The notes below the pieces were generated by a model. The model saw only the letters and a program-made list of their open reading frames with translations, had not been told where the DNA came from and ran no database searches. The translations under genes were made by a program, and so were the position numbers. A DNA stretch of 64,000 nucleotides from Minisyncoccota bacterium. Its GTDB lineage: Bacteria; Patescibacteriota; Minisyncoccia; Phycocordibacterales; Zambryskibacteraceae. Below, piece by piece: positions 1 through 64,000 of this stretch. The stretch covers positions 15,338-79,337 of the forward strand of contig DATDVZ010000010.1 of the NCBI GenBank assembly GCA_036517475.1, given 5' to 3'. Every line of letters begins with the position of its first letter. The stretch's first letter is position 1.

Positions 1-926
1 TCAAGAAAAAGAACACCTTTGTGGGCAAGGGTTGCTTCTCCCGGTTTAGGAGTGGCTCCGCCTCCGACAATTGAAACATAAGAAGATGTATGATGCGGTG
101 CTCTGAAAGGCGGGTCAATAATAAGCGAGCCAGAAAGTGTTCCCGCAACTGAATGAATTCCTGTCGCTTCAAGGATTTCATCAAAAGAGAGAGGTGGCAG
201 GATTCTGCTGAAAGCTTTTGCAAGCATCGTCTTGCCCGTGCCCGGCGGACCATAAAGAGCTACGTTGTGCCCGCCAGCAGCGGCAATTTCTAATCCTCTT
301 TTGGCCGACTCCTGCCCGCGAATATCTTCAAAATCAATTCCCTCGCCTTTTTTGCTTGGCGGAATCTTGGTTTTGGGCTGTACTGGGATTTGCAAGGCCT
401 CTTCTCTTGTCGTATCAACATGATTTAAAACTTCTTCAAGGGTTTCTACCCCATAGACTTCAATGCCGTCAATCAAAGCTGCTTCCTCGGCATTTTCCTT
501 CGGAACGAAAACTTTTTTAAACCCTTTCTCTTTTGCGTGTTTTACCAAAGGCAGTACACCATTAATTTTTCTGAGTTTTCCATCAAGCGAAAGTTCGCCC
601 AAAAAAATTATTTTTTCAGGGTCAAAATCAATTTCCTCTGCTGCCAGAAGATAGGCAAGAGCCATTCCCAGATCAAAGAACGGACCTTCCTTTTTGATAT
701 CTGCGGGAGCAAGAGAGATTACAACTTTCTGATTTTTATTTTTTGGAGATTTAAAACCGGAATTTTTTATTGCTGCTGAAATCCTGTCACGAGCTTCTTC
801 CACTGCTTTATCCGGAAGGCCCACAATTGCAAAACTATGCAGACCTTTTGAAAGATCCACTTCAATATCAATAATATGAGCTTTTAAAAAAGAAGTTTGC
901 GCGCTATGAACTTTAGCAAAAGACAT
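1..926 (-). CDS. Mg-chelatase-like AAA+ ATPase YifB/ComM family, N-terminal part (3' end runs off the window edge)
   Basis: Reverse-strand translation from ATG at 926-924: MSFAKVHSAQTSFLKAHIIDIEVDLSKGLHSFAIVGLPDKAVEEARDRI..., Lon-like N-domain then Walker A ALYGPPGTGKTMLAKAF. Frame open to position 1. Plus-strand ORFs 218-779 are shadow ORFs. Confidence 0.8.
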   Translation of the reverse strand, partial: MSFAKVHSAQTSFLKAHIIDIEVDLSKGLHSFAIVGLPDKAVEEARDRISAAIKNSGFKSPKNKNQKVVISLAPADIKKEGPFFDLGMALAYLLAAEEIDFDPEKIIFLGELSLDGKLRKINGVLPLVKHAKEKGFKKVFVPKENAEEAALIDGIEVYGVETLEEVLNHVDTTREEALQIPVQPKTKIPPSKKGEGIDFEDIRGQESAKRGLEIAAAGGHNVALYGPPGTGKTMLAKAFSRILPPLSFDEILEATGIHSVAGTLSGSLIIDPPFRAPHHTSSYVSIVGGGATPKPGEATLAHKGVLFL

Positions 927-1016
927 AAATCATTATTCATAAAACACAGAACATATACTGAAATTAATTATAAAAATAATATGAACTCTTATTTTTCATG
1001 TTTCATATTTAATGCT

Positions 1017-1388
1017 TTATTTACTCATGTGACTTCTACAAGTTGTGGCAGCTGGGTTTGCTTCCAGGCGGTCCTCTTCAATTTCTTCCCCACCCACGGA
1101 GCATATTCCATATTTACCAGTTTCAGTTTTTTTTAGAGCATCTTGGATTTCATTAAATCGGATTTCAAGCTGCTTTAAAATAGCGGTATTGTTCTCAAAC
1201 TCCTCAATTGTGTCTGCAACTTCATTTTCATCGGTGTTTAATCCTGTATCCATGACAGGAGGAGTTGCTTGCCAATCAGAAGGGTTTTCGGGGTTAATTC
1301 TGCCCACAGACTGAAGCTCTTTCTCCAAAAGAGCTTTTTCCTTTTCAAGTTTATCTTTAAAATATTTAAGTTTCTCTGAATCAAACAT
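1017..1388 (-). CDS. DksA/TraR-family C4 zinc-finger protein
   Basis: 123 aa, coiled-coil N-term, C-terminal CxxG...C motif (GKYGICSVGGEEIEEDRLEANPAATTC). Confidence 0.55.
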   Translation of the reverse strand: MFDSEKLKYFKDKLEKEKALLEKELQSVGRINPENPSDWQATPPVMDTGLNTDENEVADTIEEFENNTAILKQLEIRFNEIQDALKKTETGKYGICSVGGEEIEEDRLEANPAATTCRSHMSK

Positions 1389-1433
1389 TGTGGCTATATT
1401 AACAAGTCGGAGGATTTAAGGCAAAGGTCAATT

Positions 1434-2528
1434 TTATCTTGTCACAGTTGAGGTAAGAATTTTATCTATCATCGCTTTTAGTACCTCAACACTGGAGGTT
1501 ATTAGTAGAGTATTTTTATTGACGAAAGAATAAAGAATAATTGTCTCCCCTTTTGAGTTTTTTAGAATTCTTAAATCTTTGTTTCTTATTGTCTCGTCAC
1601 TCCAACCACTTTCAGTTTCTGGATTCAGTATCATGGTCGTTGTGCCAGTTACATCTCTCACAGGCAAAGAATACCTACTGAAGATCGCACCGATATCATC
1701 ATTCATTAATGACTCCCATTTGAGCATACCGCTGTAGGTATGATCAAAAGATGAAATAGAGAGAAGTAAAAATGGTTCATTTCTTGAACCTCCGTAGTAT
1801 CCGAACATAAATCTGGAACCAAATGAACGCAATAATGAGCTGGGTGCATTGATTTTCAAAATATTCAGGAATTCTGAAGCATCAATATCAGTTTCAACCT
1901 CGCCATTTTTTTTAATAAAATTTATATAGAAAATTTCAGACGGATTAACCTGCAATTTATCTCTTTGTGAAATAAGAAATTCCAATAACTTCTCACGGCT
2001 GCTTTGAGTTGTGTCAAAGACCGTTTTCTGATTGAAAGGAATTATGGAATTTTCTGAGGGCGTTACGTCTACAATTCCCATGTTGTCCTTTTTAAGAGTA
2101 AAAAGAAAATAAACTGATCCGGCGCCCAAAATTACAAGAGTGGCGCTTACAATCAAAGTAATAATTTTTTTTCTCCTTTCAGGATTAACCTGGGGTTCTG
2201 TTTTTTTTCTTTCCTGCTCTCTTTTTTTCTCGGCAAGAGCTAAATCCAGTACTGAAGTTTTTTCTCTTTTTATTGCTTCGGCGGCATCACCCTGAAAAGT
2301 CCGAAGATTTCTTAATTTAACATCGGGAAACTGCTCTCTGAGACTGGTTCTCTGGGGAACATTTTGATTAATAGTGTCGGGTTTAGAATTAACGACTTGC
2401 TCCTTTGGGAATATGTCCTCTCCGAGAGCTTTTTTTGCTTCAATAAATTTTTTTTCGCCCCCCGAAGTCAGATTTTGAGTAATTTTTGATATTTCTTCAT
2501 CATCTAATTTCAAGTCATCTTGTACCAT
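1434..2528 (-). CDS. hypothetical single-pass membrane protein
   Basis: 364 aa, charged N-terminal region, one TM helix (IITLIVSATLVILGAGSVYFLF), no recognised domain. Confidence 0.45.
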   Translation of the reverse strand: MVQDDLKLDDEEISKITQNLTSGGEKKFIEAKKALGEDIFPKEQVVNSKPDTINQNVPQRTSLREQFPDVKLRNLRTFQGDAAEAIKREKTSVLDLALAEKKREQERKKTEPQVNPERRKKIITLIVSATLVILGAGSVYFLFTLKKDNMGIVDVTPSENSIIPFNQKTVFDTTQSSREKLLEFLISQRDKLQVNPSEIFYINFIKKNGEVETDIDASEFLNILKINAPSSLLRSFGSRFMFGYYGGSRNEPFLLLSISSFDHTYSGMLKWESLMNDDIGAIFSRYSLPVRDVTGTTTMILNPETESGWSDETIRNKDLRILKNSKGETIILYSFVNKNTLLITSSVEVLKAMIDKILTSTVTR

Positions 2529-2610
2529 GAGATAATTTTAGCACCCCGTTAAAATAATTTCACAAATTAAATTCCTGGGACGAGAGAGTTTAAGGCACTT
2601 TTTGAAATTT

Positions 2611-3135
2611 TTAGCGTGATTTTGCGCGCCCAAAACCCATAAGATATTTCCTGGGATTTTCATCAAGATCAAGAAAGTCGTCCACTGTTTCAATAAGGCG
2701 GCTTGAAGTTGATTTTCCGAACCCAACAGCTTCAACTTGGCAGCCGCGTGTATTTTTCAAGTATTCAACTAAGGGAATATAATCTCCGTCTCCTGAAACT
2801 AGAATTATTGTATCCAAATTCTGTGCCATTTTAACTGCATCAATTGCAATCCCGACGTCCCAGTCAGCTTTTTTTGCACCTCCAAAAAATATCTGAAGGT
2901 TTTTAGTTTTTGTTTCAATCCCAGCTTTAGCAAGCGCCTCAAAAAAAGCCTTTTCTTCTCCAGTTTCTGTGGTTATCACGTAAGCAATTGCTCTAATAAG
3001 GGTTCTTCCGGCAAGGGCGTCCTTAACCACTTGGGCAAAATTAACTTTAGCTTTGTATAGATTTTTCGCGCTGTGATAGAGATTCTGCGTATCTATTAAA
3101 ATTCCAACTCTCTGTTCTTTATGTTTGATGGCCAT
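2611..3135 (-). CDS. NYN (LabA-like, PIN-like) domain protein
   Basis: 174 aa; RVGILIDTQNLYHS...ILVSGDGDYIPLV pattern typical of NYN/LabA. Confidence 0.65.
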   Translation of the reverse strand: MAIKHKEQRVGILIDTQNLYHSAKNLYKAKVNFAQVVKDALAGRTLIRAIAYVITTETGEEKAFFEALAKAGIETKTKNLQIFFGGAKKADWDVGIAIDAVKMAQNLDTIILVSGDGDYIPLVEYLKNTRGCQVEAVGFGKSTSSRLIETVDDFLDLDENPRKYLMGFGRAKSR

Positions 3136-3268
3136 GATTGATTTTTCTTATGAGCAAAGCGAATTAGAAATAATCATCACCCTGTTAAATCCTGCTTTGC
3201 AGGAATCCGCCATGGGCGGATTATTTAACAGGGTTAAGTAAATCATACTCGCTATACTCGTTGATTTT

Positions 3269-3541
3269 CTAAACTTTCTTCTTCAGTCCCATTTTCTTTA
3301 CTAGAGCTGAATATCTTTTGGGATTTTTCTTCTGCAGATAGCCCAAATGGGTCTGCCTCTGCGAAACCATACCAAGAAGACCTCTGCGGGAATGATTATC
3401 TTTTTTATTTTTTTTAAGATGCTTTGTTAATTCATCTATCCTTTTGGACAAAATAGAAATCTGGACCTCAGGGGACCCCGTGTCCTTGTCGTGAATTTGA
3501 ACTTCACCAATAATTCTGTGCTTTTTAGTCTTTGATATCAC
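3269..3541 (-). CDS. rpsO: 30S ribosomal protein S15
   Basis: 90 aa; [48 protein letters not shown] matches uS15. Confidence 0.9.
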
Positions 3542-3659
3542 TTATCTAAAATATCACAAATATCGTTTAATAGCAAGTATTTAACTGTGAAATTCCTCAA
3601 ATCAGCAATAAAATTATAGACAATGACTAAGTCGCACAATATTTTGATAGAATAGAGAA

Positions 3660-4616
3660 ATGAATGATATAGACAAGTTAAAAAGAGACTTTCTTGAATA
3701 TCTGGAGATTGAAAGAGGTTCGGCCTTAAAAACTATTGAGAACTATGACTTATACCTAAGCCGCTTCTTGGATTTTGCCCAGGTAAAAAAACCAAATGAT
3801 ATTACAGAAAATAGCGTCAGACAATTCCGTCTTTCACTTAATAAGCAGCTTGTTGGTAATGGTCAGACTCTTTCCAAAAAAACTCAAAATTACTACATGA
3901 TTGCTTTGAGAATGTTTCTCAAATACCTTGCTAAAAGAAATATCAAAGCCATGCCGGCAGACCAGATTGAACTTGCAAAAGTTAAGGAACATTCTTTAAA
4001 TTTAATAACCCCCAAAGAGCTTGAACGACTTCTTGATGCTTCAAAAGGTAATGATTTGAAGAGTCTGCGCGATAAGGCAATACTTGAACTCCTTTTTTCT
4101 ACAGGTATGAGGGTCTCCGAACTTTGCTCCCTGCCGCGCGATATATCCACATCATCAGAAGAGCTCTCCATCCGAGGCAAGGGCGGTAAGATCAGAGTAG
4201 TCTTTATTTCAGAGAGTGCGCGTGAAGCGCTAAAAAAATATCTCAACGCCCGCAAGGATATGGAAGAAGGGCTTTTTATACGTTTAGGCAATCTTTCAGG
4301 TAAAAATAAGAATCCACCAGAGCAAAAAAAAGGAAAGGAGAAAAAAAAGAAATATCTCGGCAAAGATTACGGCAACCTAGACCGACGATCCGTTGAAAGT
4401 ATTGTAAAACACTATGCAATAAAAGCTGGCATTTCAAAAAAAGTTACTCCGCATGTCATAAGACACTGCTTCGCCACTGATCTTCTGCAAAATGGAGCGG
4501 ACTTGCGTTCAGTGCAGATGCTTTTGGGACACGCTAATATTGGCACTACTCAAATTTATACTCATATTACCGACAAGCACTTGAGAGAGGTTCATAAAAA
4601 ATATCACTCAAAATAA
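3660..4616 (+). CDS. tyrosine site-specific recombinase, XerC/XerD-like
   Basis: 318 aa; N-terminal SAM-like domain, catalytic HVIRHCFATDLL...LLGHANIGTTQIYTH. Carries a Lys-rich about 30-aa insertion (GKNKNPPEQKKGKEKKKKYLGKDYGN). Confidence 0.8.
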   Translation: MNDIDKLKRDFLEYLEIERGSALKTIENYDLYLSRFLDFAQVKKPNDITENSVRQFRLSLNKQLVGNGQTLSKKTQNYYMIALRMFLKYLAKRNIKAMPADQIELAKVKEHSLNLITPKELERLLDASKGNDLKSLRDKAILELLFSTGMRVSELCSLPRDISTSSEELSIRGKGGKIRVVFISESAREALKKYLNARKDMEEGLFIRLGNLSGKNKNPPEQKKGKEKKKKYLGKDYGNLDRRSVESIVKHYAIKAGISKKVTPHVIRHCFATDLLQNGADLRSVQMLLGHANIGTTQIYTHITDKHLREVHKKYHSK

Positions 4617-4628
4617 ATTTCGCAGTGC

Positions 4629-4657
4629 TTGACAAGTAATTCATAATTTGCTATAAT
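4629..4657 (+). promoter_or_regulatory. sigma70-like promoter (TTGACA-17-TATAAT)
   Basis: ttgaca at 4629-4634, tataat at 4652-4657. Confidence 0.5.
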
Positions 4658-4683
4658 CTAAATAACCCTAACAAAAGGAGTTC

Positions 4684-4833
4684 ATGCATATCAACCGCCG
4701 GAAACTCCGTCAGGAACTCGGGAGTCGCGTCGGTCGTCGACGAGGCACCAAAAGTGGGCCGATGGGCGTCCGAGTTCCTCGCCCTCGCATCCGCCTCGCC
4801 GAGAAAATCGAGCGGATGAAGGTCAAGAGCTGA
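4684..4833 (+). other. GC-rich islet: 49-aa Arg-rich small ORF (MHINRRKLRQELGSRVGRRRGTKSGPMGVRVPRPRIRLAEKIERMKVKS), or alternatively a structured ncRNA
   Basis: Strong SD aaaaggag 3 nt before ATG. About 60% GC in a roughly 35% GC genome. Long internal inverted repeat aggaactcgg...ccgagttcct. Followed by an intrinsic terminator. Confidence 0.3.
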
Positions 4834-4844
4834 TAGTACTGCAC

Positions 4845-4880
4845 GAAAACCGCACAAGGTTTCGTGCGGTTTTGTTTACT
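4845..4880 (+). terminator. rho-independent terminator (aaaaccgcac-loop-gtgcggtttt + T-rich)
   Basis: 10-bp stem, T-run follows. Confidence 0.7.
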
Positions 4881-4883
4881 AGA

Positions 4884-4911
4884 AGCTGAAAGCTAAAAGC
4901 TGTAAGCTAGA
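4884..4911 (+). repeat. four tandem heptamers AGCTNNN (agctgaa agctaaa agctgta agctaga) directly 5' of the xth ATG
   Basis: exact 7-nt phasing of the AGCT core. Confidence 0.6.
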
Positions 4912-4914
4912 GTC

Positions 4915-5682
4915 ATGCGTATTATTTCGTGGAATGTAAATGGATTGCGCGCCTTACACAGAAAAGGTAAGTGGAATGAGATTCTTGATCTTGATCCTGA
5001 TATTCTCTGCCTTCAGGAAATCAAAGCAGAAGTAAAAGATCTTCCAGCAGAAGTACAGAGTCCGCTCAATTTTTATTCATATTTTGACTCTCCAAAAGAA
5101 AAAAAGGGTTACAGCGGAGTTGCCATGTACTCCAAAGTCAAAACAGAGGGTGTTAGTTATGACTTCCACGGCGATAAAGAGGGGCGTCTCATTGAAGCTC
5201 ATTTCAAGGATTTTATTCTTTTTAATGTTTATTTTCCCAACGGAGGGGGTGGCCCGGAAAGACTTAAATACAAATTAGAGTTTTACGAAAAGTTTTTGAA
5301 ATTTATTGAAAAGCACAGAAATCCGCCAACTGGCGGAAAGCCGATAATTTTCTGCGGAGATATAAATACTGCTCACAAGGAAATTGATCTAGCTAGACCA
5401 AAAGAGAATGAAACTAGGACAGGTTTTTTACCGGAGGAAAGAGTATGGATAGATAAAGTAGTAAAAAAAGGTTATGTAGACATTTTCCGTCATCTTAATC
5501 CAGATAGATCGGGTGCATACACTTACTGGGATATGAAAACATTTGCACGCGACAGAAATGTCGGCTGGAGGATAGATTATTTTTTTATTTCGCCAGAATT
5601 GCTCTCAAAAGTTAAAAAGGTTGAAATTTTAGATGATATTTTTGGTTCCGATCACTGTCCTATCAGTTTGGAATTAAATTAA
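4915..5682 (+). CDS. xth: exodeoxyribonuclease III (AP endonuclease)
   Basis: 255 aa; MRIISWNVNGLRA...LCLQE...SDHCP motifs. Confidence 0.9.
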   Translation: MRIISWNVNGLRALHRKGKWNEILDLDPDILCLQEIKAEVKDLPAEVQSPLNFYSYFDSPKEKKGYSGVAMYSKVKTEGVSYDFHGDKEGRLIEAHFKDFILFNVYFPNGGGGPERLKYKLEFYEKFLKFIEKHRNPPTGGKPIIFCGDINTAHKEIDLARPKENETRTGFLPEERVWIDKVVKKGYVDIFRHLNPDRSGAYTYWDMKTFARDRNVGWRIDYFFISPELLSKVKKVEILDDIFGSDHCPISLELN

Positions 5683-5713
5683 AAAAGCGGACGTATGGTC
5701 CGCAAGTTAATCA

Positions 5714-6136
5714 CTAGCAATTTAATCTACCCCTCTCGCACTCGGTTATTGCCGCCAGAACCCTAACTCCAGCATGACGAACGATTTCTGCGGCATCCTG
5801 AATCTTCGAATACGGGAGATTTTTGTCTGCGCGAAAGAAAATAATTCTGTCAGTTCTGTCGTTATAGATTGATCGCAATCGAGGCCCCAGAGCATCTGCA
5901 GAAATAGGCGAACCATTCAGGAAATAGTTACCAGACTCATCAAGACCGAGAGTTATGTCTTCCTTTTCTTCAGGACGAGACAAGAGGTTCACTCCGACTG
6001 GTATACTTGCTTTGAAGCCGCCCATAAGAGGTGTTACCACCATAAAGATAATCAATAGGACCAGCATGATATCAATCATGGGAATGACGTTAGGCTCTGA
6101 ACTGATATCAGACTGCGGATATACTGATCGTGACAT
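5714..6136 (-). CDS. exbD: ExbD/TolR biopolymer transport protein
   Basis: 140 aa; IPMIDIMLVLLIIFMVVTP TM segment plus periplasmic domain. Confidence 0.75.
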   Translation of the reverse strand: MSRSVYPQSDISSEPNVIPMIDIMLVLLIIFMVVTPLMGGFKASIPVGVNLLSRPEEKEDITLGLDESGNYFLNGSPISADALGPRLRSIYNDRTDRIIFFRADKNLPYSKIQDAAEIVRHAGVRVLAAITECERGRLNC

Positions 6137-6175
6137 CTAAGATCTCCTTGAAAGAGCGTCCTTTATTATTATATA

Positions 6176-6203
6176 TTGACATAAATAATTTTGCGAGTAT
6201 AAT
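6176..6203 (+). promoter_or_regulatory. sigma70-like promoter for nusA (TTGACA-16-TATAAT)
   Basis: ttgaca 6176-6181, tataat 6198-6203. Confidence 0.5.
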
Positions 6204-6216
6204 GGGTCATTATTAT

Positions 6217-6247
6217 TAATGGTTCGCCCGAAAGGGCGAACCATTAG
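6217..6247 (+). promoter_or_regulatory. perfect 13-bp stem hairpin in the nusA 5' leader (taatggttcgccc gaaa gggcgaaccatta)
   Basis: seen directly, lies between the predicted TSS and the nusA ATG. Confidence 0.5.
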
Positions 6248-6281
6248 TTTAAATTATTCATTTCATTCATATAAATTTGGC

Positions 6282-7493
6282 ATGTTTGATCTAAAAGTAA
6301 TACATTCTGTTCTAGACCAGCTTCAAGATGAGAGGGGTATTCCAAAAGAAAAAGTCATTGAAGCAATAGGAGCTGCATTAGCAACAGCATACAGAAAAGA
6401 GTACGGGAAACGCGGACAGATTATTCGTGCTAATTTTGATATTAATACAGGAAAAACTGAATTTTATCAGGTAAAGGTTGTGGTTGATGAAAGCCGTGTG
6501 ATTTTTGCCGAAGAAGGTGAGGATGTTGAGAGGGCGGAAGGTGATGAGAGACCTTTTTTCAACCCAGAACACGACATAATTATTAATGATGCCAAAAAAA
6601 TAAAAAAAGACGTTGCGCTTGATGAGGAGTTGGTTTTCCCTCTGGAGACAAAAGATGATTTTGGCAGAATTGCATCTCAAACCGCAAAGCAGGTCATAAT
6701 GCAAAAAATACGCGAGGCGGAAAAAACTTCCGTTTTTTCCGAATTCGGCGAAAGAGAGGGAGAAATTGTTACTGGAACGGTGCAGAGGATTGAGAGAGGA
6801 AATATTTTTGTTGATATGGGAAGAGCAACTGGAATTCTCCCTTACGAAGAGCAGATTCCAACGGAGCGCTTCAGGCAAGGTGAGAGAGTACGTGCATATC
6901 TTTACAGAGTTGAAGAAACTCCCAGAGGAATTTTTCTTCGCCTCTCACGTTCTCATCCTAAACTTCTAGAAGAGCTTTTCAGGCAGGAAACCCCGGAAAT
7001 TGCAAATGATGTGGTAGAAATCAAAGCCGTGGCAAGGGAAGCGGGCTTTAGAAGCAAAATTGCAGCTTATTCAAAAGATGAACACATTGATCCAGTCGGT
7101 TCTATGGTCGGCCAAAGGGGGGTGCGAGTTTCAACTGTCATGAGCGAGCTTGGTGGAGAAAAAATCGATATTATTGAGTGGTCAGAGGATCCGAAGAAAT
7201 TTATTGAAGACGCCTTATCTCCCGCAAAAATCCTCTCTGTAGATGTTGATGAGGTGAATCATACTGCCAAAGTTGGGGTTTCAGAAGATCAGCAATCATT
7301 GGCAATTGGCCGTGGCGGACAAAACGTGCGTCTTGCGGCAAAACTCACGGGATGGAAAATAGACATCCAATCTGTCAAAGGGGAGAGTCTGGCAAATTCT
7401 GAAGTAGAGGAAAGTGAAATCCCAGAGAGGAAAGAAGGAAGGGAAATGACACCAGATATAGATATCCCATCTGAAAATCCCCAACTTACTTAA
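6282..7493 (+). CDS. nusA: transcription termination/antitermination factor NusA
   Basis: N-terminal domain, S1, two KH domains. Start placed at MFDLKVIHSV, since the ORF-track start at 6219 lies inside the leader hairpin. Confidence 0.9.
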   Translation: MFDLKVIHSVLDQLQDERGIPKEKVIEAIGAALATAYRKEYGKRGQIIRANFDINTGKTEFYQVKVVVDESRVIFAEEGEDVERAEGDERPFFNPEHDIIINDAKKIKKDVALDEELVFPLETKDDFGRIASQTAKQVIMQKIREAEKTSVFSEFGEREGEIVTGTVQRIERGNIFVDMGRATGILPYEEQIPTERFRQGERVRAYLYRVEETPRGIFLRLSRSHPKLLEELFRQETPEIANDVVEIKAVAREAGFRSKIAAYSKDEHIDPVGSMVGQRGVRVSTVMSELGGEKIDIIEWSEDPKKFIEDALSPAKILSVDVDEVNHTAKVGVSEDQQSLAIGRGGQNVRLAAKLTGWKIDIQSVKGESLANSEVEESEIPERKEGREMTPDIDIPSENPQLT

Positions 7494-7935
7494 AAATATA
7501 GACCCCCGAGGCAAGCCCCGAGGTAATTAATACCGAGCTCATTCCACTCGCATTGAAACGCGGCAAAGCCGTACGGTATTGGACTATATTATTTCATTAC
7601 ATGAACTGTACACTTTTCGCTCCGATAATATCGGAGCTCAAAGTCTTGCAGAAGCTCCATGTATTCGCTTCCTCACCTCGGCTCGTAAGTGAGAAAGTAA
7701 ACTTTCTCACTTCTCTATCAAAAGTATTTTTCTACTGAAAAATCTTTCGATCCTGTCTCGCACCGTCGTTCTCCGACCTTGCAAAAGCTCCATGTATTCG
7801 CTTTTTCACTCTACGTCGCTAATAAAATCACTGACAAACCCCTTAAATAAGGGGTTTATTACTACCTGACAAGAGTTATAATGTAAGGAAGAATATTCAA
7901 TAACGTCATTAATATTATTAAAATTAATTTTTAAA
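7494..7935 (+). other. 440-bp non-coding spacer with direct repeats and multiple hairpins
   Basis: 23-nt direct repeat gcaRaagctccatgtattcgctt (7660 and 7783). Hairpins at 7625-7645, 7689-7710, 7838-7860 (the last is terminator-like). Confidence 0.4.
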
Positions 7936-7937
7936 GT

Positions 7938-8639
7938 ATGATTACAAAAAAAATCGGGTTCACCTTGGCAATTACAATGATTGCAATAGGCGCTTATGCA
8001 AATGAAGTGAAGGTTAAAAGTGACGTTCGGGCAGATGTTAAGGCAAATATAAATATTGAACGCCCAAAACTTGATAAAATCCTCCAGAAATTTGCTTCAT
8101 CAAGTGATCGTATAAAGGAAGAGAGGGAGAAAAAAATGGAAAAGTTAAGTGAAAGAACTGAAAATAAACTTGAGAAGAAAAGAGAGCAGACAGAAAGAAG
8201 AGTGAAACATGAGCTTGAAATGATGAGTAGAAGAATCAAAGCCGCAATTGAAAGACTGGAAAAATTTGTTGAACGTATAAATTCAAGGATTGATAAAATC
8301 GAATCTCAGGGCAGAGATACCACCGTTGCAGAAAATGCAATGGTTGAGGCAAAAGCAGATATAAGTTCGGCTAAAATTAACTTTGAGGTCTTAAAAACAA
8401 TGACAGCAAATATTTCAGTCTGGGTAGGAACTTCAACTGCGACTTCTACAAACGCAACCTCAACAAAAGCAGAACTTAAGGCAAAATTTGCTGAACTGAG
8501 AGAACAAGTCAAAAAAATAAAACAAAACCTCAAGGATGCTCATAGCCATATTGTGGATGCTGTAAATAGCCTAAAAGGTCTTCGTATTGGAGTAGAATCC
8601 AATGCAACCACAACAGTTAACGCTACTACAACTCCATAA
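7938..8639 (+). CDS. secreted coiled-coil protein (signal peptide)
   Basis: 233 aa, N-terminal hydrophobic signal, Lys/Glu-rich heptad region, Thr/Ala-rich tail. Confidence 0.4.
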   Translation: MITKKIGFTLAITMIAIGAYANEVKVKSDVRADVKANINIERPKLDKILQKFASSSDRIKEEREKKMEKLSERTENKLEKKREQTERRVKHELEMMSRRIKAAIERLEKFVERINSRIDKIESQGRDTTVAENAMVEAKADISSAKINFEVLKTMTANISVWVGTSTATSTNATSTKAELKAKFAELREQVKKIKQNLKDAHSHIVDAVNSLKGLRIGVESNATTTVNATTTP

Positions 8640-8683
8640 ATGTTGATGATACAATTAACATAATAAAAATTAAATAATTAATC

Positions 8684-8992
8684 TTGATGGACCCAAATAA
8701 TCAAAATACTAACCAGACCCAAGAAAATCCGAAATCAATTGGACCGGCAATTGGAATAATTATCATTATTGCAATTATAGTTCTAGGGGGATTATATTTC
8801 TGGAATCAAAGGCAGAAACAAAATATAAACCCACAAACTCCCGCCAGTGAAGACGAGGTTACAAATCAGTTACAAGCCCAGAGTTCTTCCGATGAACTTG
8901 ATTCGATAGACGCCGATGCTAAGGCAACAAATTTCAACTCTATTGGAGGAGAAGTGGATTCGGCTGAGAGGGCGGCTGCAGAAGATCAATAG
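8684..8992 (+). CDS. small single-TM protein
   Basis: 102 aa, IGPAIGIIIIIAIIVLGGLYFW TM. Confidence 0.35.
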   Translation: MMDPNNQNTNQTQENPKSIGPAIGIIIIIAIIVLGGLYFWNQRQKQNINPQTPASEDEVTNQLQAQSSSDELDSIDADAKATNFNSIGGEVDSAERAAAEDQ

Positions 8993-9038
8993 TGTGAACT
9001 TTTTAGATGTTCATCTTGAACGATTCGAAAAAAATCCA

Positions 9039-9416
9039 TCAGAGATAAGTTAAAATACTAAAAAGGGTTATCATTGCTGAGGTAATATGCCAAAAACTAT
9101 GCCACAGTAAAAAGTCTTTATTTTGCAGGTAAAAATATTGATAAAGTGCAGTAAATACAAGAACTACTACGAATAAAAAATAAGGGAAAGAGAAATTTCC
9201 CAAATAACAAATATAAAAATTAGAAGCTATTAAAACCCACGCAAAAAAATTATCGTAAAAATAATATCTTTTTTGATCATGATAATGATATAAGAAAGAA
9301 AAAATTGTTACTCCAAGTAATGTTATCGCTGTGATCCAAATTTTATTGTAAAAAGCTACAAATAATGGGATTAGGAAAGCCAAAATACTTGCTTGTAAAA
9401 AACGTTTTGAATTCAT
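9039..9416 (-). CDS. small polytopic membrane protein
   Basis: 125 aa, 4 predicted TM helices, aromatic-rich. Confidence 0.35.
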   Translation of the reverse strand: MNSKRFLQASILAFLIPLFVAFYNKIWITAITLLGVTIFSFLYHYHDQKRYYFYDNFFAWVLIASNFYICYLGNFSFPYFLFVVVLVFTALYQYFYLQNKDFLLWHSFWHITSAMITLFSILTYL

Positions 9417-9419
9417 TTT

Positions 9420-10115
9420 TTACTGCAGTAATATTAAACTAGACACTGCAATTGCTGCAGTTTCTGATTTTAAAACCACATTTCCAAGCGAATAAATCTT
9501 CACTGAATTTTTATTGAAAAGAAATAGTTCCTTTTCGCTCCAGCCTCCTTCAGGACCAATAAAAACTCCTATTGGTGAGAGGTTATGGATATGTTCAATC
9601 CTGAACTCTTCCCCCTTTGTATGAAAAGCAAAACAAGGAAATTCATGGCTCAACGAATGCTCAAAGTGTTTTATTTCCGTGATCTCCGGAATCAGCGCCT
9701 TTTCTGATTGCTCAGCAGCTTCTTTGAGAATTACGCGAGCTCTGTCAAAATTAATTTCTTTTTTTTCGCTTCGATCAGAAATGATGGGAAAAAATTTTGA
9801 AACACCCAGTTCTGTCCCCTTTTCAATAATCCACTCAAATTTGTCTTTCTTTGTAAGAGAACAGAACAGATAAAGCTCGCGGTTAGGAATATTTTTACTT
9901 TCCTTGCGTGAAACTATTGAAAACATCAGATCACCCCTCTCAAAACTTGAGATCAAAGCGTGATATTCATAACCTGTATTATCTAGGAGTATAACCTGCC
10001 CACCTATATTGAATCTGAAAACGTTTCTCAACTGATTGTATAAAGAAGAATCACGAACAACAATCTCCTTTTTCTTGTCAATTTCTTTTGAAACAAAAAA
10101 ACGATGAAGTCTCAT
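9420..10115 (-). CDS. rsmE: 16S rRNA (uracil1498-N3)-methyltransferase RsmE
   Basis: 231 aa; MRLHRFFV N-term, GPEGGWSEKE SPOUT motif. Confidence 0.8.
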   Translation of the reverse strand: MRLHRFFVSKEIDKKKEIVVRDSSLYNQLRNVFRFNIGGQVILLDNTGYEYHALISSFERGDLMFSIVSRKESKNIPNRELYLFCSLTKKDKFEWIIEKGTELGVSKFFPIISDRSEKKEINFDRARVILKEAAEQSEKALIPEITEIKHFEHSLSHEFPCFAFHTKGEEFRIEHIHNLSPIGVFIGPEGGWSEKELFLFNKNSVKIYSLGNVVLKSETAAIAVSSLILLQ

Positions 10116-10215
10116 ACATTAGCAATTTAGCTATTAGGCATTAGGCTTTAGAATAATATAATTGTTCTGAGAAACAAAATTTTACTTTTAAATATGTTTT
10201 GTGTATTCTTTGTAT

Positions 10216-10236
10216 TGCTAAAAGCTAACAGTTAAA
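10216..10236 (+). repeat. three heptamers tgctaaa agctaac agttaaa upstream of the clpP leader
   Basis: same AGCT-heptamer family as 4884 and 19715. Confidence 0.35.
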
Positions 10237-10246
10237 AACTACTTAT

Positions 10247-10306
10247 ATGTTAATACCTACGGTTACCCCAGTACTGAGCAAAGCTCGCTACGGGGCAAGA
10301 AGTTAA
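10247..10306 (+). other. 19-codon leader ORF (MLIPTVTPVLSKARYGARS) duplicating the first 14 nt of clpP
   Basis: atgttaatacctac is identical to the clpP start. Contains a GC-rich imperfect hairpin ccccagtactgagc/gctcgctacgggg. Confidence 0.4.
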
Positions 10307-10353
10307 GACCGAGTGCATGATAATATAATTACCTGAAATTTAAATATTAAAAT

Positions 10354-10941
10354 ATGTTAATACCTACAGTAATAGAAAAATCCCAGTTCGGAGAGCGAGC
10401 ATATGATATTTACTCGCGTCTACTTAAAGATCGTATTATGTTCTTGGGCGGGTCAATAGATGACGATGTTGCAAATATTGTAATTGCTCAGCTTCTTTTC
10501 CTTGAGAATGAAGACTCTAAAAAAGATATCCATCTCTATATACATTCGCCCGGGGGTAATGTCTATTCTGGCTTAGCTATTTACGATACGATGCAGCATA
10601 TAAAACCCAGTATTGCCACATACTGCATTGGCATCGCTGCTTCGATGGCATCTATTTTGCTTTCTGCCGGCGCAAAAGGGAAAAGATTTGTTCTGCCAAA
10701 TGCTGAGGTTATGATTCACCAACCCCTCGGTGGTGCTGAAGGCCAAGCTTCTGACATAGAAATTTCCGCTCGTCAAATTCTTAAGGCAAAAGCCAGAATT
10801 AATGAAATACTAGCTAAAAATACTGGCCAACCAATATCAAAAATTGAAAAAGATGCTGATAGAGATTTCTTTTTAACTGCTGAAGAGGCAGTCAAATACG
10901 GCATTGTTGATAAGATTCTCAAGCCAAAAAACGGCCACTAA
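10354..10941 (+). CDS. clpP: ATP-dependent Clp protease proteolytic subunit
   Basis: 195 aa; catalytic GIAASMAS (Ser) and MIHQP (His). Confidence 0.92.
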
Positions 10942-11147
10942 ACCAAAATTGATACCCCTTTTCTTGACTGATAGACCATTTTTTTGTAGATTATACTTGT
11001 TAATCTTTAAAAAATTTAATTTTTACATTGTCCAGATTTTCCTTAATTTTCTGAAATTCTCTTTCCAAAACCGCATTATACATTATGAGTATTCAAGCCG
11101 TTTGACTAACTTAGTGTGATTTGATTTAAGAAATCTCTGGGCAATTA

Positions 11148-12683
11148 TTGCCTATGTCATTAAAAATAGTTCTGTTACTGCTAACCATTGCAGCATCTGC
11201 CGGTATTGCTTTCGGTTATTTTTTACGCTGGATAATATCTCTGGGTCAGAAGGGCTCAGTTGAATTGGATATTAAGGAGAAACTGCTTAATACGGAAGAG
11301 CAGGCAAAAAAAATCACTAACGAAGCGGAAAATAAAGCCGAGCAAATTATCAATGAAGCCAGAATAGAAATAAAAGAGCGAGAAGAAAAAATAAAAAAAA
11401 GCGAGGATCGTATTATTAAGAAAGAAGACTTTCTCGATAAGCGACAACTTGATATTGATAAAGAAATTGAGGCCGTCAAGGAAAAAATCTCTGAGGTGCG
11501 TGGCCTCAAGGAAAAAACTGAAGAGCTTCTCAATGAACGTCTTGAGGCCCTGCAAAAAATTTCAAAGCTATCAAAAGAAGAAGCCAAATCAGAACTCCTT
11601 AAAGAAATAGAGAAGGAGGCCGAGGAGGACGCCCTCTCAAGAGTCAGAAAGTTTGAAATGCACGCTTCTGAAATAATGGAGGAAAAAGCAAAGGAAATTC
11701 TTGCTTCCTCTATTCAACGACTTGCTTCGTCAGTTCCTTCTGAAATTATGGCTACAGCCGTTTCAATTCCTTCTGAGGAGGTAAAAGGTAAAATTATAGG
11801 TAAAGAAGGGCGTAATATAAAAGCCTTTGAAAGATCTACGGGAGTTGAAATAATAATTGACGACACTCCGGGATCAATCACACTCTCTTCCTTTGACCCA
11901 GTCAGACGCCAGATTGCGAGAGTAGCTTTGGAAAATCTAATCTTGGATGGCAGAATTCAGCCAGCAAAAATTGAAGAAGCTGTAGAAAAAGCAAAACAGG
12001 ATGTTAATAAAATTATCAAAGAAAAAGGCGAGCAGGCAGTATATGAATGCGGTGTTTATAATCTTGATCCAAGGGTTATTTCAATTCTCGGAAGATTATA
12101 TTTTCGTACAAGTTATGGACAGAATGTTCTTCAACATTCAATTGAGATGGCGCACATTGCAAGAATGCTTGCTGAAGAACTCGGTGCTGATGTTGCAGTG
12201 GCAAAAGCTGGAGCCCTGCTTCATGATATAGGCAAAGCCGTAGATCATGAAGTGGTTGGAACACATGTTGAAATTGGTAGAAGAATACTTCAGAAATTCG
12301 GAGTCAGTAATGAAATTATCAAGGCAATGCAGTCTCATCACGGTGAATATCCTTACGAAACAGTTGAATCAATAATTGTTCAGACAGCAGATGCTATTTC
12401 CGGCGGAAGGCCCGGCGCAAGACGCGATACTGTAGAAAATTATCTAAAACGATTGAAAGAACTTGAGGCAATTGCAGCCAGCTTTAGCGGTGTTGAGAAA
12501 TCATATGCAATAGCAGCAGGAAGAGAAATAAGAGTTTTTGTAACACCGGGCGAAATTTCAGATTTTGAAGCTCAAAAACTTGCAAGAAGTATTGCAAATA
12601 AAATAGAAAATGAACTCAAATATCCTGGAGAGATAAAAATAACAGTCATCCGGGAAAACAGGATTGTGGAATTTGCCCGCTAA
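11148..12683 (+). CDS. rny: ribonuclease Y
   Basis: 511 aa; N-terminal TM, coiled coil, KH domain, HD domain (LLHDIGKA). Confidence 0.9.
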   Translation: MPMSLKIVLLLLTIAASAGIAFGYFLRWIISLGQKGSVELDIKEKLLNTEEQAKKITNEAENKAEQIINEARIEIKEREEKIKKSEDRIIKKEDFLDKRQLDIDKEIEAVKEKISEVRGLKEKTEELLNERLEALQKISKLSKEEAKSELLKEIEKEAEEDALSRVRKFEMHASEIMEEKAKEILASSIQRLASSVPSEIMATAVSIPSEEVKGKIIGKEGRNIKAFERSTGVEIIIDDTPGSITLSSFDPVRRQIARVALENLILDGRIQPAKIEEAVEKAKQDVNKIIKEKGEQAVYECGVYNLDPRVISILGRLYFRTSYGQNVLQHSIEMAHIARMLAEELGADVAVAKAGALLHDIGKAVDHEVVGTHVEIGRRILQKFGVSNEIIKAMQSHHGEYPYETVESIIVQTADAISGGRPGARRDTVENYLKRLKELEAIAASFSGVEKSYAIAAGREIRVFVTPGEISDFEAQKLARSIANKIENELKYPGEIKITVIRENRIVEFAR

Positions 12684-12898
12684 ATCAGATGTATCTTCTG
12701 TTTTAACTGATTATAGCTTTATTTTAAGCCATATTTTTTTATAATGGAAAAAATACCTTTATTTTTCAATAGATTTTACTTGCCACTAAAATAGCTTGAT
12801 ATATAATGGCTCTACGACTAGAGATAAGGTTGGCAGCATATTATTCCTTAGTCTCGACGGTCGAGGATATTAACAGAAATAAATTTTCAATATAGAAA

Positions 12899-13171
12899 AT
12901 GAATAAAGCAGCATTAATTGAGGCGGTTCACGCTAAACTTGGAGGAACTAAAGTCCAAGCAGAACAAGCAGTTGAAACAATGATTGATACAATCGTTGAC
13001 ACTCTTAAAAAAGGCGGCGAAATGTCAATTGCTGGTCTTGGAATTTTCTCAACTAAGACTCGCGCAGCCAGACAAGCTCGCAATCCCCGAACCGGCGAAA
13101 CTATTCAAGTTTCAGCTATGAGAGTTCCTAAATTCCGCGCCGCAAAAGCTCTCAAGGACGCAGTAAAATAA
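12899..13171 (+). CDS. hup: HU family DNA-binding protein
   Basis: 90 aa; MNKAALIEAV...RNPRTGETIQV... Confidence 0.9.
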   Translation: MNKAALIEAVHAKLGGTKVQAEQAVETMIDTIVDTLKKGGEMSIAGLGIFSTKTRAARQARNPRTGETIQVSAMRVPKFRAAKALKDAVK

Positions 13172-13189
13172 TTTTTAAGATTTCATACA

Positions 13190-13218
13190 AAAAAAACGCG
13201 ATCTAACGCGTTTTTTTG
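13190..13218. terminator. bidirectional intrinsic terminator (aaaaaacgcg atctaa cgcgttttttt)
   Basis: 8-bp stem flanked by A-run and T-run. Confidence 0.7.
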
Positions 13219-13235
13219 TATGTAAAATCCCGCAA

Positions 13236-13631
13236 CTAAGTTACGGGATTGTCCTCTACCTCCAGTGGATCTCGAACGAAGGCCTCCGCTCCGAACCACT
13301 CGCCAGAACTTCTTTGAGAAAATCCGGTTTCCTCTGATTCCTCTCTAATAAGACCGGACTTGATCATAACCCTTCGGATTCTCATCTGTTTTTCATTCCG
13401 ACAGATATGAATGTACTCTTGCAAGAGCCAAACAAAAAATGGGTTGATTCTTTTAATTCCTTCCCTCTCCTGAATCTCCATTTGTTTAGCAAATGGAGTC
13501 CCCTCTCCAGTAAGACCAACCTCATATACATCAATTCTATCAAGAAGATTTTTATACCAGAGATGAAATTTTGGAATTCTGATTTGCAATTTACCGAATA
13601 CCAGCAAGATCAGATTCCTTAACAAATTCAT
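13236..13631 (-). CDS. hypothetical protein (131 aa), last gene of the tRNA-mRNA island
   Basis: no recognised domain; hairpin aatcccg...cgggatt at 13226-13251 overlaps its stop. Confidence 0.35.
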   Translation of the reverse strand: MNLLRNLILLVFGKLQIRIPKFHLWYKNLLDRIDVYEVGLTGEGTPFAKQMEIQEREGIKRINPFFVWLLQEYIHICRNEKQMRIRRVMIKSGLIREESEETGFSQRSSGEWFGAEAFVRDPLEVEDNPVT

Positions 13632-13805
13632 ATCCCACCTCCAGAGCTAGAGAGTTTGTTAGAAAAGCGCATCTGAGTAATAAACTAATATGGATAACAA
13701 ATTAATGCAATATTCCATTCAAATTTAAGAAAATTTATTTGCGTCAGTGCGACGCGCTTTGCGCCTTCCACCTTCTGGCTTTGAAAAAGCCGTTGAGTTC
13801 TGTAT

Positions 13806-13879
13806 TGGTGCGGCCAGCGAGAATCGAACTCGCGTCCCGTCCTTGGCAAGGACGTATTCTGCCACTAAACCATGGCCGC
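13806..13879 (-). tRNA. tRNA-Gly (GCC), CCA encoded
   Basis: GCGGCCA acceptor, anticodon stem CGTCC/GGACG, loop TTGCCAA, T-arm GCGAG-TTCGATT-CTCGC. Confidence 0.8.
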
Positions 13880-13926
13880 ATAAAAAAGAATTTTAAAATC
13901 CTATCAAATTAATAGAAATCAAACAA

Positions 13927-14466
13927 TTATTTGGCACCTAAGAAATTTATTATCTTTAATGCACATTTTTGTGGAGATAGGTGCGTATTGTTAATAATAA
14001 TTGGCGGATAAGATTTTAATCCTTGAAAAATTTTCGCTTTCAATTTTTCTTTAAACTTTTTGATTGTATTAGTTTTTGTTTTTTCTTTTCTTGAAGGCAT
14101 TAGAATTCTATTTTTATGCTCCTGCCAATCACACTCTATCCTGAAGAAAAAAATTTCGGCGTTCATTTTTTTTGCTAATTGTACAGATTTTTTCGCAATC
14201 TGCGTTGTTGGATGAAGTCTTATACTCAAAGTACAAATAATACCCCCTACTCCTGACTTAAGAAGCATTTTGAGTATTGCTAGATGCATTTTTCCATTTA
14301 GTAGGTGTGCATTTGGGGTTCCTTGGGGTATGAAATGACAGATCTCTCTGTAAGTAAGATGGTTATCCAACAATGCATATCCAGTCAACTTGCTGATAGC
14401 AAGACCGATCGTAGTTTTACCCACTCCAGGCAAACCAATCAAATAAATTACTCTTTTTCTTCTCAT
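13927..14466 (-). CDS. P-loop NMP/shikimate-kinase-like protein
   Basis: Walker A LIGLPGVGKTTIGLAISKLTGYALLDNHL (shikimate/gluconate kinase-like N-term). ATG at 14466. Confidence 0.5.
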   Translation of the reverse strand: MRRKRVIYLIGLPGVGKTTIGLAISKLTGYALLDNHLTYREICHFIPQGTPNAHLLNGKMHLAILKMLLKSGVGGIICTLSIRLHPTTQIAKKSVQLAKKMNAEIFFFRIECDWQEHKNRILMPSRKEKTKTNTIKKFKEKLKAKIFQGLKSYPPIIINNTHLSPQKCALKIINFLGAK

Positions 14467-14543
14467 TTTATTGCTTAATGCCAATATTTACTCAGGCAAT
14501 CCCAACCAAAGGATAATCAATTATATTTTAACCCTAATTATAT

Positions 14544-14614
14544 TCGGGCTGCCGGGAATTGAACCCGGGCCTTACCCACCCCATGGGCAAATACTACCGT
14601 TATACTACAGCCCG
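14544..14614 (-). tRNA. tRNA-Pro (GGG), no encoded CCA
   Basis: C1:G70 first pair, discriminator A, loop ATGGGGT, T-arm CCGGG-TTCAATT-CCCGG. Confidence 0.75.
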
Positions 14615-14617
14615 TTA

Positions 14618-15130
14618 TTATTCAAAAAAACCCTTCTCTTTGTACTCCTTTACCAATGCATCCGCAGTTTCTTTTTCAAGGTCTATGGGAATCTGGCTTG
14701 CCCACTCTTCAGCCTCTTCCAATTTATCATTTATCAAAAGATATAGAAGTTTTGTGATGGTATTTGGGTGATTCTCAGACTGGTACTCGAGTGCTTTTGC
14801 AGCATGAAACTGTGCTTTTTCTTTATCTTTATATCTCCATGTCGCACAGCTAATTGCATGATGATGCCAAAACCAGAGAATTTCTTGCCAATATTCTTTT
14901 TCTTCTTCCGTAAGAGTTGCTGAATCAACAGCTTCTAAAATTTCTTTTACTTTATTTACTACTAGATTAGGATTGTTATAATCCCAGGAACCATCCTTCA
15001 TGAGTTTCTGATCTTCTTCGCTGTATCTATGCGACAACCCAAGAGGTGTTTTTGCCGCCAGCAGAACATAAGCTGCCCTTAGTGGGCTTCTCTCTATTTC
15101 AAATACTTCATTACCGGTGGAACCTTCCAT
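14618..15130 (-). CDS. hypothetical protein (170 aa) wedged between two tRNA-Pro genes
   Basis: ATG 2 nt after the tRNA-Pro(UGG) 3' end; stop 3 nt before the tRNA-Pro(GGG) 5' end. Confidence 0.4.
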   Translation of the reverse strand: MEGSTGNEVFEIERSPLRAAYVLLAAKTPLGLSHRYSEEDQKLMKDGSWDYNNPNLVVNKVKEILEAVDSATLTEEEKEYWQEILWFWHHHAISCATWRYKDKEKAQFHAAKALEYQSENHPNTITKLLYLLINDKLEEAEEWASQIPIDLEKETADALVKEYKEKGFFE

Positions 15131-15132
15131 TG

Positions 15133-15203
15133 TCGGGGCGCCGAGAATCGAACTCGGCCCTCATGCTCCCAAAGCATGCATACTACCGATATACTACGCC
15201 CCG
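15133..15203 (-). tRNA. tRNA-Pro (UGG), no encoded CCA
   Basis: C1:G pair, anticodon stem CATGC/GCATG, loop TTTGGGA, T-arm CCGAG-TTCGATT-CTCGG. Confidence 0.8.
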
Positions 15204-15252
15204 AATTTCGGATTAATTTACACTGGTCGGCACCTCACTGGTATTCATTCGT

Positions 15253-15323
15253 TCGGGGTGCCGGGAATTGAACCCGATTCTCACGAACCCGAATCGTGTA
15301 TACTACCGGTGTACTACACCCCG
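15253..15323 (-). tRNA. tRNA-Pro (CGG), no encoded CCA
   Basis: C1:G pair, anticodon stem CACGA/TCGTG, loop TTCGGGT. Confidence 0.75.
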
Positions 15324-15370
15324 AAAATAACTTTCAAATCCTATCATAGAGACAGAAGAGCAGCGAATTT

Positions 15371-15754
15371 TTACAAAACAATATTTTCCATGTACTTCAC
15401 CTTAACTTTTTTATTCCCCTCATCAATCACCACTACCGCTACATCAAATTGCCAGTCAACCTCTAAATCTTTTTCAAGTAAATAAGTCTGAATTGTTCTT
15501 GATAACCTTTTCATTTTCCAGGGGTGAATGTTATCCTCCGGATTCCAAGAATCTAATGTTTCACGTGAAAACTCAGAAAAACTGACTGTTTTTACCTCAA
15601 CAAAATGAATTTTCCCGTCAATTTCTGCAATTATGTCAATTTCGCCCCATTTTCTTAGATAATTTCTTTCAATAATATTAGATTTTCTACTCTCAAGAAA
15701 TTTACAGGTAATTTCCTCACCAATATCACCAAATCTTCTTCTCTCGCTTTTCAT
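15371..15754 (-). CDS. YraN-family (UPF0102) endonuclease
   Basis: 127 aa; GDIGEEITCKFLESRKSNIIERNY...GEIDIIAEIDGKIHFVEVKT. Confidence 0.7.
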   Translation of the reverse strand: MKSERRRFGDIGEEITCKFLESRKSNIIERNYLRKWGEIDIIAEIDGKIHFVEVKTVSFSEFSRETLDSWNPEDNIHPWKMKRLSRTIQTYLLEKDLEVDWQFDVAVVVIDEGNKKVKVKYMENIVL

Positions 15755-15970
15755 AATTTAATTGATTTCACGTGAAACTAAAATATTAGTTACTAAGTAA
15801 CTTATTCAAAAATGTTACTTAGAAACACAATTAACTGATCTGTAATTAAATTCCTAATTAAAGGACGTCCTTTATACACATATCCACAGTTTTATCCCCA
15901 ATTCTTTGTCCTTTATATTTTAAATACAACCATACATATTTAAAGAATTGGGATTAAAATAAAGGACATT

Positions 15971-16041
15971 TGCGGGATGGGAGAATCGAACTCCCGACCA
16001 CAGTTTGGAAAACTGTTGTTTTGCCACTAAACTAATCCCGC
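15971..16041 (-). tRNA. tRNA-Gly (UCC), no encoded CCA
   Basis: GCGGGAT acceptor, anticodon stem ACAGT/ACTGT, loop TTTCCAA. Confidence 0.8.
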
Positions 16042-16043
16042 AT

Positions 16044-16115
16044 CGCACCCGTCAGGAATCGAACCCGAAATACGAAGTCCGAAGCTTCGCGTGATATCCG
16101 TTTCACTACGGGTGC
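16044..16115 (-). tRNA. tRNA-Arg (UCG), no encoded CCA
   Basis: GCACCCG acceptor, anticodon stem CGAAG/CTTCG, loop CTTCGGA. 2 nt from tRNA-Gly. Confidence 0.8.
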
Positions 16116-16157
16116 ACAGCTATATCATAACTTCAATTCTCCTAAATTTAAGGCTTA

Positions 16158-16186
16158 ATATTAAACTAAAAGAATAAATGATACAA
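16158..16186 (-). promoter_or_regulatory. candidate promoter of the tRNA-mRNA island (TTGTAT-17-TAATAT on the minus strand)
   Basis: located about 40 nt upstream of the tRNA-Arg 5' end. Confidence 0.35.
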
Positions 16187-16194
16187 TCATTCTT

Positions 16195-17667
16195 ATGTCA
16201 AATTCTACCTTTGAAATACCCCCCGAAGTTTCACGTATAACCAAAAAATTAGAGGAAAATGGTTTTGAAGCTTATTTAATAGGTGGATGTGTACGTGACT
16301 TATTTCTTGGTAAAAAACCAAAAGATTGGGATATAACAACTAATGCTAAACCTGATGATATAGTTTCACTCTTTGAAAACACATTTTACGAAAACGAATT
16401 TGGCACAGTGGGGGTGGTAAACGAGACTGATGACCAAACTCTTAAGGTTATTGAGGTTACACCTTACAGAACAGAGGGTAAGTACACGGACAGAAGAAGG
16501 CCTGATAATGTTTCATTTGATGCCACTTTAGAGGATGACCTGAAAAGACGTGATTTTACCATTAATGCTATTGCATTAAATAGTGAGAAAAACATCGTTG
16601 TTGACCCTTTTTTGGGCAGAAAAGATATTCAGGATGGTCTAATCCGGACAGTTGGTAATCCAAATGACAGATTTGAGGAAGATGGATTAAGGCTTATTAG
16701 GGCAATAAGAATTTATTCAGAGTTAGGTTTTTATGTTGAAAAGGAAACTCTTAATGCAATAGAGGGTACGTCTTATCTGCTTAAAAATATTGCTAAGGAA
16801 AGAATCCGTGATGAATTTATAAAAATTATTGAATCCCCGAACCCAATGAATGGCCTAATACTTGCTCAAAAAACCGGTGTTCTAAAGTATATTATTCCTG
16901 AACTCCAGGATGCGGTCGGGATTGAGCAAAATAAAGCACATGCCTACGATGTCTGGACCCATTTGCAAAAAACACTACAGCATTCAGCAGATAAGAAATT
17001 ACCCCTTCATGTCCGTCTGGCAGCTTTGTTTCATGATATTTCCAAACCGGCTGCCCGCCGAAGATCAGAAAATGGCGAAGATTGGACATTTTATGGTCAC
17101 GATGTACTGGGCGCCAAGATTACAGAGAAAATACTTGAAGACCTAAAGTTCCCAAGGGACACAATTAATAAGGTAGCTAAACTGGTACGCTGGCATATGT
17201 TCTTTTCAGACACTGAAAAAATAACCCTTTCTGCCGTCAGACGCCTAGTTGCTAATGTCGGAGAACAAAATGTATGGGATTTAATGGATTTAAGAGCCTG
17301 CGACAGGGTGGGGACAGGCAGACCCAAGGAACATCCCTACCGCTTGCGCAAGTATAAAGCTATGGTGGAAGAGGTGATGCGTGATCCTGTAACAGTCGGG
17401 ATGTTGAAAATTAATGGAGATAAAATTATGAAAATTACCAGTCTGCCAGCTGGTCCAAAAATTGGGTTTATACTTCACGCCCTACTTGAAGAAGTTCTTG
17501 AAAAACCAGATCTAAATACAGAGGAGGAATTGATAAAAATAACTAAGAAATTAGGCCTACTTTCTGATGATGAATTAAAAAAAATAGGAGAAGCGGGAAA
17601 AAGAAAAAGAGAAGAAGAGGAAGAAAAGGTTATCAAAGAAATTAGGGGTAAATACTGGGTCAAGTAA
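16195..17667 (+). CDS. cca: CCA-adding tRNA nucleotidyltransferase with HD domain
   Basis: 490 aa; GGCVRDLFLGKKPKDWDITT head motif, HD domain LFHDISKP. Confidence 0.85.
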   Translation: MSNSTFEIPPEVSRITKKLEENGFEAYLIGGCVRDLFLGKKPKDWDITTNAKPDDIVSLFENTFYENEFGTVGVVNETDDQTLKVIEVTPYRTEGKYTDRRRPDNVSFDATLEDDLKRRDFTINAIALNSEKNIVVDPFLGRKDIQDGLIRTVGNPNDRFEEDGLRLIRAIRIYSELGFYVEKETLNAIEGTSYLLKNIAKERIRDEFIKIIESPNPMNGLILAQKTGVLKYIIPELQDAVGIEQNKAHAYDVWTHLQKTLQHSADKKLPLHVRLAALFHDISKPAARRRSENGEDWTFYGHDVLGAKITEKILEDLKFPRDTINKVAKLVRWHMFFSDTEKITLSAVRRLVANVGEQNVWDLMDLRACDRVGTGRPKEHPYRLRKYKAMVEEVMRDPVTVGMLKINGDKIMKITSLPAGPKIGFILHALLEEVLEKPDLNTEEELIKITKKLGLLSDDELKKIGEAGKRKREEEEEKVIKEIRGKYWVK

Positions 17668-17761
17668 ATTTAAATCAAAATGTAAATATTAAATTGTAAA
17701 ACTCTGGAATCCCGCGAGGCGGGATACAATAATTTTGATTTTTAAATTTTAATTTTTTATC

Positions 17762-18047
17762 TACAATAAAAAACCGCACTGCGTTGCGGAGCAGAGCGGC
17801 TTCTAGAAAGTACTCATCAGCCAAATTCAAGGGAAACATCAATCGTTCGCAAAAAATAGGTGGGGAACGTGACGATCCTCCCAAGAAAACACCAATGAAC
17901 CTTCCTTAGGTTATAACCATAAAGATCAATGCCCCGGCTTCACTCTTATAAGTTCCGCCGAAACGTCCGATATGATTATAACACGTGTCAAGGACAAAAA
18001 TCAGTAGCTGTGGAAAACTTTGTCCTTTAATTAAATATTGAAATATT
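17762..18047 (-). ncRNA. candidate small RNA: extended -10 promoter (TGTTATAAT) to intrinsic terminator, minus strand
   Basis: minus-strand ttgacacgtgttataat at about 17985-17968; terminator ccgcaacgcagtgcgg+T6 at 17790-17762; no convincing ORF. Confidence 0.25.
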
Positions 18048-18073
18048 AAAAAAACCCATTACTTAATGGGTTT
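18048..18073. terminator. hairpin aaacccatt-actta-atgggttt overlapping the stop of the 18059 gene
   Basis: 9-bp stem, A/T runs on both sides. Confidence 0.6.
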
Positions 18074-19513
18074 TGACCAATTTAAAACTGTGTCTTGTAT
18101 CTGAAAACTCATAGTCTTGACTTGTTTTGCCATTAAGCCAGGTAAAGAATCTGCCTGTGTTACTGATGTAAGCCAAGGATTATCATTCATAGCATTTCTC
18201 ACCCCAATAGGAACATTCGGTCCGTACCAATCATTACCTCCGGGGTCTATTTCATCAAACCACTCTCCATCGCATATTCCATTTGGCGCCAAATTCCCTC
18301 CAAACATGATGTCACTGCAATTATCGGTTGTATGGCCAGGATTCAGATTGTCATGATTTGGGGCGTTTTGGTCGACAAATTGTATCGTGTGAAAATATTC
18401 ATGGATTAAGGTAGTGCTTTTAGCGGGGTGAATAATCTGAGGACACTCATCACCACTACCCGTAATAATTGCCCCCCACCACGCAGCAACTCCGCCATGA
18501 CCAGCTGGATTGATACCTTGATAGAAGATCATCTGCTTTACTGAATCTCTTATCAGGTTGTAAGACTTCAGCTCATTATGTATGACTCCAAAGGCATTAC
18601 TTTCGCCCGGACCCATAATTTCAGAATGAGAGTATTTTGATTGAAAGAAAAGTATATCAAACTGACCCCCAAAAAGGTCAAATTCAATAGTCTTTCCTAT
18701 ACCATACTTTTGAATTGACTTATTTGCCAGCCAGAACCTTGCATTCTGAATGACCACCCTTAAATATCCAGTTGTATCTAGACCACAATCGGTTGCACCT
18801 CGTGGCAAAAGATAAATAACTTTTGCCATATGGTGGCTTAAAACAGGACTATCCATGCGATTCTTCGTTACCCTCTTTTCAGGAGAGGGGGGCGCAGATA
18901 CAGTCACTTTTATTGTGTCTTCAACAAATCCGTTGTTATTTACACAGCGGATAATGTATAAGCTGGTGGTATCGGGCGAGAACTTCTCTATCAGGGGAGG
19001 ATTTTTTGCACCACTCCAACCACCAGAAGCATTGCAATATAGCGAGTACTGAGCCTCAAGTTCAATTGTTGCCGAATCTGTAATTGAAAAAGCTATTGAA
19101 ACGGGGGTTGCCGTGAATTTTACGATAACAGGCAATTGCGGAGGGGGTGCCACCAAAACCTCCGAACTTGCAGTCGCACTAAGACCTTCCCTTTCAACTT
19201 TTGCAACAATCTTATGGCTACCTTGATTAAACGTCCGTGCAGTGGAATAAAGACTGTTTTCAGAAATCGTATCCACTTCAAATGTCTGTCCGTTATTGAA
19301 ACTTACAAGATAACGGACAGGTCCTTTAGCCGTGCCACCGACAGAGACACCGACATTTACAGAAAGTGGTTCATTCCCGGATTGGGTTGAAAGACTAATT
19401 AAAGCGGATAGAGTTAGGGGAGGTGGAGGCGGGGGTAAGATGATTTCTCCACCGCCACAGGCCGCAAGTGCCAATGCACTTACGGCAATGAAACTGCTCT
19501 GCCGTTTGTGCAT
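18059..19513 (-). CDS. lipoprotein with C-terminal HEXXH zinc-metalloprotease-like domain
   Basis: 484 aa; lipobox LALAACGGG, poly-Pro linker, Ig-like beta region, HEYFH motif. GC visibly above local average. Confidence 0.5.
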   Translation of the reverse strand: MHKRQSSFIAVSALALAACGGGEIILPPPPPPLTLSALISLSTQSGNEPLSVNVGVSVGGTAKGPVRYLVSFNNGQTFEVDTISENSLYSTARTFNQGSHKIVAKVEREGLSATASSEVLVAPPPQLPVIVKFTATPVSIAFSITDSATIELEAQYSLYCNASGGWSGAKNPPLIEKFSPDTTSLYIIRCVNNNGFVEDTIKVTVSAPPSPEKRVTKNRMDSPVLSHHMAKVIYLLPRGATDCGLDTTGYLRVVIQNARFWLANKSIQKYGIGKTIEFDLFGGQFDILFFQSKYSHSEIMGPGESNAFGVIHNELKSYNLIRDSVKQMIFYQGINPAGHGGVAAWWGAIITGSGDECPQIIHPAKSTTLIHEYFHTIQFVDQNAPNHDNLNPGHTTDNCSDIMFGGNLAPNGICDGEWFDEIDPGGNDWYGPNVPIGVRNAMNDNPWLTSVTQADSLPGLMAKQVKTMSFQIQDTVLNWSKPIK

Positions 19514-19714
19514 TTTTTTCTCCTATGTCAAAGAACTACGGGGGTTCTCAAAATCTATTCTAATTGTCCAACTTTGAGATGAATTAATCAAGAATTGACA
19601 ATTTATTAAAATGATTTGAAATTTTAAATTCAAAAATTATCTTGTACAGAAGTTAATCCACAATTATCAGTAGTAAACTGAAATTTATGATAAAATATGA
19701 CTAATTATTCTAAA

Positions 19715-19742
19715 AGCTTACAGCTTGTAGCTAAAAGCTGAC
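19715..19742 (+). repeat. four tandem heptamers AGCTNNN (agcttac agcttgt agctaaa agctgac) ending 5 nt before the ATG of the 19748 gene
   Basis: same family as 4884-4911. Confidence 0.6.
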
Positions 19743-19747
19743 ATAAT

Positions 19748-20275
19748 ATGCCCCCAGAAAATAATTCCAATTCATCATCTAACAAAAAACTGATTACTTT
19801 GGTCGTTGTTTTTGTCGTATTAATCGCATTGGCATTTCTAATGTTAAAAAGTACCCCCCAAACAGTTACTGATACAGGAACATCTGATCAGGTAACCAGG
19901 GAAAGTGTGAAATTTGAACAGGTTAACTTAGAGGGGGTAATAAGTGAAGAAGAAAAATTGCCTTCCGGCTTTCCAAGAGACATCCCTATTGAAACAAAAG
20001 AAATATTTATAAGCGACACGAAAGTTTATACTGACAGAACTCCAAACGTAACTCTTTATACAGTAAATTACAGAACAGACAAAAGTGTTTCCGTAAAATA
20101 TTCGGAATATTTAAACTACATGACTAAGGCTCTATACTCTTTTGAACAAAACGGTAAAGATGAAAAAAATCATGCACTATACGGTTCCAAAAGTGGAAAC
20201 ACACTCTTAGTTGCTATTTCCAACACTGAAGGTAAAACTGTAGTACAAATTGTTTATACAAAGATAGGTAACTAA
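19748..20275 (+). CDS. membrane-anchored hypothetical protein
   Basis: 175 aa, N-terminal TM (LITLVVVFVVLIALAFLML). Confidence 0.35.
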   Translation: MPPENNSNSSSNKKLITLVVVFVVLIALAFLMLKSTPQTVTDTGTSDQVTRESVKFEQVNLEGVISEEEKLPSGFPRDIPIETKEIFISDTKVYTDRTPNVTLYTVNYRTDKSVSVKYSEYLNYMTKALYSFEQNGKDEKNHALYGSKSGNTLLVAISNTEGKTVVQIVYTKIGN

Positions 20276-20279
20276 AACA

Positions 20280-23200
20280 ATGACTAAAAAAAAATCTATA
20301 AAGAAACCAGAAAGGTTCTCTCGACTAAATTTATTTTTCCTATCAGCTTCTTTATTTATAATTCTAGGAATTATCCCTGGTGCAAAGACTGATGCCCAAG
20401 CAAATGTTCGATTTGATGTGGTTGCAACTTCAGTAAATGACCTTGTAACTGCAAAAAGTAGTAGTCCCGGAACATCTTTCACATCAAACGGGATTTCGGG
20501 AACAACAGGAAGATTAATCACACCAAATGGATCGATAACAATAAGCCTTACACCTGAACAAGCGCTTCCAAACGGTTGGGAATGGCACCTTCTATGGGGA
20601 GATGGTGGACCGATACTGGCAAATAGTTCAACACCTCTGCCTGCAAATGCGGCGACAACTCCTGGCTGGCCTGGATACCCCGCATATGTTGACGCAAGTA
20701 CCCCAGGAACTCCCGGAAGTCCTGGCTTTAGCCCGCAATGTTCTGACAACTCCGATAACGATAACAACAGTTTAACTGATTATCCAAATGACCCAGGCTG
20801 TTTAGACCCAGAAGACAATGATGAAAGCGGTGGGGCAGCAAGTTTTAAATGGTTTAAACCCAAAAATGTATATGCTCAAACTTCTCAAACATTTACATTC
20901 AATATTTCAGGTCTTGATACAAGCCGCTTTTATTCCTTCGCTGTAGAACTTTGCGAACCACCAGGAATAACAACTTGCGGACAGATAGCTTGGGTAAGAG
21001 TAGGCGGACTTGATTTGAGAGGAACTTTAAATCAAACTGACTGGCAAAATTTTAATTTTTCAAATTATTCAAACGGACCAATAAGCGTGTCAGGAGATAA
21101 CTTGTATTTAGGTTCAGTGTGGGGTTCACCTGATGTCAGTTCTTGTCAATTAGTAAGTCCTTATAATACCAACTGGACAGTAAACTCATTCGGGGGGCCT
21201 GATTTGCAAAGATCACTTGGTCTACCATACTTTCCATCAACTTCAGGAAGTACTTACACTGTCATATGCACTTTTACTGATGGTGATGATGTTGCAGATA
21301 GTTTAACTGCAACAGATGCTGCTACAGCAACGATAAATGTAAACCAGCTTTGTACTAACGCTCAACCTGTATCATCCGGCGGCAGTTGGACTCTTAATCC
21401 AAGCGGACAAACTGGAGTTACAAATGCAGTTGTTCCCGGGACATACAATCTCACAGTTAACACACTACCTTCAAATGCCCTGTCAGTTTCATCCGTTACA
21501 AGCTCTGATGGGGGAAACAGCTTAAACATAATTTCCGGCCAGACTAAATCTTTTACAATCAATTACATCTGTATTCCTCCTTCCAATAATCCACCGGATG
21601 CTTATGCCGGACCCGATAAATTCATAACTTTACCAACTTCTTCTTCAGCCCCCACAGGAACATCGGCAACAGATTCAGACGGAACTATTTCAAGTACAGT
21701 CTGGACTAAAATTTCCGGTCCGTCGGCAACAATTACAAACGGAAATACTTTAAATCCCACATTCTCAAACATGAGTAGTGTCGGAACATATGTCTTCCAA
21801 TTAACAGTAACTGATAATGGAAGCCCGGCGCTTACAGATACTGATGATATGCAAGTTGTTGTCTCTGCAGCCCCAAACATTCCTCCTTCCGTATATGCCG
21901 GTACTGATAAAACAATTACTTTGCCGACAACAACTTCTGCCCCGACCAGCGCTTCAGCAACAGATTCAGATGGAACAATTATAAGCCAAAATTGGACTAA
22001 GATTTCAGGTCCATCTGCAACAATTACAAATGGCTCAACTCTCAATCCGACTTTTTCCAATATGAGCAGCGTCGGAACTTATGTTTTCAGATTAACAGCA
22101 ACAGATGACGATGGGGCTTCAGCTTCTGACGATATGCAGGTTACAGTCAATGACGTTTCACCACCGCCACCACCTGCTGGATTAACGGTCACAACATCTT
22201 CAACATGCGGCGGTTATATTAATGTCAGCTGGAATTCTGCCTCTGGAGCAACTGGCTATAAAATTTACAGAGATGGCAGTGGGTCAGGAATTGATGTTGG
22301 AAATGTTTTGACTTACTCTGATGGACCTTTTGCACTCGGTTCAAGTCACTCCTATAGAGTCACGGCGTATAATTCTGGCGGAGAATCTTCTCAAAGCGGC
22401 TCGCAATCAGGCACAGCTTCGGGAACTTGCAACATCTCTCCCACAGCAAATGCCGGACCAGATAAACCAATACAACTTCCAACAACAACATCGGCTCCAA
22501 CCGGAACATCTGCAACAGATTCAGACGGAACTATTTCAAGCACGGTTTGGAGTAAAGACTCTGGGCCGTCGGCAACAATTACCAATGGAAACACTTTGAA
22601 TCCCACATTCTCCAACATGACTACAGCTGGAACATATGTTTTCCGCCTGACTGTTACGGATAATCAAGGTTCGCAAGGATTTGATACTATGCAGGTGGTG
22701 GTGTCTCCGGCGGGCAACATCTCTCCCACAGCAAATGCCGGACCAGATAAATTCATAACTTTACCAACTTCTTCTTCAGCCCCCACTGGCACTTCCGCTA
22801 CTGATTCTGATGGAACGATTACAAGCACCGTTTGGAGTAAAATTTCGGGACCCTCAGCTACTATTTCCAATGGTTCAAGTTTGAGCCCAACATTTTCAAA
22901 TATGAATACTGTTGGAACTTACGTTTTCAGATTAACAGCAACAGATGATGATGGGGCATCGGCAACTAACGATATGCAAGTAGTTGTTTCTGCTGCAGCA
23001 AATGCTCCGCCATCAGCAAATGCCGGACCAGATAAATCAATACAACTTCCGACAAGCACATCAGCACCAACCGGAACTTCTGCGACTGACTCTGACAGCA
23101 CAATTTCAAGTACAGTCTGGACTAAAATTTCCGGTCCGTCGGCAACAATTACAAACGGAAGTACTTTAAATCCCACATTCTCAAACATGAGTAGTGTCGG

Positions 23201-24407
23201 AACATATGTATTCCGATTAACAGTAACTGATAATGGAAGCCCAGCGCTTACAGACACTGACGATATGCAGGTTGTAGTTACTCAATCAACGATAACAGTA
23301 ACAGAAAATGGTGGAGCTGGTGGTACTTGGACAATTAATCCAGGGGGCTATACTGGGGGAAATAACACAGTTACTCCCGCCGCAGCTCCAGGGGGAACAA
23401 CCTACACATTAACAGTTAATAGCGTGCCGGCGGGAAAAACTGTTTCTTCAATTACCTCAACTGATGGTGGCAACTCCCTGAATTTAATTCCTGGACAGAC
23501 GAAAAATTTCACAATCAATTACGGCAGTAACGCCGCACCCACTGCAAATGCTGGACCAGATAAGCCAATTACCCTCCCGACAACAACTTCTGCCCCAACA
23601 GGAACATCTGCTACTGACTCTGATGGAACAATAGCAAGTACAATCTGGAGTTTTCAGGGGGGACCGGGGCCGACTCCGACAATTACAAATGGTTCTACTC
23701 TTAACCCATCATTTTCTGGTATGACTGTAGCAGGAACTTATACTTTCCGTCTGACAGCAACCGATAATCTGGGTGCCACAGGGTCGGATAACATGAATGT
23801 TGTAGTATCTTCTCCGCCTTTTAACTATTCACTTTCAAATAATGGCCCGATAACAATTGTTAAGGGTGGCTCACAGGGCCAAGTTACAATAACTAAAACT
23901 TTAAGTAGCGGCACTGGCCAGAACGTAACCTTAACTGCAACAGGACAACCCGCAGATGTGTCAGTAACATATCCAAATCAGGATTGTGCTCCGACTTGTT
24001 CTGGTTTTGTGACATTTCAAGTCCCCGCTGGTTCCTCTGATAGCCCCGGTCCTTACACCATTACAGTTACTGGACAACCCCTTGGAAAAACTACAATTTT
24101 CAATCTTACAATAAACAATCCAGCCAATGTAACAATCTCACCGTGTAACTCTTTGGGATGCCCGAGTGGAGGCGGACTTATTGGAGACCCAAACACATTT
24201 ACAGCAAATCCAGTGGGGTGCAGTTCTTATACATGGAGCGGAACTGATTTACCAACATCCCCGGCCCCAACAGGCAACCCCCTAAGTTGGACTTATCAGA
24301 CTACTGGCCTTAAAACCATAACAGTTGATACAGTATGTAGTGGAGTACCACGCCAAGGCCAGACAACATTACAGATAAATGTGAATCCATTGTTTAGAGA
24401 ATTTTGA
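20280..24407 (+). CDS. giant secreted surface protein with 7 PKD-type repeats and one FN3 domain
   Basis: 1375 aa; signal peptide; repeated AGPDKxIxLPTxxSAPTGTSATDSDGTIxSTVWxKISGPSATITNGxTLNPTFSNMxxxGTYVFRLTVTDxxG units; FN3 at about 22160-22430. Stop TGA is followed by a terminator. Confidence 0.75.
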   Translation: MTKKKSIKKPERFSRLNLFFLSASLFIILGIIPGAKTDAQANVRFDVVATSVNDLVTAKSSSPGTSFTSNGISGTTGRLITPNGSITISLTPEQALPNGWEWHLLWGDGGPILANSSTPLPANAATTPGWPGYPAYVDASTPGTPGSPGFSPQCSDNSDNDNNSLTDYPNDPGCLDPEDNDESGGAASFKWFKPKNVYAQTSQTFTFNISGLDTSRFYSFAVELCEPPGITTCGQIAWVRVGGLDLRGTLNQTDWQNFNFSNYSNGPISVSGDNLYLGSVWGSPDVSSCQLVSPYNTNWTVNSFGGPDLQRSLGLPYFPSTSGSTYTVICTFTDGDDVADSLTATDAATATINVNQLCTNAQPVSSGGSWTLNPSGQTGVTNAVVPGTYNLTVNTLPSNALSVSSVTSSDGGNSLNIISGQTKSFTINYICIPPSNNPPDAYAGPDKFITLPTSSSAPTGTSATDSDGTISSTVWTKISGPSATITNGNTLNPTFSNMSSVGTYVFQLTVTDNGSPALTDTDDMQVVVSAAPNIPPSVYAGTDKTITLPTTTSAPTSASATDSDGTIISQNWTKISGPSATITNGSTLNPTFSNMSSVGTYVFRLTATDDDGASASDDMQVTVNDVSPPPPPAGLTVTTSSTCGGYINVSWNSASGATGYKIYRDGSGSGIDVGNVLTYSDGPFALGSSHSYRVTAYNSGGESSQSGSQSGTASGTCNISPTANAGPDKPIQLPTTTSAPTGTSATDSDGTISSTVWSKDSGPSATITNGNTLNPTFSNMTTAGTYVFRLTVTDNQGSQGFDTMQVVVSPAGNISPTANAGPDKFITLPTSSSAPTGTSATDSDGTITSTVWSKISGPSATISNGSSLSPTFSNMNTVGTYVFRLTATDDDGASATNDMQVVVSAAANAPPSANAGPDKSIQLPTSTSAPTGTSATDSDSTISSTVWTKISGPSATITNGSTLNPTFSNMSSVGTYVFRLTVTDNGSPALTDTDDMQVVVTQSTITVTENGGAGGTWTINPGGYTGGNNTVTPAAAPGGTTYTLTVNSVPAGKTVSSITSTDGGNSLNLIPGQTKNFTINYGSNAAPTANAGPDKPITLPTTTSAPTGTSATDSDGTIASTIWSFQGGPGPTPTITNGSTLNPSFSGMTVAGTYTFRLTATDNLGATGSDNMNVVVSSPPFNYSLSNNGPITIVKGGSQGQVTITKTLSSGTGQNVTLTATGQPADVSVTYPNQDCAPTCSGFVTFQVPAGSSDSPGPYTITVTGQPLGKTTIFNLTINNPANVTISPCNSLGCPSGGGLIGDPNTFTANPVGCSSYTWSGTDLPTSPAPTGNPLSWTYQTTGLKTITVDTVCSGVPRQGQTTLQINVNPLFREF
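21590..23810 (+). repeat. intragenic tandem repeat region (about 280-bp PKD units). Units 21706-21870 and 23123-23285 are about 95% identical.
   Basis: seen directly at DNA and protein level. Confidence 0.8.
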
Positions 24408-24408
24408 G

Positions 24409-24445
24409 CGAGGACACATAATAACTTTCCATCAGGAAAGTTATT
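24409..24445 (+). terminator. perfect 13-bp stem hairpin (ataataactttcc atcag ggaaagttattat) after the adhesin gene
   Basis: seen directly. Confidence 0.6.
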
Positions 24446-24497
24446 ATGTTTGCGGTATTGTCCGAGCTCACCCTGTCAAATAAAATCAAATTCAAAT

Positions 24498-24761
24498 ATG
24501 GGTAGATATTATTATGTGTATGCCCTGCTATCAAAAAAAGATAAAAAATTCTATACTGGTTACACAAATAATTTGATTTTAAGATTTGAGCAACATCAAC
24601 TCGGTCGGGTTGAATCAACGAAATTACGTGGGCCATTTATTCCTGTATATTATGAGGCATGCTTAAGCAAGAAGGATGCTATTCATTGAGAAAGATACTT
24701 GATAACCACATACGGTAAAAGATATCTAAGAAACAGGCTCAAATCTTATTTGACAGGGTAA
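24498..24761 (+). pseudogene. GIY-YIG nuclease family gene with in-frame TGA at 24687-24689 (likely CGA to TGA); reading frame and conserved C-terminus continue to TAA at 24759
   Basis: MGRYYYVYALLSKKDKKFYTGYTNNLILRFEQH...YYEACLSKKDAIH-TGA-ERYLITTYGKRYLRNRLKSYLTG. The C-terminal ERY.KTT.GK..LR motif is typical of this family. Confidence 0.5.
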
Positions 24762-26513
24762 ATGCACATTGAAGAAAAACAACTGAAAGAATTTATTCTT
24801 GATTCGGGACTTGTGTCTCGAAGCCAGATTGATGCGGCGGAAAAAGAGGCAAAAGCAAAAAAACAAAGCGTGGGTAAAATTCTGGTAAGTCAGGGCAAAA
24901 TTACAGAGGACGACCTAAGAAGAATCCAGGCCTATATACTTGGAATCCCCTTCGTTGACCTCAAGACCACTCATACTGATTTTGAAACCCTCTCCCTTAT
25001 ACCCGAGCCGATTGCAAGAAGCCATAATATTATCGCTTTCCGCAGGAAAGATGATTCTCTAGAAGTTGCCATGCTTGAAATTGAGGATTTGGCAGCAATT
25101 GATTTTATCCGGAAAAAAACAGGACTCAAAATTCTGCCCCGTCTTACTGACACTGAGTCAATAAAAAGCGCGCTTCTCTCATATCAAAAATCCCTTAAAG
25201 CAGAGTTCGGCGATATTATTGAAAAAGAGGTTGGATCAATAAAAAATCTCAAGGTCGGAACAGATGAAGACTTAAATGAAGTTGATTTAAAAAAACTTGC
25301 CGAAGATATTCCTGTTGTCCGCATAGTAGATACGCTGCTCAAGCATGCCATCATTCAGGATGCTTCAGATATCCATATTGAACCTCAAGAAAAAGAGGTA
25401 TTGGTACGTTATCGTATTGACGGAATTTTGCGTGATGCTATGGTCTTGCCCAAAAATACAGCGGGAGCAATAACTGCAAGAATAAAAGTCCTTGCAAATT
25501 TAAAGCTAGATGAAAAAAGAATCCCGCAGGACGGCAGATTTAAAATAGATACCAGCAGTGAAAGAGTTTCGCTTCGAGTTTCTACTCTGCCTACATATTT
25601 CGGTGAAAAAACAGTCATGAGACTTCTGCGCGAGGGTTCTTCAGGATTTACTCTTGAAGCTTTGGGCTTCCATGGTGATGGTCTTGAGAAATTGCATAAG
25701 GCGGTCAAACTTGCAAATGGCATGATTTTAACAACTGGCCCGACAGGTTGCGGTAAAACTACAACTCTTTACACCCTCCTTGATATTTTAAACACTCCGG
25801 ACGTCAATATTTCCACAATTGAAGATCCTATTGAATATCAGATTCAAAGAATTAACCAGACACAAGTTAAACCTGAAATTGGTTTTACTTTTGCAACAGG
25901 ATTAAGAACCCTTGTCCGTCAGGATCCAGATATAATCATGGTTGGAGAAATCAGAGATACCGAGACGGCCGCCCTTGCGGTAAATGCGGCCCTGACCGGA
26001 CATTTGGTCTTATCGTCTCTGCATACCAACTCCGCCGCCGGAACAATAGCGCGTTTAATTGATATGAAAATTGAGCCGTTTCTCCTGACTTCCACGCTTT
26101 CAGTTATTGTTGCCCAACGTCTTATCAGGCGTCTTTCTGAAACTAAAGAAAAATATTTTATGTCAAAAGAGGAAATCGACTCCCTTTCCAAAATTGTTGA
26201 TCTTGAAAGAGTTATGCGTTTTCTGAAAGAAGAAAAGATAGTAACTAAAAACACCGAATGGCAGGAAATACCAGTTTACAAACCGATTCCTTCATCAGAA
26301 AGTGAGGATGGTTATAAATCTAGAATCGGCATCCACGAGGTTTTGGTCGTAAGCCAATCAGCGCGTGACCTTATTATGAAAGGAGTTACCACAGAAGAAT
26401 TAGAAGAGCAAGCAAAAAAAGAGGGGATGCTTACAATGCTTGAAGATGGAGTATTCAAAGTAGTTCAAGGTATTACAACAGTGGAGGAAGTTTTGAGGGT
26501 AGTTTCAGAATAG
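24762..26513 (+). CDS. pilB: type IV pilus assembly ATPase PilB (GspE family)
   Basis: 583 aa; N-terminal T2SE_N-like domain, Walker A TGPTGCGKTTTL, Asp/His boxes. Confidence 0.9.
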   Translation: MHIEEKQLKEFILDSGLVSRSQIDAAEKEAKAKKQSVGKILVSQGKITEDDLRRIQAYILGIPFVDLKTTHTDFETLSLIPEPIARSHNIIAFRRKDDSLEVAMLEIEDLAAIDFIRKKTGLKILPRLTDTESIKSALLSYQKSLKAEFGDIIEKEVGSIKNLKVGTDEDLNEVDLKKLAEDIPVVRIVDTLLKHAIIQDASDIHIEPQEKEVLVRYRIDGILRDAMVLPKNTAGAITARIKVLANLKLDEKRIPQDGRFKIDTSSERVSLRVSTLPTYFGEKTVMRLLREGSSGFTLEALGFHGDGLEKLHKAVKLANGMILTTGPTGCGKTTTLYTLLDILNTPDVNISTIEDPIEYQIQRINQTQVKPEIGFTFATGLRTLVRQDPDIIMVGEIRDTETAALAVNAALTGHLVLSSLHTNSAAGTIARLIDMKIEPFLLTSTLSVIVAQRLIRRLSETKEKYFMSKEEIDSLSKIVDLERVMRFLKEEKIVTKNTEWQEIPVYKPIPSSESEDGYKSRIGIHEVLVVSQSARDLIMKGVTTEELEEQAKKEGMLTMLEDGVFKVVQGITTVEEVLRVVSE

Positions 26514-26541
26514 CTAAAATTTTAATTTAAATTTTAATATC

Positions 26542-27759
26542 GTGGCAATATACAAATTTAAGGCAATAGGAAAAGAAGGAAAAACTTACGAGAGTACGAT
26601 TGAAGCAACTGATCGTGCCGCAGTATTTGAGAAAATAAAAAAGGATGGCGGAACGATCCTATATCTTGATGAGATAAAATCAAAAGTAAATCCTCTTTCA
26701 AAAATATTTTCCCAGTTTTCAACAATAAAAACGTATGAAAAAATTACTTTTGCTAGAAACCTTGGATCAATGATTGAGGCGGGTCTTTCAGTCACACGTG
26801 CTCTAGGAGTTATGGAAAAACAAACTAAAAACAAAAAACTTAAGGAGCTCCTTAACAAAGTCTACGATGACATTTCACATGGTAAAAATTTAAGTGAGGC
26901 CTTAAGAAATTTTCAGAAAGTTTTTTCACCGCTTTTTATCTCAATGGTTAAGGCTGGAGAAGAGAGCGGCAATCTGGCTCAATCTTTAAAAATCATATCT
27001 TTGCAGATGGAGCGTTCCTATGCATTAGTAAGAAAAGTTCGTGGCGCCCTAATCTATCCTGCAGTGATAATTTCAGTTATGATCGTAATCGGTATTCTTA
27101 TGATGATTTATATGGTTCCTACTCTTTCTGCGACCTTTCAAGGTCTGGGAATTGATTTGCCTCTTACAACTAGAATAATAATTTCAATAAGTGATTTCTT
27201 GAGATATAAATTCTTGCTATTCATTAGCATTGTGGTTGTAATCGCACTTGGAACCATACTTTTCTTCAGAAGTGTGAAGGGTAGAAGGATTTTTGATTTT
27301 CTGGTTATAAGATTGCCGCTTGTTGGATCTCTTGTACGCGAAGTTAATGCCGCTAGAACCGCCAGAACTCTTTCTTCGCTCTTATCCTCTGGAGTTGAAG
27401 TGGTGGGAGCGCTATCAGTTACTAGAGATGTGATACAAAACAGTTATTACAAGGAAGTCTTAGGAAAGGCGGAAGTTGTAATTCAAAAAGGAGAACCAAT
27501 ATCATCAATCTTTATCCAAAATGAAAAACTTTATCCCATTTTCGTCGGTGAAATGATTGCGGTGGGGGAAGAAACAGGAAAACTCTCCGACATGCTTCTG
27601 GGGGTTGCAAACTTTTATGAAGAGGAGGTTGATCAAAAAACAAAAAATCTCTCAACTGTCATTGAGCCGGTTTTGATGGTGATAATCGGGGTAGCTGTCG
27701 GAATTTTTGCAATATCAATGCTTATGCCGACATACTCTTTGGTTGATAAAATCGGTTGA
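26542..27759 (+). CDS. pilC: type IV pilus platform protein PilC (GspF family)
   Basis: 405 aa, two GspF repeats, 3 TM. Confidence 0.88.
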   Translation: MAIYKFKAIGKEGKTYESTIEATDRAAVFEKIKKDGGTILYLDEIKSKVNPLSKIFSQFSTIKTYEKITFARNLGSMIEAGLSVTRALGVMEKQTKNKKLKELLNKVYDDISHGKNLSEALRNFQKVFSPLFISMVKAGEESGNLAQSLKIISLQMERSYALVRKVRGALIYPAVIISVMIVIGILMMIYMVPTLSATFQGLGIDLPLTTRIIISISDFLRYKFLLFISIVVVIALGTILFFRSVKGRRIFDFLVIRLPLVGSLVREVNAARTARTLSSLLSSGVEVVGALSVTRDVIQNSYYKEVLGKAEVVIQKGEPISSIFIQNEKLYPIFVGEMIAVGEETGKLSDMLLGVANFYEEEVDQKTKNLSTVIEPVLMVIIGVAVGIFAISMLMPTYSLVDKIG

Positions 27760-27768
27760 TAAAATCCA

Positions 27769-28269
27769 ATGAGACCAAATGTTAATTACAAAAAAAAGAG
27801 ACTCTTTACCCCGTTAGAGAAAACCCCAACTGGGTTTACTGCAATAGAAATCTTAATATCTGTGGCAATTCTTGCCGCCCTTGCAATTCTTACCTTCTCA
27901 TCATTTTCTAGCCTCTCTCAAAGCCAGATTTTGGAAAAAGAGTCTCTAAATGTTCTTTCAGCAATTGAAAAAGCCCGGTCAATGACTCTATCGTCAGAGA
28001 AGGATTCAGTGTGGGGGGTTCGTTTTGACACAGACTCCGTTGTAATTTTTAAGGAGAATTACTCTTCAGGAGACCCAGATAATATTACAATTGATCTTAA
28101 CTCTGGAGTTACGATAAGTTCCACCAACTTAAACGGGGGTGGAAGTAGTGTTATTTTTGAAAAATTAACTGGTGAAACACAAAACTTTGGTACTACCACA
28201 TTGAGATCTAAGATAAATTCAACAAAAAATATTATAATTTTAAGTACCGGAATAGCCCAAATAAAATGA
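27769..28269 (+). CDS. prepilin-type N-terminal domain protein (pilin/pseudopilin)
   Basis: GFTAIEILISVAILAALA class III signal motif. Confidence 0.6.
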   Translation: MRPNVNYKKKRLFTPLEKTPTGFTAIEILISVAILAALAILTFSSFSSLSQSQILEKESLNVLSAIEKARSMTLSSEKDSVWGVRFDTDSVVIFKENYSSGDPDNITIDLNSGVTISSTNLNGGGSSVIFEKLTGETQNFGTTTLRSKINSTKNIIILSTGIAQIK

Positions 28270-28751
28270 TAAAGTTCAAACAACAAAAAAAGGAAGGGCT
28301 AGCATTACTTGAGGCAGTTATTGCTACTTCAATTGTTGTTTTGTTTCTCTCGTCCCTAATTGGCGCTTACAACCTTTATCTGCGAGTTTCTCTAGAAAAT
28401 TTAAGAAAAGTCCAGGCAACTTTTCTGGCAGAAGAAGGAGTTGAGGCGCTGAGACTGCTACGGGACAACTCCTGGTCAAATATTTCAAACTTGTCTCTTA
28501 CTACTGATTACAAACTAGTTTGGAACGGCGTTTCTTGGGCAACCACAACAAACACTATTGTGAGTGATGGCAAATTTTTCAGAACATTCAGACTGGGAGA
28601 AGTGCTGAGAGATTCTAATTCTGACATAGTTTTAAGCAGTGGAACAAGCGATCAAAACAGTCGAAAAATTACAGTCAAGGTTGAGTGGAACGAACACGGA
28701 GCTACTAGTACAAAAATTATTGAGGCTTATACTAGTAATCTTTTTAACTGA
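28266..28751 (+). CDS. prepilin-like minor pilin
   Basis: EGLALLEAVIATSIVVLFL N-terminal motif. Confidence 0.5.
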   Translation: MIKFKQQKKEGLALLEAVIATSIVVLFLSSLIGAYNLYLRVSLENLRKVQATFLAEEGVEALRLLRDNSWSNISNLSLTTDYKLVWNGVSWATTTNTIVSDGKFFRTFRLGEVLRDSNSDIVLSSGTSDQNSRKITVKVEWNEHGATSTKIIEAYTSNLFN

Positions 28752-29272
28752 TGGCTATTCAAACAAAAAAAATTTATAAGAGGGGAACTTCAATTGTGGA
28801 AATGCTTATTTACTTAGCAATTCTTTCATTTTTGCTTGTTGTAATCGTCAGCCTGCTTTCAAACTTGCTAAATTCCCAAAAAAGATCCAATGCCTCAAGG
28901 AATGTCGAAAGAGCTGGTATTTTCGCAATCGAAAGAATAGTCAGGGAGATCCGCAATGCCTCAAGTGTTGATACGGCCGGATCTGTTCTTTCCTCAAATC
29001 CGGGAGTACTGAAGTTAAATTACACATCCGGAGGCGCCAGTCATAACGTGAGATTCTATCTTGAGAACGGCATTTTATATCTGGAGGAAGACGGCAACCT
29101 TGTGGGAGCGCTAACTAATGACAAATCTAGGCTTACAAATTTGGTTTTTTATAGAATTTTAAGTTCAAATTCTGAGGCAATAAAAGTTGAAGTGACTGCG
29201 GAATCAGGCCTTGAGGAAGCGTATAAATCGGCAAATTTCTTTACCACTGCTGTTATGCGTGGCTCATATTAA
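28751..29272 (+). CDS. prepilin-like minor pilin
   Basis: RGTSIVEMLIYLAILSFLLVV N-terminal motif. Confidence 0.55.
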   Translation: MAIQTKKIYKRGTSIVEMLIYLAILSFLLVVIVSLLSNLLNSQKRSNASRNVERAGIFAIERIVREIRNASSVDTAGSVLSSNPGVLKLNYTSGGASHNVRFYLENGILYLEEDGNLVGALTNDKSRLTNLVFYRILSSNSEAIKVEVTAESGLEEAYKSANFFTTAVMRGSY

Positions 29273-29420
29273 TATGAAAAATATTTTTGAAAAAATTTTG
29301 AAAGACTATAAGAGTTATTACGGGCTCGGCCACCGAAATCCCGCCACGGCGGGATTAGACGGCCAAGCCCCGTTAGAAACTTTTAATTCAAAAGATAAGC
29401 AAAATCATGATCGATTTCAA

Positions 29421-31157
29421 ATGGGGCAAGCAATGATAATAGCTGTTATGTTATTCGTCTTTATCTCACTTGTAGTATTAATGGGTATAGTTGGACCCTC
29501 CCTACGGCAAAAGGCAATCGTGGCTGATTTACTGCAGTCCAGAGACAGTTATTTTTTGGCTGAATCCGGAACAGAGGATGTGATTTACAGACTCAAAAAT
29601 AATCTGCCTGTTGCCTCAAACGGTCAGACAACAAACATTTCAGGAAAGGTTGGGACAACAAATACGGTCGATGCCGGCGGCACAAAAACTGTCACAACAG
29701 TAGCCGACTGGAACGGCAGAATAAGAAAAGTCTCAGTTGAGCTAAACGCCGGTGTCGGAATTTCATTCAGCTACGGAATTCAAACTGGTTACGGCGGTCT
29801 GATTCTGAGTAACAATGCAGGTATAAACGGCAATGTTTATGCCAATGGAAATATTTTTGGGGAAAATGGATCATTTATTACCGGCGGGGCAATAGCTGCC
29901 AACAGTCCTTCTCTTACGGCGGATCAAAGCAATCTTCAACCAACTTCGCCGCCCCATTCAATTAAATTCAGAGACACGTCGGGAACTCAGGACTTGGGAC
30001 AAAAATTTCAGGTAAGCACCACTGCGCCGTTAAACAAACTGCAGTTTTATATAAAAAAGAACGGAAGTCCCTCAAGTGCGACTGTAAAAGTAGTAAATGA
30101 CAACGGCGATAAGCCCGGAACAACTGTATATGCTTCTGGTTCGCTTATCTCATCTCAAGTAACAACAAACTATTCTCTTGTTGATGTGGTTTTGACTTCA
30201 AACCCCTCCCTTCTTCTTAATACAAACTACTGGGTAGTAATTGATAACAGTAGCCAGTCCACTACCAACTACTACACTGTTGCAGCAAACACTTTTTATG
30301 CTTCAGGTTACGCAAAAGTCGGTCAGCAGGGCGGCACATGGAATAACACTTCACCTTCAGCGCTTGACTCCTATTTTTCTGTTCTTGTCGGCGGAACTGT
30401 GGCAACTATAAGCGGAGTAACCATAGGATCGGCAGGCACGGGGGATGCATGGGCTCACATTGTAAACAACTCATCAATAGCTGGAAACCTTTACTGCCAT
30501 ACTGGTTCAAACAACAACAAATCCTGCAATACCTCACGATCTGATCCGAGTCAGCAGCCTTTTCCAATCTCTCAGGGTAATATTGACCAATGGAAAACTG
30601 AAGCTGAATCCGGAACTATATTCAACGGCAATAAAACAATAACTTCAACAAATGCGAGTCTTGGGCCTATGAAAATTGTTGGGAATCTAACTATTTCAAA
30701 CAATGCTACTCTGACGGTAACCGGAACAATATGGGTTACTGGTGATGTAAGTACTTCAAACAACGTTAACGTTCGGCTCTCACCTTCATACGGAGCCGGA
30801 AGTGGAGTGATAGTAACTGACGGAAAGATAAACATTTCCAACAATGCCACCTTCAGCGGCTCAGGAACACAAGGAAGTTATCTGATGGTCCTTTCTACAA
30901 GCAACTGTCCGACAGGACCATCATGCGGCGGTAGTAATGCAGTAAGTGTTGGCAATAATGCCGGCGCAGTAATCCTAGTTGCCCAAGACGGAACAATATA
31001 TTTCAGCAATAACGCTGGTGCAAAAGAGGTAATAGCTGGCAAACTTTCTTTGAGCAATAACGCCGTAATTACATATGAAAGCGGCCTCATTGATCTAAAC
31101 TTTACTAACGGACCTTCCGGGGGTTGGGATATCTTAAACTGGACTGAAACAGAATAA
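29421..31157 (+). CDS. large PilX-like minor pilin / pilus-associated beta-rich adhesin
   Basis: N-term GQAMIIAVMLFVFISLVVLMG resembles the PilX N-domain, then a Ser/Thr/Asn-rich beta region. The ORF-track start 29211 was rejected because the upstream part is a GC-rich hairpin region. Confidence 0.5.
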   Translation: MGQAMIIAVMLFVFISLVVLMGIVGPSLRQKAIVADLLQSRDSYFLAESGTEDVIYRLKNNLPVASNGQTTNISGKVGTTNTVDAGGTKTVTTVADWNGRIRKVSVELNAGVGISFSYGIQTGYGGLILSNNAGINGNVYANGNIFGENGSFITGGAIAANSPSLTADQSNLQPTSPPHSIKFRDTSGTQDLGQKFQVSTTAPLNKLQFYIKKNGSPSSATVKVVNDNGDKPGTTVYASGSLISSQVTTNYSLVDVVLTSNPSLLLNTNYWVVIDNSSQSTTNYYTVAANTFYASGYAKVGQQGGTWNNTSPSALDSYFSVLVGGTVATISGVTIGSAGTGDAWAHIVNNSSIAGNLYCHTGSNNNKSCNTSRSDPSQQPFPISQGNIDQWKTEAESGTIFNGNKTITSTNASLGPMKIVGNLTISNNATLTVTGTIWVTGDVSTSNNVNVRLSPSYGAGSGVIVTDGKINISNNATFSGSGTQGSYLMVLSTSNCPTGPSCGGSNAVSVGNNAGAVILVAQDGTIYFSNNAGAKEVIAGKLSLSNNAVITYESGLIDLNFTNGPSGGWDILNWTETE

Positions 31158-31189
31158 TTATATGAAAATTTTCAAATTAGAATTACATC

Positions 31190-31951
31190 ATGTCTAAACG
31201 ACTAATCATTGCAAACTGGAAAATGAACCCCACTACTTTAATTGAGGCGAAAAAAATCTTCATTAAATCAAAACTACTGTCGGCAAAATTAAAAAAAACA
31301 TCAATAATAGTTTGTCCACCATCTGTATACCTATCAGCTTTCAGAATTAAAAAATCACAAAAATTTTCTTTAGGTGCACAGGATATTTTCTGGAAATTAA
31401 GCGGAGCCCATACCGGAGAAATTTCTCCTCTCATGATTGCAAACTTAGGGGCGAGCTTCTGTATTGTTGGCCACTCAGAAAGACGAATTCTGGGTGAAAC
31501 TGATGAAGTTGTTTCAAAAAAATTGAGATCTCTATTTAAGGAAAAAATTACTCCAATACTTTGTGTGGGTGAAAGAGAAAGAGACGTTCAGGGGCACTAT
31601 CTAGAGACTTTATCAGCTCAGATAAGAGGTTCACTACGCAGTGTGGAAAGAAAGAATGCTTCAAAATTAATCATAGCCTACGAACCAATCTGGGCAATAG
31701 GCAAAACTGCTGACGACGCAATAAATCCACGTAAATTGCATGAAATGGTCATATTTGTCCGCAAAGTTCTTGCGCAAATTTTCGGCGCTGAAACTGCAAA
31801 AAAAATCAGAATTCTCTACGGGGGTTCTGTTGAGGGCAAAAATGCGCATGAACTTATATCAAACGGCCATGTTTCAGGTTTTCTTGTGGGACACGCCTCG
31901 CTTGATATGCGGGAATTTAGCGAAATTATTAAAGCAGTAGAAAAATCTTAA
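31190..31951 (+). CDS. tpiA: triosephosphate isomerase
   Basis: NWKMN, GHSERR, AYEPIWAIGKTA catalytic motifs. Confidence 0.9.
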   Translation: MSKRLIIANWKMNPTTLIEAKKIFIKSKLLSAKLKKTSIIVCPPSVYLSAFRIKKSQKFSLGAQDIFWKLSGAHTGEISPLMIANLGASFCIVGHSERRILGETDEVVSKKLRSLFKEKITPILCVGERERDVQGHYLETLSAQIRGSLRSVERKNASKLIIAYEPIWAIGKTADDAINPRKLHEMVIFVRKVLAQIFGAETAKKIRILYGGSVEGKNAHELISNGHVSGFLVGHASLDMREFSEIIKAVEKS

Positions 31952-31965
31952 TCCTGAACGACATC

Positions 31966-33075
31966 ATGCGTTTTGTAAAAGACATAGGTGACATAAAAGG
32001 TAAAACAATTTTACTCCATCTTGATTTAAATGTTGAAATTTTAGGCAATGAGGTGGCCGATGACTTCAGAATCAAGAAATCGATGCCACTAATTGATTTT
32101 TTGAGAAATAAGGGAGCAAATTTGATTTTTGCAAGCCATATTGACCCAGACCCGGAAACTTCCTTGCGACCAGTTTTTGAATATTTGAAAAAACAGTTAC
32201 CTGTTGTCCTCCTGGAAGACTATTTTCCAGAAGCTCCTGATCTTAATGTTCATTTTGCAAAAGGTAATATTGTTCTCCTAGAAAATCTGCGTAAGTACAA
32301 AGAAGAAAAGGAGAATGACGAAAATTTCGCGCGGCATTTGGCATCATTTGCAGACTTTTTTGTGAATGAGGCTTTCTCAATTTCCCATCGCAAACACGCT
32401 TCAATTGTCGGCATCCCAAAATATCTCCCGAGTTTTGCTGGTTTTGCCTTTGAAGAAGAAATGGTTAATTTGAGCAGAGCTTTTAGTCCTCCGCATCCTT
32501 TTTTATTTGTTCTGGGCGGGGCTAAATTTGATACAAAACTTCCGCTTTTGAAGAGGTTTTTTAATTTAGCTGACTCAATCTTTATTGGCGGAGCACTAGC
32601 CAATGATTTTTTGAAAGCTAGGGGCTATAGTGTCGGAAAATCTCTTGTTTCAACGGAAAATATTAATTTAGATGAATTTCCTGAAGATAAGTTAATTATG
32701 CCAATAGATGTGGTCGTAAAAAATTCAAATGGTTTATCTACAAAAAAGATTGAAGAAGTGATTGCACAAGATTGCATAGTAGATGTTGGTCTGCAGTCTG
32801 TAACTGCGTTATATTCAACCATTGAAAATGCAAATTTTATTCTTTGGAACGGACCCTTGGGTAATTATGAGGAAGGCTTTAAACAAGCAACTCTGACTTT
32901 GGCAAAAAAAATTGCGGAAGCAAGTGCAACTTCAATTGTTGGTGGCGGAGATACTATCGCATCTATCGCAGAACTTGGGTTAGGAGATAAATTTTCTTTT
33001 ATTTCTACCGGCGGTGGTGCAATGCTTGAATTTTTAGCCAACGAAACCTTGCCAGGTATAGAGGCTTTGGGCTAG
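31966..33075 (+). CDS. pgk: phosphoglycerate kinase
   Basis: 369 aa; FVLGGAKFDTKL, ILWNGPLGNYE, GGGDTIASI motifs. Confidence 0.85.
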   Translation: MRFVKDIGDIKGKTILLHLDLNVEILGNEVADDFRIKKSMPLIDFLRNKGANLIFASHIDPDPETSLRPVFEYLKKQLPVVLLEDYFPEAPDLNVHFAKGNIVLLENLRKYKEEKENDENFARHLASFADFFVNEAFSISHRKHASIVGIPKYLPSFAGFAFEEEMVNLSRAFSPPHPFLFVLGGAKFDTKLPLLKRFFNLADSIFIGGALANDFLKARGYSVGKSLVSTENINLDEFPEDKLIMPIDVVVKNSNGLSTKKIEEVIAQDCIVDVGLQSVTALYSTIENANFILWNGPLGNYEEGFKQATLTLAKKIAEASATSIVGGGDTIASIAELGLGDKFSFISTGGGAMLEFLANETLPGIEALG

Positions 33076-33102
33076 TTTGCTTGAATTTTAAATAAAGAAA
33101 AT

Positions 33103-33124
33103 GCACGGACTTCTTAGTCCGTGC
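33103..33124. terminator. hairpin gcacggact-tctt-agtccgtgc between pgk and a minus-strand small gene
   Basis: 9-bp GC-rich stem. Confidence 0.5.
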
Positions 33125-33371
33125 GGCGACTTTCTCTTATCACTCTCCTTATATGTTTCTGGGTGTTCCAGCGTCTCCACCCCAGGATTAGGAATATTGT
33201 CCCCGGCATTGCACCAAGAACAGTTCCAGTAGCGCGGAGAACCCATTTGGATGTGGGACTCAGTGGTGGGGTTTCTAAAAAAGATCTGAGCCAAAATGCT
33301 CCTGCAACAACAAAAAGTAGTAACCCCACCAAGATGTCTTGTCGGATGGGATTTGAGGAACGAGGTGTCAC
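33114..33371 (-). CDS. small 2-TM membrane protein (GC-rich)
   Basis: 85 aa; doubtful, the region is GC-rich and has an overlapping plus-strand ORF. Confidence 0.3.
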   Translation of the reverse strand: MTPRSSNPIRQDILVGLLLFVVAGAFWLRSFLETPPLSPTSKWVLRATGTVLGAMPGTIFLILGWRRWNTQKHIRRVIRESRRTD

Positions 33372-33493
33372 AACATGCTCCCGGTTAAGGTTCTATTGAA
33401 AGTCTAGCTTATTAAATTTAACTTTCAAGTTGTTTCATTTTTGTTCTAATCTTCTCTCCGATTTATTCAATTTTTAGAGAACTGTCATGTTTT

Positions 33494-33931
33494 TTACTGC
33501 CCCCGAATCCTTTCACAGATTTGCTCAAGAGTTTCTGTCGGTGGATTGTGAACAATAGTTTGCATGATTCCACCCTTATCATTTTCCCAACGTGGAATTA
33601 TATGAATATGAAGGTGAGGAACACCCCGTTTTTCCATGTGGTTTATGCCAATTGTAAGTGAATCTGGAGAAAGAGCGAGAGAAATTTTTTCTGAGACTTT
33701 TTTAACCGAAGCCATAATTAAACCCAACTCCTTTTCTTCGAAATCTAAAATTGATTCCCCGTGTTTTTTAGGAATAACCATCGTGTGACCGGGGGCTGAT
33801 GGTTTTATTTCCAAAAAAGCTATTGTGTTTTCATTTTCAAATATAATTTCAGCGGGAATCTCTTTCTTAATAATATTACAGAACACGCAACTTGCCCGTT
33901 CAGAATTTTCACTCGCCTCAGTTTTTATCAT
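33494..33931 (-). CDS. HIT-family (histidine triad) hydrolase
   Basis: 145 aa; HLHIHIIPR triad. Confidence 0.85.
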   Translation of the reverse strand: MIKTEASENSERASCVFCNIIKKEIPAEIIFENENTIAFLEIKPSAPGHTMVIPKKHGESILDFEEKELGLIMASVKKVSEKISLALSPDSLTIGINHMEKRGVPHLHIHIIPRWENDKGGIMQTIVHNPPTETLEQICERIRGQ

Positions 33932-34075
33932 AATATTGGGTTTCTATCTTAACCTTATAAATTGGTGAGTGGTATCAATTTTTAAAAAATTCTGTGTGGG
34001 TTTGGATCAATGTTATTCATAAAATAATCATACAATATAAAGTAAGAATTACATTCTAGTGTTACAATATCCTGC

Positions 34076-35827
34076 ATGTCCACAGATCTAGCTAGACCTG
34101 AAATTTCAGTTGATAATAGCCTTGAAATCTATCCGGAATTCTTAAGAAAACTTCTTTTAAACCGCGGAATCACAAATCTAGAGGAAGCACAAAATTTTTT
34201 GGAGCCTGACTATGAAAACCACCTGCATGACCCTTATTTGTTAAAGGATATTGAAAAAGCAGTTGAGAGAATCCTAAAAGCTGTTGAAACTGGTGAAAAA
34301 ATATTAATTTACAGCGATTACGACGCGGATGGGATTCCGGGTGGAGTAATTTTGCGCGAATTTTTTGAAAGAATTGGGCATAAAAACGTTGAAAATTATA
34401 TACCTGACCGCCACGAAGAAGGCTTTGGAGTCCATAAACAGGCGGTTGAAAATTTTGCAAAGGAAGGAATTAAACTTTTAATTACAGTTGACTGCGGAAC
34501 AGCGGACGTGGAATCCATCAACCGCGCCGTAGAACTCGGCCTTGACGTAATCATAACTGACCACCACGAGCCAAACGGTCATTTTCCAAAAGCTTGCGCC
34601 ATTATTAATCCCAAACAAAAAGACTGCCATTATCCTTTCAAAGAACTTTGCGGAAGCGGAGTTGTTTATAAGCTAATTCAGGCAATTCTTGCAAAAAACC
34701 GTTTTGAAATGAAAGAGGGATACGAAAAATGGTTTTTGGACTTAGTGGGACTTGCCACTTTATCTGACATGGTCCCGCTAGTGGGTGAAAATCGGGTGCT
34801 CTCCCACTACGGGCTCAAAGTAATCCGCAAATCACCACGCCCCGGACTTCAAAAGCTTTTCAGTAAAGTTAGAATTAGCCAGCCGAATATAAATGAAGAT
34901 GATATTACTTTTTCAGTAACGCCGCGCCTCAATGCCGCATCCCGTATGGGGCACCCCATGGATGCTTTTAAACTTCTGAGAACCAAAGATGAGATTGAAG
35001 CAGATCAATTGAGCGATTATCTCAATCGCATCAATGATGAACGCAAGGGGGTTGTGGCAGCTATTGTAAAAGATATTAAAAAACATTTAAAAGAAAGAGG
35101 TGAACTTAAAAAAGTAATTGTTCACGGCAACCCAGAATGGAAGCCAGCACTTCTTGGTCTTGCGGCAAGCTCAGTCATGGCAGATTTTCCGAGAACAATT
35201 TTCCTTTGGGGCAGAAATGGCGATTCTATTATCAAGGGTTCGTGCCGCTCCGAAGGCAATATCAATCTGATGGCTCTTATGGAGAGCGCAAAAGATTCGT
35301 TTCTGCAATTTGGTGGACATAAATTAGCGGGGGGTTTTTCAATTTCAACTGAAAAGGTCCATACTCTTGAAGATGAGCTCAACCGAGCGTATGAAAAATT
35401 GTTTCCGGTACACCACGAGAGTTCCCCTCAGATTTCAATTCCCGAGGGGAACTCTCGTGGCTCTGATGAAAACTGGATTGATATGAAGTTAAATTTAAAT
35501 GATGTGAACTGGGACACATATAAGCACATTGAAAGACTCGCGCCATTTGGCATCGGCAATCCCAAACCCACTTTTCTTTTTGAAAATGTTTCACCGAAAA
35601 CTGTTAAGCAGTTTGGCAAAGAGAAAAATCACCTAGAGTTAATCTTTTCCGCCCCAGGCGGATCCGCCTCTGGCGGAGCAATATCTGCCATAGCTTTTTT
35701 CAAAAGACCTGAAAGTTTTGAAACAAAACTTGAGGAGGGTAAACCCATTAACCTCATAGCCACATTTGAAAAATCGAATTTTAGAAACTATCCGCAATTG
35801 CGACTGCATATAGTTGACATTGTGTAA
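34076..35827 (+). CDS. recJ: single-stranded-DNA-specific exonuclease RecJ
   Basis: 583 aa; DHH motifs (YSDYDADGI, ITDHHEP), DHHA1 GGHKLAGG. Confidence 0.85.
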   Translation: MSTDLARPEISVDNSLEIYPEFLRKLLLNRGITNLEEAQNFLEPDYENHLHDPYLLKDIEKAVERILKAVETGEKILIYSDYDADGIPGGVILREFFERIGHKNVENYIPDRHEEGFGVHKQAVENFAKEGIKLLITVDCGTADVESINRAVELGLDVIITDHHEPNGHFPKACAIINPKQKDCHYPFKELCGSGVVYKLIQAILAKNRFEMKEGYEKWFLDLVGLATLSDMVPLVGENRVLSHYGLKVIRKSPRPGLQKLFSKVRISQPNINEDDITFSVTPRLNAASRMGHPMDAFKLLRTKDEIEADQLSDYLNRINDERKGVVAAIVKDIKKHLKERGELKKVIVHGNPEWKPALLGLAASSVMADFPRTIFLWGRNGDSIIKGSCRSEGNINLMALMESAKDSFLQFGGHKLAGGFSISTEKVHTLEDELNRAYEKLFPVHHESSPQISIPEGNSRGSDENWIDMKLNLNDVNWDTYKHIERLAPFGIGNPKPTFLFENVSPKTVKQFGKEKNHLELIFSAPGGSASGGAISAIAFFKRPESFETKLEEGKPINLIATFEKSNFRNYPQLRLHIVDIV

Positions 35828-35830
35828 TTA

Positions 35831-36088
35831 TTGTTTATTCTTTCTTTTGGATCTATTCAGGAGGTAGTGATGGTCAAGTCTTTGTTCGTAATTTCTTTAG
35901 TAAATATAATTAAATCTCCCCACGCAACTTTCTTGCTGGGAATGCTGATACTTGGATTTATTGTCATATTAGATCCTACTATTGGTGATACAAAAGTCTG
36001 GAGACTTGCTTTTGTACTAAATTTCCTATGGGGAGTATTTGGACCTTATATATTGGGGTGGATAAGAAAGGAAAAAACCCATAGCTAA
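35831..36088 (+). CDS. small 2-TM membrane protein
   Basis: 85 aa. Confidence 0.3.
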   Translation: MFILSFGSIQEVVMVKSLFVISLVNIIKSPHATFLLGMLILGFIVILDPTIGDTKVWRLAFVLNFLWGVFGPYILGWIRKEKTHS

Positions 36089-36118
36089 TTGCTAAGGGTT
36101 TTTTGTTATACTTTTTTA

Positions 36119-36883
36119 ATGAAAATAACTATTTTTACTGATGGTGCGGCCAGAGGAAATCCAGGTCCCGGCGGATGGGGAGCAATCGTTATTTTTCCAG
36201 TAAGAAAGACACCGATTGCGAATAACAATCGAATAACGAATAAGGAATGGGTGCAAGAACTCGGCGGATCGGAAAAACACACGACCAATAATCGAATGGA
36301 GCTCACTGCAGTTATAAAGGCGCTTGAATTTATATCTAAAAAAATCGTTATTCCTAATTCCTCATTCATAATTCTTCTTTGCACCGATTCCTCCTACGTC
36401 ATGCGTGGTGCAAAGACCTGGGTTCATGATTGGGCTAAAAACAAGTGGAAAACAAAGCAAAAAAAGGATGTTTTGAATAAAGATTTATGGAAAAAATTTT
36501 TAAAAGTCAGTAAAGACTTTAATATTGGATGGAAATTATTGCCTGGACACTCTGGAATTCCCGCAAATGACCGCTGTGACCAAATTGCAACTGCATTTGC
36601 AGATAACAAGAAGCCAAAACTATATTCTGGAATTCTGCAGAATTATGGAATAGATATTCAAGGTCGAATCTTAAGAATCCCTAAAGGTTCGACCTTAATT
36701 TCAAAGAAGAAAAGAAGTTCCTCAAAACCATATTCATACGTCAGTTTAGTCGGTGGAATTGTGCAAACTCACGTCACCTGGGCAGAGTGCGAGAGACGTG
36801 TAAAAGGTGTAAGTAATGCTAAATTTAAAAAATCAATTTCTTTTGAGGACGAGCAATTAATAATTAATAGGTTCAGAGTTTAA
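36119..36883 (+). CDS. rnhA: ribonuclease HI with C-terminal RNA-DNA hybrid-binding (HBD/Cauli_VI-like) domain
   Basis: TIFTDGAARGNPGPGGWG, NNRMELTAV, CTDSSYV, HSGIPANDRCDQ catalytic core, plus C-term YSYVSLVGGIVQTHVTWAECERRVKGVSNAKFKKSISFEDEQ. Confidence 0.75.
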   Translation: MKITIFTDGAARGNPGPGGWGAIVIFPVRKTPIANNNRITNKEWVQELGGSEKHTTNNRMELTAVIKALEFISKKIVIPNSSFIILLCTDSSYVMRGAKTWVHDWAKNKWKTKQKKDVLNKDLWKKFLKVSKDFNIGWKLLPGHSGIPANDRCDQIATAFADNKKPKLYSGILQNYGIDIQGRILRIPKGSTLISKKKRSSSKPYSYVSLVGGIVQTHVTWAECERRVKGVSNAKFKKSISFEDEQLIINRFRV

Positions 36884-36946
36884 ATGATTAATCTATTCTC
36901 TTATTCGTGAGAATAAGAGAATAGATTTGAAAAAAGTCTCAGGAAA

Positions 36947-38422
36947 ATGCTAAATGATTTGTTAAAAGATTTGCTTATTGTCTCTGGATTAGCCTTTCTT
37001 CTAGGAATAGCAACCTCTTCTTTTATTAACTTGGGTTTAGTGTTTGCCTTATTCATTTTATTTTTGGGAGTAATAATCACTGCCTATACATTGATCTTTG
37101 TTGAATCTGAAAGCAGAAATATTTTTAAGATAGTCGCTCTAGCACTAATATTTTTCTCACTAGGGCTAGCCAGATATGATTTAAAAGAGAGATACAACCC
37201 AGATCCAAAATTAATTTCAGCTATAAACTCTAAAACTGAAATTATTGGTGTAGTTGTAGAAGAGCCAAAATATAAAAATACATATCGTGAATACATAATT
37301 AAAACAGAGGCTGGAGATAAAATTTTAGTTAGAGCGGAAGTATATCCAGAATATAGATACGGCGATAGGATCAAATTCAGAGGCAAACTTGAAAAGCCTA
37401 AAAATTTTGAAGATGAGCGAGGAAAAACCTTTGATTATAGCTCTTTCCTAGCTAAAGAAGATATTTACTTTATTCTCTCATTTGCTAAAGGAGAGTTTAT
37501 TGAGAATGACCAGGGTTCTAAGTTAAAATCCACTCTTCTTACTTTTAAAAGTCAGTTGAAGGAAAGTTATGAAGCAAGAGTGGGTGAACCCGCTTCATCT
37601 TTACTTGGTGGAATTCTTCTTGGTTTTGACGAAATTGGCAAAGAATGGGAGGAAATTTTTCGTCAGATCGGAATAATTCATATTATAGTGCTCTCAGGTT
37701 ACAACATTACTATTATTGCAGATTCAATCTATTGGCTCTTATCCCGTATTAAGTACTTATCAAAAAAATGGATACTTTCCACAGAGTTAATCGGAATAAT
37801 TTTATTTGTAATTATGGTAGGAGGGACTCCTTCAATTATACGCGCCGCCCTAATGGCGCTTCTGGTTCTGCTCGCTCGCTATACAGGCAGAACTTTTCTA
37901 GCTGGCAGGGCGCTTCTGGCGGCTGCTTCCTTTATGGTTTTGTGGAACCCTAAAGTTTTAGTTTTTGATACGGGATTCCAGCTTTCATTTCTTGCTACAG
38001 CCGGATTAATCTGGGTGACACCTCTCTTAAAAAACAAACTAAACTGGATCACTGAAAAATTTGCCTTGCGCAATATTGTTACTGATACAATCTCAACGCA
38101 AATTCTGGTTTTACCACTTCTTCTTTATAAAACTGGATTATTTTCAGTAGTATCCATTCCGGCAAATATTCTTGTTCTTCCAGCAGTTCCCTTTGCCATG
38201 TTTTTTGGATTTTTAACAGGTATAATGGGCCTAATATCTTCAATCGCTGCGGTTCCTTTTGCATTTATTTCACAAATTTTGCTTGACTACATATTGAAAA
38301 TCTCAGAGTTGTCCGCCTCTTTGCCTTTATCTTCAGTTTCAGTGGCAGAGTTTCCGTTGATTTTTACACTTTTTATTTATTTAGCTTACTGCTTATTTTA
38401 TTTAAAAATACGGACAAAATGA
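36947..38422 (+). CDS. comEC: ComEC/Rec2-family competence channel protein (no beta-lactamase domain)
   Basis: 491 aa polytopic; GIIHIIVLSGYNITII competence motif. Confidence 0.7.
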   Translation: MLNDLLKDLLIVSGLAFLLGIATSSFINLGLVFALFILFLGVIITAYTLIFVESESRNIFKIVALALIFFSLGLARYDLKERYNPDPKLISAINSKTEIIGVVVEEPKYKNTYREYIIKTEAGDKILVRAEVYPEYRYGDRIKFRGKLEKPKNFEDERGKTFDYSSFLAKEDIYFILSFAKGEFIENDQGSKLKSTLLTFKSQLKESYEARVGEPASSLLGGILLGFDEIGKEWEEIFRQIGIIHIIVLSGYNITIIADSIYWLLSRIKYLSKKWILSTELIGIILFVIMVGGTPSIIRAALMALLVLLARYTGRTFLAGRALLAAASFMVLWNPKVLVFDTGFQLSFLATAGLIWVTPLLKNKLNWITEKFALRNIVTDTISTQILVLPLLLYKTGLFSVVSIPANILVLPAVPFAMFFGFLTGIMGLISSIAAVPFAFISQILLDYILKISELSASLPLSSVSVAEFPLIFTLFIYLAYCLFYLKIRTK

Positions 38423-39213
38423 TCTTCCATAAGAAAAAGTCATTAGGCCAAAATTTCCTTATAAATAAAGGGATTCTGGAGATAATTGCCAAAGAAGCAG
38501 AAATAAAAAAGGGGGAGATTGTAGTTGAAGTGGGCCCAGGTAGTGGGTATCTAACTCAAAGTCTTCTTGAGGCAGGAGCAGTAGTATTTGCGATAGAAAA
38601 AGATAACCGCCTGATACAAATTTTAAATGAAAAATTTACCAAAAAAATAAAAAATAAAAGATTAATTTTGATTAATGATGATATTCTAAAATTTAATTTT
38701 GCAAAATTAGTCAGAAGTAAAAAGTATAAAATTGTTGCAAATATTCCTTATTATATAACTGGTGCCTTGTTCAAAAAAATCTTTTCTCAAAAAAATCTAC
38801 CGAGTCTGGTTGTTCTTACGCTCCAGAAAGAGGTTGCAAAAAGAATAATTGTAATGGATGGTAAAGAAAGCATTTTATCAATTTCAGTTAAAGCATATGG
38901 CAAGCCAAAAATTGTAAAAATTGTCTCACGGGGAAGTTTTTCACCTGTGCCGAGTGTTGATTCTGCGATATTAAAAATTACCGATATCTCAAAAAACTTT
39001 TTTAAGGAATTTCCAGAGGAGAAATTTTTTAGTATTTTACATGCTGGATTTTCTTCAAAAAGAAAATTTTTAATTAGTAATCTTCAAAAAATTGAAAGTA
39101 AAGAGAAATTAGAAAAAATCTTTAACAGACTAAATATAAACAAAAAAATCCGCGCAGAAGATCTGGATTTAAATGAATGGAAAAAATTAACCACCATGCT
39201 TCATGATCTATGA
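38419..39213 (+). CDS. rsmA: 16S rRNA A1518/A1519 dimethyltransferase
   Basis: KSLGQNFLINKGIL, VVEVGPGSGYLT SAM motif. Confidence 0.9.
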   Translation: MIFHKKKSLGQNFLINKGILEIIAKEAEIKKGEIVVEVGPGSGYLTQSLLEAGAVVFAIEKDNRLIQILNEKFTKKIKNKRLILINDDILKFNFAKLVRSKKYKIVANIPYYITGALFKKIFSQKNLPSLVVLTLQKEVAKRIIVMDGKESILSISVKAYGKPKIVKIVSRGSFSPVPSVDSAILKITDISKNFFKEFPEEKFFSILHAGFSSKRKFLISNLQKIESKEKLEKIFNRLNINKKIRAEDLDLNEWKKLTTMLHDL

Positions 39214-39251
39214 TCTATGTTCTATGTTCTATGTTCTATGTTCTATGGTAA
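39196..39251. repeat. heptamer tandem array (atgcttc atgatct x2 atgttct x4 atggtaa) between convergent rsmA and the 39243 gene
   Basis: 8 units; overlaps the TGA of rsmA and the TAG of the minus-strand gene. Confidence 0.85.
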
Positions 39252-39662
39252 CGCTCCCGGCGCGCTTGTGCCCACTCTGGCAATTTGGCCAAATGAAGGA
39301 AGCGGGACACAAAAAGGAGGAAAACCAATCCAACATGATTGTACTGCCGGTACATAGTCACCCAGATGTGCTGTGGTTGGAATTCCAATAAAAAAATTGG
39401 CAAATAGAGTACTGATGCCAAGATTAAATGTCAGGGCTCCCGCAAAAGGAAAGGGTACCGGGGCGGGGTAAAGTGGGGCCATAAATATCCATAATCCAGG
39501 GGGTGGACAGGTACATGGAATAAAAAACTGAACAAACCCCCCAAAAGGGATACCTGTCGCAATATTTGATCCAGCCTGCCCAAAAGCCGAAAATGGAATC
39601 ACAAATATAAATATGATCAAAAATATTATTATTTTTTTTCTTGTAGATTGTTCCTTGTTCAT
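39243..39662 (-). CDS. hypothetical hydrophobic Pro/Phe-rich protein
   Basis: 139 aa, signal-like N-term. Confidence 0.3.
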   Translation of the reverse strand: MNKEQSTRKKIIIFLIIFIFVIPFSAFGQAGSNIATGIPFGGFVQFFIPCTCPPPGLWIFMAPLYPAPVPFPFAGALTFNLGISTLFANFFIGIPTTAHLGDYVPAVQSCWIGFPPFCVPLPSFGQIARVGTSAPGALP

Positions 39663-39672
39663 TGCTCCTTGT

Positions 39673-40701
39673 CTAATTAATTCTTAGTATAACCTTTTGG
39701 GGGTTAAGCGTCACACCGTGGGAGTTTTTTACAAAGAAATACAAATCAATTGACTGGCCCTGAAGATATTTAAATGCTTTTGCAAAATCACTTGCCTTTG
39801 GAAAATCCGAGAGATGAATTTTTATTTCACCCCCATTTGATACAACCCCTCCTAGATTTCCCAGAGACGACCAAACTTCATTTGAAGATTCAAAGTTGTC
39901 CCCTCTTAAAATTATTACATCCCCCAAACTTGAAACAGAGATAACTGAAGTTGAATTAAATGTCGGCGGATTCGTGGGATCTGGGGTCACTGTAAAAAAT
40001 TTCTCTTTAATCTGGTTTCTGCTGTTTCCTCTTTCATTCTCAATCCAGATATTATATTTACCAAGTTCGACGCTTGAAGGAACAATGAATTTCAAATTTT
40101 TACCCTCGCTGCTTTCCAAATTCTCCACAATTTTTTTATCGTCAAAATAAATTGAATTATTTTTTGTAAAATACCAACCTGTTATCTCAACAGTATCTCC
40201 CGGAGCTGCTTCAATTTTTGAAAAATTCAAAACCTGCGGTGGCTGTAAAAATAATTTATTAGTCAGAGGTTGTAAATCTGAATTCTGAAACTTTTGGTTT
40301 TGGTTTTCTGGTAACTGTGTGTTTGTTGTTTGTTGTTTGTTGTTAGTTGTTAGTTCATTTAGCTTTTTTCTCGTTAGTGGCCCCACATAACCAGTGCCTA
40401 CAAAACTTGTGTCATTTCCCACAATTTCTTCCCTGTAAAGATTTTGAAAACGTATCACAGCATCAAGTGTAAGTTTGCCGAAATATGTCGTTTCATTACC
40501 AAATGAGCCGTAGCCATTGTTAGAAACGATAGTCTTTGAATAACTGTTTAATATTTTCTGTAATTGCTTAACGTCTTCGACGTTATCTCCAATTCTTAAA
40601 TTACGGCTAAAAATAAAGTTCTGTTGGGCTTTGGAATCAGGAATCACGAATGAAGAATAAAGAATAAAAATTAAAGTAACCAGTAAAAATCTTCTAAGCA
40701 T
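39673..40701 (-). CDS. secreted protein with N-terminal peptidoglycan-binding-like domain and IPT/TIG-like repeats
   Basis: 342 aa; LRIGDNVEDVKQLQKILNS...GKLTLDAVIRFQ. Contains the TTNNKQQTTNTQ low-complexity stretch. Confidence 0.45.
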   Translation of the reverse strand: MLRRFLLVTLIFILYSSFVIPDSKAQQNFIFSRNLRIGDNVEDVKQLQKILNSYSKTIVSNNGYGSFGNETTYFGKLTLDAVIRFQNLYREEIVGNDTSFVGTGYVGPLTRKKLNELTTNNKQQTTNTQLPENQNQKFQNSDLQPLTNKLFLQPPQVLNFSKIEAAPGDTVEITGWYFTKNNSIYFDDKKIVENLESSEGKNLKFIVPSSVELGKYNIWIENERGNSRNQIKEKFFTVTPDPTNPPTFNSTSVISVSSLGDVIILRGDNFESSNEVWSSLGNLGGVVSNGGEIKIHLSDFPKASDFAKAFKYLQGQSIDLYFFVKNSHGVTLNPQKVILRIN

Positions 40702-40815
40702 GGGGAAATTATAACAAAATATGGCTAAATACGTGTTAAAATTTAATTAAATCTAGTGTAAATTATTGTAGTCATTCATAGATTCGTATCTATTCGTAGA
40801 TTTGTATATTTTTTA

Positions 40816-41769
40816 ATGAAGCTCCCAAGCAAAAAAATTATCGCCCTGATTATTGTCTGCGTTTCAGCTGTGGTTTTCGCATTTTCTTATCAAAAATACA
40901 GCAATAGAACTGTGGCAGGAAGCATAAAACAAGCTGATTTGGTTCAGGTAGCCGGTGAAAAGGACTCTGATACAGACGGTGTTTCAGACTGGCAGGAAGT
41001 TTTATGGGGTCTTGACCCCCAAAACGCCGTCAGTAATACCGACAAAATTCCCGATAGCGAATATTTAAATAAAAAGAAAGAGGAATTGGCCAAAAACCCC
41101 AGTCAAATAAAAAACCAATTTGACACAACAGGTAGTAATGCGGGCACGACTTCAAATTTGAGCCCGACTGAAAAACTTGCCATAGAAACATTCAGTGAGT
41201 ATACATCTTTAAAACAATCAGGTGTTTTAACCACACCAAACATTAATATTACTACTGAAGGTATTGCTAATAATAACTCCTATACATTTGAGAACTCTTA
41301 TAAAATCAGTGATATTAAAACTATACCTGACTCTGATCTGGGTGGTGTAAAACTATATGGCAATGAGTTTGCCGCCCTGCGTTCAAAATACGTAAACCAA
41401 TATCAAAAAAACCCTCTGACCTCGGATATTTTCAATCAGGACAATGTTTCGGGTAATAATTTTCAAAACAAAATAAACTCCATATCAAATATATATCTTT
41501 CTCTTTCAAACGAACTCTCAATACTAAAAGTTCCTTCTTCTCTGGCACAAACTCATCTAAAACTAATAAATAACTACGCAAAAAGCGCCTCTGCATTCAA
41601 GATATTGAGTAATCTTTCAGAAGATCCGCTTTCTGCAGCCTATGCCCTCAATGAACACTCCATTGCCGAAAGTGAGGAACCCCAATTACTAAGCCAGATA
41701 AGGCTCTTTTTCCAAAGTAATGGTATAATTTTTTTATCCGATGAGACTGGGATTTTTTGGTCACAATGA
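40816..41769 (+). CDS. secreted hypothetical protein (first gene of the T4SS-like cluster)
   Basis: 317 aa, N-terminal TM, DSDTDGVSDW calcium-binding-like motif. Confidence 0.35.
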   Translation: MKLPSKKIIALIIVCVSAVVFAFSYQKYSNRTVAGSIKQADLVQVAGEKDSDTDGVSDWQEVLWGLDPQNAVSNTDKIPDSEYLNKKKEELAKNPSQIKNQFDTTGSNAGTTSNLSPTEKLAIETFSEYTSLKQSGVLTTPNINITTEGIANNNSYTFENSYKISDIKTIPDSDLGGVKLYGNEFAALRSKYVNQYQKNPLTSDIFNQDNVSGNNFQNKINSISNIYLSLSNELSILKVPSSLAQTHLKLINNYAKSASAFKILSNLSEDPLSAAYALNEHSIAESEEPQLLSQIRLFFQSNGIIFLSDETGIFWSQ

Positions 41770-43400
41770 AATTTTTTAAAAAAACTCTTTGCTTGATTCT
41801 TGTAGTAAGTATTATACTTCCCTCTCTTTTATTTTCTCCAAAGAAAGTTTCAGCTTTTACACTTCCCCCCGGCTTAGTTCCCATTCCGGCAGATAAACTT
41901 CCGCCAGTACCAACATCTGATGCTAGTATAAGACAAAAAGAGGTCGGGATTACGATTTTTGGCATTACAATACCGGGAATTACCCTTGATTCCTTTATGA
42001 TAATTTTTGCAAAAATTCTCCTTTCAAGAATGGCTGATGCTACTGTGGATTGGATAAACCGCGGTTTTGACGGCTCACCAGTATATGCCACAGACCCGCA
42101 GGCATTTTTTCTTCAAACCGCAGACAATGTTGCTGGAGAATTTCTAAACAGTGCCGGCTGGGGAGCCCTATGCTCACCCTTCAGGCTTGAGGTCAATACG
42201 GCTCTGCGAAATATTTACTCATCTTCAAGAATCACTTCTCGCACGCCTTTCCAAGCCAGATGCCCGCTATCGCAAGTAGTAAATAATATTGATGCATTTC
42301 TTAATGGTGATTTCAGTCAAGGGGGGTGGGATGCCTGGTTTGCTATGACACAAAATGCTTATGGAAATCCTTTTGATGCAACTCTTAATGCTCAGGCCCA
42401 ACTTTCACTGAGGATAAACAACGAGAAAACAATTGAACTTGCGAAACTAAACTGGGCCGGGGGATTTCTTTCGTGGTCGGATTGTATTGAAAGGGAAGGT
42501 AATGACGATTCGGGCGGTCCTGATGGGGACCCAGCTACCTCTGACGGTGAATGTACAAAACGCGGACCGACAAAGACTCCCGGAAAAGTTATAGAAACCC
42601 AGCTTGAAAATGTTCTGGGTTCTGAGGTTAAACAACTGGAACTTGCTGATGAATTTGATGAGATGGTAAGCGCCCTTGTGGGACAACTGGTTAAAAAAAT
42701 ATTCACTTCCGCAGGCGGTCTTTTCTCCGGCGGAGGATCAAATCGCTACTCTGATGGAGGCAGACAGCAAGATACTGGGGGCAGTTGTTCTGCAAACAGA
42801 GATACTGCCGTAATTGGCGATGAAATAACTTGGACTGTTTCTGTTTTTGGAACGGATCCGGAAAATTCAACAATTCAATGGAGTGGTGATGAAGGATTAT
42901 CTGGCAACACAAATCAGGTTAAGAAAGTTTACACAATACCGGGAGTAAAATCCGCAAGTGTTGTCATAACTGATCCGGCCGGTAGAACTTCAACTGTTAC
43001 TTGCACTGATACAGTTGAAGTTTCCAGATACCCCGCTCTTGCCGGATCATGCAGGCCAAACAGATACTCTGCTGGTGCATTTATTATAACTTCTAGCGGA
43101 GATCCGGTAACTTGGTATGGCACATTTACCGGCGGCTCCGGAGTTTTGGATCAGGCAATCTTTAGTGATCAGTTTGAGGGGGATTCGGAGGGCGCCGCAA
43201 TCGTTCCTCCATCATCTCCGCCCCCAGGAATAACTTTCAATCCTCCAGTAGGGGGGGGTGTCAGAGGCGTTTACGCAACATTTCAATACAATAGAATTGG
43301 CGATCACAATGTAACACTGCGATTAATTGATACAGATCCGACGGTACGACCAGCCACAATTCAATGCACTGATTCCGTAACAGTCTTCCTCAAACCATGA
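41757..43400 (+). CDS. secreted protein with C-terminal PKD-like domain
   Basis: 547 aa, signal peptide, Cys-containing globular region, PKD-like GDEITWTVSVFGTDPENSTIQWSGDEG. Confidence 0.4.
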   Translation: MVTMKFFKKTLCLILVVSIILPSLLFSPKKVSAFTLPPGLVPIPADKLPPVPTSDASIRQKEVGITIFGITIPGITLDSFMIIFAKILLSRMADATVDWINRGFDGSPVYATDPQAFFLQTADNVAGEFLNSAGWGALCSPFRLEVNTALRNIYSSSRITSRTPFQARCPLSQVVNNIDAFLNGDFSQGGWDAWFAMTQNAYGNPFDATLNAQAQLSLRINNEKTIELAKLNWAGGFLSWSDCIEREGNDDSGGPDGDPATSDGECTKRGPTKTPGKVIETQLENVLGSEVKQLELADEFDEMVSALVGQLVKKIFTSAGGLFSGGGSNRYSDGGRQQDTGGSCSANRDTAVIGDEITWTVSVFGTDPENSTIQWSGDEGLSGNTNQVKKVYTIPGVKSASVVITDPAGRTSTVTCTDTVEVSRYPALAGSCRPNRYSAGAFIITSSGDPVTWYGTFTGGSGVLDQAIFSDQFEGDSEGAAIVPPSSPPPGITFNPPVGGGVRGVYATFQYNRIGDHNVTLRLIDTDPTVRPATIQCTDSVTVFLKP

Positions 43401-45583
43401 TTAGTTATTTTATTAAAAATGAAAAAATAGTCCGCTTAATAACAATAGGATTATTGGTTAGCGTTTCATTTATCGCTCCAATTCAAACTTATGCTGCCTG
43501 GTGGTTTATTCCAGCAGCAGTTGGAGGAGTGTTTGCAGCATTGGGTATTGCGAAGGGCACAATTGGTGAAGCGGTTGATTATGTGACTAGATTCGTTGGA
43601 AATTTGATTTTGGGAATAATGGGCGTTTTGCTTGGTATAGCCGGTCTTCTTATAAATCAGGTAATAAATTTTACGGTAGTTGAACTCAAGGAAAATATCG
43701 ACAAAATTGGCGGAATTAATACGGTTTGGGGAGTAATAAGAGATTTAATAAATATTTCATTCATTTTTGTTCTTCTTTACGGTGCAATAAAAACAATTCT
43801 TGGAGTAGGTGATGTCAAAGTCAAAAATTTGATTATTGGAGTAGTGATTTCTGCGATACTCATTAACTTCAGCATGTTTTTTACCAAGTTAATGGTGGAC
43901 GCATCAAATATCGTTGCTTTGGTTTTTTACGAAAAGATAGCGCCCCAAAGTCAAACACTTACAGGCGGCATATCAGACACTTTTATGGATAGACTGGGGT
44001 TGGTTTCACTTTATGACCCTGAAGAAGGAGTGCTTGAAGAGGTTGGCAAGACTTTTCTTAGGACATTATTGAGTTCAATAATATTGGTTATTGCGGCATT
44101 CACTTTCTTTGCCGGAGCAATTATGTTTTTAATCCGGTTTGTAAATATCATCTTGCTTATAATGCTCTCCCCTGTCGCTTTTCTTATAGGAATAAACATC
44201 CCTGCCATCAACGAACAAGCAAAATGGTGGTGGGGAATAATGAATAAAGAGCTGTTATGGGCACCTGTTTATATGATTTTAATGTGGATGGTTCTTACAG
44301 TAATTGGAACGGCAAATTATTTCGGATCTGAAGACTCAGGACTTAGTCTGTTAGTCAACTTTGGAATAGTAATAATCTTACTTAATGCGGTGCTTATAAT
44401 TTCCAGAAAACTTGCCGGTCAGGGTGGAACTATTGGAGCACAAGTAGTTGGAAAATTTGTTGGTGGTGTGGGTGGTTGGGCGGGCAGACAAGCAATCGGT
44501 CGCCCAATGCATAAAATCGGCCAGAGTAAATGGTTCAATAAAGCTGCTAGTAAAATGCCTTTGGTAGGTGCTGCAGCAATACGTGGTGTAAAGCAAGTCG
44601 GAGAAAAATCCACTTTTGATGTTCGTGCTGGAAAGACTTTTGGTGACTTGGGAGCAGGTACGCCAAAAGGTGGTGGGTTCAGAGAAAGACAAATGGCTGA
44701 TGAAAAAGAAATAATGGGAGCTAAAGAAAGAGTAAGGATCGCCGAAGCCAAAGAAAGCATCAAAAAGGGCACCCGAGCTGCTGAAGACCCGGCTTATGCT
44801 GCTGCATTAGCTACAACCGTTGGGGCAAGAACACTACAACAACAAGCTCTGGTTGACGCAGTTGACCAGATGGAAATAGCTATTGGGAAAATGACTGGTA
44901 AGGAAATTGAAACTATTGTCTATGAGAATAAAAAATTACTACAAAGTGAGGCGTTTGCAAACAAAATCAGCGTTCAGCAGTTAGATACCCTTAACAAAAG
45001 CGAGAAATTATCAGAGGCTGAGAAAAATATTCTTAAAGACGCTCGTTTTGGTGAGATTGCTAGAGCAATCAGAACAGGTCCCTTGGCAACAGGTTCAAAT
45101 GAAGAAAAGAGACTTAAGGCTCTCACTGATACAGAACTTGAAATGTTGCCTGCAGACTTATGGCAAACTCACGGTGCAAATTTTGCTAATAATCTTAAGC
45201 GATCACAGATCGACGACATTATGAAAAGTAAAGCCATCACTAGCTCACAAAAGAAAGCAATTACAGACAGTAGAAAAGCCGCTCAACTTAATAACATTGC
45301 AGTGGGTGTCCCGGCTGGTCCAGGCGTGCCAATGTTCCTTGCTCCCGGTGAATACGTTAAAAAAATGGACATAAAGGATATCGCTGGTTTAGATTTCTTC
45401 ACAGCTGGTGTGCCGAACCCCGCGCTTGATCCTATATATCAATACATTACCCCACAAATGATTAGAAAGATTGGTAGAGAACTTGAACCACAAAAAGCAC
45501 TTGAACTAAAAACTCAAATTATGGCACATGGAGATCCAGCAACAATAACATGGCTTAATAATCATCCTGATGCGCTCGGCTAA
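43397..45583 (+). CDS. polytopic membrane protein, VirB6/TrbL-like topology
   Basis: 728 aa, at least 6 TM in the first 350 aa, long hydrophilic C-terminal domain. Confidence 0.35.
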   Translation: MISYFIKNEKIVRLITIGLLVSVSFIAPIQTYAAWWFIPAAVGGVFAALGIAKGTIGEAVDYVTRFVGNLILGIMGVLLGIAGLLINQVINFTVVELKENIDKIGGINTVWGVIRDLINISFIFVLLYGAIKTILGVGDVKVKNLIIGVVISAILINFSMFFTKLMVDASNIVALVFYEKIAPQSQTLTGGISDTFMDRLGLVSLYDPEEGVLEEVGKTFLRTLLSSIILVIAAFTFFAGAIMFLIRFVNIILLIMLSPVAFLIGINIPAINEQAKWWWGIMNKELLWAPVYMILMWMVLTVIGTANYFGSEDSGLSLLVNFGIVIILLNAVLIISRKLAGQGGTIGAQVVGKFVGGVGGWAGRQAIGRPMHKIGQSKWFNKAASKMPLVGAAAIRGVKQVGEKSTFDVRAGKTFGDLGAGTPKGGGFRERQMADEKEIMGAKERVRIAEAKESIKKGTRAAEDPAYAAALATTVGARTLQQQALVDAVDQMEIAIGKMTGKEIETIVYENKKLLQSEAFANKISVQQLDTLNKSEKLSEAEKNILKDARFGEIARAIRTGPLATGSNEEKRLKALTDTELEMLPADLWQTHGANFANNLKRSQIDDIMKSKAITSSQKKAITDSRKAAQLNNIAVGVPAGPGVPMFLAPGEYVKKMDIKDIAGLDFFTAGVPNPALDPIYQYITPQMIRKIGRELEPQKALELKTQIMAHGDPATITWLNNHPDALG

Positions 45584-45585
45584 AT

Positions 45586-46335
45586 ATGACTTTCACACAA
45601 CAACAAAAAAAAACTGCCTACATTTCGCTTAACCCAAGTGTTCAGTATTTTATAACTGACCCGGAAAGCAGAGAAATTTCAGAGAAAATTTCAAAACAAT
45701 ACTCACTTGATTTTGATCAGACAGATAATCTTGATGAGGAGATAGACAATACAATTTTAGGCCTCCAAAGTTTTAGAGAAATGATTATTAATCTTAGACA
45801 AAAACTTGGATTATCGGACGATAAAATAATTGAACTTGCTCGTGATCTTAAACAACAAATCTTTGACAAGTTGGATGAAATTAAAAAAGGAGAAATACAA
45901 TATCAAATTCCGGAAACTTTTATTTCGACACCCACACAGTTGAAAGCGAAAATTAACCCACCAACAACCTACAACTCACAACCAACAACTTATAAAGAAC
46001 CCAATCAAACAAATACTAAGCAAAATGCTTTGGAAAGGATGGATGGAGTTTTTAATAAGACAGCGCCGGCGCCGGGGAATTTACCGAGTCAACCAACAAC
46101 CGACAACAAACAACAAACAACAAACTTTCAAATTCCGAAAACTAAAGTAGTGGAGGAATATCATCAGGAATTAAAACCACCAACAACTAACAACCAACAA
46201 CTTACAACAAATAATAGACAACCTAATCAACCTATACAAAAATCACCCATGGAGAGGAAATTGGAGCAAAATCCAAATGTTATGAAAAGTTCATATGGTA
46301 ATAAACCAGATCCTTATCGCGAGTCACCACAATGA
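45586..46335 (+). CDS. Gln/Asn/Thr-rich low-complexity protein
   Basis: 249 aa; contains QLTTNNRQPNQP. Confidence 0.35.
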   Translation: MTFTQQQKKTAYISLNPSVQYFITDPESREISEKISKQYSLDFDQTDNLDEEIDNTILGLQSFREMIINLRQKLGLSDDKIIELARDLKQQIFDKLDEIKKGEIQYQIPETFISTPTQLKAKINPPTTYNSQPTTYKEPNQTNTKQNALERMDGVFNKTAPAPGNLPSQPTTDNKQQTTNFQIPKTKVVEEYHQELKPPTTNNQQLTTNNRQPNQPIQKSPMERKLEQNPNVMKSSYGNKPDPYRESPQ

Positions 46336-46745
46336 TATTCAAATTTCCGCAATATATTGATGTTGAAGACAAAATTTTCGGGCCGCTTACTATAAAGCAG
46401 TTCATTTATCTTCTAGGTGGGGCTGGAATTATCGTCACCATTTTCAGATTCTTGCCGGGTTTTATAGCCTTTTTTCTTGCTATACCAATAATTGCCCTGT
46501 CGCTTTCGCTTGCGTTTTGGAGAGTCAATAATCAACCTTTTATAAGTGTATTGGAATCCTTTATGAAATATGTCTTTGGGGAAAAGCTCTATATATGGAA
46601 AAAAGAAGCAAAAAAAATATCAAAAAAAGAACAAGAATCTATTAATCCACAGGTTTATATTCCAAAAGTTACTGATGGAAACCTTAAAAACTTGAAATGG
46701 AACATTGACGTTAAAAAATCACAGGACATAGAACCTGAGACATAG
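46332..46745 (+). CDS. small 2-TM protein, VirB3-like
   Basis: 137 aa; GPLTIKQFIYLLGGAGIIVTIFRFLPGFIAFFLAIPIIAL. Confidence 0.35.
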   Translation: MIFKFPQYIDVEDKIFGPLTIKQFIYLLGGAGIIVTIFRFLPGFIAFFLAIPIIALSLSLAFWRVNNQPFISVLESFMKYVFGEKLYIWKKEAKKISKKEQESINPQVYIPKVTDGNLKNLKWNIDVKKSQDIEPET

Positions 46746-46824
46746 AACATGGAACATGGGGCATGAGGCATGGAACATAAAACATGGAGCGTAAAACATT
46801 AAACATATAACAAGGAATATGGAA
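46727..46824. repeat. heptamer array, 14 units (catagaa cctgaga catagaa catggaa catgggg catgagg catggaa cataaaa catggag cgtaaaa cattaaa catataa caaggaa tATGgaa)
   Basis: begins inside the last codons of the 46332 gene (TAG in catagaa) and ends with the ATG of the 46819 gene. Confidence 0.85.
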
Positions 46825-47169
46825 AAAAGTTACAATGAGAGGTTGAAAAAATTAATAAATCAGTATGTCCATAAAGTTTATGATTACAGCGTTAACTTTC
46901 CAAAGAATGAAGTATTTGGACTAACTTCTCAACTCAAACGCTCTGCAATGTCTGTCGCATTGAACTATGTCGAGGGATACGCCAGAAGAAGAAAGCTTGT
47001 TTTTAAAAATTTTATTGAAATTTCCTACGGCTCATTGAAAGAAAGTGTTTATTTAGTTGAATTCTCGTATAATAGAAAGTACCTGAATATAAACCAATAT
47101 AAGGAACTAAACAATTTAGCAGAAGAAGTAGCTAAAATGCTTTGGGGAATTATGGATAAGTTAGACTAA
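46819..47169 (+). CDS. four-helix-bundle protein (23S rRNA intervening-sequence protein family)
   Basis: 116 aa; FPKNEVFGLTSQLKRSAMSVALNYVEGYARR...ISYGSLKES. Confidence 0.6.
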   Translation: MEKSYNERLKKLINQYVHKVYDYSVNFPKNEVFGLTSQLKRSAMSVALNYVEGYARRRKLVFKNFIEISYGSLKESVYLVEFSYNRKYLNINQYKELNNLAEEVAKMLWGIMDKLD

Positions 47170-47203
47170 TGGTCTATGTTCTATGATAAATGATCTATGA
47201 CTT
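47169..47203. repeat. heptamer array, 5 units (atggtct atgttct atgataa atgatct ATGactt)
   Basis: the last unit is the start codon of the 47197 gene. Confidence 0.8.
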
Positions 47204-47832
47204 TAAACGCAAAAGCAACACAAGAGTTTGTTCCAATTGAAGAGGTGCGTGACGGCATTATTGTCATGAAAGACAGCGGAATGCGCGCTGTTCTTCTGTG
47301 TTCTTCTCTGAATTTTTCACTCAAATCAGATGATGAGCGAACAGCAACCCTTCTGCAATTTCAGGACTTTTTGAATTCTCTGGATTTTTCGATTCAAATT
47401 TATATTGAGTCCCGCCGGCTTGATATCAGGCCGTATCTTGCGCTGTTGGAGAACCAGAAAAAGAATCAGACAAACAGTCTGATGAAAATACAGATTCAGG
47501 AATATATTGAATTTGTTAAAAGTTTCACTGAACAAACAAATATAATGAAAAAAAGTTTTTATGTTGTCGTGCCGTTTTCTCCAGCGATAATAAGACAAAA
47601 AGGAAACATTCTTTCAAACATATTGCCGTCACAGAAACAAACAAGCGAGAAAGAGTCCGCAAACTTTGAGGAGAGTCGTACCCAAATTGAACAGCGTCTC
47701 TCGGTTGTTGAACAAGGACTCATGCGCTGCGGTATAAGAGTTGCCAGACTCGGTACAGAAGCAATAGTTGAATTGTTCTATAAAATATTTAATCCGGGGG
47801 AAAGCGAAAAACCGATTCAGTTGAAGACATAG
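47197..47832 (+). CDS. VirB4/TraC N-terminal-domain-like protein (N-terminal fragment of a split VirB4)
   Basis: 211 aa; FVPIEEVRDGIIVMKDSGMRAVLLCSSLNFSLKSDDE...RLGTEAIVELFYKIFNP. Confidence 0.5.
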   Translation: MTLNAKATQEFVPIEEVRDGIIVMKDSGMRAVLLCSSLNFSLKSDDERTATLLQFQDFLNSLDFSIQIYIESRRLDIRPYLALLENQKKNQTNSLMKIQIQEYIEFVKSFTEQTNIMKKSFYVVVPFSPAIIRQKGNILSNILPSQKQTSEKESANFEESRTQIEQRLSVVEQGLMRCGIRVARLGTEAIVELFYKIFNPGESEKPIQLKT

Positions 47833-47947
47833 AACATTAAACATGAAACATAGAATATTAGACATAGAACATAAAACACTTGAATTGAAAGTCCGAATTC
47901 AAAGCATGTTTCATGCTTCATGTTCCATGACTAATGATAAATGACCA
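47828..47947. repeat. inverted heptamer array: 8 units in catagaa phase, central gaattgaaagtccgaattc, then 6 units in atgttct phase ending in the ATG at 47941
   Basis: imperfect palindrome about 120 bp. The TAG stop of the upstream gene is inside the first unit. Confidence 0.85.
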
Positions 47948-49770
47948 CAATGGGAATATTTGATTTTTTAAAAAAGAAAAAAAGTGAAAATTCATTAGCG
48001 AGTATATCTATTCTGCCCCATGAAATTTATGAGGCAAATACTCTTGATTTAAAGGATATTATCGCTCCCAGCGCCCTTAAGGTCGGGCCAAAGGATATTA
48101 ACCTCGGCGAAAAGATAATGCGCTCTTTCTTTGTTATTTCCTATCCTTCTTCTTTGGGAGAAAGCTGGTTTGCGCCGATAATAAATTTGGACAGAGTTTT
48201 TGATGTTGCTATATTCGTCCACCCTATTGAAACTTCAAAAATTCTCAAGAAATTTCAAAAAAAAGTCGCAGAAGTCCAGAGTCAGATCCATGAAAGAGAA
48301 GAGAAGGGGCTTGTGCGCGATCCCATGCTTGATATTGCCTACCAAGACCTGGAAAATCTGCGGGATCAGCTGCAGCAAGCGCAAGAAAAACTATTTGACG
48401 TAGGATTATATATTTCAATTTACGCTGATAACGAAAATGAGCTGGATAAAATTGAATCTGAAATTAAGTCCATTCTTGAGTCCAAACTTGTCTATATCAA
48501 GCCGGCTCTTTTCCAGCAACAAGAAGCATTTAAAAGCATCCTGCCTATGGGAGATGATATTATTGCGGTAAATTCAAAACTTAACTCCTCCCCGCTTTCA
48601 TCACTTTTCCCTTTTATATCATTTGATCTTTCTACCGAGGAGGGAATTCTTTATGGCATTAACAGACATAACTCATCTCTTGTACTTTTTGACCGTTTTT
48701 CGCTTGAAAATTACAACTCAATAATTTTTGCAAAATCCGGTGCCGGCAAAAGCTATGCCACCAAGCTTGAAATCCTAAGGACACTAATGTTTGATACGGA
48801 AGTCATAGTAATTGACCCGGAAAGAGAATATGAATTCATGGCTGACGCCATCGGCGGAAGATATTTTAAAATTTCTCTGACCTCCGAACACCACATCAAC
48901 CCTTTTGATCTTCCGCCACCCGGACCGGATGAATCATTCGCCAATATTTTGCGCTCCAATATTATTAATCTTGTCGGACTCTTCCGCCTGATGATGGGGG
49001 GTCTCAGCGCCGAGGAAGATGCAATAATTGACAGGGCAATTACTGAAACTTACGCTCTCAAAGACATAACACCAGATTCGGATTTTACAAATATTGAACC
49101 TCCGCTTCTTACTGACTTTGAGCTAGTTCTATCTGGAATGGAGGGCGGAGCATCTTTGGCCCAGCGTCTTACAAAATACACAAAGGGTACGTGGGCCGGG
49201 TTTATAAACCGGCCGACAAATGTGGATATAAACAAGAAATTTGTTGTTTTTTCTTTGCGTGACATGGAAGACGAACTCAAGCCCATTGCAATGTATATCG
49301 TCACTCATTACATCTGGAGTGCTGTTAGAAAAGAACTTAAAAAAAGGCTTTTGGTTATTGACGAAGCTTGGTGGATGATGAAATCGGAAGATACCGCCTC
49401 ATTTGTGCTCAATATTGCAAAAAGGGGTAGAAAATATTTCTTAGGTCTTGCCACAATAACGCAGGATGTGGACGATTTCCTTGCCTCTCCCTACGGCACT
49501 CCTATCATTACCAATTCCTCAATTCAACTGCTCTTGAAACAGTCTCCGACAGCCATTGACCGCCTTCAGGGGGTTTTTAATCTGACTGATGAAGAAAAAT
49601 ATCTTTTACTTGAATCAAATGTTGGGGAAGGAATATTTTTTGCCGGGCTAAAGCACGTGGCGATAAAAATCGTTGCCTCTTATACCGAAGATCAGATTAT
49701 AACTTCCGATCCTGCCCAGATATTGGCAATACAAAAAGCAAAACAAGAACTCGAATCTGCTTCCGCGTAA
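47941..49770 (+). CDS. VirB4/TrbE/CagE-family T4SS ATPase (C-terminal ATPase part)
   Basis: 609 aa; Walker A SGAGKSYATK, Walker B LLVIDEAWWMM, RGRKYFLGLATITQ. Confidence 0.7.
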   Translation: MTTMGIFDFLKKKKSENSLASISILPHEIYEANTLDLKDIIAPSALKVGPKDINLGEKIMRSFFVISYPSSLGESWFAPIINLDRVFDVAIFVHPIETSKILKKFQKKVAEVQSQIHEREEKGLVRDPMLDIAYQDLENLRDQLQQAQEKLFDVGLYISIYADNENELDKIESEIKSILESKLVYIKPALFQQQEAFKSILPMGDDIIAVNSKLNSSPLSSLFPFISFDLSTEEGILYGINRHNSSLVLFDRFSLENYNSIIFAKSGAGKSYATKLEILRTLMFDTEVIVIDPEREYEFMADAIGGRYFKISLTSEHHINPFDLPPPGPDESFANILRSNIINLVGLFRLMMGGLSAEEDAIIDRAITETYALKDITPDSDFTNIEPPLLTDFELVLSGMEGGASLAQRLTKYTKGTWAGFINRPTNVDINKKFVVFSLRDMEDELKPIAMYIVTHYIWSAVRKELKKRLLVIDEAWWMMKSEDTASFVLNIAKRGRKYFLGLATITQDVDDFLASPYGTPIITNSSIQLLLKQSPTAIDRLQGVFNLTDEEKYLLLESNVGEGIFFAGLKHVAIKIVASYTEDQIITSDPAQILAIQKAKQELESASA

Positions 49771-49807
49771 TTTTTAATTTCAAATTAAAAATTATATAAT
49801 CAATTAA

Positions 49808-50536
49808 ATGAACCTTGATTCAGATATAAATGAAAATATAGGGAGAGGCCACTCTGCTCTCATCAGAAGTCCGGAAATTGACAGGCAGAGGGCAGAACAG
49901 AAAAAGCGCGCCGGACAAGTTCTTCAGAGTGCCGGTAAAGTCCTATCAAAAACGGGGGAAGGAGCAATAGTGGGAGTTCCAATGCAAGTTGCAGGAACAA
50001 TTTTAAGAAATAGAAACAATAAACAAAGAACGGGGGACGAGGAACAAGAAACAATTGGAACAACAGTGCCAAGTATTACAAGTGAATTTTCAAAGGATTC
50101 TAAAATTGTAAACGAATCGGCACAAAGATCGGAAAAAAGAAATAGAGTGACATTAACAACTACATATCTAATGTTTGGAACGGCTCTCTTTTTTGATTCC
50201 CTGCAATTTGTATTCAGTTTTGTGCCATTTCTTGGCTGGATATTGTCGGGCATCGTTGGTATTTTTGCCTGGTTAACTTTCTATACATGGACCTCAATAA
50301 AGGGCTGGGGCTGGTCAGATACTGTCAAAAAGATTGCAATTAATTGGGCATTGCCTTTGGTAGAAGTTTTTCCCATTATTAACGGCCTGCCACTGTGGAC
50401 ATTGCGAGTAGCAATACAAATTGCAATTATTAAAGCAGAAGATGTCCTATACAACAGTACTCAAGGAAAGGTGGATGTAAAAAATATACTCAATTTCAAA
50501 AGCAAGTATGGGGCAATCTTGAAACCTAGAACATAG
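49808..50536 (+). CDS. membrane protein (3-4 TM in the C-terminal half)
   Basis: 242 aa; stop TAG inside catagaa. Confidence 0.35.
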   Translation: MNLDSDINENIGRGHSALIRSPEIDRQRAEQKKRAGQVLQSAGKVLSKTGEGAIVGVPMQVAGTILRNRNNKQRTGDEEQETIGTTVPSITSEFSKDSKIVNESAQRSEKRNRVTLTTTYLMFGTALFFDSLQFVFSFVPFLGWILSGIVGIFAWLTFYTWTSIKGWGWSDTVKKIAINWALPLVEVFPIINGLPLWTLRVAIQIAIIKAEDVLYNSTQGKVDVKNILNFKSKYGAILKPRT

Positions 50537-50574
50537 AACATGCTTCATGCTCTATGTTTTATGTTCCATGATCA
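50525..50574. repeat. inverted heptamer array (cctagaa catagaa | atgcttc atgctct atgtttt atgttcc atgatca)
   Basis: seen directly. Confidence 0.8.
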
Positions 50575-50592
50575 ACAGGTTATAATTAAAAT

Positions 50593-51582
50593 ATGAGAAA
50601 AATTTTACTTCTTCTGACTGCATTTTTTTTAGTTAATGTCGGGATTATCTTTGCACAGATCAATATCAGCGACATTATCCCCAGTTTCAGTATAAAAATT
50701 TTTCCGGAAATCCCTGTTTCCGGAGACAAAATCAATATTTCAGTTGACAGTTTCTCGGGAATCAATATTGATTCTGCCTCCATTCGTTGGAGTATTAACA
50801 GCAAAATAGTTAAAGAGGGTGTTGGAGAAAAAAATTTCTCCTTTCAGGTAGGAGAATCAGGAAGTGAGACGGAGATCAGAGTGGATATCAACCCTCAAAA
50901 AGGACTGCCTTTTTCAAAAACAATTATTATTCGCCCTTCCGAAATTGATCTAGTATGGGAGGCAGATACATCAGTCCCCCTCCTTTACAGTGGAAAATCG
51001 CTTTTTTCCAGAGAAAGTCTCCTTAGATTTGAAGCTATTCCACATTTTGTTAGAAGAGATAAGACAGAAATCCCAAAAGAATCTTTAATTTATGAATGGA
51101 GAGCAAATAACAAGCTTTACCCAAATTCTTCAGGATATGGAAAAAACTTCTTTTCAATTTCCGGATCGCAATTTGAACAGGTTGAAACAATTGAGGTCAC
51201 GGCTCGTTCAACAGATGGGGGGTTTATTGCAAAGAAATTCGTAACAGTTGAACCTGTTTCTCCGGAAGTTTTAATTTATGAGAACAATCCGCTTCAGGGA
51301 ATACTTTATAATAGAGATGTCGGCTCACAATACAAGCTTTCAAATCAGGAAATCACCTTTAGAGCCGCCCCTTATTATTTTTCCACAAAGGATATCTTCT
51401 CATTTACATTTGACTGGCTTATAAACGGAGCAAAAGTAAGTGCTCCAGAAAAAGACGAGATGACATTAAGAGTGGAAGATGACTCTGCCGGATCATCACG
51501 AATATCAATTCAGGTCAAAAATCCAAAAAAAATTTTCCAGAATTCTAAAAAGGAATTCCTAATAAATTATGGCAATAACTAA
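50593..51582 (+). CDS. secreted beta-rich protein
   Basis: 329 aa, signal peptide. Confidence 0.35.
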   Translation: MRKILLLLTAFFLVNVGIIFAQINISDIIPSFSIKIFPEIPVSGDKINISVDSFSGINIDSASIRWSINSKIVKEGVGEKNFSFQVGESGSETEIRVDINPQKGLPFSKTIIIRPSEIDLVWEADTSVPLLYSGKSLFSRESLLRFEAIPHFVRRDKTEIPKESLIYEWRANNKLYPNSSGYGKNFFSISGSQFEQVETIEVTARSTDGGFIAKKFVTVEPVSPEVLIYENNPLQGILYNRDVGSQYKLSNQEITFRAAPYYFSTKDIFSFTFDWLINGAKVSAPEKDEMTLRVEDDSAGSSRISIQVKNPKKIFQNSKKEFLINYGNN

Positions 51583-52708
51583 CTCACAACTTACAACCAA
51601 CAACCGACAACCAAAATTGCTTTTGATTTTATTTTTATTTCTCTTCCTTTTTCCTTTTTCCTTTGTCAGCGCTGAAATACCACAGTCTGCCAGAGGTAAG
51701 CAATGTTTTGTTTTTGGATATGGCGGAGCAGCAAGTCTTTTCCCCTGTGAAAATCCACCAGCACAAGTGGTCGGCAGAGACTGTGTTGTTTGTGGTAACC
51801 CATCAAATGGTCAGTGTCCAACGCCAATTTCTACAACAAACGGAGGTGGGACAACATTCATATGCGAAGTAGGAACTGCTACTCCACCACCAAACAATCC
51901 TCCACCAACAAGTCTAGGATATATTCCATTGGCCCCACTTCCAGGTGATACACCAGGTCAACCTATAAAAGTTACTGACTATATTCCGAAGGTTTTTAGA
52001 CTTGCCATTGCTGTAGCAGGAGCACTGGCAGTAATTATGATTACAATCGGCGGAATTGAATACATTACTTCCGAAACTATTAACGGCAAAAAGGACGGCA
52101 AAGAAAAAATAACAAACGCTCTGGTTGGACTTCTTTTGGCAATCGGTTCCTGGATTATTTTAAATACGATTGCTCCCGACAGATTCACCCAATTTGATTT
52201 GAGTACGATAAGAACACCGCCACAAATTACAACCGCAACAACCACACCACCATCGCCTGGAAGCTGGCCGAGTGATCAGGGCGTCAGACAAAGGCTTGGG
52301 CTTAGCGGAATATCCATTAATAATAGTAACTGCACTTATATTGGACAGGTCGGATGCACTAGCGTCTATGGATTGAGAGAGAATATTATAAGTGGTCTTG
52401 AGCAGTTAGTGCGGGATTGTTTCGGCCAGTGCAATATCGTAATAACCGGCGGCACTGAATGGTGGCTGCACGGTAACAGAATTGATATCAATTCTACCCA
52501 GCATCGACCAGGTGGAAATGCTGTTGATTTGTCAAAAAATGATTCAGTATTAAATAACTTCATCATGCGTTTCCCGAAGATAGGTTCAGCAACTGGCGGA
52601 AACGGCTGCGCTACAGGCCAAGGATACAATGTTGGCGGAAAAATTTATGTTGATGAGATAAGTTCAGGGGCAAGCACCGGTCCTCATTGGCATATATGTT
52701 TTCCATAA
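51569..52708 (+). CDS. fusion: VirB2/TrbC-like two-helix membrane hairpin plus C-terminal peptidase M15-like (VanY/L-Ala-D-Glu peptidase-type) domain
   Basis: 379 aa; Cys-rich secreted N-region, FRLAIAVAGALAVIMITIGGIEYITS...ALVGLLLAIGSWIILNTI, then STQHRPGGNAVD (SxHxxGxAxD) and GPHWH. Confidence 0.45.
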   Translation: MAITNSQLTTNNRQPKLLLILFLFLFLFPFSFVSAEIPQSARGKQCFVFGYGGAASLFPCENPPAQVVGRDCVVCGNPSNGQCPTPISTTNGGGTTFICEVGTATPPPNNPPPTSLGYIPLAPLPGDTPGQPIKVTDYIPKVFRLAIAVAGALAVIMITIGGIEYITSETINGKKDGKEKITNALVGLLLAIGSWIILNTIAPDRFTQFDLSTIRTPPQITTATTTPPSPGSWPSDQGVRQRLGLSGISINNSNCTYIGQVGCTSVYGLRENIISGLEQLVRDCFGQCNIVITGGTEWWLHGNRIDINSTQHRPGGNAVDLSKNDSVLNNFIMRFPKIGSATGGNGCATGQGYNVGGKIYVDEISSGASTGPHWHICFP

Positions 52709-53976
52709 AAATGAAAATATTTAAAAACAAAAAAAATATTTACATCAGTTTAGGTATTGTCGCAATTCTTATAATCGTATTTGCCTCATTTTTTATTTTT
52801 TCTGGAAAATCAACTCCCTCTCAAAATCAAATAGACACCAATGCACCCTTTGGCACAGGAGGAGGTGATACTTCTTTTCCCACTGAAGTTAGTGGCGAGG
52901 GTTTTGAAAACACATCGCCAGTAAATCCACCAACAGGCTTGTCTATGTGGAAAATCTCTGAAATTCCAGTTACAGGAGCGGGGATTTTTGGTACAGGAAC
53001 CAGCACAACTATAAAGTTTGTTGAGAAAGCTACGGGACATGTGTACAAATACGATCCTGTTTCTGGAGTTAAAGAAAGAATTTCAAACACAACTATCCCA
53101 AAAACTTCAAAAATTGTCTGGGGAAAGGGCGGTGATTCTTTATTATTTCAATATGAAGAAAACGGCTCTATTAAAACCTATTACGCCCAAATTGCCACAA
53201 GCTCTGCCACCTCAACCCCTTCTGGGGATCAGGGATTAGTTAATGGATTTTTCTTTGAAGATAATATTAATAATTTAGTCACTTCGCCCAGTGGAAACAA
53301 AATTTTTTACACGCTTTCCGGAGGAAGCATTTTTAACTTCATAATTTCAGAATTTAATGGATCCAAACCTCTGAAAATCTATTCATCACGGCTTAAGGGG
53401 TGGCAAAATTCATTCCCGAATGAAAATTCTGTGTCAATTACTTCTAGTCCTTCATATGCGGCAGAAGGATACTCATATCTTATAAATTTAAAAAGTGGGT
53501 TGGTAGAAAAAACTATCGGCGGCAAAATTGGATTAACAACCCTTTATTCAAGCAGTACAAAGGGTGTTTTATATTCAAAGAGTGTGAACAATAGTTTCAC
53601 ATCATTTCTACTCAACAGGGAAAATAAAATCGATTTAGAAACAAACATATCAACCCTTCCGGAGAAATGTGTTTGGGGAGAAAAAAATTCTTCATTTATT
53701 TACTGCGGTGTTCCTAAAAATATCCCGGCTGGCACTTACCCCGATGATTGGTATAAAGGCAAGATATCGTTCTCCGATAATGTTTGGATCTATGATACTA
53801 ATACCAGTGCAACAGAATCAGTTATTGATCCGTTGAAAAGCGTTGGAGAGGATATTGACATGGTTGAACCGAAGTTGAGCAAAGATGAAACACTGCTAAT
53901 AATCAGAAACAAAAAAGATTCCTCTCTCTGGGCGCTGAAGCTTGATCCAAAGAGAATTATTGAGTATGTGGATTAG
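52687..53976 (+). CDS. membrane-anchored secreted protein (beta-rich, possibly propeller-like)
   Basis: 429 aa, N-terminal TM. Confidence 0.35.
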   Translation: MAYMFSIKMKIFKNKKNIYISLGIVAILIIVFASFFIFSGKSTPSQNQIDTNAPFGTGGGDTSFPTEVSGEGFENTSPVNPPTGLSMWKISEIPVTGAGIFGTGTSTTIKFVEKATGHVYKYDPVSGVKERISNTTIPKTSKIVWGKGGDSLLFQYEENGSIKTYYAQIATSSATSTPSGDQGLVNGFFFEDNINNLVTSPSGNKIFYTLSGGSIFNFIISEFNGSKPLKIYSSRLKGWQNSFPNENSVSITSSPSYAAEGYSYLINLKSGLVEKTIGGKIGLTTLYSSSTKGVLYSKSVNNSFTSFLLNRENKIDLETNISTLPEKCVWGEKNSSFIYCGVPKNIPAGTYPDDWYKGKISFSDNVWIYDTNTSATESVIDPLKSVGEDIDMVEPKLSKDETLLIIRNKKDSSLWALKLDPKRIIEYVD

Positions 53977-54078
53977 TTAAAAATATAAAAATCAAAATAA
54001 AAGTAATGGTAGTTATTTAGACACTAGGTTTTGTTAACAATTTTGAATTTTATAAATCGTAAATTTTAAATCTTAAGT

Positions 54079-54792
54079 CTACACTTTGAATTTTCTTCTG
54101 ATGAGTTTTTCCTGCACTAACGTAAAAATATTGCTTGTAAACCAATATAGAGCCACCACTCCTGAAATACTATAGGAAATAAAAAGGACAATCACAGGAA
54201 AAAAATATCTCATTTGGATATTCATACTTCTGGCCAGATCACTCTGAAAACTGCGTTTGCCGTCTGTGGATATTGGCGGGGCGGAAACCCGCATCTGGAA
54301 AAAGCTCGATACACCAGCAGCAATAGCAAGTATCCAGCTCTTGCCAGTGATATCAATAAATCCGAGAAAGTTCATGTTAATTTTTTCTGGCAAAGGAATA
54401 AATGAATATTTAAGTGTCTCATCAACAGCCGGTAGACCAGATTTTAAAAATATAAAATAGAGAGCAAAAATTATCGGAAGTTGTATGAGAATGGGTAAAA
54501 TACTTCCAAAGGGGCTGACTTTTTTATTTTTATACAATTCCCATGTTCTCTTAGCTTGTTCCTGCTTGTCAGTTTTATATTTTTCTCTAATTTTGGTGAG
54601 CTCAGGCTCAATCTTTTTCATTTCAATTCCTGCAACTGTAGCTTTGCGTGATAAGGGAAAAAGTATGAATTTCACAATAAGAGTAAAGAATATGATAGCG
54701 AAACCAGCATCCAACCAAGGAAAAGTATGTATAAAGAGAATAAGGCCATTATATAGAGGCTGATAGAAGACATCATGGAAAATAGATTTCAT
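54079..54792 (-). CDS. yidC: membrane protein insertase YidC (short form)
   Basis: 237 aa; LFPLSRKATVAGIEMKKIEPELTKI...PILIQLPIIFALY. Confidence 0.85.
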   Translation of the reverse strand: MKSIFHDVFYQPLYNGLILFIHTFPWLDAGFAIIFFTLIVKFILFPLSRKATVAGIEMKKIEPELTKIREKYKTDKQEQAKRTWELYKNKKVSPFGSILPILIQLPIIFALYFIFLKSGLPAVDETLKYSFIPLPEKINMNFLGFIDITGKSWILAIAAGVSSFFQMRVSAPPISTDGKRSFQSDLARSMNIQMRYFFPVIVLFISYSISGVVALYWFTSNIFTLVQEKLIRRKFKV

Positions 54793-54872
54793 CCTTTGTT
54801 GAAAAATGGTACCACTCTTATGAGCCTTGCCACTTTATTTAATAATATTTCCCCATTGAAATATTAGTAATA

Positions 54873-55202
54873 TTATATCAGACCGCTTTTGCTAAGAAGA
54901 CTCTCTATATCATCATACAAATCTTCTTTAGATATATTACCCAACCTGGATTTAAAATAAAATGCTAACAAAAAACCATCGGTGATTTTTTTCAGAAAAC
55001 TTTTTATCTGCCCGTAACCCCTTCTTCTGAGACGGTTGCGGTCAGCTGCATTCTTTGCAACTTTTTTTGAAACAATAAAAGTAACTTTTGAATTTCCACT
55101 GGCGCGAGACACTTTCAATGACAAAAAATTCCCGCTGAAAGTTTTTCCACGTGACAAAAGATCGAAATCACTTCTCTTTATCCTTCTGTTCTTTGGAAGC
55201 AT
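54873..55202 (-). CDS. rnpA: ribonuclease P protein component
   Basis: 109 aa; Arg/Lys-rich, RNR-like motif. Confidence 0.85.
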   Translation of the reverse strand: MLPKNRRIKRSDFDLLSRGKTFSGNFLSLKVSRASGNSKVTFIVSKKVAKNAADRNRLRRRGYGQIKSFLKKITDGFLLAFYFKSRLGNISKEDLYDDIESLLSKSGLI

Positions 55203-55251
55203 AAATAAACCATTTGTATTTAAATGTATTTAAAAGTTTTAAATCTGGAAA

Positions 55252-55386
55252 TTAAACAGAAATTAACTTTCTGCCTTTTTGCCTTCGTCTCTTTAGTGTT
55301 CGTCGTCCGCCTGAGGATTTTTTTCTTTTAATAAACCCGTGAGCTCGGCTTCTTTTTCTTTTTTTTGGTTGATATGTACGAGACAT
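55252..55386 (-). CDS. rpmH: 50S ribosomal protein L34 (44 aa; not in the ORF track)
   Basis: [44 protein letters not shown]; classic rpmH-rnpA-yidC order. Confidence 0.85.
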
Positions 55387-55388
55387 AG

Positions 55389-55433
55389 AACTAACATAAT
55401 AACAAACAACTTATAACTTACAACTAGTAACTG
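55389..55433 (-). repeat. heptamer array 5' of rpmH on the minus strand (cagttac tagttgt aagttat aagttgt ttgttat tatgtta gttct-ATG)
   Basis: AGTT/TGTT core at 7-nt spacing. Confidence 0.5.
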
Positions 55434-55624
55434 AATTTCTTAAAAAAGTTTGCTTATTTGCCTAAATTTTTATTGATAAAAATTCAAACAGGTCAAGTTA
55501 TGATGTCCACTTTTTTTCCACTGTTTATCAACATAAAACATGCTTTTTTTCAAGTTTTTTAATATTTGGAGAAGTATATACTACGGGTACTATAACCCTG
55601 TTAATTTCATTCTTTTACTAAAAC

Positions 55625-56974
55625 ATGCCAGATCACAAAGAACTATGGAACTCCGTCCTGGTAGAAATGGAATTAAGTGTTTCCAAACCCAACTTTAACA
55701 CCTGGTTTAAAGACACCAATATCGTCCGACATGACGATAACACGGTTTATCTGGCTGTTCCTAACGCTTTTGTGAAAGAGTGGCTCCATAATAAATACCA
55801 CAACACAATATTGCGCCATATCCGTTCCATTGTGCCCTCCGTCCATTCAGTGGAATACATTATTACAAGGGAAGATGGTAAAAAAACCGAAACAAGGAGG
55901 GAAGAGATGTTGATTGCGCCCGTCCAAGAACTTCCTCTAAGCGATTATTACATCAACAAGGAGGATAATCTGAACCCCAGATACACATTTGAAAGTTTTA
56001 TAGTGGGTCCGTTCAATGAATTGGCACACGCTGCTTCCCAAGCTGTAATAAAAAAGCCGGGATTAACATATAACCCTCTTTTCATTTACGGAAATACGGG
56101 TCATGGCAAAACTCACCTCATACAGGCAGTTGGAAACCATATTAAAAACTTGTATAAGGATAAAAAAGTGATCTATGTTACCTCCGAAAAATTCGCTTCT
56201 GATGTGATAGGTGGAATTCAGAGCGGAAAAATTGCCCAAATCAAAGAAAAGTACAGAAAATATGATGTTTTAATCATGGATGACATCCAGTTTCTCTCCA
56301 GAACGGAAAAGACTCAGGAGGAGCTATTTCACCTCTTCAATACTCTTTTTGACAACAACAAACAAATTGTATTTTCTTCTGACAAACACCCCAATCTCAT
56401 ACCGGGAATAGAGGACCGCCTTAAAGGTAGATTTTCTGCAGGAATGACTGTAGATATTCCCGCCCCAGATCAGGATTCGCGAGCGGCAATAATAAAAGCC
56501 AAAACAACACAGAATAATTTCTCGCTTTCACAGGAAGTAATTGATTTTCTTGCTTTAAGTATTATTGGAAATATACGTGATCTGGAGGGGGTAATTAATC
56601 TCATAATCTGCCAGTCCCAACTTAAAGGTAGGGAACTCAGCCTCAATGAGGTCAAAAACACCATAAAGGCAAGCGCCAAACCAAAGAAGTCAGTGTCCAT
56701 TAAGGAGGTTGTTAAAATGGTCGCAGATTACTATAGAATCGAGGAAAACAACATTTACGAAAAAACCAGAAGAAAGGAAATAATAAAACCAAGACAAGTT
56801 GCTATGTATATATTAAGGGAGGATTTTAATATTTCTTACCCATCGATTGGACAGAAGTTGGGTGGTAGGGATCATACAACCGTAATTCACTCTTGTGAAA
56901 AAATCAAATCAGAAGTAAAAGATGATCAGATGCTGGCTCAAGAGATTGCACAACTACGTTCAATGATTGTTTAA
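55625..56974 (+). CDS. dnaA: chromosomal replication initiator DnaA
   Basis: 449 aa; AAA+ (GNTGHGKTHL), C-terminal DNA-binding domain. Confidence 0.95.
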   Translation: MPDHKELWNSVLVEMELSVSKPNFNTWFKDTNIVRHDDNTVYLAVPNAFVKEWLHNKYHNTILRHIRSIVPSVHSVEYIITREDGKKTETRREEMLIAPVQELPLSDYYINKEDNLNPRYTFESFIVGPFNELAHAASQAVIKKPGLTYNPLFIYGNTGHGKTHLIQAVGNHIKNLYKDKKVIYVTSEKFASDVIGGIQSGKIAQIKEKYRKYDVLIMDDIQFLSRTEKTQEELFHLFNTLFDNNKQIVFSSDKHPNLIPGIEDRLKGRFSAGMTVDIPAPDQDSRAAIIKAKTTQNNFSLSQEVIDFLALSIIGNIRDLEGVINLIICQSQLKGRELSLNEVKNTIKASAKPKKSVSIKEVVKMVADYYRIEENNIYEKTRRKEIIKPRQVAMYILREDFNISYPSIGQKLGGRDHTTVIHSCEKIKSEVKDDQMLAQEIAQLRSMIV

Positions 56975-57184
56975 AAGGTGTTGAATATTAAACTGATACT
57001 CTGTTGAAAATTACTAACAAAAAACCGATTTTAAAAATCAATGGGAAATTATTAACAATCAAAATTAATAGTAAACAGTTTATTAGTTTTGGTGGTGTTT
57101 GAATTGTGTTGTTATAAAACAATAAATATCATTTATCCACAAATCCACACAACTAAAAGTAGTAATAGTATTTATTTATAGAAA
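56975..57184 (+). promoter_or_regulatory. candidate oriC / DUE in the dnaA-dnaN spacer with DnaA boxes
   Basis: perfect TTATCCACA at 57133-57141, AAATCCACA at 57142-57150, very AT-rich flank. A further 1-mismatch box TTATCAACA lies at 55525-55533 upstream of dnaA. Confidence 0.55.
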
Positions 57185-58282
57185 ATGCATATTGAAACTA
57201 TAAAAGAAAAGTTACTTGATGCGGTATATAAAGCGGAAAAAATTACCGGTAGAAATATGGCCTTACAAATACTTTCAAATCTTGCAATTGAGGTATCTGG
57301 TTCTCAATTTAAAATAAAAGCTACAAATTTAGATCTTGGTTTGGAAATAATTGTGCCAGTTAAAGTAAAATCTCCCGGTAAAATCACAGTTTCTGCATTA
57401 ATACTTTCAAATTTTTTAGCAAACCTTCCAGTTGAGACAAAAATTGATATTCAAAGCAAGGAAAATGATGTTTTTATTCATACATCAAAAACCTCAACAA
57501 AAATTAAAAACCAGAATTTTTCCGATTTCCCCCTAATTCCAAAACTTGAAGGAAAGAAGTTTAAAATCGAGGCAAACTCAATTGTGAAAGGTTTAAAATC
57601 TGTTGTTTTCTCTGCTGCAACCTCATCAATAAAACCCGAGCTCTCAAGTATTAATATTTACCATGATGGTGAAAGTTTGGTTTTTGTTGCGACAGACTCA
57701 TTCCGACTCGCTGAAAAAAGAATCAAGACTACAAAAGCCAAGGAAATTAGCCAAATTTTAATACCTTTTAAAAATACCACTGATATTATTAGAATATTAG
57801 AGTCTGTTAATGGTGAATTAGATTTAACAATTTCCCAGAATCAAATATCGTTTAAAACTGATGAAATCTATCTGGTTTCAAGAGTTATTGAAGGGAATTT
57901 TCCAGATTATAAACAAATAATACCAAAAGAGACTAAAACTGAGGTTACTCTTTTGAAAGCTGACCTTCTTTCCGCACTTAAATTATCAAACGTTTTTTCT
58001 GACAGTTTCAATCAGGTTGTACTGAAAGTGATCCCAGATGAAAAATTATTTGAACTTACTACTAAAAATTCAGATGTTGGGGAAAATCACTATACACTTG
58101 ATTCTGTAATGAAAGGTGATGAAATTACTCTCGGTTTTAACCATAAATACATCGCCGACTGCCTTAACTCAATTGATTCTGACAGTATAACTCTTTCATT
58201 TGTTGGTCCGGGCAAACCCGTAATGATCAAGGGTGTTTCAGATAAGTCATTTTTATATATAGTAATGCCAATGAATAGATGA
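57185..58282 (+). CDS. dnaN: DNA polymerase III beta sliding clamp
   Basis: 365 aa, three-domain clamp, dnaA-dnaN order. Confidence 0.9.
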   Translation: MHIETIKEKLLDAVYKAEKITGRNMALQILSNLAIEVSGSQFKIKATNLDLGLEIIVPVKVKSPGKITVSALILSNFLANLPVETKIDIQSKENDVFIHTSKTSTKIKNQNFSDFPLIPKLEGKKFKIEANSIVKGLKSVVFSAATSSIKPELSSINIYHDGESLVFVATDSFRLAEKRIKTTKAKEISQILIPFKNTTDIIRILESVNGELDLTISQNQISFKTDEIYLVSRVIEGNFPDYKQIIPKETKTEVTLLKADLLSALKLSNVFSDSFNQVVLKVIPDEKLFELTTKNSDVGENHYTLDSVMKGDEITLGFNHKYIADCLNSIDSDSITLSFVGPGKPVMIKGVSDKSFLYIVMPMNR

Positions 58283-58537
58283 GTGATGAAGGATATAAGT
58301 GAATATTTAAAAAAGTTCAGGAGAATTATTTCTTCAGGAGATGAGGAGCGGGAAATAATATCAAAAGAAATTTCAGGAAAAGTAAATATAAAAATAATGC
58401 CAGCTGAAATTGATTTTCATGGCGGAATAGTTTATTTAAGTGTAAAACCAGCAGTCAGAAGCGAAATTTATATTAACAAAACAGAAATCATTAATGAATT
58501 ATTAAGGAAAGGATTAAATGTGAGTGACCTAAGGTAG
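58283..58537 (+). CDS. DUF721-like (DciA-like) small protein
   Basis: 84 aa, position immediately after dnaN, IVYLSVKPAVRSEIYINKTEII pattern. Confidence 0.35.
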   Translation: MMKDISEYLKKFRRIISSGDEEREIISKEISGKVNIKIMPAEIDFHGGIVYLSVKPAVRSEIYINKTEIINELLRKGLNVSDLR

Positions 58538-61060
58538 ATTAACCAAAAAAGTTATGACACTTTCACCTTTATTATAAATTTCATCATACAAAACCACCCT
58601 TAGACTGTTTTGTTTTTGAATAAAGGTTAAATTTTCCGGTATAAACGAAAACCTTAAAGGGATCGTAGTACTTTCTCCCAAATAACTGCCGTTTAGATAA
58701 AATTCTGCTTTTTTAATCCTATATCTTGATTCCCCCTGAACTAAAATGTCAATATTTTGATTTATATTGTAAACATCATTGTTTTTTGGGTTAAAAATAA
58801 TTACTTTAGGGGAAGATTGTGGATTGTGTATATCGTCATTTTCTGTAGGAATCATTGGGTTTATTGGTGGTGTATAACCAGTTTGTTTCAAGTATGTCTG
58901 TACGCCATATTCCCATCTTTCAAACTGTTGATCCTCGGCTGGATTACTCGGTTTCTGACCCCTTGGGTCATTCTTTTTAAGCCAATAAAGAATACTATGA
59001 ACCCCACCATCTAGAATTTCCTGGATAACTTCCCTTGGTGTATCTGCGGTTGCAAGTTTTCCTGAAACTGAATCTATCAGGTTTGAAAATCCACCCTGCC
59101 ATTTACCTCTTAATACTGGTTTTAAATCGTATGAATCTATGACCTGTGGCTCGGGGAAAAATTCCGGCGTAGTAGTTGCGAGGATTTTATCCATAAAGAC
59201 TCTCCACATCGGAGCCACTATGAGTCCTGAAATCTTTTTTTCCATCGGTGAGTTGTCATTATTTCCTGCCCAAGCACCCAGTGCCACAGAGGGTGTATAT
59301 CCGATTATCCAAGCATCTCTATAATCATTTGTTGTACCGGTTTTAACCGCCACATCTCTACTCTCAAAATTTATTACTGAACTCGGCCCGTAAAGAGGAG
59401 ACCTTGCCACATTATCGGAAAGAATACTTGAAATTTTTAAAGCAATCTCCTTTTCTAAAACTTGGTTTGGCGCTCTCTTCCATTCTTCCAAAATATTATC
59501 GCTTTTGTCTTTAACCTCAATTATTGAATGGTGGGGGTTTCGGACTCCTTCGTTTGCAAAAACTCCGTAGCCACTCACAATATCAAGAAGTGAAACCTCA
59601 CCACCCCCCAATACAAGCGTTAATCCATATTGATCGGCTACTCCCAAACTCTCTATTCCCATATTTTTTGCAAGTGAAATGGAATCTCTTATACCAGCAA
59701 GGTAGAGAGTCTTAACAGAAGTAACGTTAACCGACTGAGCGAGAGAGTCTCTCATTGAAATAGGCCCTCTGAATTTCTCGTCATAATTATCAGGTGAGTA
59801 ACATGGAAAAATTTTTGAAAAATCATCCGGCCGGCACTCGGAGGAGAATTGGGTTCTTACGTCAAATACCACCGTTTCTGGGGTATATCCTTTTTGAAAT
59901 GCCTTTGCGTATACGAATGGTTTAAAAGCTGAACCAGGCTGACGGTGAGCGGTTGCCACATTGAAGTTACCATCAATTTCTTTGTCAAAATAATCTCTGG
60001 AACCGACCATACTAAGAATTCCACCAGTTTTTGGGTCAATTGCTACGAATGCCGCGTTTTCGGCATTAAAACTGACTTTGTTCTTCAGGGCGTATTCCTT
60101 TGCAATTTCCTCTCCCTGTTTTTGTATTGCATAATCAAGAGTTGTTTTTACTCGCAACCCGCCATCTCTTACTGTTTCCTCTCCGTATTTTTTATTGAGT
60201 TCCTCTAAAACAAAAAATACAAAGTGCGGAGCTTTAATACCCGATGTTTCTCTTGGTTTGAACTGCACTTCTTCAGATAAAGCTTCTTTATATTCATTTT
60301 CATCTATAAAACCATTGCGAAGCATTTCTGAGAGCACAAGATTTTTACGCTCCTCCAACCTGTCTCTATGAGTACCATAAGGTGAATAGAAGGTTGGTGC
60401 CTGAGGCAGTGCCGCAAGATATGCCGACTCTGCTACAGAGAGTTCTGATGCACTCTTGCCCAAGAAAGCCAGGCTTGCTTCCTCAATCCCATAAAGATTG
60501 CCCCCGTATGGAATTTCATTCAGGTAAAGATATAAAATTTCATCCTTGGAAATAACTTTCTCGAGCTTTATGGCAATAAAAACCTCTTTTATTTTTCTTG
60601 TTATGGTTTTTTTTGGAGAAAGCAAAGAAACTTTTACCACCTGTTGGGTTATTGTTGACCCCCCCTGACTGAACCCAAGACTTGTTGTGTTTGCGAAAAA
60701 CGCTCTTAAAATTGACTTGATTTGAATTCCGTTATGCTCGTAAAATTCCCGATCCTCAATTGCAATGGTGGCATTTTTTGTATTCCTTGAAATTTTGTCA
60801 AAAGGAACAACTGTTCTTCTTATATCCTGATTGACATCATATAAAAGCACCTCGCCTGTACGGTCATAAATTTTTGTTGATTCAACGACTTTTCTTTTGG
60901 CAAATGAATCAAGAGCTGGTATTTCAAAAGTAGAAACCCAAAGAAAAAAAATCCCACCAAAAAATATTATTACTGAAACCACCAACATAAAAAGGTGTTT
61001 TCTGCTTAAACTGCGAAACTCTCTAATTATTTTTTTTGATTTACTTATATACCAAGACAT
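58529..61060 (-). CDS. class A penicillin-binding protein (glycosyltransferase + transpeptidase) with C-terminal extension
   Basis: 843 aa; GT51 motifs EDREFYEHNG, GGSTITQQ; SAFKPFVY (SxxK), SxN, KTG. Confidence 0.85.
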   Translation of the reverse strand: MSWYISKSKKIIREFRSLSRKHLFMLVVSVIIFFGGIFFLWVSTFEIPALDSFAKRKVVESTKIYDRTGEVLLYDVNQDIRRTVVPFDKISRNTKNATIAIEDREFYEHNGIQIKSILRAFFANTTSLGFSQGGSTITQQVVKVSLLSPKKTITRKIKEVFIAIKLEKVISKDEILYLYLNEIPYGGNLYGIEEASLAFLGKSASELSVAESAYLAALPQAPTFYSPYGTHRDRLEERKNLVLSEMLRNGFIDENEYKEALSEEVQFKPRETSGIKAPHFVFFVLEELNKKYGEETVRDGGLRVKTTLDYAIQKQGEEIAKEYALKNKVSFNAENAAFVAIDPKTGGILSMVGSRDYFDKEIDGNFNVATAHRQPGSAFKPFVYAKAFQKGYTPETVVFDVRTQFSSECRPDDFSKIFPCYSPDNYDEKFRGPISMRDSLAQSVNVTSVKTLYLAGIRDSISLAKNMGIESLGVADQYGLTLVLGGGEVSLLDIVSGYGVFANEGVRNPHHSIIEVKDKSDNILEEWKRAPNQVLEKEIALKISSILSDNVARSPLYGPSSVINFESRDVAVKTGTTNDYRDAWIIGYTPSVALGAWAGNNDNSPMEKKISGLIVAPMWRVFMDKILATTTPEFFPEPQVIDSYDLKPVLRGKWQGGFSNLIDSVSGKLATADTPREVIQEILDGGVHSILYWLKKNDPRGQKPSNPAEDQQFERWEYGVQTYLKQTGYTPPINPMIPTENDDIHNPQSSPKVIIFNPKNNDVYNINQNIDILVQGESRYRIKKAEFYLNGSYLGESTTIPLRFSFIPENLTFIQKQNSLRVVLYDEIYNKGESVITFLVNLP

Positions 61061-61135
61061 AAGTTTTTTCTGGCAAGGACTACTATAACATAATTATATG
61101 TTCCAAATTAGAAAATTTATGTTAGATTAATTGGG

Positions 61136-62512
61136 ATGAAAACATCTGATGAAACGGAGGATTTGTTGAGGCGGGGCGTGGCTGAGTTTGTTGATCCTGA
61201 AGATAAATTCAAAAACAAACTCCGTAACAGCCCGGATAAGGTAATTATAAAACTCGGGGTTGACCCGACTAAGCCTGACATTCATTTGGGTCATGCTGTT
61301 GTTCTGCGGAAACTTCGCCAGTTCCAGAATCTAGGATGCAAGGTGGTTTTTCTGATAGGGGATTACACTGCCCAAATAGGCGATCCCAGCGGAACAAGTA
61401 AAACCAGACCTGATCTTGAACAGAAAGAAATCGAGATAAATGCTAAAACCTATATTGATCAAGTTGGAAAAATTTTAAGCACAGATGCCAAGGTTTTTTC
61501 ATGGATTAGGAATTCTGATTGGTTCTACAGCGCATCAGATCTCACACCTGATCCGAACATCAAAACAATAGATTTGGAAATCAACAAATCTTCAGGAAAA
61601 GAAAAAATTTCACTCCAACCGGAATCTTTTTTAGGCAAATCAATTTTCTATGAAAGCACTAGAATGCAAACAAGCCACCTAAAAAAGAAGGAAATTGTCT
61701 CGGTTACTCTGCGAGGTCTTTTGTGGACTCTCAAACACCTTACACATTCTCGCCTTATCAGCAGGGATATGTTTCAGGAGCGCCTTAAAAAAGGAGACGA
61801 GCTTTATATGCATGAAGTACTCTATCCCGTTCTTCAGGGCATAGACTCATATGCCATTGCTAAAATTTACGGGTCGTGCGATTTAGAGGTTGGCGGCACT
61901 GATCAGGTTTTTAATATGCTTTTGGGCCGCGACATAATGAAAGACAATGGCGTAGAACCGCAGTCGGTTTTAGCCTTCGAAATTCTTACCGGAACTGACG
62001 GCAAGGAGAAAATGTCAAAAAGTCTGGGCAATTTCGTGGGTATTACCGAAAAACCAGATGAAATGTTCGGGAAAATCATGTCCATGCCGGACTATTTGAT
62101 AGTTAAATATTTTAATCTCTGCACTTACACCCCCCTGAAAGATATTGAGAACATTCAAAAGGAAATGGAGAGTGGTAATCCACGAGATTTTAAGTTACGG
62201 TTGGCAAAAGAAATTGTTGAAATTTATCACGGCAAAGGGGCTGCAGAGGAAGCAAATAAATTTTTTATTGAGACCTTCAGTAAGGGGAGCATCCCCCAGA
62301 ATATTCAGGAAATTGAAATTAAAAATGGGGAACTACTTTCAGAGACAATGGTTAGATCGGGTCTGGTTTCATCAAAAAGTGAGCTTCGCCGCTTGTTTGA
62401 GGGCGGAGCAGTTGAAAATCTTGATAGAAAGGAAGTTATAAACAAGACAGACACAAAAGCTCTATCAGGGACCTACCGAATCGGCAAAAAGAAATTTTTA
62501 AGACTCAAGTAA
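61136..62512 (+). CDS. tyrS: tyrosyl-tRNA synthetase
   Basis: 458 aa; HLGH (HIGH), GDYTAQIGDPSG, KMSKS, C-terminal S4-like domain; about 90-aa insertion. Confidence 0.85.
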   Translation: MKTSDETEDLLRRGVAEFVDPEDKFKNKLRNSPDKVIIKLGVDPTKPDIHLGHAVVLRKLRQFQNLGCKVVFLIGDYTAQIGDPSGTSKTRPDLEQKEIEINAKTYIDQVGKILSTDAKVFSWIRNSDWFYSASDLTPDPNIKTIDLEINKSSGKEKISLQPESFLGKSIFYESTRMQTSHLKKKEIVSVTLRGLLWTLKHLTHSRLISRDMFQERLKKGDELYMHEVLYPVLQGIDSYAIAKIYGSCDLEVGGTDQVFNMLLGRDIMKDNGVEPQSVLAFEILTGTDGKEKMSKSLGNFVGITEKPDEMFGKIMSMPDYLIVKYFNLCTYTPLKDIENIQKEMESGNPRDFKLRLAKEIVEIYHGKGAAEEANKFFIETFSKGSIPQNIQEIEIKNGELLSETMVRSGLVSSKSELRRLFEGGAVENLDRKEVINKTDTKALSGTYRIGKKKFLRLK

Positions 62513-62525
62513 ACAAAAATTGTAA

Positions 62526-62562
62526 ACAAAAAACAATGTCAGCTGACATTGTTTTTTGTTAT
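62526..62562. terminator. bidirectional terminator, perfect palindrome aacaatgtcag/ctgacattgtt flanked by A- and T-runs
   Basis: seen directly. Confidence 0.75.
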
Positions 62563-62762
62563 TAAATAGGTCCCTTTTCTTCTCCCATATCCTCAACCTC
62601 AGCTTCTACTTCTTCATCTTCTTCATCGTCTTCAACTTCATCTCCTACCAATTCTCCATCATCCACAAGAGAATCATCTTTTTGATCGTCCATATTCATT
62701 ATTTTTTTACTTTTAATTTCCGCATTTATACGAACCCACTTACCCCGTAAGATTATCATCAC
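62562..62762 (-). CDS. small highly acidic protein (Asp/Glu-rich)
   Basis: 66 aa; low complexity, doubtful. Confidence 0.3.
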   Translation of the reverse strand: MMIILRGKWVRINAEIKSKKIMNMDDQKDDSLVDDGELVGDEVEDDEEDEEVEAEVEDMGEEKGPI

Positions 62763-62981
62763 ACAAAATCAATTTGATGAAATAATTTTGAGACTGATAT
62801 TTATTCCGCTCAGAATTATTTTTTTAATTATCATTCTGGGGTAAGGATTCCATATTTGTACCAGATCATTTGGTCTTTGCAAGTGGTCAAAAATTATTCT
62901 GTGGAAAACCTCGTAGTAGATTTTACCCTAGCAACCAAGGTGTAATGATAAAACAAGGGCAGTTCACTCGGGCGGAAAACT

Positions 62982-63461
62982 CTATATAGACAGCCTGTTA
63001 GTTGCAAGATGCGTCAGAGCAATAGCTATGGCATCATACTCGTCGTCGTATTTTGGCAGTTTTGATACTTTCGTCAACCTTTTTACCATATTTGTAACCT
63101 GACTTTTATCTGCTCTGCCATAGCCTGTTATAGCAATTTTTATTTCAAGTGGCGTATATTCGCTTACATCAATACCTTTTTTTGAAGCTGCTCTAATAAT
63201 TGCTCCCCGTGCCTCGGAAACTTTCATAGCAGTTTTTTGGTTGCTGTTGAAAAAAAGTGTTTCAATACTCATTGAGTCTGGTCTATACTGATCAATCAAT
63301 TTCTCAACCTCGCTGCAGATTTCCTCAAGACGCTGTGAATGGGCCGATTTTCTAGAAGTTGTTATGCAGTCTGAAAAAACCAGAATTTCTTCGCTTCTAT
63401 CCTTGTCAACTATCGCAACTCCCACTCTCTCGTATCCGGGATCAATTCCTAGAACTCTCAT
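62982..63461 (-). CDS. ruvC: Holliday junction resolvase RuvC
   Basis: 159 aa; MRVLGIDPGYERVGVAIVD. Confidence 0.85.
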   Translation of the reverse strand: MRVLGIDPGYERVGVAIVDKDRSEEILVFSDCITTSRKSAHSQRLEEICSEVEKLIDQYRPDSMSIETLFFNSNQKTAMKVSEARGAIIRAASKKGIDVSEYTPLEIKIAITGYGRADKSQVTNMVKRLTKVSKLPKYDDEYDAIAIALTHLATNRLSI

Positions 63462-63504
63462 AAATTAACTTTACCACTTACAACCTATAACCAACAACCT
63501 CAAC
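63462..63504 (-). repeat. heptamer array 5' of ruvC on the minus strand (gttgagg ttgttgg ttatagg ttgtaag tggtaaa gttaatt-t-ATG)
   Basis: GGTT/TTG core at 7-nt spacing. Arm ccacttacaac (63470-63480) is inverted against gttgtaagtt (63518-63527). Confidence 0.45.
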
Positions 63505-63536
63505 TATATTCAAGTCGTTTGTTGTAAGTTGTCTAT

Positions 63537-64000
63537 TTATTCTGCATTCGTATAGACTTCCTGTACCTCATCATTATCTTCTAAATCATCAAGTAACTGT
63601 GAAAGTTTATTTCCATCTTCCTCCGACAAGGCAATGGAGTTTTTTGCAGTCCAGCTACTACCAGATTTTTCAAAAGCCCAAGTTGCCGAACCCATTCCAG
63701 CAAGCGATAACCCGTGTTCTCCCAGAATATGTTTTATTTCCTGTGATGCTTTATTACGGTTTGAAGTAAGAGCCTCAACTATTATGGCGCACCCGCCTGG
63801 TCCGTATGTTTCGTAAATCACAGTTTCAAGATTTTCTTTAATATCAGAAGCTTTTTTGATTGCTCTCTCTATGTTTTCATTGGGAACATTTGCGGCGCGG
63901 GCTTTCTCTACTGCCGTCTTAACGGTGGGAGAATTTGATCCCCCAATTTTTACTTCAGTAGAAATAGCACGCAGGAGTTTTCCAAAAATCTTACTTTTCT
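63537..64000 (-). CDS. YebC/PmpR-family (DUF28) transcriptional regulator, C-terminal part (5' end beyond the window)
   Basis: ...NVPNENIERAIKKASD...VIYETYGPGGCAIIVEALTSNRNKASQEIKHIL...; frame open to 64000; the ORF-track start is an internal GTG. Confidence 0.8.
   Translation of the reverse strand, partial: KSKIFGKLLRAISTEVKIGGSNSPTVKTAVEKARAANVPNENIERAIKKASDIKENLETVIYETYGPGGCAIIVEALTSNRNKASQEIKHILGEHGLSLAGMGSATWAFEKSGSSWTAKNSIALSEEDGNKLSQLLDDLEDNDEVQEVYTNAE

What the first reader, a model, noticed from the sequence alone, without database searches (positions are those of the whole stretch)
20280..24407. Giant PKD-repeat surface protein with very recent internal segmental duplications
The 1375-aa secreted protein has seven PKD-like units of about 90 aa plus an FN3 domain. 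Two composite blocks (a beta domain plus PKD unit, at about 21340-21870 and about 23290-23790) are duplicated. PKD unit 1 (21706-21870) and PKD unit 5 (23123-23285) are about 95% identical at the DNA level. Such fresh intragenic repeats allow recombinational length variation of a surface adhesin. The gene lies immediately upstream of the pilus operon and downstream of a lipoprotein metalloprotease, a plausible host-attachment module for an epibiont.
Basis: seen in the sequence. Interest (0 to 1): 0.5.

Follow-up and report, generated by a model that had tools for sequence, protein, structure and literature searches.

The report
Pilus-linked modular PKD-repeat surface protein
A real 1375-residue secreted protein of an ultrasmall Paceibacteria bacterium: its PKD repeats are old and patched by gene conversion, not freshly duplicated, and it belongs to an undescribed family with a fixed C-terminal base and tail, encoded beside a small membrane protein and the type IV pilus genes.

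Summary
The ORF 20280-24407 (+, 1375 aa) is real. It has six K319L-like PKD units with a 95-aa period (Pfam E 1.6e-109), an FN3-like domain, two copies of a small unclassified beta domain, and a terminal Ig/PKD-like domain.

The units are mostly 64-75% identical in DNA. That equals their distance from single PKD units in other genomes, so the array is old. What is recent is a mosaic of gene-conversion tracts. The largest covers about 180 nt of units 1 and 5 at 93% identity. The 5' parts of those units are only 65% identical.

The gene is base-identical in an independent assembly, and no length variant exists in its 90% cluster.

The last ~205 aa end in an invariant N-P-x-F-(E/R)-E-F carboxy terminus. 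This module defines an unannotated Paceibacteria family whose N-terminal payloads differ completely between genomes. The nearest orthologue has no K319L PKD at all.

In about 12 or more distinct loci the family gene sits next to a ~175-aa single-pass membrane protein, next to pilB-pilC, or both.

Most likely it is a cell-surface adhesin-like stalk linked to the pilus locus. The mechanism is inferred, not shown.

The parts
18059..19513 (-). Divergently transcribed putative lipoprotein with an HExxH motif (484 aa).
   Evidence: N-terminus MHKRQSSFIAVSALALAAC and HEYFH at aa 371. No Pfam or NCBIfam hit. Lipoproteins with HExxH sit at the same position in L003 and L083, and upstream on the same strand in L087. 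The L003 and L083 proteins are homologous to each other; the window protein shows no BLAST-detectable homology to them.
19748..20275 (+). 'p175': a 175-aa single-pass membrane protein. Its stop lies 4 nt before the start of the large gene, so it is probably co-transcribed. It is the partner-gene family of the large protein.
   Evidence: Translation. The TM helix is the only confident part of the AF2 model. Homologues lie next to genes carrying the same C-terminal module in at least 11 distinct loci. No significant Pfam or PDB match.
20280..24407 (+). The 1375-aa secreted modular protein, deposited as HEY4490192.1 'hypothetical protein' [Candidatus Paceibacterota bacterium].
20280..20396 (+). 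Sec-type signal peptide: a K/R-rich n-region, a hydrophobic core at aa 13-37, then ...TDAQA.
   Evidence: Read from the sequence, plus the Kyte-Doolittle scan. The cleavage site is inferred.
20397..21050 (+). N-terminal 'head' (aa 40-257). It is nearly an orphan.
   Evidence: One true homologue, P0100 (E 1.1e-48, 52% identity over query residues 14-216). No Pfam hit. The AF2 model is unusable (pLDDT 35).
20739..20801 (+). Cys-bounded acidic loop CSDNSDNDNNSLTDYPNDPGC inside the head. It is one copy of a ~35-aa motif repeated up to 30 times in hundreds of other proteins.
   Evidence: 961 proteins at E<=1e-3, nearly all matching query residues ~110-145. Examples are P0091, P0092, P0093, P0109 and P0146. 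No Pfam family.
21051..21338 (+). Cys-containing beta-rich domain (aa 258-353), probably Ig-like.
   Evidence: 33% identity to P0048 residues 420-515. No Pfam hit. The fold is inferred.
21339..21584 (+). Beta domain copy 1 (~80 aa, unclassified).
   Evidence: 61% aa identity to copy 2 and 33-45% to copies in L003 and P0100. 67% to P0048 residues 160-224. No Pfam or PDB hit.
21585..21875 (+). K319L-like PKD unit 1.
21876..22160 (+). K319L-like PKD unit 2.
22161..22430 (+). FN3-like domain.
   Evidence: Pfam fn3 E 0.018, below cutoff. PDB Fn3-like 3mpc E 5e-4 and the GH31 FN3 domain E 1.9e-4. 42-48% identity to the FN3 of L003, L083 and L086.
22431..22715 (+). K319L-like PKD unit 3.
22716..23000 (+). 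K319L-like PKD unit 4, a mosaic. Its first 36 nt are identical to unit 3, and nt 31-71 are identical to unit 1.
   Evidence: Run test: U3/U4 P<5e-5, U1/U4 P=5e-5.
23001..23285 (+). K319L-like PKD unit 5.
21687..21861 (+). Gene-conversion tract, unit 1 side. Its partner is 23103-23277 in unit 5.
   Evidence: 93% identity against 65% in the 5' part (Fisher P 1.4e-9). Same-amino-acid codons are identical in 88% of cases, against 40-59% for other pairs. Run test P=1.5e-4.
23103..23277 (+). Gene-conversion tract, unit 5 side.
23286..23528 (+). Beta domain copy 2.
   Evidence: (family D3).
23529..23816 (+). K319L-like PKD unit 6, with a 2-aa insertion (SFQGGPGPTP).
   Evidence: It is closer to the single unit of P0069 (83% aa) than to units 1-5 (64-74%).
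23817..24404 (+). Conserved C-terminal module that defines the family: an Ig-like domain followed by a PKD/Ig-like domain.
   Evidence: 38-48% identity across the 13 sequences of alignment A5. HMM hits in 22 or more loci. Some members hit PKD, SprB or Ig_3, and the profile hits PDB Hoc.
24384..24404 (+). Carboxy-terminal tail N-P-L-F-R-E-F, followed by the stop codon.
   Evidence: P, F, E and F are invariant, and N and the preceding E are at least 90% conserved, in 13 of 13 aligned members. The tail is also seen after an unrelated last domain in P0069 (DPNYREF). A DNA pattern for NPxFEEF-stop recovered many further members.
24416..24449 (+). Perfect 15-bp stem with a 4-nt loop, 9 nt after the stop codon. 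Possibly a terminator.
   Evidence: pair I2. The terminator scan did not call it.
24762..31157 (+). Type IV pilus gene block: pilB (24762-26513), pilC (26542-27759), three minor-pilin-like genes (27769-29272), and a 627/648-aa protein (to 31157).
   Evidence: Pfam T2SSE E 3.6e-121, T2SSF 8.4e-56, and weak N_methyl hits. NCBIfam minor-pilin hits are below cutoff. The block is conserved in most of 80 related loci.

Best explanation
The ORF encodes a Sec-secreted, cell-surface, adhesin-like 'stalk' protein of a Paceibacteria (Patescibacteria/CPR) bacterium.

It belongs to an unannotated lineage-specific family built on one plan. The constant part is a ~205-aa C-terminal base: an Ig-like domain, then a PKD/Ig-like domain ending in an invariant N-P-x-F-(E/R)-E-F carboxy terminus. 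The N-terminal payload is exchangeable. In this gene the payload is an orphan head, two small beta domains, six K319L-like PKD units and an FN3-like domain.

The family gene is genetically coupled to a ~175-aa single-pass membrane protein (p175) and to the pilB-pilC type IV pilus genes.

The inferred mechanism is as follows. The conserved base and tail hold the protein at the cell surface, by docking to p175 or to the pilus machinery. The Ig-like and PKD units form a rigid spacer. The variable distal part makes contact with a host cell or substrate.

Within the gene the PKD units are old paralogues. Occasional gene conversion between them produces a mosaic. Between genomes whole payload cassettes are replaced.

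Shown: the domain content, the mosaic, the conserved base and tail, and the gene neighbourhood. Inferred: surface retention, the role of p175, and adhesion.
For: Gene and domains:
- ORF, Sec-type signal peptide, no other TM segment, no LPxTG.
- Six K319L PKD units. FN3-like domain.

Repeat history:
- Units are 64-75% identical in DNA, both within the gene and to single units in other genomes.
- Significant conversion tracts: U1/U5, U3/U4 and U1/U4.

Exchangeable payload on a constant base:
- The syntenic gene in the nearest relative (L003, pilB 80% identical) shares p175, both beta domains, FN3, the C-terminal module (46%) and the tail.
- That gene has no K319L PKD. It carries different Cys-Ig repeats, including a 100% identical 2 x 282-nt tandem.
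- A third syntenic gene, P0048 in L083, carries PA14 instead.
- Other family members range from 278 aa (base only) to 1017 aa with unrelated N-terminal parts.

Conserved base and tail:
- P, F, E and F of the tail are invariant in 13 of 13 aligned members.
- A DNA pattern for the tail alone recovered about 20 further members.

Neighbourhood:
- Family gene, then p175, then pilB: L115/L122/L167, L131, L181, L186, L208 (L111 is truncated).
- p175, then family gene, then pilB: the window, L003, L083.
- Family gene, then pilB directly: L103/L163, L104, L173.
- p175 plus a tail-bearing protein with no pilus genes nearby: L085.

Literature:
- PKD/Ig-like secreted proteins of Paceibacterales are highly expressed during parasitism and were proposed as adhesion proteins (PMC10936435).
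- Type IV pili and predicted surface adhesins are essential in a Saccharibacterium (PMC11665869).
Against: - There is no experimental or structural evidence for adhesion, surface retention, or any p175 interaction.
- AF2 models of the head and of p175 were unusable (pLDDT 35 and 44).
- p175 lies between the family gene and pilB in most loci. It could simply be a pilus-assembly component, such as a PilN/PilO/GspM-like bitopic protein, rather than a partner of the large protein.
- In 79 of 80 pilB loci from related species representatives, neither the C-terminal module nor p175 is present. The coupling is therefore restricted to a sub-lineage.
- Some family loci show neither neighbour, but their flanks are short (L134, L144, L145, L168).
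- The tail might only be the end of the last beta strand. Against this, it also follows a different last domain in P0069.
Confidence: 0.6

Rival explanations
1. It is a pilus-associated adhesin in the strict sense. The conserved C-terminal base and tail would dock onto the minor-pilin/tip complex, as a functional analogue of PilY1/PilC, so that the variable payload is displayed on the type IV pilus rather than on the cell body.
For: - The gene sits immediately upstream of pilB-pilC and the minor pilins in at least 11 distinct loci.
- Looser relatives P0073 and P0081, with tails PDFIEN and PIFIEN, occupy the same position.
- The large protein after the minor pilins (29211-31157) and its homologues end in similar aromatic-x-E-x tails: NWTETE, WKEN, WIEF.
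Against: - There is no PilY1/Neisseria_PilC domain and no prepilin motif.
- The gene has its own hairpin, and a GIY-YIG ORF separates it from pilB.
- In L085 the family pair lies next to nusG with no pilus genes, and in L090, L124 and L165 the downstream neighbour is TIM.
- The similarity of the tails to the pilus-operon protein is loose.
Confidence: 0.2
2. It is a structural envelope or S-layer-type protein. The conserved C-terminal module would be the envelope anchor and the variable outer part would be under diversifying pressure, for example from phage. The pilus adjacency would then be a historical accident of one sub-lineage.
For: - A conserved anchor with a hypervariable exposed part is typical of S-layer and envelope proteins (general knowledge).
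- The composition is rich in Thr, Ser, Gly, Pro and Asn.
- Payloads include low-complexity NYS/YQ repeats in L168 and L202.
Against: - No SLH or other known anchor domain was found.
- Family sizes from 278 to 1375 aa, with unrelated payloads, argue against a lattice-forming protein.
- The recurring pilB and p175 adjacency is hard to explain as chance.
Confidence: 0.12
3. It is a secreted polymer-binding or enzyme-accessory protein. K319L/PKD arrays often flank hydrolases or carbohydrate-binding modules, and this protein would have no role in cell-cell attachment.
For: - The best full-length database hits are Bacteroidota secreted multi-domain proteins.
- The NCBIfam model for the myxosortase-dependent M36 metallopeptidase matches the PKD array (E 3.1e-61, 206.9 bits against a cutoff of 1500).
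- A putative lipoprotein metalloprotease lies next door.
Against: - No catalytic or CBM domain was detected anywhere in the protein.
- The M36 match covers only the PKD region and is far below cutoff.
- The conserved neighbourhood is pilus genes, not a polysaccharide-utilisation or protease operon.
Confidence: 0.06
4. The repeat structure is an assembly artefact, meaning a collapse or chimera of near-identical repeats.
For: The sequence comes from short-read metagenome assemblies. The near-identical U1/U5 tract could in principle mislead an assembler.
Against: - The longest exact intragenic repeat is 48 nt, and most unit pairs are only 64-75% identical.
- The 4128-nt gene is base-identical in a second assembly made with another assembler from another ENA analysis. 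Apart from 13 mismatches bunched at that contig's end, the 16.5-kb locus differs at 3 positions.
- The reading frame is intact through all units.
Confidence: 0.02

Closest known systems
Bacteroidota T9SS-secreted K319L-PKD / 'tandem-95 repeat' proteins (e.g. P0003 'T9SS type B sorting domain-containing protein' [Cyclobacteriaceae], P0008 'tandem-95 repeat protein')
   Same: Arrays of K319L-like PKD units with a 95-aa period. They are 36-41% identical over the array, which is 54-59% of the query. They are large, secreted, multi-domain beta-sandwich proteins.
   Different: Those proteins end in T9SS C-terminal sorting domains (PF18962, PF13585), which are absent here. Their heads and C-termini are unrelated. 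The host here is a Patescibacteria lineage. The NCBIfam tand_rpt_95 model scores 24.8 bits against a cutoff of 90.
Gram-positive repeat-stalk surface adhesins anchored by LPXTG and sortase (the SasG/Aap, Esp, Bap type; from general knowledge)
   Same: The same overall plan: signal peptide, variable N-terminal head, a repeated beta-sandwich stalk prone to intragenic recombination, and a conserved C-terminal retention element.
   Different: There is no LPXTG, no C-terminal TM helix and no charged tail. The C-terminus is a free N-P-x-F-(E/R)-E-F. No copy-number variants were observed.
PilY1/PilC-type type IV pilus-associated adhesins (from general knowledge)
   Same: A large protein with a Sec signal, encoded beside type IV pilus genes and presumed to mediate attachment.
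   Different: No PilY1 beta-propeller domain was detected. The gene lies upstream of pilB rather than inside the minor-pilin cluster. Its composition is different.
Ig-like/PKD-domain secreted proteins of Paceibacterales that are highly expressed during parasitism of methanogens (PMX.108_01191 and others; PMC10936435)
   Same: The same bacterial class, a secreted protein with PKD/Ig-like domains, and a proposed role in host adhesion.
   Different: Sequence relatedness to those proteins was not tested here. That paper does not describe the C-terminal module, the tail, the p175 partner, or the pilB synteny.

Membership tests
K319L-like PKD domain (Pfam PF22352) | Match to the family HMM above the gathering score of 27 bits. 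| tested here: met
   358.6 bits, E 1.6e-109, six stretches, best stretch 1-84 of 84 profile positions.
NCBIfam NF012211 tandem-95 repeat protein | Score at or above the 90-bit cutoff. | tested here: not met
   24.8 bits, E 1.5e-5. The repeat period of 95 aa is the same.
Fibronectin type III (Pfam PF00041) | Match above the gathering score of 25 bits. | tested here: inconclusive
   15.7 bits, E 0.018, covering positions 2-78 of 84. PDB Fn3 domains match at E 1.9e-4 to 2.7e-3.
T9SS cargo (Bacteroidota) | A C-terminal T9SS sorting domain (PF18962 type A or PF13585 type B). | tested here: not met
   Neither domain appears in the Pfam scan of the whole protein or of its C-terminal parts.
Sortase-anchored LPXTG surface proteins | An LPXTG-type motif followed by a hydrophobic helix and a basic tail at the C-terminus. 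| tested here: not met
   The only LPxTG-like strings are internal (aa 432, 451, 828). The only hydrophobic window is aa 13-37. The protein ends ...NPLFREF.
PilY1/PilC pilus tip adhesins | A C-terminal PilY1/Neisseria_PilC beta-propeller domain. | tested here: not met
   No such Pfam or NCBIfam hit.
Type IV pilins / pseudopilins | An N-terminal prepilin cleavage/methylation motif (N_methyl, TIGR02532). | tested here: not met
   Absent from the large protein and from p175. Present weakly in the three downstream small genes.
Proposed new family: 'NPxFEEF-tail' modular proteins of Paceibacteria (defined here) | A ~205-aa C-terminal two-domain module that ends in N-P-x-F-(E/R)-E-F at the carboxy terminus. 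| tested here: met
   The window protein scores 228.5 bits (E 5.2e-68) against the A5 profile. It is itself a member of that alignment, and is 38-48% identical to the 12 others. P, F, E and F of the tail are invariant.
Proposed new family: 'NPxFEEF-tail' modular proteins of Paceibacteria (defined here) | Adjacency to a p175-family single-pass membrane protein gene, to pilB-pilC, or to both. | tested here: met
   p175 ends 4 nt upstream and pilB starts 355 nt downstream. The same neighbours occur in at least 11 other distinct loci.
PilN/PilO/GspM-type bitopic assembly proteins (considered for p175) | A match to PilN (PF05137), PilO (PF04350) or T2SSM (PF04612). | tested here: not met
   None of the 10 family members hits these at E<=1. 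The PDB profile search gives nothing significant; the best hits are FliL at E 0.076 and PrgL at E 0.38. The fold could not be tested because the AF2 pLDDT was 44.

The most novel reading that the evidence does not exclude
The invariant carboxy-terminal N-P-x-F-(E/R)-E-F tail, with its ~205-aa base, is a previously undescribed surface-retention or pilus-docking signal of Paceibacteria.

The co-encoded p175 membrane protein, or the pilus machinery, would read this signal. Evolution could then plug almost any payload onto one constant anchor: PKD arrays, Cys-Ig repeats, PA14, CARDB, or low-complexity spacers. The payload would set host or substrate specificity.

This would make the locus a swappable host-attachment cassette next to the type IV pilus genes.
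Probability: 0.3. Interest if true: 0.7.

Novelty: new variant of a known kind. Interest (0 to 1): 0.45.

Why it matters
How ultrasmall Patescibacteria recognise and hold on to their hosts is largely unknown outside a few cultured Saccharibacteria. There, type IV pili and predicted surface adhesins are essential (PMC11665869).

This locus offers a concrete, testable candidate in the much larger and uncultured Paceibacteria. It is a family with a fixed C-terminal base and tail, a dedicated small membrane partner, and a position beside pilB. Its exposed part is replaced wholesale between close relatives.

If the tail is a sorting or docking signal, it gives a sequence handle: a 7-residue C-terminus plus an HMM. 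That handle could be used to list the surface-displayed proteins of these organisms and to compare payloads with host range.

The internal repeat mosaic itself is ordinary biology for repeat-stalk proteins.

Tried and rejected
1. Searches for relatives of the N-terminal 396 aa.
- The word-indexed search found only a fragment of the same gene (P0090, ending in translated adapter EIGRAHV) and hits to the Cys-loop motif.
- Back-translated scans of GTDB genomes and JGI metagenomes found nothing.
- The exhaustive HMMER search found one true head homologue, P0100. The other hits were almost all to the 35-aa motif.

2. The word-indexed search with the C-terminal 201 aa gave a single hit, P0094. The family became visible only through the DNA pattern for the tail.

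3. Structure prediction failed. The head with a 3-sequence alignment gave pLDDT 35, and p175 as a single sequence gave pLDDT 44. No fold search was run.

4. Pfam, NCBIfam and PDB searches gave nothing significant for p175, the 484-aa lipoprotein, the beta domain or the head.

5. The promoter and terminator scan around the gene gave counts no higher than in shuffled sequence.

6. The search for length variants found none. The 90% cluster holds only the protein and the fragment.

7. I first read '16 mismatches outside the gene and 0 inside' between the two assemblies as meaningful. I rejected this: 13 of the 16 are bunched at the contig end.

8. One identity value (P0081 unit against U2, 100%) is an end-gap alignment artefact and is not used.

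9. The lipoprotein protease as a general family neighbour is not supported. Only L003 and L083 are detectably homologous to each other, and none appeared in the metagenome loci.

Full report
**What is at the coordinates**

A single ORF runs from 20280 to 24407 on the plus strand and encodes 1375 aa.
- The exact protein is deposited as HEY4490192.1, 'hypothetical protein', Candidatus Paceibacterota bacterium.
- pilB next door is 80% identical to that of an uncultured Patescibacteria MAG and 58-72% identical to about 80 Paceibacteria/Parcubacteria MAGs. The host is therefore a Paceibacteria (CPR) bacterium.
- The protein has one hydrophobic segment (aa 13-37) after a K/R-rich start and before ...TDAQA. 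This looks like a Sec signal peptide.
- It has no other hydrophobic window and no LPxTG-type anchor.

**Domain content**

Pfam finds six K319L-like PKD units (PF22352, E 1.6e-109). Their period is 285-291 nt, or 95-97 aa. In order along the protein:

| Segment | Window coordinates | Notes |
|---|---|---|
| Signal peptide | 20280-20396 | inferred from sequence |
| Head | 20397-21050 | nearly an orphan |
| Cys-containing beta-rich domain | 21051-21338 | probably Ig-like |
| Beta domain 1 | 21339-21584 | unclassified |
| U1 | 21585-21875 | K319L PKD |
| U2 | 21876-22160 | K319L PKD |
| FN3-like | 22161-22430 | see below |
| U3 | 22431-22715 | K319L PKD |
| U4 | 22716-23000 | K319L PKD |
| U5 | 23001-23285 | K319L PKD |
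| Beta domain 2 | 23286-23528 | unclassified |
| U6 | 23529-23816 | K319L PKD |
| C-terminal module | 23817-24404 | two domains plus tail |

- FN3 is below Pfam's threshold (E 0.018) but matches solved Fn3 domains at E 2e-4 to 5e-4.
- That terminal domain is recognisable as PKD/Ig-like only through its family.

**Are the repeats recent?**

Mostly not.
- Pairwise DNA identity between units is 64-75%, apart from U1/U5 at 83%.
- Protein identity within the gene is 64-77%. Identity to the single K319L units of three other Paceibacteria proteins is no lower: 66-83% to P0069, 68-76% to P0073 and 60-72% to P0081.
- DNA identity to those outside units is 64-72%.
- U6 is closer to the P0069 unit (83%) than to any sister unit.
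- The array is therefore about as old as the divergence between these genomes.

The recent signal is patchy.
- U1 and U5 differ at 36 of 102 positions in the 5' part and at only 12 of 183 in the 3' part (Fisher P 1.4e-9).
- In that 3' tract, codons for identical amino acids are themselves identical in 88% of cases, against 40-59% for other pairs. The similarity therefore reflects shared recent ancestry, not protein-level constraint.
- U4 shares its first 36 nt exactly with U3, and nt 31-71 exactly with U1.
- A Sawyer-type run test on the 152 polymorphic sites gives P<5e-5 for U3/U4, 5e-5 for U1/U4 and 1.5e-4 for U1/U5.
- This is the signature of gene conversion between paralogous units, not of fresh segmental duplication.

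- The two beta domains are 61% identical in protein here and 41% identical in the orthologue.
- This again suggests some homogenisation inside the gene.

**Artefact?**

Unlikely.
- The longest exact intragenic repeat is 48 nt.
- The 4128-nt gene is base-identical in an independent MEGAHIT assembly from another ENA analysis. Outside 13 mismatches bunched at that contig's end, the 16.5-kb locus differs at 3 positions.

No length variants are on record.
- The exact protein is on 8 contigs, but that look-up is by exact sequence.
- Its 90% cluster among about 15 billion proteins holds only itself and a fragment ending in translated sequencing adapter.

**The orthologue changes the picture**

In the nearest relative (L003) the syntenic gene is 970 aa.
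- It follows a 36%-identical homologue of the small upstream gene.
- It shares both beta domains, the FN3 (42%), the last ~200 aa (46%) and the very C-terminus.
- It has no K319L PKD unit. It carries a different Cys-containing Ig-like repeat, including two 282-nt copies that are 100% identical in tandem.

A third syntenic gene (P0048 in L083, pilB 79%) carries a PA14 domain instead. The frame is conserved and the payload is swapped.

**A family defined by its C-terminus**

- The last seven residues read NPLFREF here, NPIFEEF in L003, DPIFEEF in P0048 and NPAFEEF in P0094.
- In P0069 they read DPNYREF, after an unrelated last domain (Flg_new_2).
- A DNA pattern for N-P-x-F-E-E-F-stop, run on JGI metagenome contigs, returned many chance hits. 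It also returned about 20 loci whose ORFs end ...TVTDxxxxxxxCxxxxxVQINFNPxFEEF.
- Thirteen C-terminal modules align at 38-48% identity to the window protein. P, F, E and F of the tail are invariant.
- N-terminal parts range from almost nothing (278 aa in total) through NYS/YQ low-complexity tracts to 1017-aa multi-domain proteins unrelated to this one.
- No Pfam or NCBIfam model covers the module.

**Neighbourhood**

HMMs of the module and of the small upstream protein (p175) were run on all ORFs of all held loci.

| Arrangement | Loci |
|---|---|
| Family gene, p175, pilB | L115/L122/L167, L131, L181, L186, L208 (L111 truncated) |
| p175, family gene, pilB | window, L003, L083 |
| Family gene, pilB directly | L103/L163, L104, L173 |
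| Family gene (with or without p175), then TIM | L090, L124, L165 |
| p175, then tail-bearing P0069, no pilus genes | L085 |

- In the 80 pilB loci of species representatives, both module and p175 occur only in L003. They are present together or absent together.
- Looser relatives (P0073 and P0081, tails PDFIEN and PIFIEN) also sit directly upstream of pilB.

About p175:
- It is a single-pass membrane protein with a ~110-aa conserved ectodomain (alignment).
- It has no significant Pfam or PDB match.
- Its fold could not be predicted.

**The metalloprotease claim**

- The 484-aa ORF on the minus strand has a lipobox and HEYFH but no family hit.
- Lipoproteins with HExxH occupy the same position in L003 and L083, and one lies upstream in L087.
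- Homology to the window protein is not detectable, and none was seen in the metagenome loci.
- The claim is plausible by motif and position in close relatives only.

**Interpretation**

The best-supported reading is a surface-exposed, adhesin-like stalk.
- A conserved C-terminal base and tail act as the cell-proximal or machinery-proximal end.
- Ig/PKD/FN3 units act as a spacer.
- A variable head is the distal end.
- The gene is genetically coupled to p175 and the pilus genes.

This agrees with reports that secreted PKD/Ig-like proteins are highly expressed in parasitic Paceibacterales (PMC10936435). It also agrees with the finding that pili and predicted adhesins are essential in a Saccharibacterium (PMC11665869).

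Adhesion, surface retention and the role of p175 are inferences. p175 may instead be a pilus-assembly component.

**Verdict**

- The repeat biology is ordinary.
- The conserved tail-bearing base with swappable payload, next to p175 and pilB, appears to be undescribed and is worth a focused follow-up.

Noticed in passing
window 24470-24761: A 63-codon GIY-YIG ORF lies at 24498-24689 (Pfam E 1.2e-11). It ends at an in-frame TGA, and the frame then continues for 23 codons (ERYLITTYGKRYLRNRLKSYLTG) to a TAA at 24759-24761, directly abutting the pilB ATG. The unit is bracketed by 17-nt inverted repeats (24470-24486 and 24743-24759, 94% complementary). It looks like a small inserted GIY-YIG element carrying a nonsense mutation or a read-through codon. 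A GIY-YIG gene sits elsewhere in the related locus L083.
   Followed up: partly
window 20739-20801 (aa 154-174 of the large protein): The Cys-bounded acidic motif C-x-D-x-x-D-N-D-x-x-x-L-x-D-Y-P-x-D-P-G-C is one copy of a ~35-aa repeat. The repeat occurs in 961 representative proteins at E<=1e-3, with up to 30 copies per protein. Named examples are from Patescibacteria. No Pfam family matched it. It resembles calcium-binding thrombospondin-type-3 loops, but that comparison is from memory only.
   Followed up: partly
L003 6914-7477: The orthologous gene of the nearest relative contains two tandem 282-nt copies of a Cys-Ig-like unit that are 100% identical. This is a truly fresh duplication. In a short-read MAG its true copy number is uncertain.
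   Followed up: partly
window 29211-31157: A 627/648-aa protein follows the three minor-pilin-like genes. It is conserved in most related pilB loci (28-49% identity) and gives only a weak PilX_N hit (E 0.13). It and its homologues end in aromatic-x-E-x tails (NWTETE, WKEN, WIEF), loosely like the tail of the large protein.
   Followed up: partly
window 13806-16116: A cluster of six tRNA genes lies on the minus strand: Gly-GCC, Pro-GGG, Pro-UGG, Pro-CGG, Gly-UCC and Arg-UCG. All three Pro isoacceptors are present. Small unannotated ORFs are interspersed.
   Followed up: no
window 18059-19513 (minus strand): The putative lipoprotein with HEYFH also contains an Ig-like segment with a C-x-A-S-G-G-W-S-G-A-K motif. 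That motif resembles the repeat unit used as payload in the L003 orthologue (CTASNGWSGAK). The same small domain may therefore circulate among secreted proteins of this lineage.
   Followed up: no
L014 3648-8813, L043 36-4028, L020 7753-9792, L004 7200-8699: Other related pilB loci carry large ORFs of 495-1716 aa with signal-peptide-like N-termini directly upstream of pilB. They lack the C-terminal module, and their tails end ...GGGEI...TIKEI...TAICL and ...IQEK. A variable large secreted protein at this position may be more general than the family described here.
   Followed up: partly
window 41745-43397: A 551-aa ORF gives a weak hit (E 1e-6, 28.4 bits) to the profile of the C-terminal module, presumably through an Ig/PKD-like domain. 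It was not examined further.
   Followed up: no

What the first reader, a model, noticed from the sequence alone, without database searches (positions are those of the whole stretch)
24498..24761. GIY-YIG nuclease gene with a single in-frame TGA and an intact, conserved C-terminus downstream
Translation reads ...YYEACLSKKDAIH-TGA-ERYLITTYGKRYLRNRLKSYLTG-TAA. The 23 codons after the TGA are in frame and match the conserved C-terminal ERY.KTT.GK..LR..L motif of this small GIY-YIG family. The TGA sits where an Arg is expected (CGA to TGA is a single transition). TGA is a genuine stop elsewhere in the window: the adhesin gene ends in TGA followed by a terminator, and the long conserved genes have no internal TGA. 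So an alternative genetic code is unlikely. It is therefore a very recent nonsense mutation, a sequencing error, or programmed readthrough. The gene sits between the adhesin terminator and pilB, whose ATG directly follows the TAA.
Basis: partly seen in the sequence, partly recalled or inferred. Interest (0 to 1): 0.55.

Follow-up and report, generated by a model that had tools for sequence, protein, structure and literature searches.

The report
Dead nuclease gene in mobile mini-element
The in-frame TGA is a real, fixed nonsense mutation that kills a small nuclease gene. The more interesting result is that the gene sits in a 290-base mobile insertion that folds into a perfect three-way junction, a type of element I could not find described anywhere.

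Summary
ORF 24498-24761 is a GIY-YIG gene with one in-frame TGA (24687-24689). It replaces an Arg that is invariant in the family and sits next to the catalytic Glu. The nearest homologue has CGA at that codon.

It is not a sequencing error. The identical 264 nt occur in 10 contigs from at least 8 assemblies. It is not an alternative genetic code, because TGA ends many genes here. Nothing supports programmed readthrough: no relative carries the TGA, there is no stimulatory structure, and the context is UGA-G. The best reading is a recent CGA>TGA nonsense mutation in a selfish gene.

The context is new. The gene is an Slx1-like nuclease threaded through a 290-nt insertion (24470-24759). The ends and interior of the insertion form three covarying stems that meet in a perfect three-way junction. 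This architecture is conserved in 12 family members from several phyla. Deleting the element in silico restores interrupted host genes in two other genomes. ORF-less versions of 52-137 nt exist, one of them in this window (3179-3234). In this window the element sits directly before the pilB start codon, and 80 related species lack it there. Part of the 'conserved C-terminus' is therefore conserved because it forms a nucleic-acid stem.

The parts
24470..24759 (+). Complete 290-nt insertion element, from ACCC... to ...GGGT. It folds into a perfect three-way junction and carries the GIY-YIG ORF.
   Evidence: The boundaries are inferred by analogy with L116 and L130, where deleting ACCC..GGGT restores the interrupted host genes. 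MFE is -75 kcal/mol against -55 +/- 4.9 for shuffles, z = -4.1. RNAalifold predicts the same junction on 11 members.
24498..24686 (+). The 63 sense codons of the GIY-YIG ORF before the stop. This is the product as annotated in public records (P0001).
24687..24689 (+). In-frame TGA replacing the invariant Arg (codon 64) that precedes the invariant, metal-binding Glu.
   Evidence: Relatives use CGA x3, CGC x2, CGT x1 and AGA x4 at this codon; the nearest relative uses CGA.
24690..24761 (+). 23 in-frame codons after the TGA, then TAA. The first 15 codons lie in the loop of stem C and carry the unique change K69I. The last 8 are the 3' arms of stems C and A.
24470..24483 (+). Stem A, 5' arm (ACCCTGTCAAATAA).
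   Evidence: It pairs perfectly with 24746-24759. It covaries across members: CCCTGTC/GACAGGG, CCCCGTG/CACGGGG, CCCTGTT/AACAGGG, GTGAGATA/TATCTCAC.
24746..24759 (+). Stem A, 3' arm (TTATTTGACAGGGT). It encodes ...YLTG plus the first base of the stop codon.
24481..24492 (+). Stem B, 5' arm, in the 5' leader (TAAAATCAAATT).
   Evidence: It pairs with 24570-24581. 7 of 9 pairs show compensatory changes. In the partner-swap test, arms paired with their own partner gave a mean complementary run of 12.45, against 6.07 with another member's partner, P < 5e-5.
24570..24581 (+). Stem B, 3' arm (codons 25-28, AATTTGATTTTA).
24580..24591 (+). Stem C, 5' arm (codons for LRFE, which include the catalytic Arg29).
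   Evidence: It pairs with 24737-24748. The stem is nearly invariant, even at synonymous sites.
24737..24748 (+). Stem C, 3' arm (codons for RLKSY).
24762..26513 (+). pilB (type IV pilus ATPase). Its ATG directly follows the TAA stop (24759-24761), whose first base is the last base of the element.
   Evidence: (Pfam MshEN, T2SSE).
24416..24449 (+). Perfect 15-bp hairpin after the adhesin gene, a probable terminator. It lies outside the element.
   Evidence: I2; not called by the consensus scan.
3179..3234 (.). ORF-less miniature of the same element. It has the same A stem (ACCCTGTTAAAT/ATTTAACAGGGT) enclosing two short hairpins, with no unpaired bases at the junction.
   Evidence: DNA fold -22.6 kcal/mol, z = -9.6.

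Best explanation
The TGA is a genuine nonsense mutation, fixed in this strain. It most likely arose by a CGA>TGA transition. It truncates an Slx1-like stand-alone GIY-YIG nuclease in the middle of helix alpha3, one residue before the catalytic metal-binding Glu, so the 63-aa product should be catalytically dead. No recoding takes place. The gene is not a host housekeeping gene. It is the cargo of a 290-nt mobile insertion (24470-24759) that landed between the pilB promoter region and the pilB ATG in this lineage only. Loss of the nuclease is the ordinary fate of a selfish nuclease gene once it is fixed at a site. The element has three stems. Stem A pairs the 5' end with the last codons. Stem B pairs the leader with codons 25-28. 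Stem C pairs codons 28-32 with codons 80-84. The three meet with no unpaired bases. I infer, but have not shown, that this junction is the cis-acting site used for mobility. It probably forms in single-stranded DNA and is recognised by the branched-DNA-specific nuclease that the element encodes. In the window copy all 32 stem pairs are still Watson-Crick. The copy could therefore still be mobilised in trans or act as a structured pilB leader, even though its own nuclease is broken.
For: The TGA is real: an identical 264 nt is present in 10 contigs from at least 8 assemblies. The code is standard. Arg is 100% invariant and is followed by an invariant Glu. The nearest homologue has CGA. In a high-confidence model (pLDDT 93) the codon lies in the middle of helix alpha3. 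Relaxed constraint is modest but visible. L49P and K69I are unique changes at columns that are at least 98% conserved. The C-terminal part ranks 9th lowest of 120 members. Many cluster representatives in the family are partial or frameshifted. The insertion is lineage-specific: none of 80 species with pilB at 58-80% identity has a GIY-YIG gene upstream of pilB. The element is discrete. Removing ACCC..GGGT restores a complete GIY-YIG domain in L116 (Pfam 9.4e-16). It also restores a tyrosine-recombinase motif, [17 protein letters not shown], in L130. In L125 the element sits between the tatC Shine-Dalgarno sequence and ATG, and in L126 between nusG and rplK. The three-way junction is supported by RNAalifold, which predicts it unaided. 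96.3% of cells are paired against 86.5% in shuffles, 12 pairs have double changes, 0 of 500 shuffles reach this, and slid controls give about 50%. A partner-swap test also supports it. Miniatures with the same A stem and junction exist. The fold is closest to UPF0213 (1ZG2) and to Slx1 bound to branched DNA (6SEH, 7CQ2), not to I-TevI.
Against: All contigs that carry the TGA are at least 99.95% identical. There is therefore no evolutionary depth to show how long the stop has persisted, or whether the downstream codons are drifting. The relaxed-constraint signals are weak: three hits, none in a stem, which has P about 0.4 by chance. Low-level natural UGA readthrough cannot be excluded. The mobility mechanism is wholly inferred. 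No target-site duplication was seen, no second full copy lies in the 64-kb window, and a hydrolytic GIY-YIG nuclease alone cannot carry out strand transfer. Whether the junction acts in DNA or in RNA is unresolved.
Confidence: 0.8

Rival explanations
1. Sequencing or assembly error: the true base at 24687 is C.
For: Only that a single base separates TGA from CGA. Other single-base G>T differences between assemblies of this strain do exist.
Against: The same TGA is in all 10 fetched contigs (18 on record) from at least 8 assemblies. These include four distinct BioSamples and two JGI projects, built with different assemblers.
Confidence: 0.02
2. Programmed or tolerated UGA readthrough (insertion of Trp, Arg or Sec) yields enough full-length nuclease for the element to remain autonomous.
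For: The downstream frame is open and still family-like. All stems are intact. Mobile-element enzymes often need only trace expression. A tRNA-Arg(UCG), which is near-cognate to UGA at the first codon position, is in the window.
Against: No other family member has TGA here. Of the 120 best hits, 119 are full length. A metagenome-wide pattern search for DAxH-TGA-E[KR]YL returned only 15 chance hits in unrelated sequence. No structure follows the stop and there is no Rfam hit. From general knowledge, UGA-G is a comparatively efficient termination context in bacteria, and the usual readthrough residue, Trp, would replace an invariant Arg.
Confidence: 0.05
3. Alternative genetic code in which TGA is a sense codon (code 4 or 25).
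For: Some candidate-phyla-radiation lineages reassign TGA (general knowledge).
Against: TGA terminates 18 of 72 ORFs of at least 100 aa, including four ATGA overlaps. Long ORFs of up to 1375 aa contain no in-frame TGA. The residue expected at this codon is Arg, not Gly or Trp.
Confidence: 0.01
4. The stop was selected rather than neutral. Inactivating a potentially toxic nuclease domesticated the element, which is now kept as a structured leader for pilB. Alternatively, the 63-aa stub has a new binding function.
For: All 32 stem pairs are Watson-Crick, while the protein carries three damaging changes. The element lies exactly between the promoter region and the pilB ATG.
Against: Three hits outside the stems is what chance predicts, since the stems make up about 26% of the element. 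No diverged relative is available to show retention. The stub lacks half of the fold.
Confidence: 0.1
5. The three-way junction works in the mRNA, not in DNA. It would fold the insertion into a compact domain that occludes the nuclease start codon, which lies 0-15 nt from stem B. It would also bring host sequences on both sides together, limiting polar effects on the host operon.
For: All 12 elements are co-oriented with their neighbouring genes. The start codon abuts stem B. Host start codons lie 0-3 nt after the element's stop in 3 of 12 cases. The RNA fold has z = -4.1.
Against: ORF-less miniatures keep the junction although there is nothing to translate. The stems show no excess of G.U wobble over A.C mismatches (5 against 5 in 352 cells), which is unusual for a selected RNA helix. 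The encoded protein resembles a branched-DNA nuclease.
Confidence: 0.3

Closest known systems
Prokaryotic Slx1-like / UPF0213 (YhbQ, BH0048) stand-alone GIY-YIG domains
   Same: Both are minimal single-domain GIY-YIG proteins of about 85-100 aa. The best sequence hit in the PDB is 1ZG2 (E = 1e-5). The best fold hits are 1ZG2 and then Slx1 (TM 0.62-0.72). The catalytic Arg, His and Glu are present.
   Different: The literature treats these proteins as vertically inherited repair proteins (PMC1564403). This subfamily instead sits in a discrete insertion with covarying terminal and internal stems, appears at unrelated loci, and is 65-75% identical across phyla.
Degenerating homing-endonuclease genes (free-standing GIY-YIG HEGs such as the I-TevI/Seg type)
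   Same: Both are selfish GIY-YIG nuclease genes wedged between or inside host genes, and both decay by point mutation once fixed.
   Different: There is no DNA-binding domain or NUMOD. TIGR01453 scores only 18.9 bits against a cut-off of 56. The I-TevI fold match is weak (E = 0.6). None were found in viral contigs, phage-type contexts or plasmids. The element inserts at unrelated sites rather than homing to one allele.
REP/RAYT and IS200/IS605-type structured elements; bacterial MITEs
   Same: Both have autonomous copies plus short ORF-less derivatives that share the end structures. Both fold strongly as single strands, show no target-site duplication, and lie in intergenic positions within operons.
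   Different: The enzyme is an Slx1-like GIY-YIG hydrolase, not a HUH/Y1 or DDE transposase. The cis structure is a perfect three-way junction through which the ORF itself is threaded, not subterminal hairpins or simple inverted repeats.
Programmed stop-codon readthrough / selenocysteine recoding
   Same: There is a single in-frame UGA with an open, conserved frame downstream.
   Different: The stop is not conserved in relatives. There is no SECIS-like or stimulatory structure and no Sec tRNA in the window. The expected residue is Arg.
Rickettsia palindromic elements (RPEs)
   Same: Both are small palindromic insertions found inside protein-coding genes as well as between them (L116, L130).
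   Different: RPEs are translated in frame as part of the host protein and encode no enzyme. Here the insertions interrupt the host ORF and carry their own nuclease gene.

Membership tests
GIY-YIG nuclease superfamily (PF01541) | Significant match to the domain profile, with the GIY and YIG beta-hairpin motifs | tested here: met
   56.5 bits, E = 3.6e-15, profile positions 1-76 of 78 on the read-through translation. YVY and YTG are present.
GIY-YIG nuclease superfamily (PF01541) | Catalytic Arg in helix 1 and a metal-binding Glu present in the expressed protein | tested here: not met
   R29 is encoded before the stop. The invariant Glu (codon 65) lies immediately after the TGA, so the 63-aa product lacks it. 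The DNA still encodes it.
Prokaryotic Slx1-like / UPF0213 branch | Minimal stand-alone domain, closest in sequence and fold to 1ZG2/1YWL and Slx1 rather than to UvrC or I-TevI | tested here: met
   phmmer against 1ZG2 gives E = 1e-5. Foldseek ranks 1ZG2 and then Slx1 entries at ranks 1-10, with I-TevI at E = 0.6.
GIY-YIG homing endonucleases (I-TevI type) | C-terminal DNA-binding module, or membership of the group I intron endonuclease model | tested here: not met
   The protein is 87 aa with no extra domain. TIGR01453 scores 18.9 bits against a cut-off of 56.05.
Programmed UGA readthrough / Sec recoding | Stop codon conserved at the same site in related genes | tested here: not met
   Of the 120 best hits, 119 are full length with Arg. 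The metagenome pattern scan found no family member with TGA.
Programmed UGA readthrough / Sec recoding | Stimulatory RNA structure or SECIS directly 3' of the stop | tested here: not met
   The 110 nt from 24681 fold no better than shuffles (z = 0.37). There is no Rfam match.
Programmed UGA readthrough / Sec recoding | Sec machinery (selA, selB, selC) or a suppressor tRNA in the genome | not testable with these tools
   Only 64 kb is available. None of the six tRNAs in the window reads UGA.
Alternative code with TGA as sense (tables 4 and 25) | In-frame TGA scattered through conserved genes, and TGA not used as a terminator | tested here: not met
   18 of 72 ORFs of at least 100 aa end in TGA, there are four ATGA overlaps, and long ORFs are uninterrupted.
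Transposable element (IS / MITE sense) | Discrete unit whose precise removal restores the target sequence | tested here: met
   L116: a complete GIY-YIG host domain is restored. L130: the recombinase motif is restored.
Transposable element (IS / MITE sense) | Terminal inverted repeats | tested here: met
   ACCCYGTNAAATAA and TTATTTNACRGGGT in 11 of 12 members; the L107 3' arm is degenerate.
Transposable element (IS / MITE sense) | Target-site duplication | tested here: not met
   No direct repeat flanks any copy. The flanks tend to be TTY | element | RAA.
Transposable element (IS / MITE sense) | Transposase of a recognised class (DDE, HUH, Ser, Tyr) | tested here: not met
   The only ORF is the GIY-YIG domain.
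Transposable element (IS / MITE sense) | Several copies per genome, and filled/empty polymorphism | tested here: inconclusive
   There is one full copy and one miniature in 64 kb, and L129 holds both kinds. No filled/empty pair from one species was available.

The most novel reading that the evidence does not exclude
A previously undescribed class of prokaryotic mobile element. It is about 290 nt long, and its only gene, an Slx1-like branched-DNA nuclease, is threaded through a perfect DNA three-way junction that serves as the nuclease's own recognition and cleavage substrate. The element has 52-137-nt ORF-less derivatives that keep the junction. It inserts at TTY|RAA sites between or inside genes, across candidate-phyla-radiation bacteria, Bacteroidota, Verrucomicrobiota and others. 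In this reading the C-terminal peptide RLKSYLTG is dictated by base-pairing rather than by protein function.
Probability: 0.35. Interest if true: 0.8.

Novelty: new variant of a known kind. Interest (0 to 1): 0.5.

Why it matters
Taken alone, the TGA is an ordinary pseudogenising mutation and needs no special mechanism.

The context matters for three reasons. First, it suggests that at least one large subfamily of prokaryotic Slx1-like GIY-YIG proteins is the cargo of a tiny mobile element. That subfamily comprises 1297 clusters (at 50% identity) with E <= 1e-10. These proteins are routinely annotated as 'excinuclease ABC subunit C' or as repair nucleases.

Second, the element is an extreme case of overlapping codes. 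Catalytic and C-terminal codons double as arms of a covarying three-way junction.

Third, if the junction is the nuclease's substrate, this would be a structure-guided mobility mechanism using an enzyme class not known to drive transposition in prokaryotes. That is directly testable with synthetic junctions.

For annotation, the elements split host genes (a recombinase and a second GIY-YIG gene) and sit between ribosome-binding sites and start codons. Recognising them would repair gene models.

Tried and rejected
- Viral contigs searched with the family alignment gave no relatives. A plasmid tblastn gave no match. The family is therefore not phage- or plasmid-borne in those collections.
- Rfam at gathering and at permissive E-value thresholds gave only tRNAs or noise, both over the element and over the miniature.
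- The metagenome scan for the TGA-bearing motif returned 15 hits, all chance matches in unrelated sequence. The window's own contigs were not in that collection, so this scan had no positive control.
- I considered a Sec/SECIS reading and rejected it: there is no structure, and Arg is expected.
- I tried to use variation among ten near-identical Moranbacteria loci (L108-L117) to test selection on the split host gene. There were too few differences.
- I started a covariance model for the miniatures but dropped it. MAFFT placed the hairpins in inconsistent registers with only three sequences. A regex and fold scan of all 1.15 Mb held was used instead.
- Eight literature searches found no description of these elements.
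- I looked for target-site duplications and found none.
- The sigma-70 scan gives only weak promoter candidates near the element, not above the shuffle expectation by much.

Full report
OBSERVATION. An ATG lies at 24498, followed by 63 sense codons, TGA at 24687-24689, 23 further in-frame codons, and TAA at 24759-24761. The pilB ATG is at 24762. The read-through translation matches Pfam GIY-YIG at 3.6e-15. A search of 5.8 billion protein clusters found 584 relatives. The 119 best, apart from the window's own product, are 84-93 aa and end in ...RLKSYLTG. They have Arg at the TGA position in every case, followed by an invariant Glu. A wider set down to 49% identity keeps both residues invariant.

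IS THE TGA REAL? The 63-aa truncated product (P0001) is on record from 18 contigs. The 10 that I fetched come from at least 8 assemblies. These include four Rifle BioSamples, two JGI metagenomes and independent re-assemblies. All contain the identical 264 nt, including the TGA. A sequencing error is therefore excluded for practical purposes. These contigs are at least 99.95% identical over up to 6.2 kb, so they represent one strain and give no evolutionary depth.

GENETIC CODE AND RECODING. TGA terminates 18 of 72 ORFs of at least 100 aa, including four ATGA stop/start overlaps. ORFs of up to 1375 aa have no internal TGA. The six tRNAs in the window include none that reads UGA. The 110 nt after the stop fold no better than shuffles (z = 0.37), and Rfam finds nothing. 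A metagenome-wide scan for the family motif D-A-x-H-TGA-E-[KR]-Y-L gave only 15 chance matches in unrelated sequence. That scan had no positive control. From general knowledge, UGA-G is a fairly efficient terminator in bacteria, and natural readthrough mostly inserts Trp, which would replace an invariant Arg. I put programmed readthrough at about 5%.

ORIGIN OF THE STOP. Codon 64 in ten relatives with DNA in hand is CGA (3), CGC (2), CGT (1) or AGA (4). The closest relative, L107 at 73% identity, has CAT CGA GAA where the window has CAT TGA GAA. A single C>T transition is the simplest path. An AlphaFold model of a typical member (pLDDT 93) puts this residue in the middle of helix alpha3. The stub therefore loses the catalytic Glu and three helices. 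Signs of relaxed constraint are modest. L49P and K69I are unique changes at columns that are at least 98% conserved. The post-stop segment scores 2.30 bits per residue, 9th lowest of 120, and the pre-stop segment scores 2.75, 19th lowest. Many 50%-cluster representatives of the family are partial or frameshifted, so decay is common in this family.

WHAT THE GENE IS. None of 80 species whose pilB is 58-80% identical has a GIY-YIG gene upstream of pilB. The closest, L011, keeps the adhesin-pilB order but has a different 202-aa ORF between the two genes. In relatives, pilB is preceded by an extended -10 box a short distance before the ATG. Family members sit at unrelated places and are always co-oriented with their neighbours. 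Examples are between nusG and rplK, between the tatC Shine-Dalgarno sequence and ATG, before lexA, and between glycosyltransferase genes. They are 65-75% identical across candidate-phyla-radiation bacteria, Bacteroidota, Verrucomicrobiota and KSB1. This is the behaviour of a mobile gene.

A CONSERVED THREE-WAY JUNCTION. Aligning the DNA of the nearest relatives showed that similarity extends about 28 nt upstream of the ATG. Inverted-repeat analysis then revealed three pairings in every member.
- Stem A pairs the 5' end ACCCYGTNAAATAA with the last codons TTATTTNACRGGGT (window 24470-24483 with 24746-24759).
- Stem B pairs the leader just after the 5' arm of A with codons 25-28 (24481-24492 with 24570-24581).
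- Stem C pairs codons 28-32 with codons 80-84 (24580-24591 with 24737-24748).
The arms abut one another (5' arm of A with 5' arm of B, 3' arm of B with 5' arm of C, 3' arm of C with 3' arm of A), so the three stems meet with no unpaired base.

RNAalifold, run on an 11-sequence MAFFT alignment with no guidance, predicts exactly this junction. 13 of its 39 pairs show compensatory double changes. Counting pairs on the named structure gives 96.3% paired cells against 86.5% in column shuffles. 12 pairs have double changes, 0 of 500 shuffles reach this, and paired cells collapse to about 50% when partners are slid by one column. I also ran an alignment-free partner-swap test. For stem B, arms paired with their own partner gave a mean complementary run of 12.45, against 6.07 with another member's partner (P < 5e-5). 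For stem A the values were 10.55 against 7.45 (P = 0.0014). Stem C barely varies, so the test says nothing about it. A 49%-identical, GC-rich member (L130) keeps stem A with new compensated bases, GTGAGATA/TATCTCAC. The window copy folds into the junction at -75 kcal/mol (z = -4.1), and all 32 consensus pairs are Watson-Crick.

THE ELEMENT IS A DISCRETE INSERTION. In L108-L117 the unit interrupts a second, UPF0213-type GIY-YIG gene after ...LYTGI. Deleting ACCC..GGGT gives an 89-90-aa protein with a complete GIY-YIG domain across the join (9.4e-16). In L130 it interrupts a tyrosine recombinase. Deleting 280 nt restores ...[31 protein letters not shown].... The element thus ends at the T of GGGT, and the stop codon is completed by the flank (T+AA or T+GA). 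Where the flank differs, the ORF runs on, which explains the C-terminal extensions seen in some members (L126, L127). The flanks tend to be TTY | element | RAA, and no target-site duplication is seen.

MINIATURES. A scan of the 1.15 Mb held found ORF-less units with the same A stem enclosing two short hairpins, again with no unpaired junction bases. They are at window 3179-3234, L079 4243-4294, L129 639-689 (L129 also holds a full copy) and, as a 137-nt form, L033 4444-4580. They fold as DNA with z = -5.8 to -9.8, and the hairpin sequences differ among them. The junction is therefore a cis feature independent of the ORF.

DNA OR RNA? The stems contain 334 Watson-Crick pairs, 5 G.T, 5 A.C and 8 other pairs. 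There is no wobble excess, which does not look like a selected sense-strand RNA helix, although the sample is small. The encoded protein's closest structures are UPF0213 BH0048 and Slx1 in complex with branched DNA. I-TevI is far behind. I therefore favour a junction formed in single-stranded DNA and recognised by the element's own branched-DNA nuclease. This step is inference. An mRNA role is a live rival at about 0.3. It would involve occlusion of the start codon by stem B and insulation of host operons. It is supported by universal co-orientation and by host ATGs lying 0-3 nt after the element in three cases.

CONSEQUENCE FOR THE ORIGINAL ARGUMENT. The last 8 codons (RLKSYLTG) are the 3' arms of stems C and A. 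The C arm is the reverse complement of the codons for LRFE, which include the catalytic Arg. Their conservation after the TGA reflects, at least in part, base-pairing. It is not evidence that they are still translated. Only the 15 loop codons after the stop bear on that question, and they carry one unique radical change (K69I).

KNOWN OR NEW? Rfam 15 has no model. Eight full-text searches found no description. The phylogenomic survey of the superfamily treats prokaryotic Slx1-like proteins as vertically inherited repair enzymes. It places the selfish GIY-YIG nucleases in the other (UvrC+) lineage. It does note one 'very recent' insertion of such a domain into an HsdR gene (PMC1564403). My literature coverage is incomplete, so I rate the element a new variant of a known kind, namely small structured mobile elements with miniature derivatives. 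I give 0.35 to the stronger reading that it is a new class of nuclease-driven, junction-guided element.

VERDICT. The finding as stated is an ordinary, real nonsense mutation in a selfish gene. The sequencing-error reading is excluded and the recoding reading is unsupported. The locus is worth following up because of the element that carries the gene.

Noticed in passing
window 3179-3234: A 56-nt ORF-less three-way-junction element lies between rpsO (3269-3541, minus strand) and the next minus-strand gene (2611-3135). It has the same A stem as the GIY-YIG element and two GC-rich hairpins.
   Followed up: yes
window 25833 (pilB codon 358); locus L003 position 4336: One assembly of the same strain (ERZ4903055) has G>T, turning pilB Glu358 (GAA) into TAA and splitting pilB into two called genes. 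Another assembly (L007) has a G>T Gly1197Cys change in the adhesin at 23868. These are either real minority alleles or G>T artefacts.
   Followed up: partly
window 20280-24407: This is a 1375-aa surface protein with many PKD/K319L-like repeats. Internal DNA repeats are 72-91% identical (for example 21645-21859 against 23061-23275), which makes it prone to assembly collapse or repeat-number variation.
   Followed up: no
window 13806-16116, minus strand: A cluster of six tRNA genes: Gly-GCC, Pro-GGG, Pro-UGG, Pro-CGG, Gly-UCC and Arg-UCG. All three tRNA-Pro isoacceptors lie within 800 nt.
   Followed up: no
L012, L015, L021, L022, L024, L025, L028 (60 nt before pilB): In related species pilB is preceded by a strong extended -10 box (TGnTATAAT) only about 8-25 nt before the ATG. 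This suggests very short leaders or leaderless pilB mRNAs in this clade.
   Followed up: partly
L116 1408-1968; L130 about 800-1400: The element interrupts protein-coding genes: a second, UPF0213-type GIY-YIG gene and a tyrosine recombinase. Public gene calls split or truncate these hosts.
   Followed up: yes
L107 123-192: An ORF-less pair of A arms (70 nt, no clear inner hairpins) lies directly upstream of a full copy. The full copy's own 3' arm is degenerate and its ORF is extended to 92 aa. The elements can therefore sit in tandem and decay at their ends.
   Followed up: partly
L118 1318-1491; L132 588-852; L133 508-771: Small '23S rRNA intervening sequence protein' (PF05635) genes lie next to the GIY-YIG element in three loci representing two unrelated contexts (L132 and L133 carry the same element). 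In L118 the PF05635 ORF ends at the TAG inside the element's 5' arm. This may be a second kind of small wedged-in gene.
   Followed up: no
L122 46-351 and 1501-1755: Two GIY-YIG genes of different subfamilies are interleaved with glycosyltransferase genes in a Verrucomicrobiota (Udaeobacter) contig, with 2-18-nt spacers. The upstream glycosyltransferase gene ends at the TAA inside the element's 5' arm.
   Followed up: partly

What the first reader, a model, noticed from the sequence alone, without database searches (positions are those of the whole stretch)
39196..39251. Outlying copy of the ATGTTCT heptamer array between convergent rsmA and a secreted-protein gene
Eight perfect or near-perfect units (atgatct x2, atgttct x4) sit 7.5 kb away from the T4SS-cluster arrays. 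They overlap both convergent stop codons (TGA of rsmA, TAG of the 39243 minus-strand gene). This shows the repeat family is not restricted to promoters. It marks the left edge of the secreted-protein block that leads into the T4SS-like cluster, and may be a boundary or recombination site for that accessory region.
Basis: seen in the sequence. Interest (0 to 1): 0.5.

Follow-up and report, generated by a model that had tools for sequence, protein, structure and literature searches.

The report
Solo heptamer array from IVS-like family
The 56-base ATGTTCT repeat between rsmA and a small secreted-protein gene is real, but it is not an island boundary: it is an unpaired copy of the 7-base repeat arms that bracket a small "23S rRNA intervening-sequence protein" gene and form hairpins between genes of the neighbouring secretion operon.

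Summary
Window 39196-39251 holds eight ATG-phased heptamers (ATGCTTC, ATGATCT x2, ATGTTCT x4, ATGGTAA). They fill the whole 29-nt gap between convergent rsmA and a 139-aa gene and supply both stop codons.

The "accessory-region boundary" reading is not supported. The order RsmA ... T4SS-like cluster ... YidC-RnpA-DnaA is conserved in 51 of 55 related Parcubacteria loci. Relatives with the same gene content lack the array.

The array has the same unit as the inverted arms around the S23p/IVP gene (46723-47203) and as two ORF-less hairpins (47822-47947, 50523-50574). All 29 IVP genes examined are bracketed by inverted 7-periodic arms, 28 of them from candidate-phyla-radiation (CPR) lineages, each with its own unit. 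That is the architecture described for the Coxiella 23S rRNA intervening sequence, whose stem is cut by RNase III.

The rsmA copy is a solo arm. It is unstructured on both strands. It begins at the TAG stop of the 139-aa gene. It is conserved with 11 units in the closest sister species.

It most likely arose by 7-nt slippage or conversion. It probably acts, if at all, at the RNA level.

Function is inferred, not shown. A neutral by-product remains a serious rival.

The parts
39196..39251 (.). Solo heptamer array. On the + strand: ATGCTTC ATGATCT x2 ATGTTCT x4 ATGGTAA. On the - strand (p139 mRNA sense): TAG-(AACATAG)n. It fills the whole rsmA/p139 intergenic gap.
   Evidence: unstructured on both strands (z +0.64 and +0.95); identical in 6 assemblies; orthologous 11-unit array in L096
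38419..39213 (+). rsmA/ksgA (16S rRNA dimethyltransferase). The last 5 codons (MLHDL) and the TGA stop are encoded by the first array units.
   Evidence: Pfam PF00398 E 1.5e-51; sequence; alignment of C-termini
39243..39662 (-). 139-aa gene with a predicted signal peptide (p139). Its TAG stop is the first unit boundary of the array. It is 89% identical in sister species L096.
39640..39675 (-). Degenerate remnant of a second, same-orientation array at the junction of the p342 stop and p139 start (ACAAGGA GCAATGA ACAAGGA ACAATCT). The orthologous site in L096 (3445-3507) holds 9-10 clean AGAACAT/AGAGCAT units (9 by the regex; about 10 by direct reading) ending in the p130 ATG.
39673..40701 (-). 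342-aa gene with a predicted signal peptide and a PG_binding_1 match (p342), upstream partner of p139 in the minus-strand module.
46723..46815 (+). 5' arm of the IVP cassette: about 13 units of (R)ACAT(R)(R) type. It includes the TAG stop of PrgI (46743-46745).
46819..47169 (+). S23p/IVP gene (23S rRNA intervening-sequence protein, four-helix bundle).
   Evidence: Pfam PF05635 E 1.8e-26; PDB 2gsc E 5e-9 and 2rld
47169..47203 (+). 3' arm of the IVP cassette (ATGGTCT ATGTTCT ATGATAA ATGATCT ATGACTT). The last ATG (47197) is the start codon of the TraC-like gene.
47822..47947 (+). ORF-less inverted pair of arrays, from the TraC-like stop (TAG 47830-32) to the VirB4 start (ATG 47941).
   Evidence: fold z -1.64
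50523..50574 (+). ORF-less inverted pair after the stop of the 242-aa gene (TAG 50534-36), upstream of the 329-aa gene. It forms a strong hairpin.
   Evidence: fold -19.7 kcal/mol, z -4.07

Best explanation
The array is an unpaired ('solo') arm of this lineage's IVS-like heptamer-repeat family.

In this genome one unit (AGAACAT, complement ATGTTCT) builds three things: the inverted terminal arms around the S23p/IVP gene, two ORF-less hairpins between cistrons of the T4SS-like operon, and this copy.

Shown:
- It starts exactly at the TAG stop of the 139-aa gene, in the same orientation as every 5' arm of the operon.
- Read from that side it carries TAG in all three frames.
- Read from the rsmA side it is open, except for two T-to-A variant units (ATGATCT) that supply rsmA's TGA.
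- It has no partner arm and no secondary structure.
- It grows by duplication of neighbouring units.
- It has persisted at this junction with the same unit in a sister species, with 11 rather than 8 units.

Inferred:
- It arose by 7-nt replication slippage and/or conversion from the cassette arms.
- It acts, if at all, on RNA, as a single-stranded repeat tail on the p139 (and rsmA) transcripts.
- That tail could pair with the complementary arms covering the TraC-like, VirB4 and p329 start codons, giving an RNase III-type duplex as in rRNA IVS stems. Alternatively it could be bound by whatever factor recognises the arms.
- Either way the p342-p139 module would be tied to the processing of the T4SS-like operon.
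For: Same unit at five loci only: 17 matches against 0.71 expected. Arms run from stop codon to start codon.

All 29 IVP genes examined (28 from CPR lineages, plus L181) have inverted 7-periodic arms. For the 24 compared, matched flanks share 13.0 reverse-complement 6-mers against 3.5 for mismatched flanks, and lag-7 identity is 0.40-0.42 against about 0.29.

Paired arrays fold: z -4.1 in the window, and -10.4 and -5.4 in relatives. The solo array does not fold (z +0.64 and +0.95).

The sister species (L096 and L220, same sample) has the same unit at the same p139 stop with 11 units, at the p342/p139 junction, and around its orthologous IVP gene.

The A(T/C)GTTCT unit follows the IVP-b orthologues in L094 and L218.

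Predicted trans duplexes: p139 tail against the 3' arms, -21.5 to -37.6 kcal/mol; the strongest two are well beyond the shuffles, the VirB4 arm (-21.5) is not. The rsmA tail against the 5' arms gives -25 to -63.

Precedent: the Coxiella 23S IVS has an S23p ORF, terminal inverted repeats forming a stem cut by RNase III, and strain-variable tandem heptameric repeats (PMC4990558).

Of 120 unrelated metagenome contigs chosen only for (ATGTTCT)3, 10 have the array within about 110 nt of an IVP gene.
Against: No expression, cleavage or binding data exist for this organism.

Two relatives that have IVP cassettes and the same gene order (L217, L218) have no array at this junction, so it is dispensable.

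The second array, at the p342/p139 junction, has decayed in the window, which shows weak constraint.

Conservation rests on a single sister species.

Complementarity to the other arrays follows automatically from sharing a repeat unit, so the duplex energies are not independent evidence.

No RNase III gene was found in the 64-kb window; only a motif scan was run.

The metagenome association has no control: no comparable contig set chosen without regard to arrays was examined.
Confidence: 0.5

Rival explanations
1. Neutral by-product. It would be a heptanucleotide long simple-sequence repeat made by replication slippage, seeded from the cassette arms or from a chance ATG...ATG 7-nt repeat. It is tolerated because a tail-to-tail junction is a harmless place, and it has no function of its own.
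For: Period-7 arrays are over-represented in this clade in general: 14 strict arrays against 3 or fewer for any other period from 5 to 12 in 1.39 Mb. They also occur in coding loops, for example the variable loop of rsmA with genome-specific units. Variant units sit next to each other (ATGATCT x2), as expected from slippage. Copy number differs between species, 8 against 11. The array is absent in L217, L218 and 50 more distant relatives. The sibling array at 39640-39675 has decayed. Heptanucleotide repeats are the commonest LSSR class in many bacteria, and polymerase slippage has been proposed as the cause (Mrazek 2007, as cited in PMC4679880).
Against: The same unit is kept at the same stop codon in two species whose RsmA proteins are only 66% identical. 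Orientation relative to the p139 stop matches every 5' arm in the operon. No copy-number differences appear among 6 assemblies of the population.
Confidence: 0.3
2. Protein-binding site array. The cassette-encoded S23p/IVP protein (a homopentamer in solved relatives) or another factor would bind the heptamer units on RNA or DNA. The solo array would be an extra operator that puts p139 and rsmA 3' ends under the same control as the T4SS-like operon.
For: Tandem periodicity is not needed for a hairpin, yet it is universal around IVP genes. Each IVP orthologue group keeps its own unit family: IVP-b with A(T/C)GTTCT in the window, L094, L218 and L220, and subfamily 2 with ACAACCA in L024, L033 and L038. 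ORF-less hairpins often use the unit of a resident IVP gene (L094, L038, L063). Solved relatives 2gsc and 2rld are deposited with five chains each, and the X. campestris protein is reported to be a homopentamer (PMC4990558).
Against: Arms and gene are physically linked, so a shared history explains the correlation. IVP proteins next to AGAACAT arrays in other phyla are no closer to the window protein (29-36% identity) than CPR IVPs with other units (30-38%). Several loci have arrays but no IVP gene within 20 kb (L085, L060, L052, L018). Coxiella S23p is reportedly not expressed in vivo (PMC4990558).
Confidence: 0.15
3. Boundary or recombination (att-like) site of a variably present accessory region running from 39.2 to 54 kb.
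For: The array lies at the left end of the minus-strand module. The interval between RsmA and p317 is variable among relatives: empty, p139 only, p139 plus p342, or other genes. In L096 and the window, p139 is flanked by same-orientation arrays that could in principle recombine.
Against: The T4SS-like cluster and its flanks are syntenic in 51 of 55 (RsmA) and 57 of 57 (DnaA) loci. Relatives with identical content lack the array. There is no integrase or tRNA at the junction and no composition shift. The presence of p139/p342 does not correlate with arrays.
Confidence: 0.03
4. Phase-variation switch or bidirectional intrinsic terminator.
For: A 7-nt unit is not a multiple of 3, and the array overlaps two gene ends. 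Convergent genes need termination.
Against: The stop for p139 is at the first unit and TAG recurs in all three frames. The rsmA stop is fixed by the ATGATCT units. Gain or loss of units therefore changes neither protein (sequence). Copy number is identical in 6 assemblies. There is no hairpin on either strand and no terminator-like site at the junction.
Confidence: 0.02

Closest known systems
23S rRNA intervening sequences (IVS) carrying an S23p/IVP ORF, e.g. Coxiella burnetii IVS (PMC4990558)
   Same: Both have an S23p/PF05635 ORF bracketed by terminal inverted repeats that form a stem. Both have tandem heptameric repeats in the terminal region next to the ORF start, with repeat number varying between strains or species. 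ORF-less versions exist. The window's family has all of this at 46723-47203, 47822-47947 and 50523-50574.
   Different: Here the elements sit between protein-coding cistrons (T4SS-like operon; dnaK-dnaJ, scpA and clpB in other CPR lineages), not in 23S rRNA helix 45. The arms are built almost entirely of heptamer units and run from the stop codon to the start codon. The rsmA copy is a single arm with no ORF and no stem, so it is not itself an IVS. RNase III cleavage is untested here.
TAACTGA heptamer direct repeats of Beggiatoaceae, Cyanobacteria and Bacteroidetes (MacGregor 2015, PMC4679880)
   Same: Both are short tandem heptamers at gene boundaries, typically ending at or next to a start codon or overlapping an upstream stop. 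One orientation gives stop codons in all three frames. Sets 'between stop codons' are reported in a cyanobacterium. A post-transcriptional role has been proposed but not shown.
   Different: The unit differs. Those repeats are genome-wide (169 sets), whereas here there are 5 loci in 64 kb, all in one gene neighbourhood. No link to IVP genes or inverted pairing was described there.
Long simple-sequence repeats (LSSR) of 5-11 nt, heptanucleotide class (Mrazek et al. 2007, as summarised in PMC4679880); cyanobacterial STRR heptamers (own knowledge)
   Same: Head-to-tail heptamers longer than chance; evolution by slippage; copy number differs between relatives.
   Different: LSSR is a descriptive class without defined position or orientation. 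This array shares its unit and its stop-codon register with structured elements nearby.
REP/BIME- or MITE-like intergenic hairpins (own knowledge)
   Same: Short imperfect palindromic elements, present or absent at orthologous intergenic sites in related genomes and co-transcribed with operons.
   Different: The internal 7-nt tandem periodicity, the element-specific unit, the association with a four-helix-bundle ORF rather than a transposase, and solo non-palindromic copies.

Membership tests
Heptanucleotide long simple-sequence repeat (LSSR) | Head-to-tail copies of a 5-11 nt unit, longer than expected by chance in that sequence | tested here: met
   TRF 6.4 copies, 97% matches; 0 of 100 shuffles reach the observed count; period-7 specificity
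Heptanucleotide long simple-sequence repeat (LSSR) | Copy number changes by slippage between strains or species | tested here: inconclusive
   8 units in the window against 11 in sister species L096, but identical in 6 assemblies of the same population. Logan contigs and L219 break inside the array, so reads were not examined.
IVS-type element (S23p/IVP cassette) | Contains an S23p/PF05635 ORF or is an ORF-less derivative lying between two arms | tested here: not met
   There is no ORF and no second arm at 39196-39251. The feature is met by the family's other copies at 46723-47203.
IVS-type element (S23p/IVP cassette) | Terminal inverted repeats that pair into a stem | tested here: not met
   The solo array folds no better than shuffles on either strand (z +0.64 and +0.95). 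Paired copies do fold (z -4.07).
IVS-type element (S23p/IVP cassette) | Tandem heptameric repeats in the terminal region | tested here: met
   Same unit as the cassette arms. Heptameric repeats are described in the Coxiella IVS (PMC4990558).
IVS-type element (S23p/IVP cassette) | Located in a 23S (or 16S) rRNA gene | tested here: not met
   It lies between protein-coding genes. There is no rRNA or other Rfam match at 36-56 kb.
IVS-type element (S23p/IVP cassette) | Excised or cleaved by RNase III | not testable with these tools
   This needs RNA end mapping or in vitro cleavage.
Intrinsic (rho-independent) terminator | G+C-rich hairpin followed by a U tract | tested here: not met
   No terminator-like site at the junction; no hairpin
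Contingency locus / phase-variable SSR | Change of repeat number alters a reading frame or promoter spacing | tested here: not met
   Both stops lie at fixed units, and TAG recurs in all frames on the p139 strand. No copy-number variants among assemblies.
Genomic-island boundary / attachment site | The flanked block is variably present; integrase or tRNA nearby; repeat at both ends | tested here: not met
   Synteny in 51 of 55 and 57 of 57 loci. Relatives with the same content lack the array. The nearest tRNAs are at 13.8-16.1 kb. No integrase among the flanking genes.
TAACTGA-type boundary heptamer repeats | Tandem heptamers abutting start or stop codons, with one orientation closed in all three frames | tested here: met
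   (AGAACAT)n gives TAG in all three frames, and (ATGTTCT)n is open and gives ATG in all three frames (sequence). In 29 cassettes the 5' arms have stops in 2.28 frames on average against 1.28 for the 3' arms.
TAACTGA-type boundary heptamer repeats | Unit TAACTGA, genome-wide distribution | tested here: not met
   The unit is ATGTTCT. There are only 5 loci in 64 kb, all between 39 and 51 kb.

The most novel reading that the evidence does not exclude
S23p/IVP four-helix-bundle genes may be mobile, frame-independent 'cassettes'. Their heptamer-repeat arms would close the upstream gene and open the downstream one, and would be recognised unit by unit by the pentameric protein. The solo array at rsmA/p139 would then be an extra operator that recruits the p342-p139 module into a post-transcriptional regulon of the CPR T4SS-like machinery. 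This would give the long-orphan S23p/IVP family a function and a sequence-specific ligand.
Probability: 0.15. Interest if true: 0.8.

Novelty: new variant of a known kind. Interest (0 to 1): 0.5.

Why it matters
By itself the array is a small lineage-specific repeat and not an island border. Tracing it showed three further things.

- In Parcubacteria and other CPR lineages, S23p/IVP genes sit inside protein-coding operons: the T4SS-like cluster, dnaK-dnaJ, scpA and clpB. These genes were previously known from rRNA intervening sequences.
- They are always bracketed by inverted arrays of an element-specific heptamer that run from stop codon to start codon.
- ORF-less hairpins and solo arms of the same unit also occur.

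In the literature I could search, only the Coxiella IVS paper links S23p with heptameric repeats. If the arms are RNase III or IVP-binding sites, this is a widespread and unrecognised layer of operon processing in CPR bacteria. It would also offer a testable ligand for a protein family of unknown function.

Tried and rejected
- **ATG/stop adaptor idea.** I considered that every unit must carry a start or stop codon. Many relatives use units without ATG (for example L085 AAATACG/TATTTCG), so it survives only as a statistical tendency.
- **Clade-specific unit.** None came from the T4SS clade, so it gave no genome-wide census for this organism.
- **ATG-phased arrays in relatives.** There are none in the 80 loci. 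Only after dropping the unit requirement did the period-7 arrays appear.
- **Strain variant.** Contig L219 (p139 99% identical) ends inside the array and gives no copy number.
- **Rfam.** No match at 36-56 kb.
- **RNase III.** No signature motif in the window; this is uninformative for the whole genome.
- **Protein/unit co-specificity across phyla.** There is no excess similarity between the window IVP and other AGAACAT-associated IVPs.
- **AT-rich period-7 tracts** at the p429/YidC convergent junction (window 54053-80, L048, L036). They are too low in complexity to be counted as family members.

Full report
**1. Observation**

The sequence at 39196-39251 reads ATGCTTC ATGATCT ATGATCT ATGTTCT ATGTTCT ATGTTCT ATGTTCT ATGGTAA. 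TRF reports 39203-39247, period 7, 6.4 copies and 97% matches, the highest-scoring period-7 array in the window. A two-unit pattern with up to 2 mismatches occurs 17 times against 0.71 expected.

Runs of 'ATG every 7 nt' occur 10 times against 0.77 in shuffles, and other periods (4-12) give at most one run each. They lie only at:
- 39196-39251
- 46723-46815
- 47169-47203
- 47822-47947
- 50523-50574
- plus one 3-unit run at 920-940, probably chance

The rsmA ORF (38419-39213; PF00398) ends at TGA 39211-13, inside the second ATGATCT unit. The 139-aa minus-strand ORF (39243-39662) ends at TAG (CTA 39243-45), inside the last units. The 29-nt gap between the two genes is entirely repeat.

The same 8-unit sequence is present in six independent assemblies of the Rifle aquifer population. 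Unitig-style Logan contigs break inside it, as expected for a repeat of k-mer length.

**2. Context**

The genes run in this order:
- RNase H, ComEC, RsmA
- p139(-), p342(-)
- p317, p547, p728, p249
- PrgI, IVP (PF05635, 23S rRNA intervening-sequence protein), TraC-like, VirB4
- p242, p329, T4SS pilin, p429
- YidC(-), RnpA(-), DnaA

In the cluster, arrays in the AGAACAT orientation begin at the TAG stop of the upstream gene (PrgI, TraC-like, p242). Arrays in the ATGTTCT orientation end at the ATG of the next gene (TraC-like, VirB4). The two orientations form inverted pairs.

On the minus strand the rsmA-junction array reads TAG-AACATAGAACAT.... It therefore has the register and orientation of a 5' arm attached to the p139 stop, but no 3' arm follows.

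**3. Is the downstream block accessory?**

No. A scan of species-representative genomes with VirB4 returned 80 loci from Parcubacteria, Paceibacteria and Zambryskibacteria MAGs. RsmA lies upstream of VirB4 in 51 of 55 loci with enough flank. DnaA lies downstream in 57 of 57.

Only the interval between RsmA and p317 varies:
- empty in 14 loci (gap 66-354 nt)
- p139 alone in 3 loci
- p139 plus p342 in about 14 loci
- other genes in the rest

None of the 50 relatives whose RsmA 3' junction was printed has any heptamer array there. Where p139 is present, the two genes abut or overlap tail to tail. Two closer p139 homologues (L217 at 59% identity, L218 at 47%) show the same arrangement.

**4. What the arrays are**

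None of the 80 loci has ATG-phased arrays. Many, however, have period-7 arrays at the same junctions with a different, locus-specific unit, arranged as inverted pairs:

| Locus | 5' unit / 3' unit |
|---|---|
| L085 | AAATACG / TATTTCG |
| L061 | CTTTTAG / CTAAAAG |
| L042 | TAGTTAG / CTTACTA |
| L048 | AAAATGY / CATTTTA |

. Other relatives have the same genes abutting with no insert.

With strict criteria, period 7 gives 14 arrays against 3 or fewer for any other period from 5 to 12 in 1.39 Mb.

An iterative search found 18 IVP genes in 15 of the 80 loci. All lie in the interval from just upstream of PrgI to VirB4, and all are co-oriented with the operon. Every one is bracketed by inverted heptamer arrays.

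For 24 IVP genes, upstream and downstream flanks of the same gene share 13.0 reverse-complement 6-mers, against 3.5 for mismatched pairs. Self-identity at lag 7 is 0.42 and 0.40, against about 0.29 at other lags and 0.26 in controls.

Orthologous IVPs keep their unit family:
- IVP-b (between PrgI and TraC-like): A(T/C)GTTCT in the window, L094, L218 and L220
- IVP subfamily 2: ACAACCA in L024, L033 and L038

.

Three IVP homologues were picked without regard to repeats. They lie in Doudnabacteria (before scpA), Uhrbacteria (between dnaK and dnaJ) and Magasanikbacteria (before clpB). They also sit at intergenic junctions with arms that are clearly heptameric in two cases and AT-rich, period 7-8, in the third.

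Of 120 metagenome contigs (25-69% GC) chosen only for (ATGTTCT)3, 12 carry an IVP gene. Ten of these have the array within about 110 nt of the gene, again with an inverted partner array on the other side. No control set of contigs chosen without regard to arrays was examined, so the excess over background is not quantified.

Paired arrays fold well: window 50515-50585 gives -19.7 kcal/mol (z -4.07), L085 z -10.4 and L061 z -5.4. Window 47815-47950 is weaker, at z -1.64.

**5. Comparison with known systems**

The Coxiella burnetii 23S rRNA IVS is a 428-nt element with an S23p ORF. [quoted passage not shown] S23p of X. campestris is a homopentamer of four-helix bundles (PMC4990558).

The window's IVP matches PDB 2gsc (E 5e-9) and 2rld. 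IVP ORFs have been noted in rRNA insertions of CPR bacteria (PMC11270868).

The cassette at 46723-47203 and the ORF-less hairpins therefore have the IVS architecture, but they sit in mRNA operons.

Tandem heptamers at gene boundaries with stops in all three frames are also known as TAACTGA repeats (PMC4679880). No IVP link was described there. Heptanucleotide repeats are the commonest LSSR class.

No Rfam family matches at 36-56 kb.

**6. The solo array**

It is unstructured on both strands (z +0.64 and +0.95), and there is no terminator-like site at the junction.

(AGAACAT)n carries TAG in all three frames. (ATGTTCT)n is open in all frames. The two ATGATCT variants supply rsmA's TGA. Unit gain or loss therefore changes neither protein, which argues against phase variation. 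So does the identical copy number in six assemblies.

The closest relative found (L096; RsmA 66% and p139 89% identical; same order ComEC-RsmA-p130(-)-p338(-)-p313) has the same unit at the same p139 stop. It has 11 units, ATGTTCT interspersed with ACGTTCT. It also has a second array of 9-10 units in the same orientation between the p342 stop and the p130 start, whose last unit holds the ATG.

The window retains only a degenerate remnant of that second array at 39640-39675.

A contig from the same sample (L220) shows the orthologous IVP-b cassette and the TraC-like/VirB4 hairpin built from the same unit. That L096 and L220 come from one organism is an inference.

The arrays around p139 are thus specific to a small subclade. 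They use the unit of the resident IVP-b cassette, change copy number between species, and can decay.

**7. Mechanism**

Shown:
- family membership by unit and register
- absence of structure
- provision of both stop codons
- growth by local unit duplication
- persistence in one sister species

Inferred:
- origin by slippage or conversion from the cassette arms
- action on RNA, as a single-stranded tail that can pair with complementary arms

The predicted trans duplexes for the p139 tail are -33 kcal/mol against the IVP 3' arm and TraC-like start, and -38 against the p329 arm. The duplex with the VirB4 arm (-21.5) is not beyond the shuffles. The rsmA tail pairs with the 5' arms at -25 to -63. 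These values follow from the shared unit and are not independent evidence.

Pairing would create an RNase III-type duplex. Alternatively the tail could be bound by the factor that recognises the arms.

I give this reading 0.5. A neutral slippage by-product gets 0.3, a specific IVP-binding operator 0.15, and island boundary, phase variation or terminator together about 0.05.

**8. Verdict**

The boundary/recombination interpretation is not supported.

The array itself is a minor, lineage-specific solo repeat. Its family is a new variant of a known kind: IVS-like S23p cassettes with heptamer arms, ORF-less hairpins and solo arms inside protein-coding operons of CPR bacteria. That family is worth a systematic survey.

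Noticed in passing
window 46723-47203: The IVP (PF05635) gene is bracketed by inverted heptamer arrays running from the PrgI stop to the TraC-like start. This is an IVS-like cassette inside a T4SS-like operon. The same design holds for all 18 IVP genes in the 80 related loci, and for IVP genes in dnaK-dnaJ, scpA and clpB contexts in other CPR classes (L221-L223).
   Followed up: yes
window 47822-47947 and 50523-50574: ORF-less inverted heptamer pairs (hairpins) at the TraC-like/VirB4 and p242/p329 junctions. At orthologous junctions relatives have either nothing or a hairpin built from a different heptamer.
   Followed up: yes
window 38642-38682; L018 2168-2193, L041 1626-1662, L061 953-983, L085 2523-2553, L051 1507-1530, L027 1873-1903, L023 2000-2021: Period-7 nucleotide repeats lie inside the rsmA coding sequence, always in the variable loop between the DDIL and ANIPY motifs. 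Units are genome-specific, for example AAGCTAA encoding KLKAKSYKL and AATTTTC encoding FNFQFSIF. This suggests a general 7-nt duplication tendency in these genomes.
   Followed up: partly
window 45964-45990, 46090-46125, 46175-46208, 51585-51614; 40320-40355 (minus-strand gene): ACAACCA-type heptamer arrays lie inside coding regions (p249, the pilin N-terminus and the p342 linker), encoding T/N/Q-rich stretches. The same unit forms the arms of subfamily-2 IVP cassettes in L024, L033 and L038.
   Followed up: partly
L096 2880-2985: In the sister species the RsmA C-terminal segment (AEDLNL.eW.KL) appears twice. The second copy is in another frame and ends with TAG directly at the array. This could be a local duplication or an assembly quirk.
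   Followed up: no
window 39243-40701 versus L014-L093: The minus-strand module p342-p139 between RsmA and p317 is variably present among relatives: absent in 14 loci, p139 alone in 3, both in about 14. p139 is much better conserved (89% to L096) than its neighbours (57-82%).
   Followed up: partly
window 55203-55624: The intergenic region between rnpA and dnaA carries short repeats (TGTATTTAAA x3 at 55215-55244; a 14-nt repeat at 55397-55432). It is a likely oriC. The whole T4SS-like cluster is therefore origin-proximal, and its + strand genes point toward the origin.
   Followed up: no
L154, L104, L157, L097, L187, L192, L180, L198, L181 (metagenome contigs, GC 35-51%): Outside the T4SS clade, IVP genes are flanked by long (AGAACAT)n arrays of up to 11 units, with an inverted partner array such as GTTCTAA on the other side. 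L181 lies next to a response-regulator-like ORF (my reading of the translation; no family search run).
   Followed up: partly
L218 11256-11924: An IS200/IS605-type Y1 transposase gene sits between UvrD and RsmA in one relative. In L094, L217 and L218, UvrD rather than ComEC precedes RsmA.
   Followed up: no
window 54053-54080; L048 8463-8559; L036 15481-15538: AT-rich period-7 tracts lie at the other convergent boundary of the cluster (p429 to YidC). They are too low in complexity to assign to the family.
   Followed up: partly
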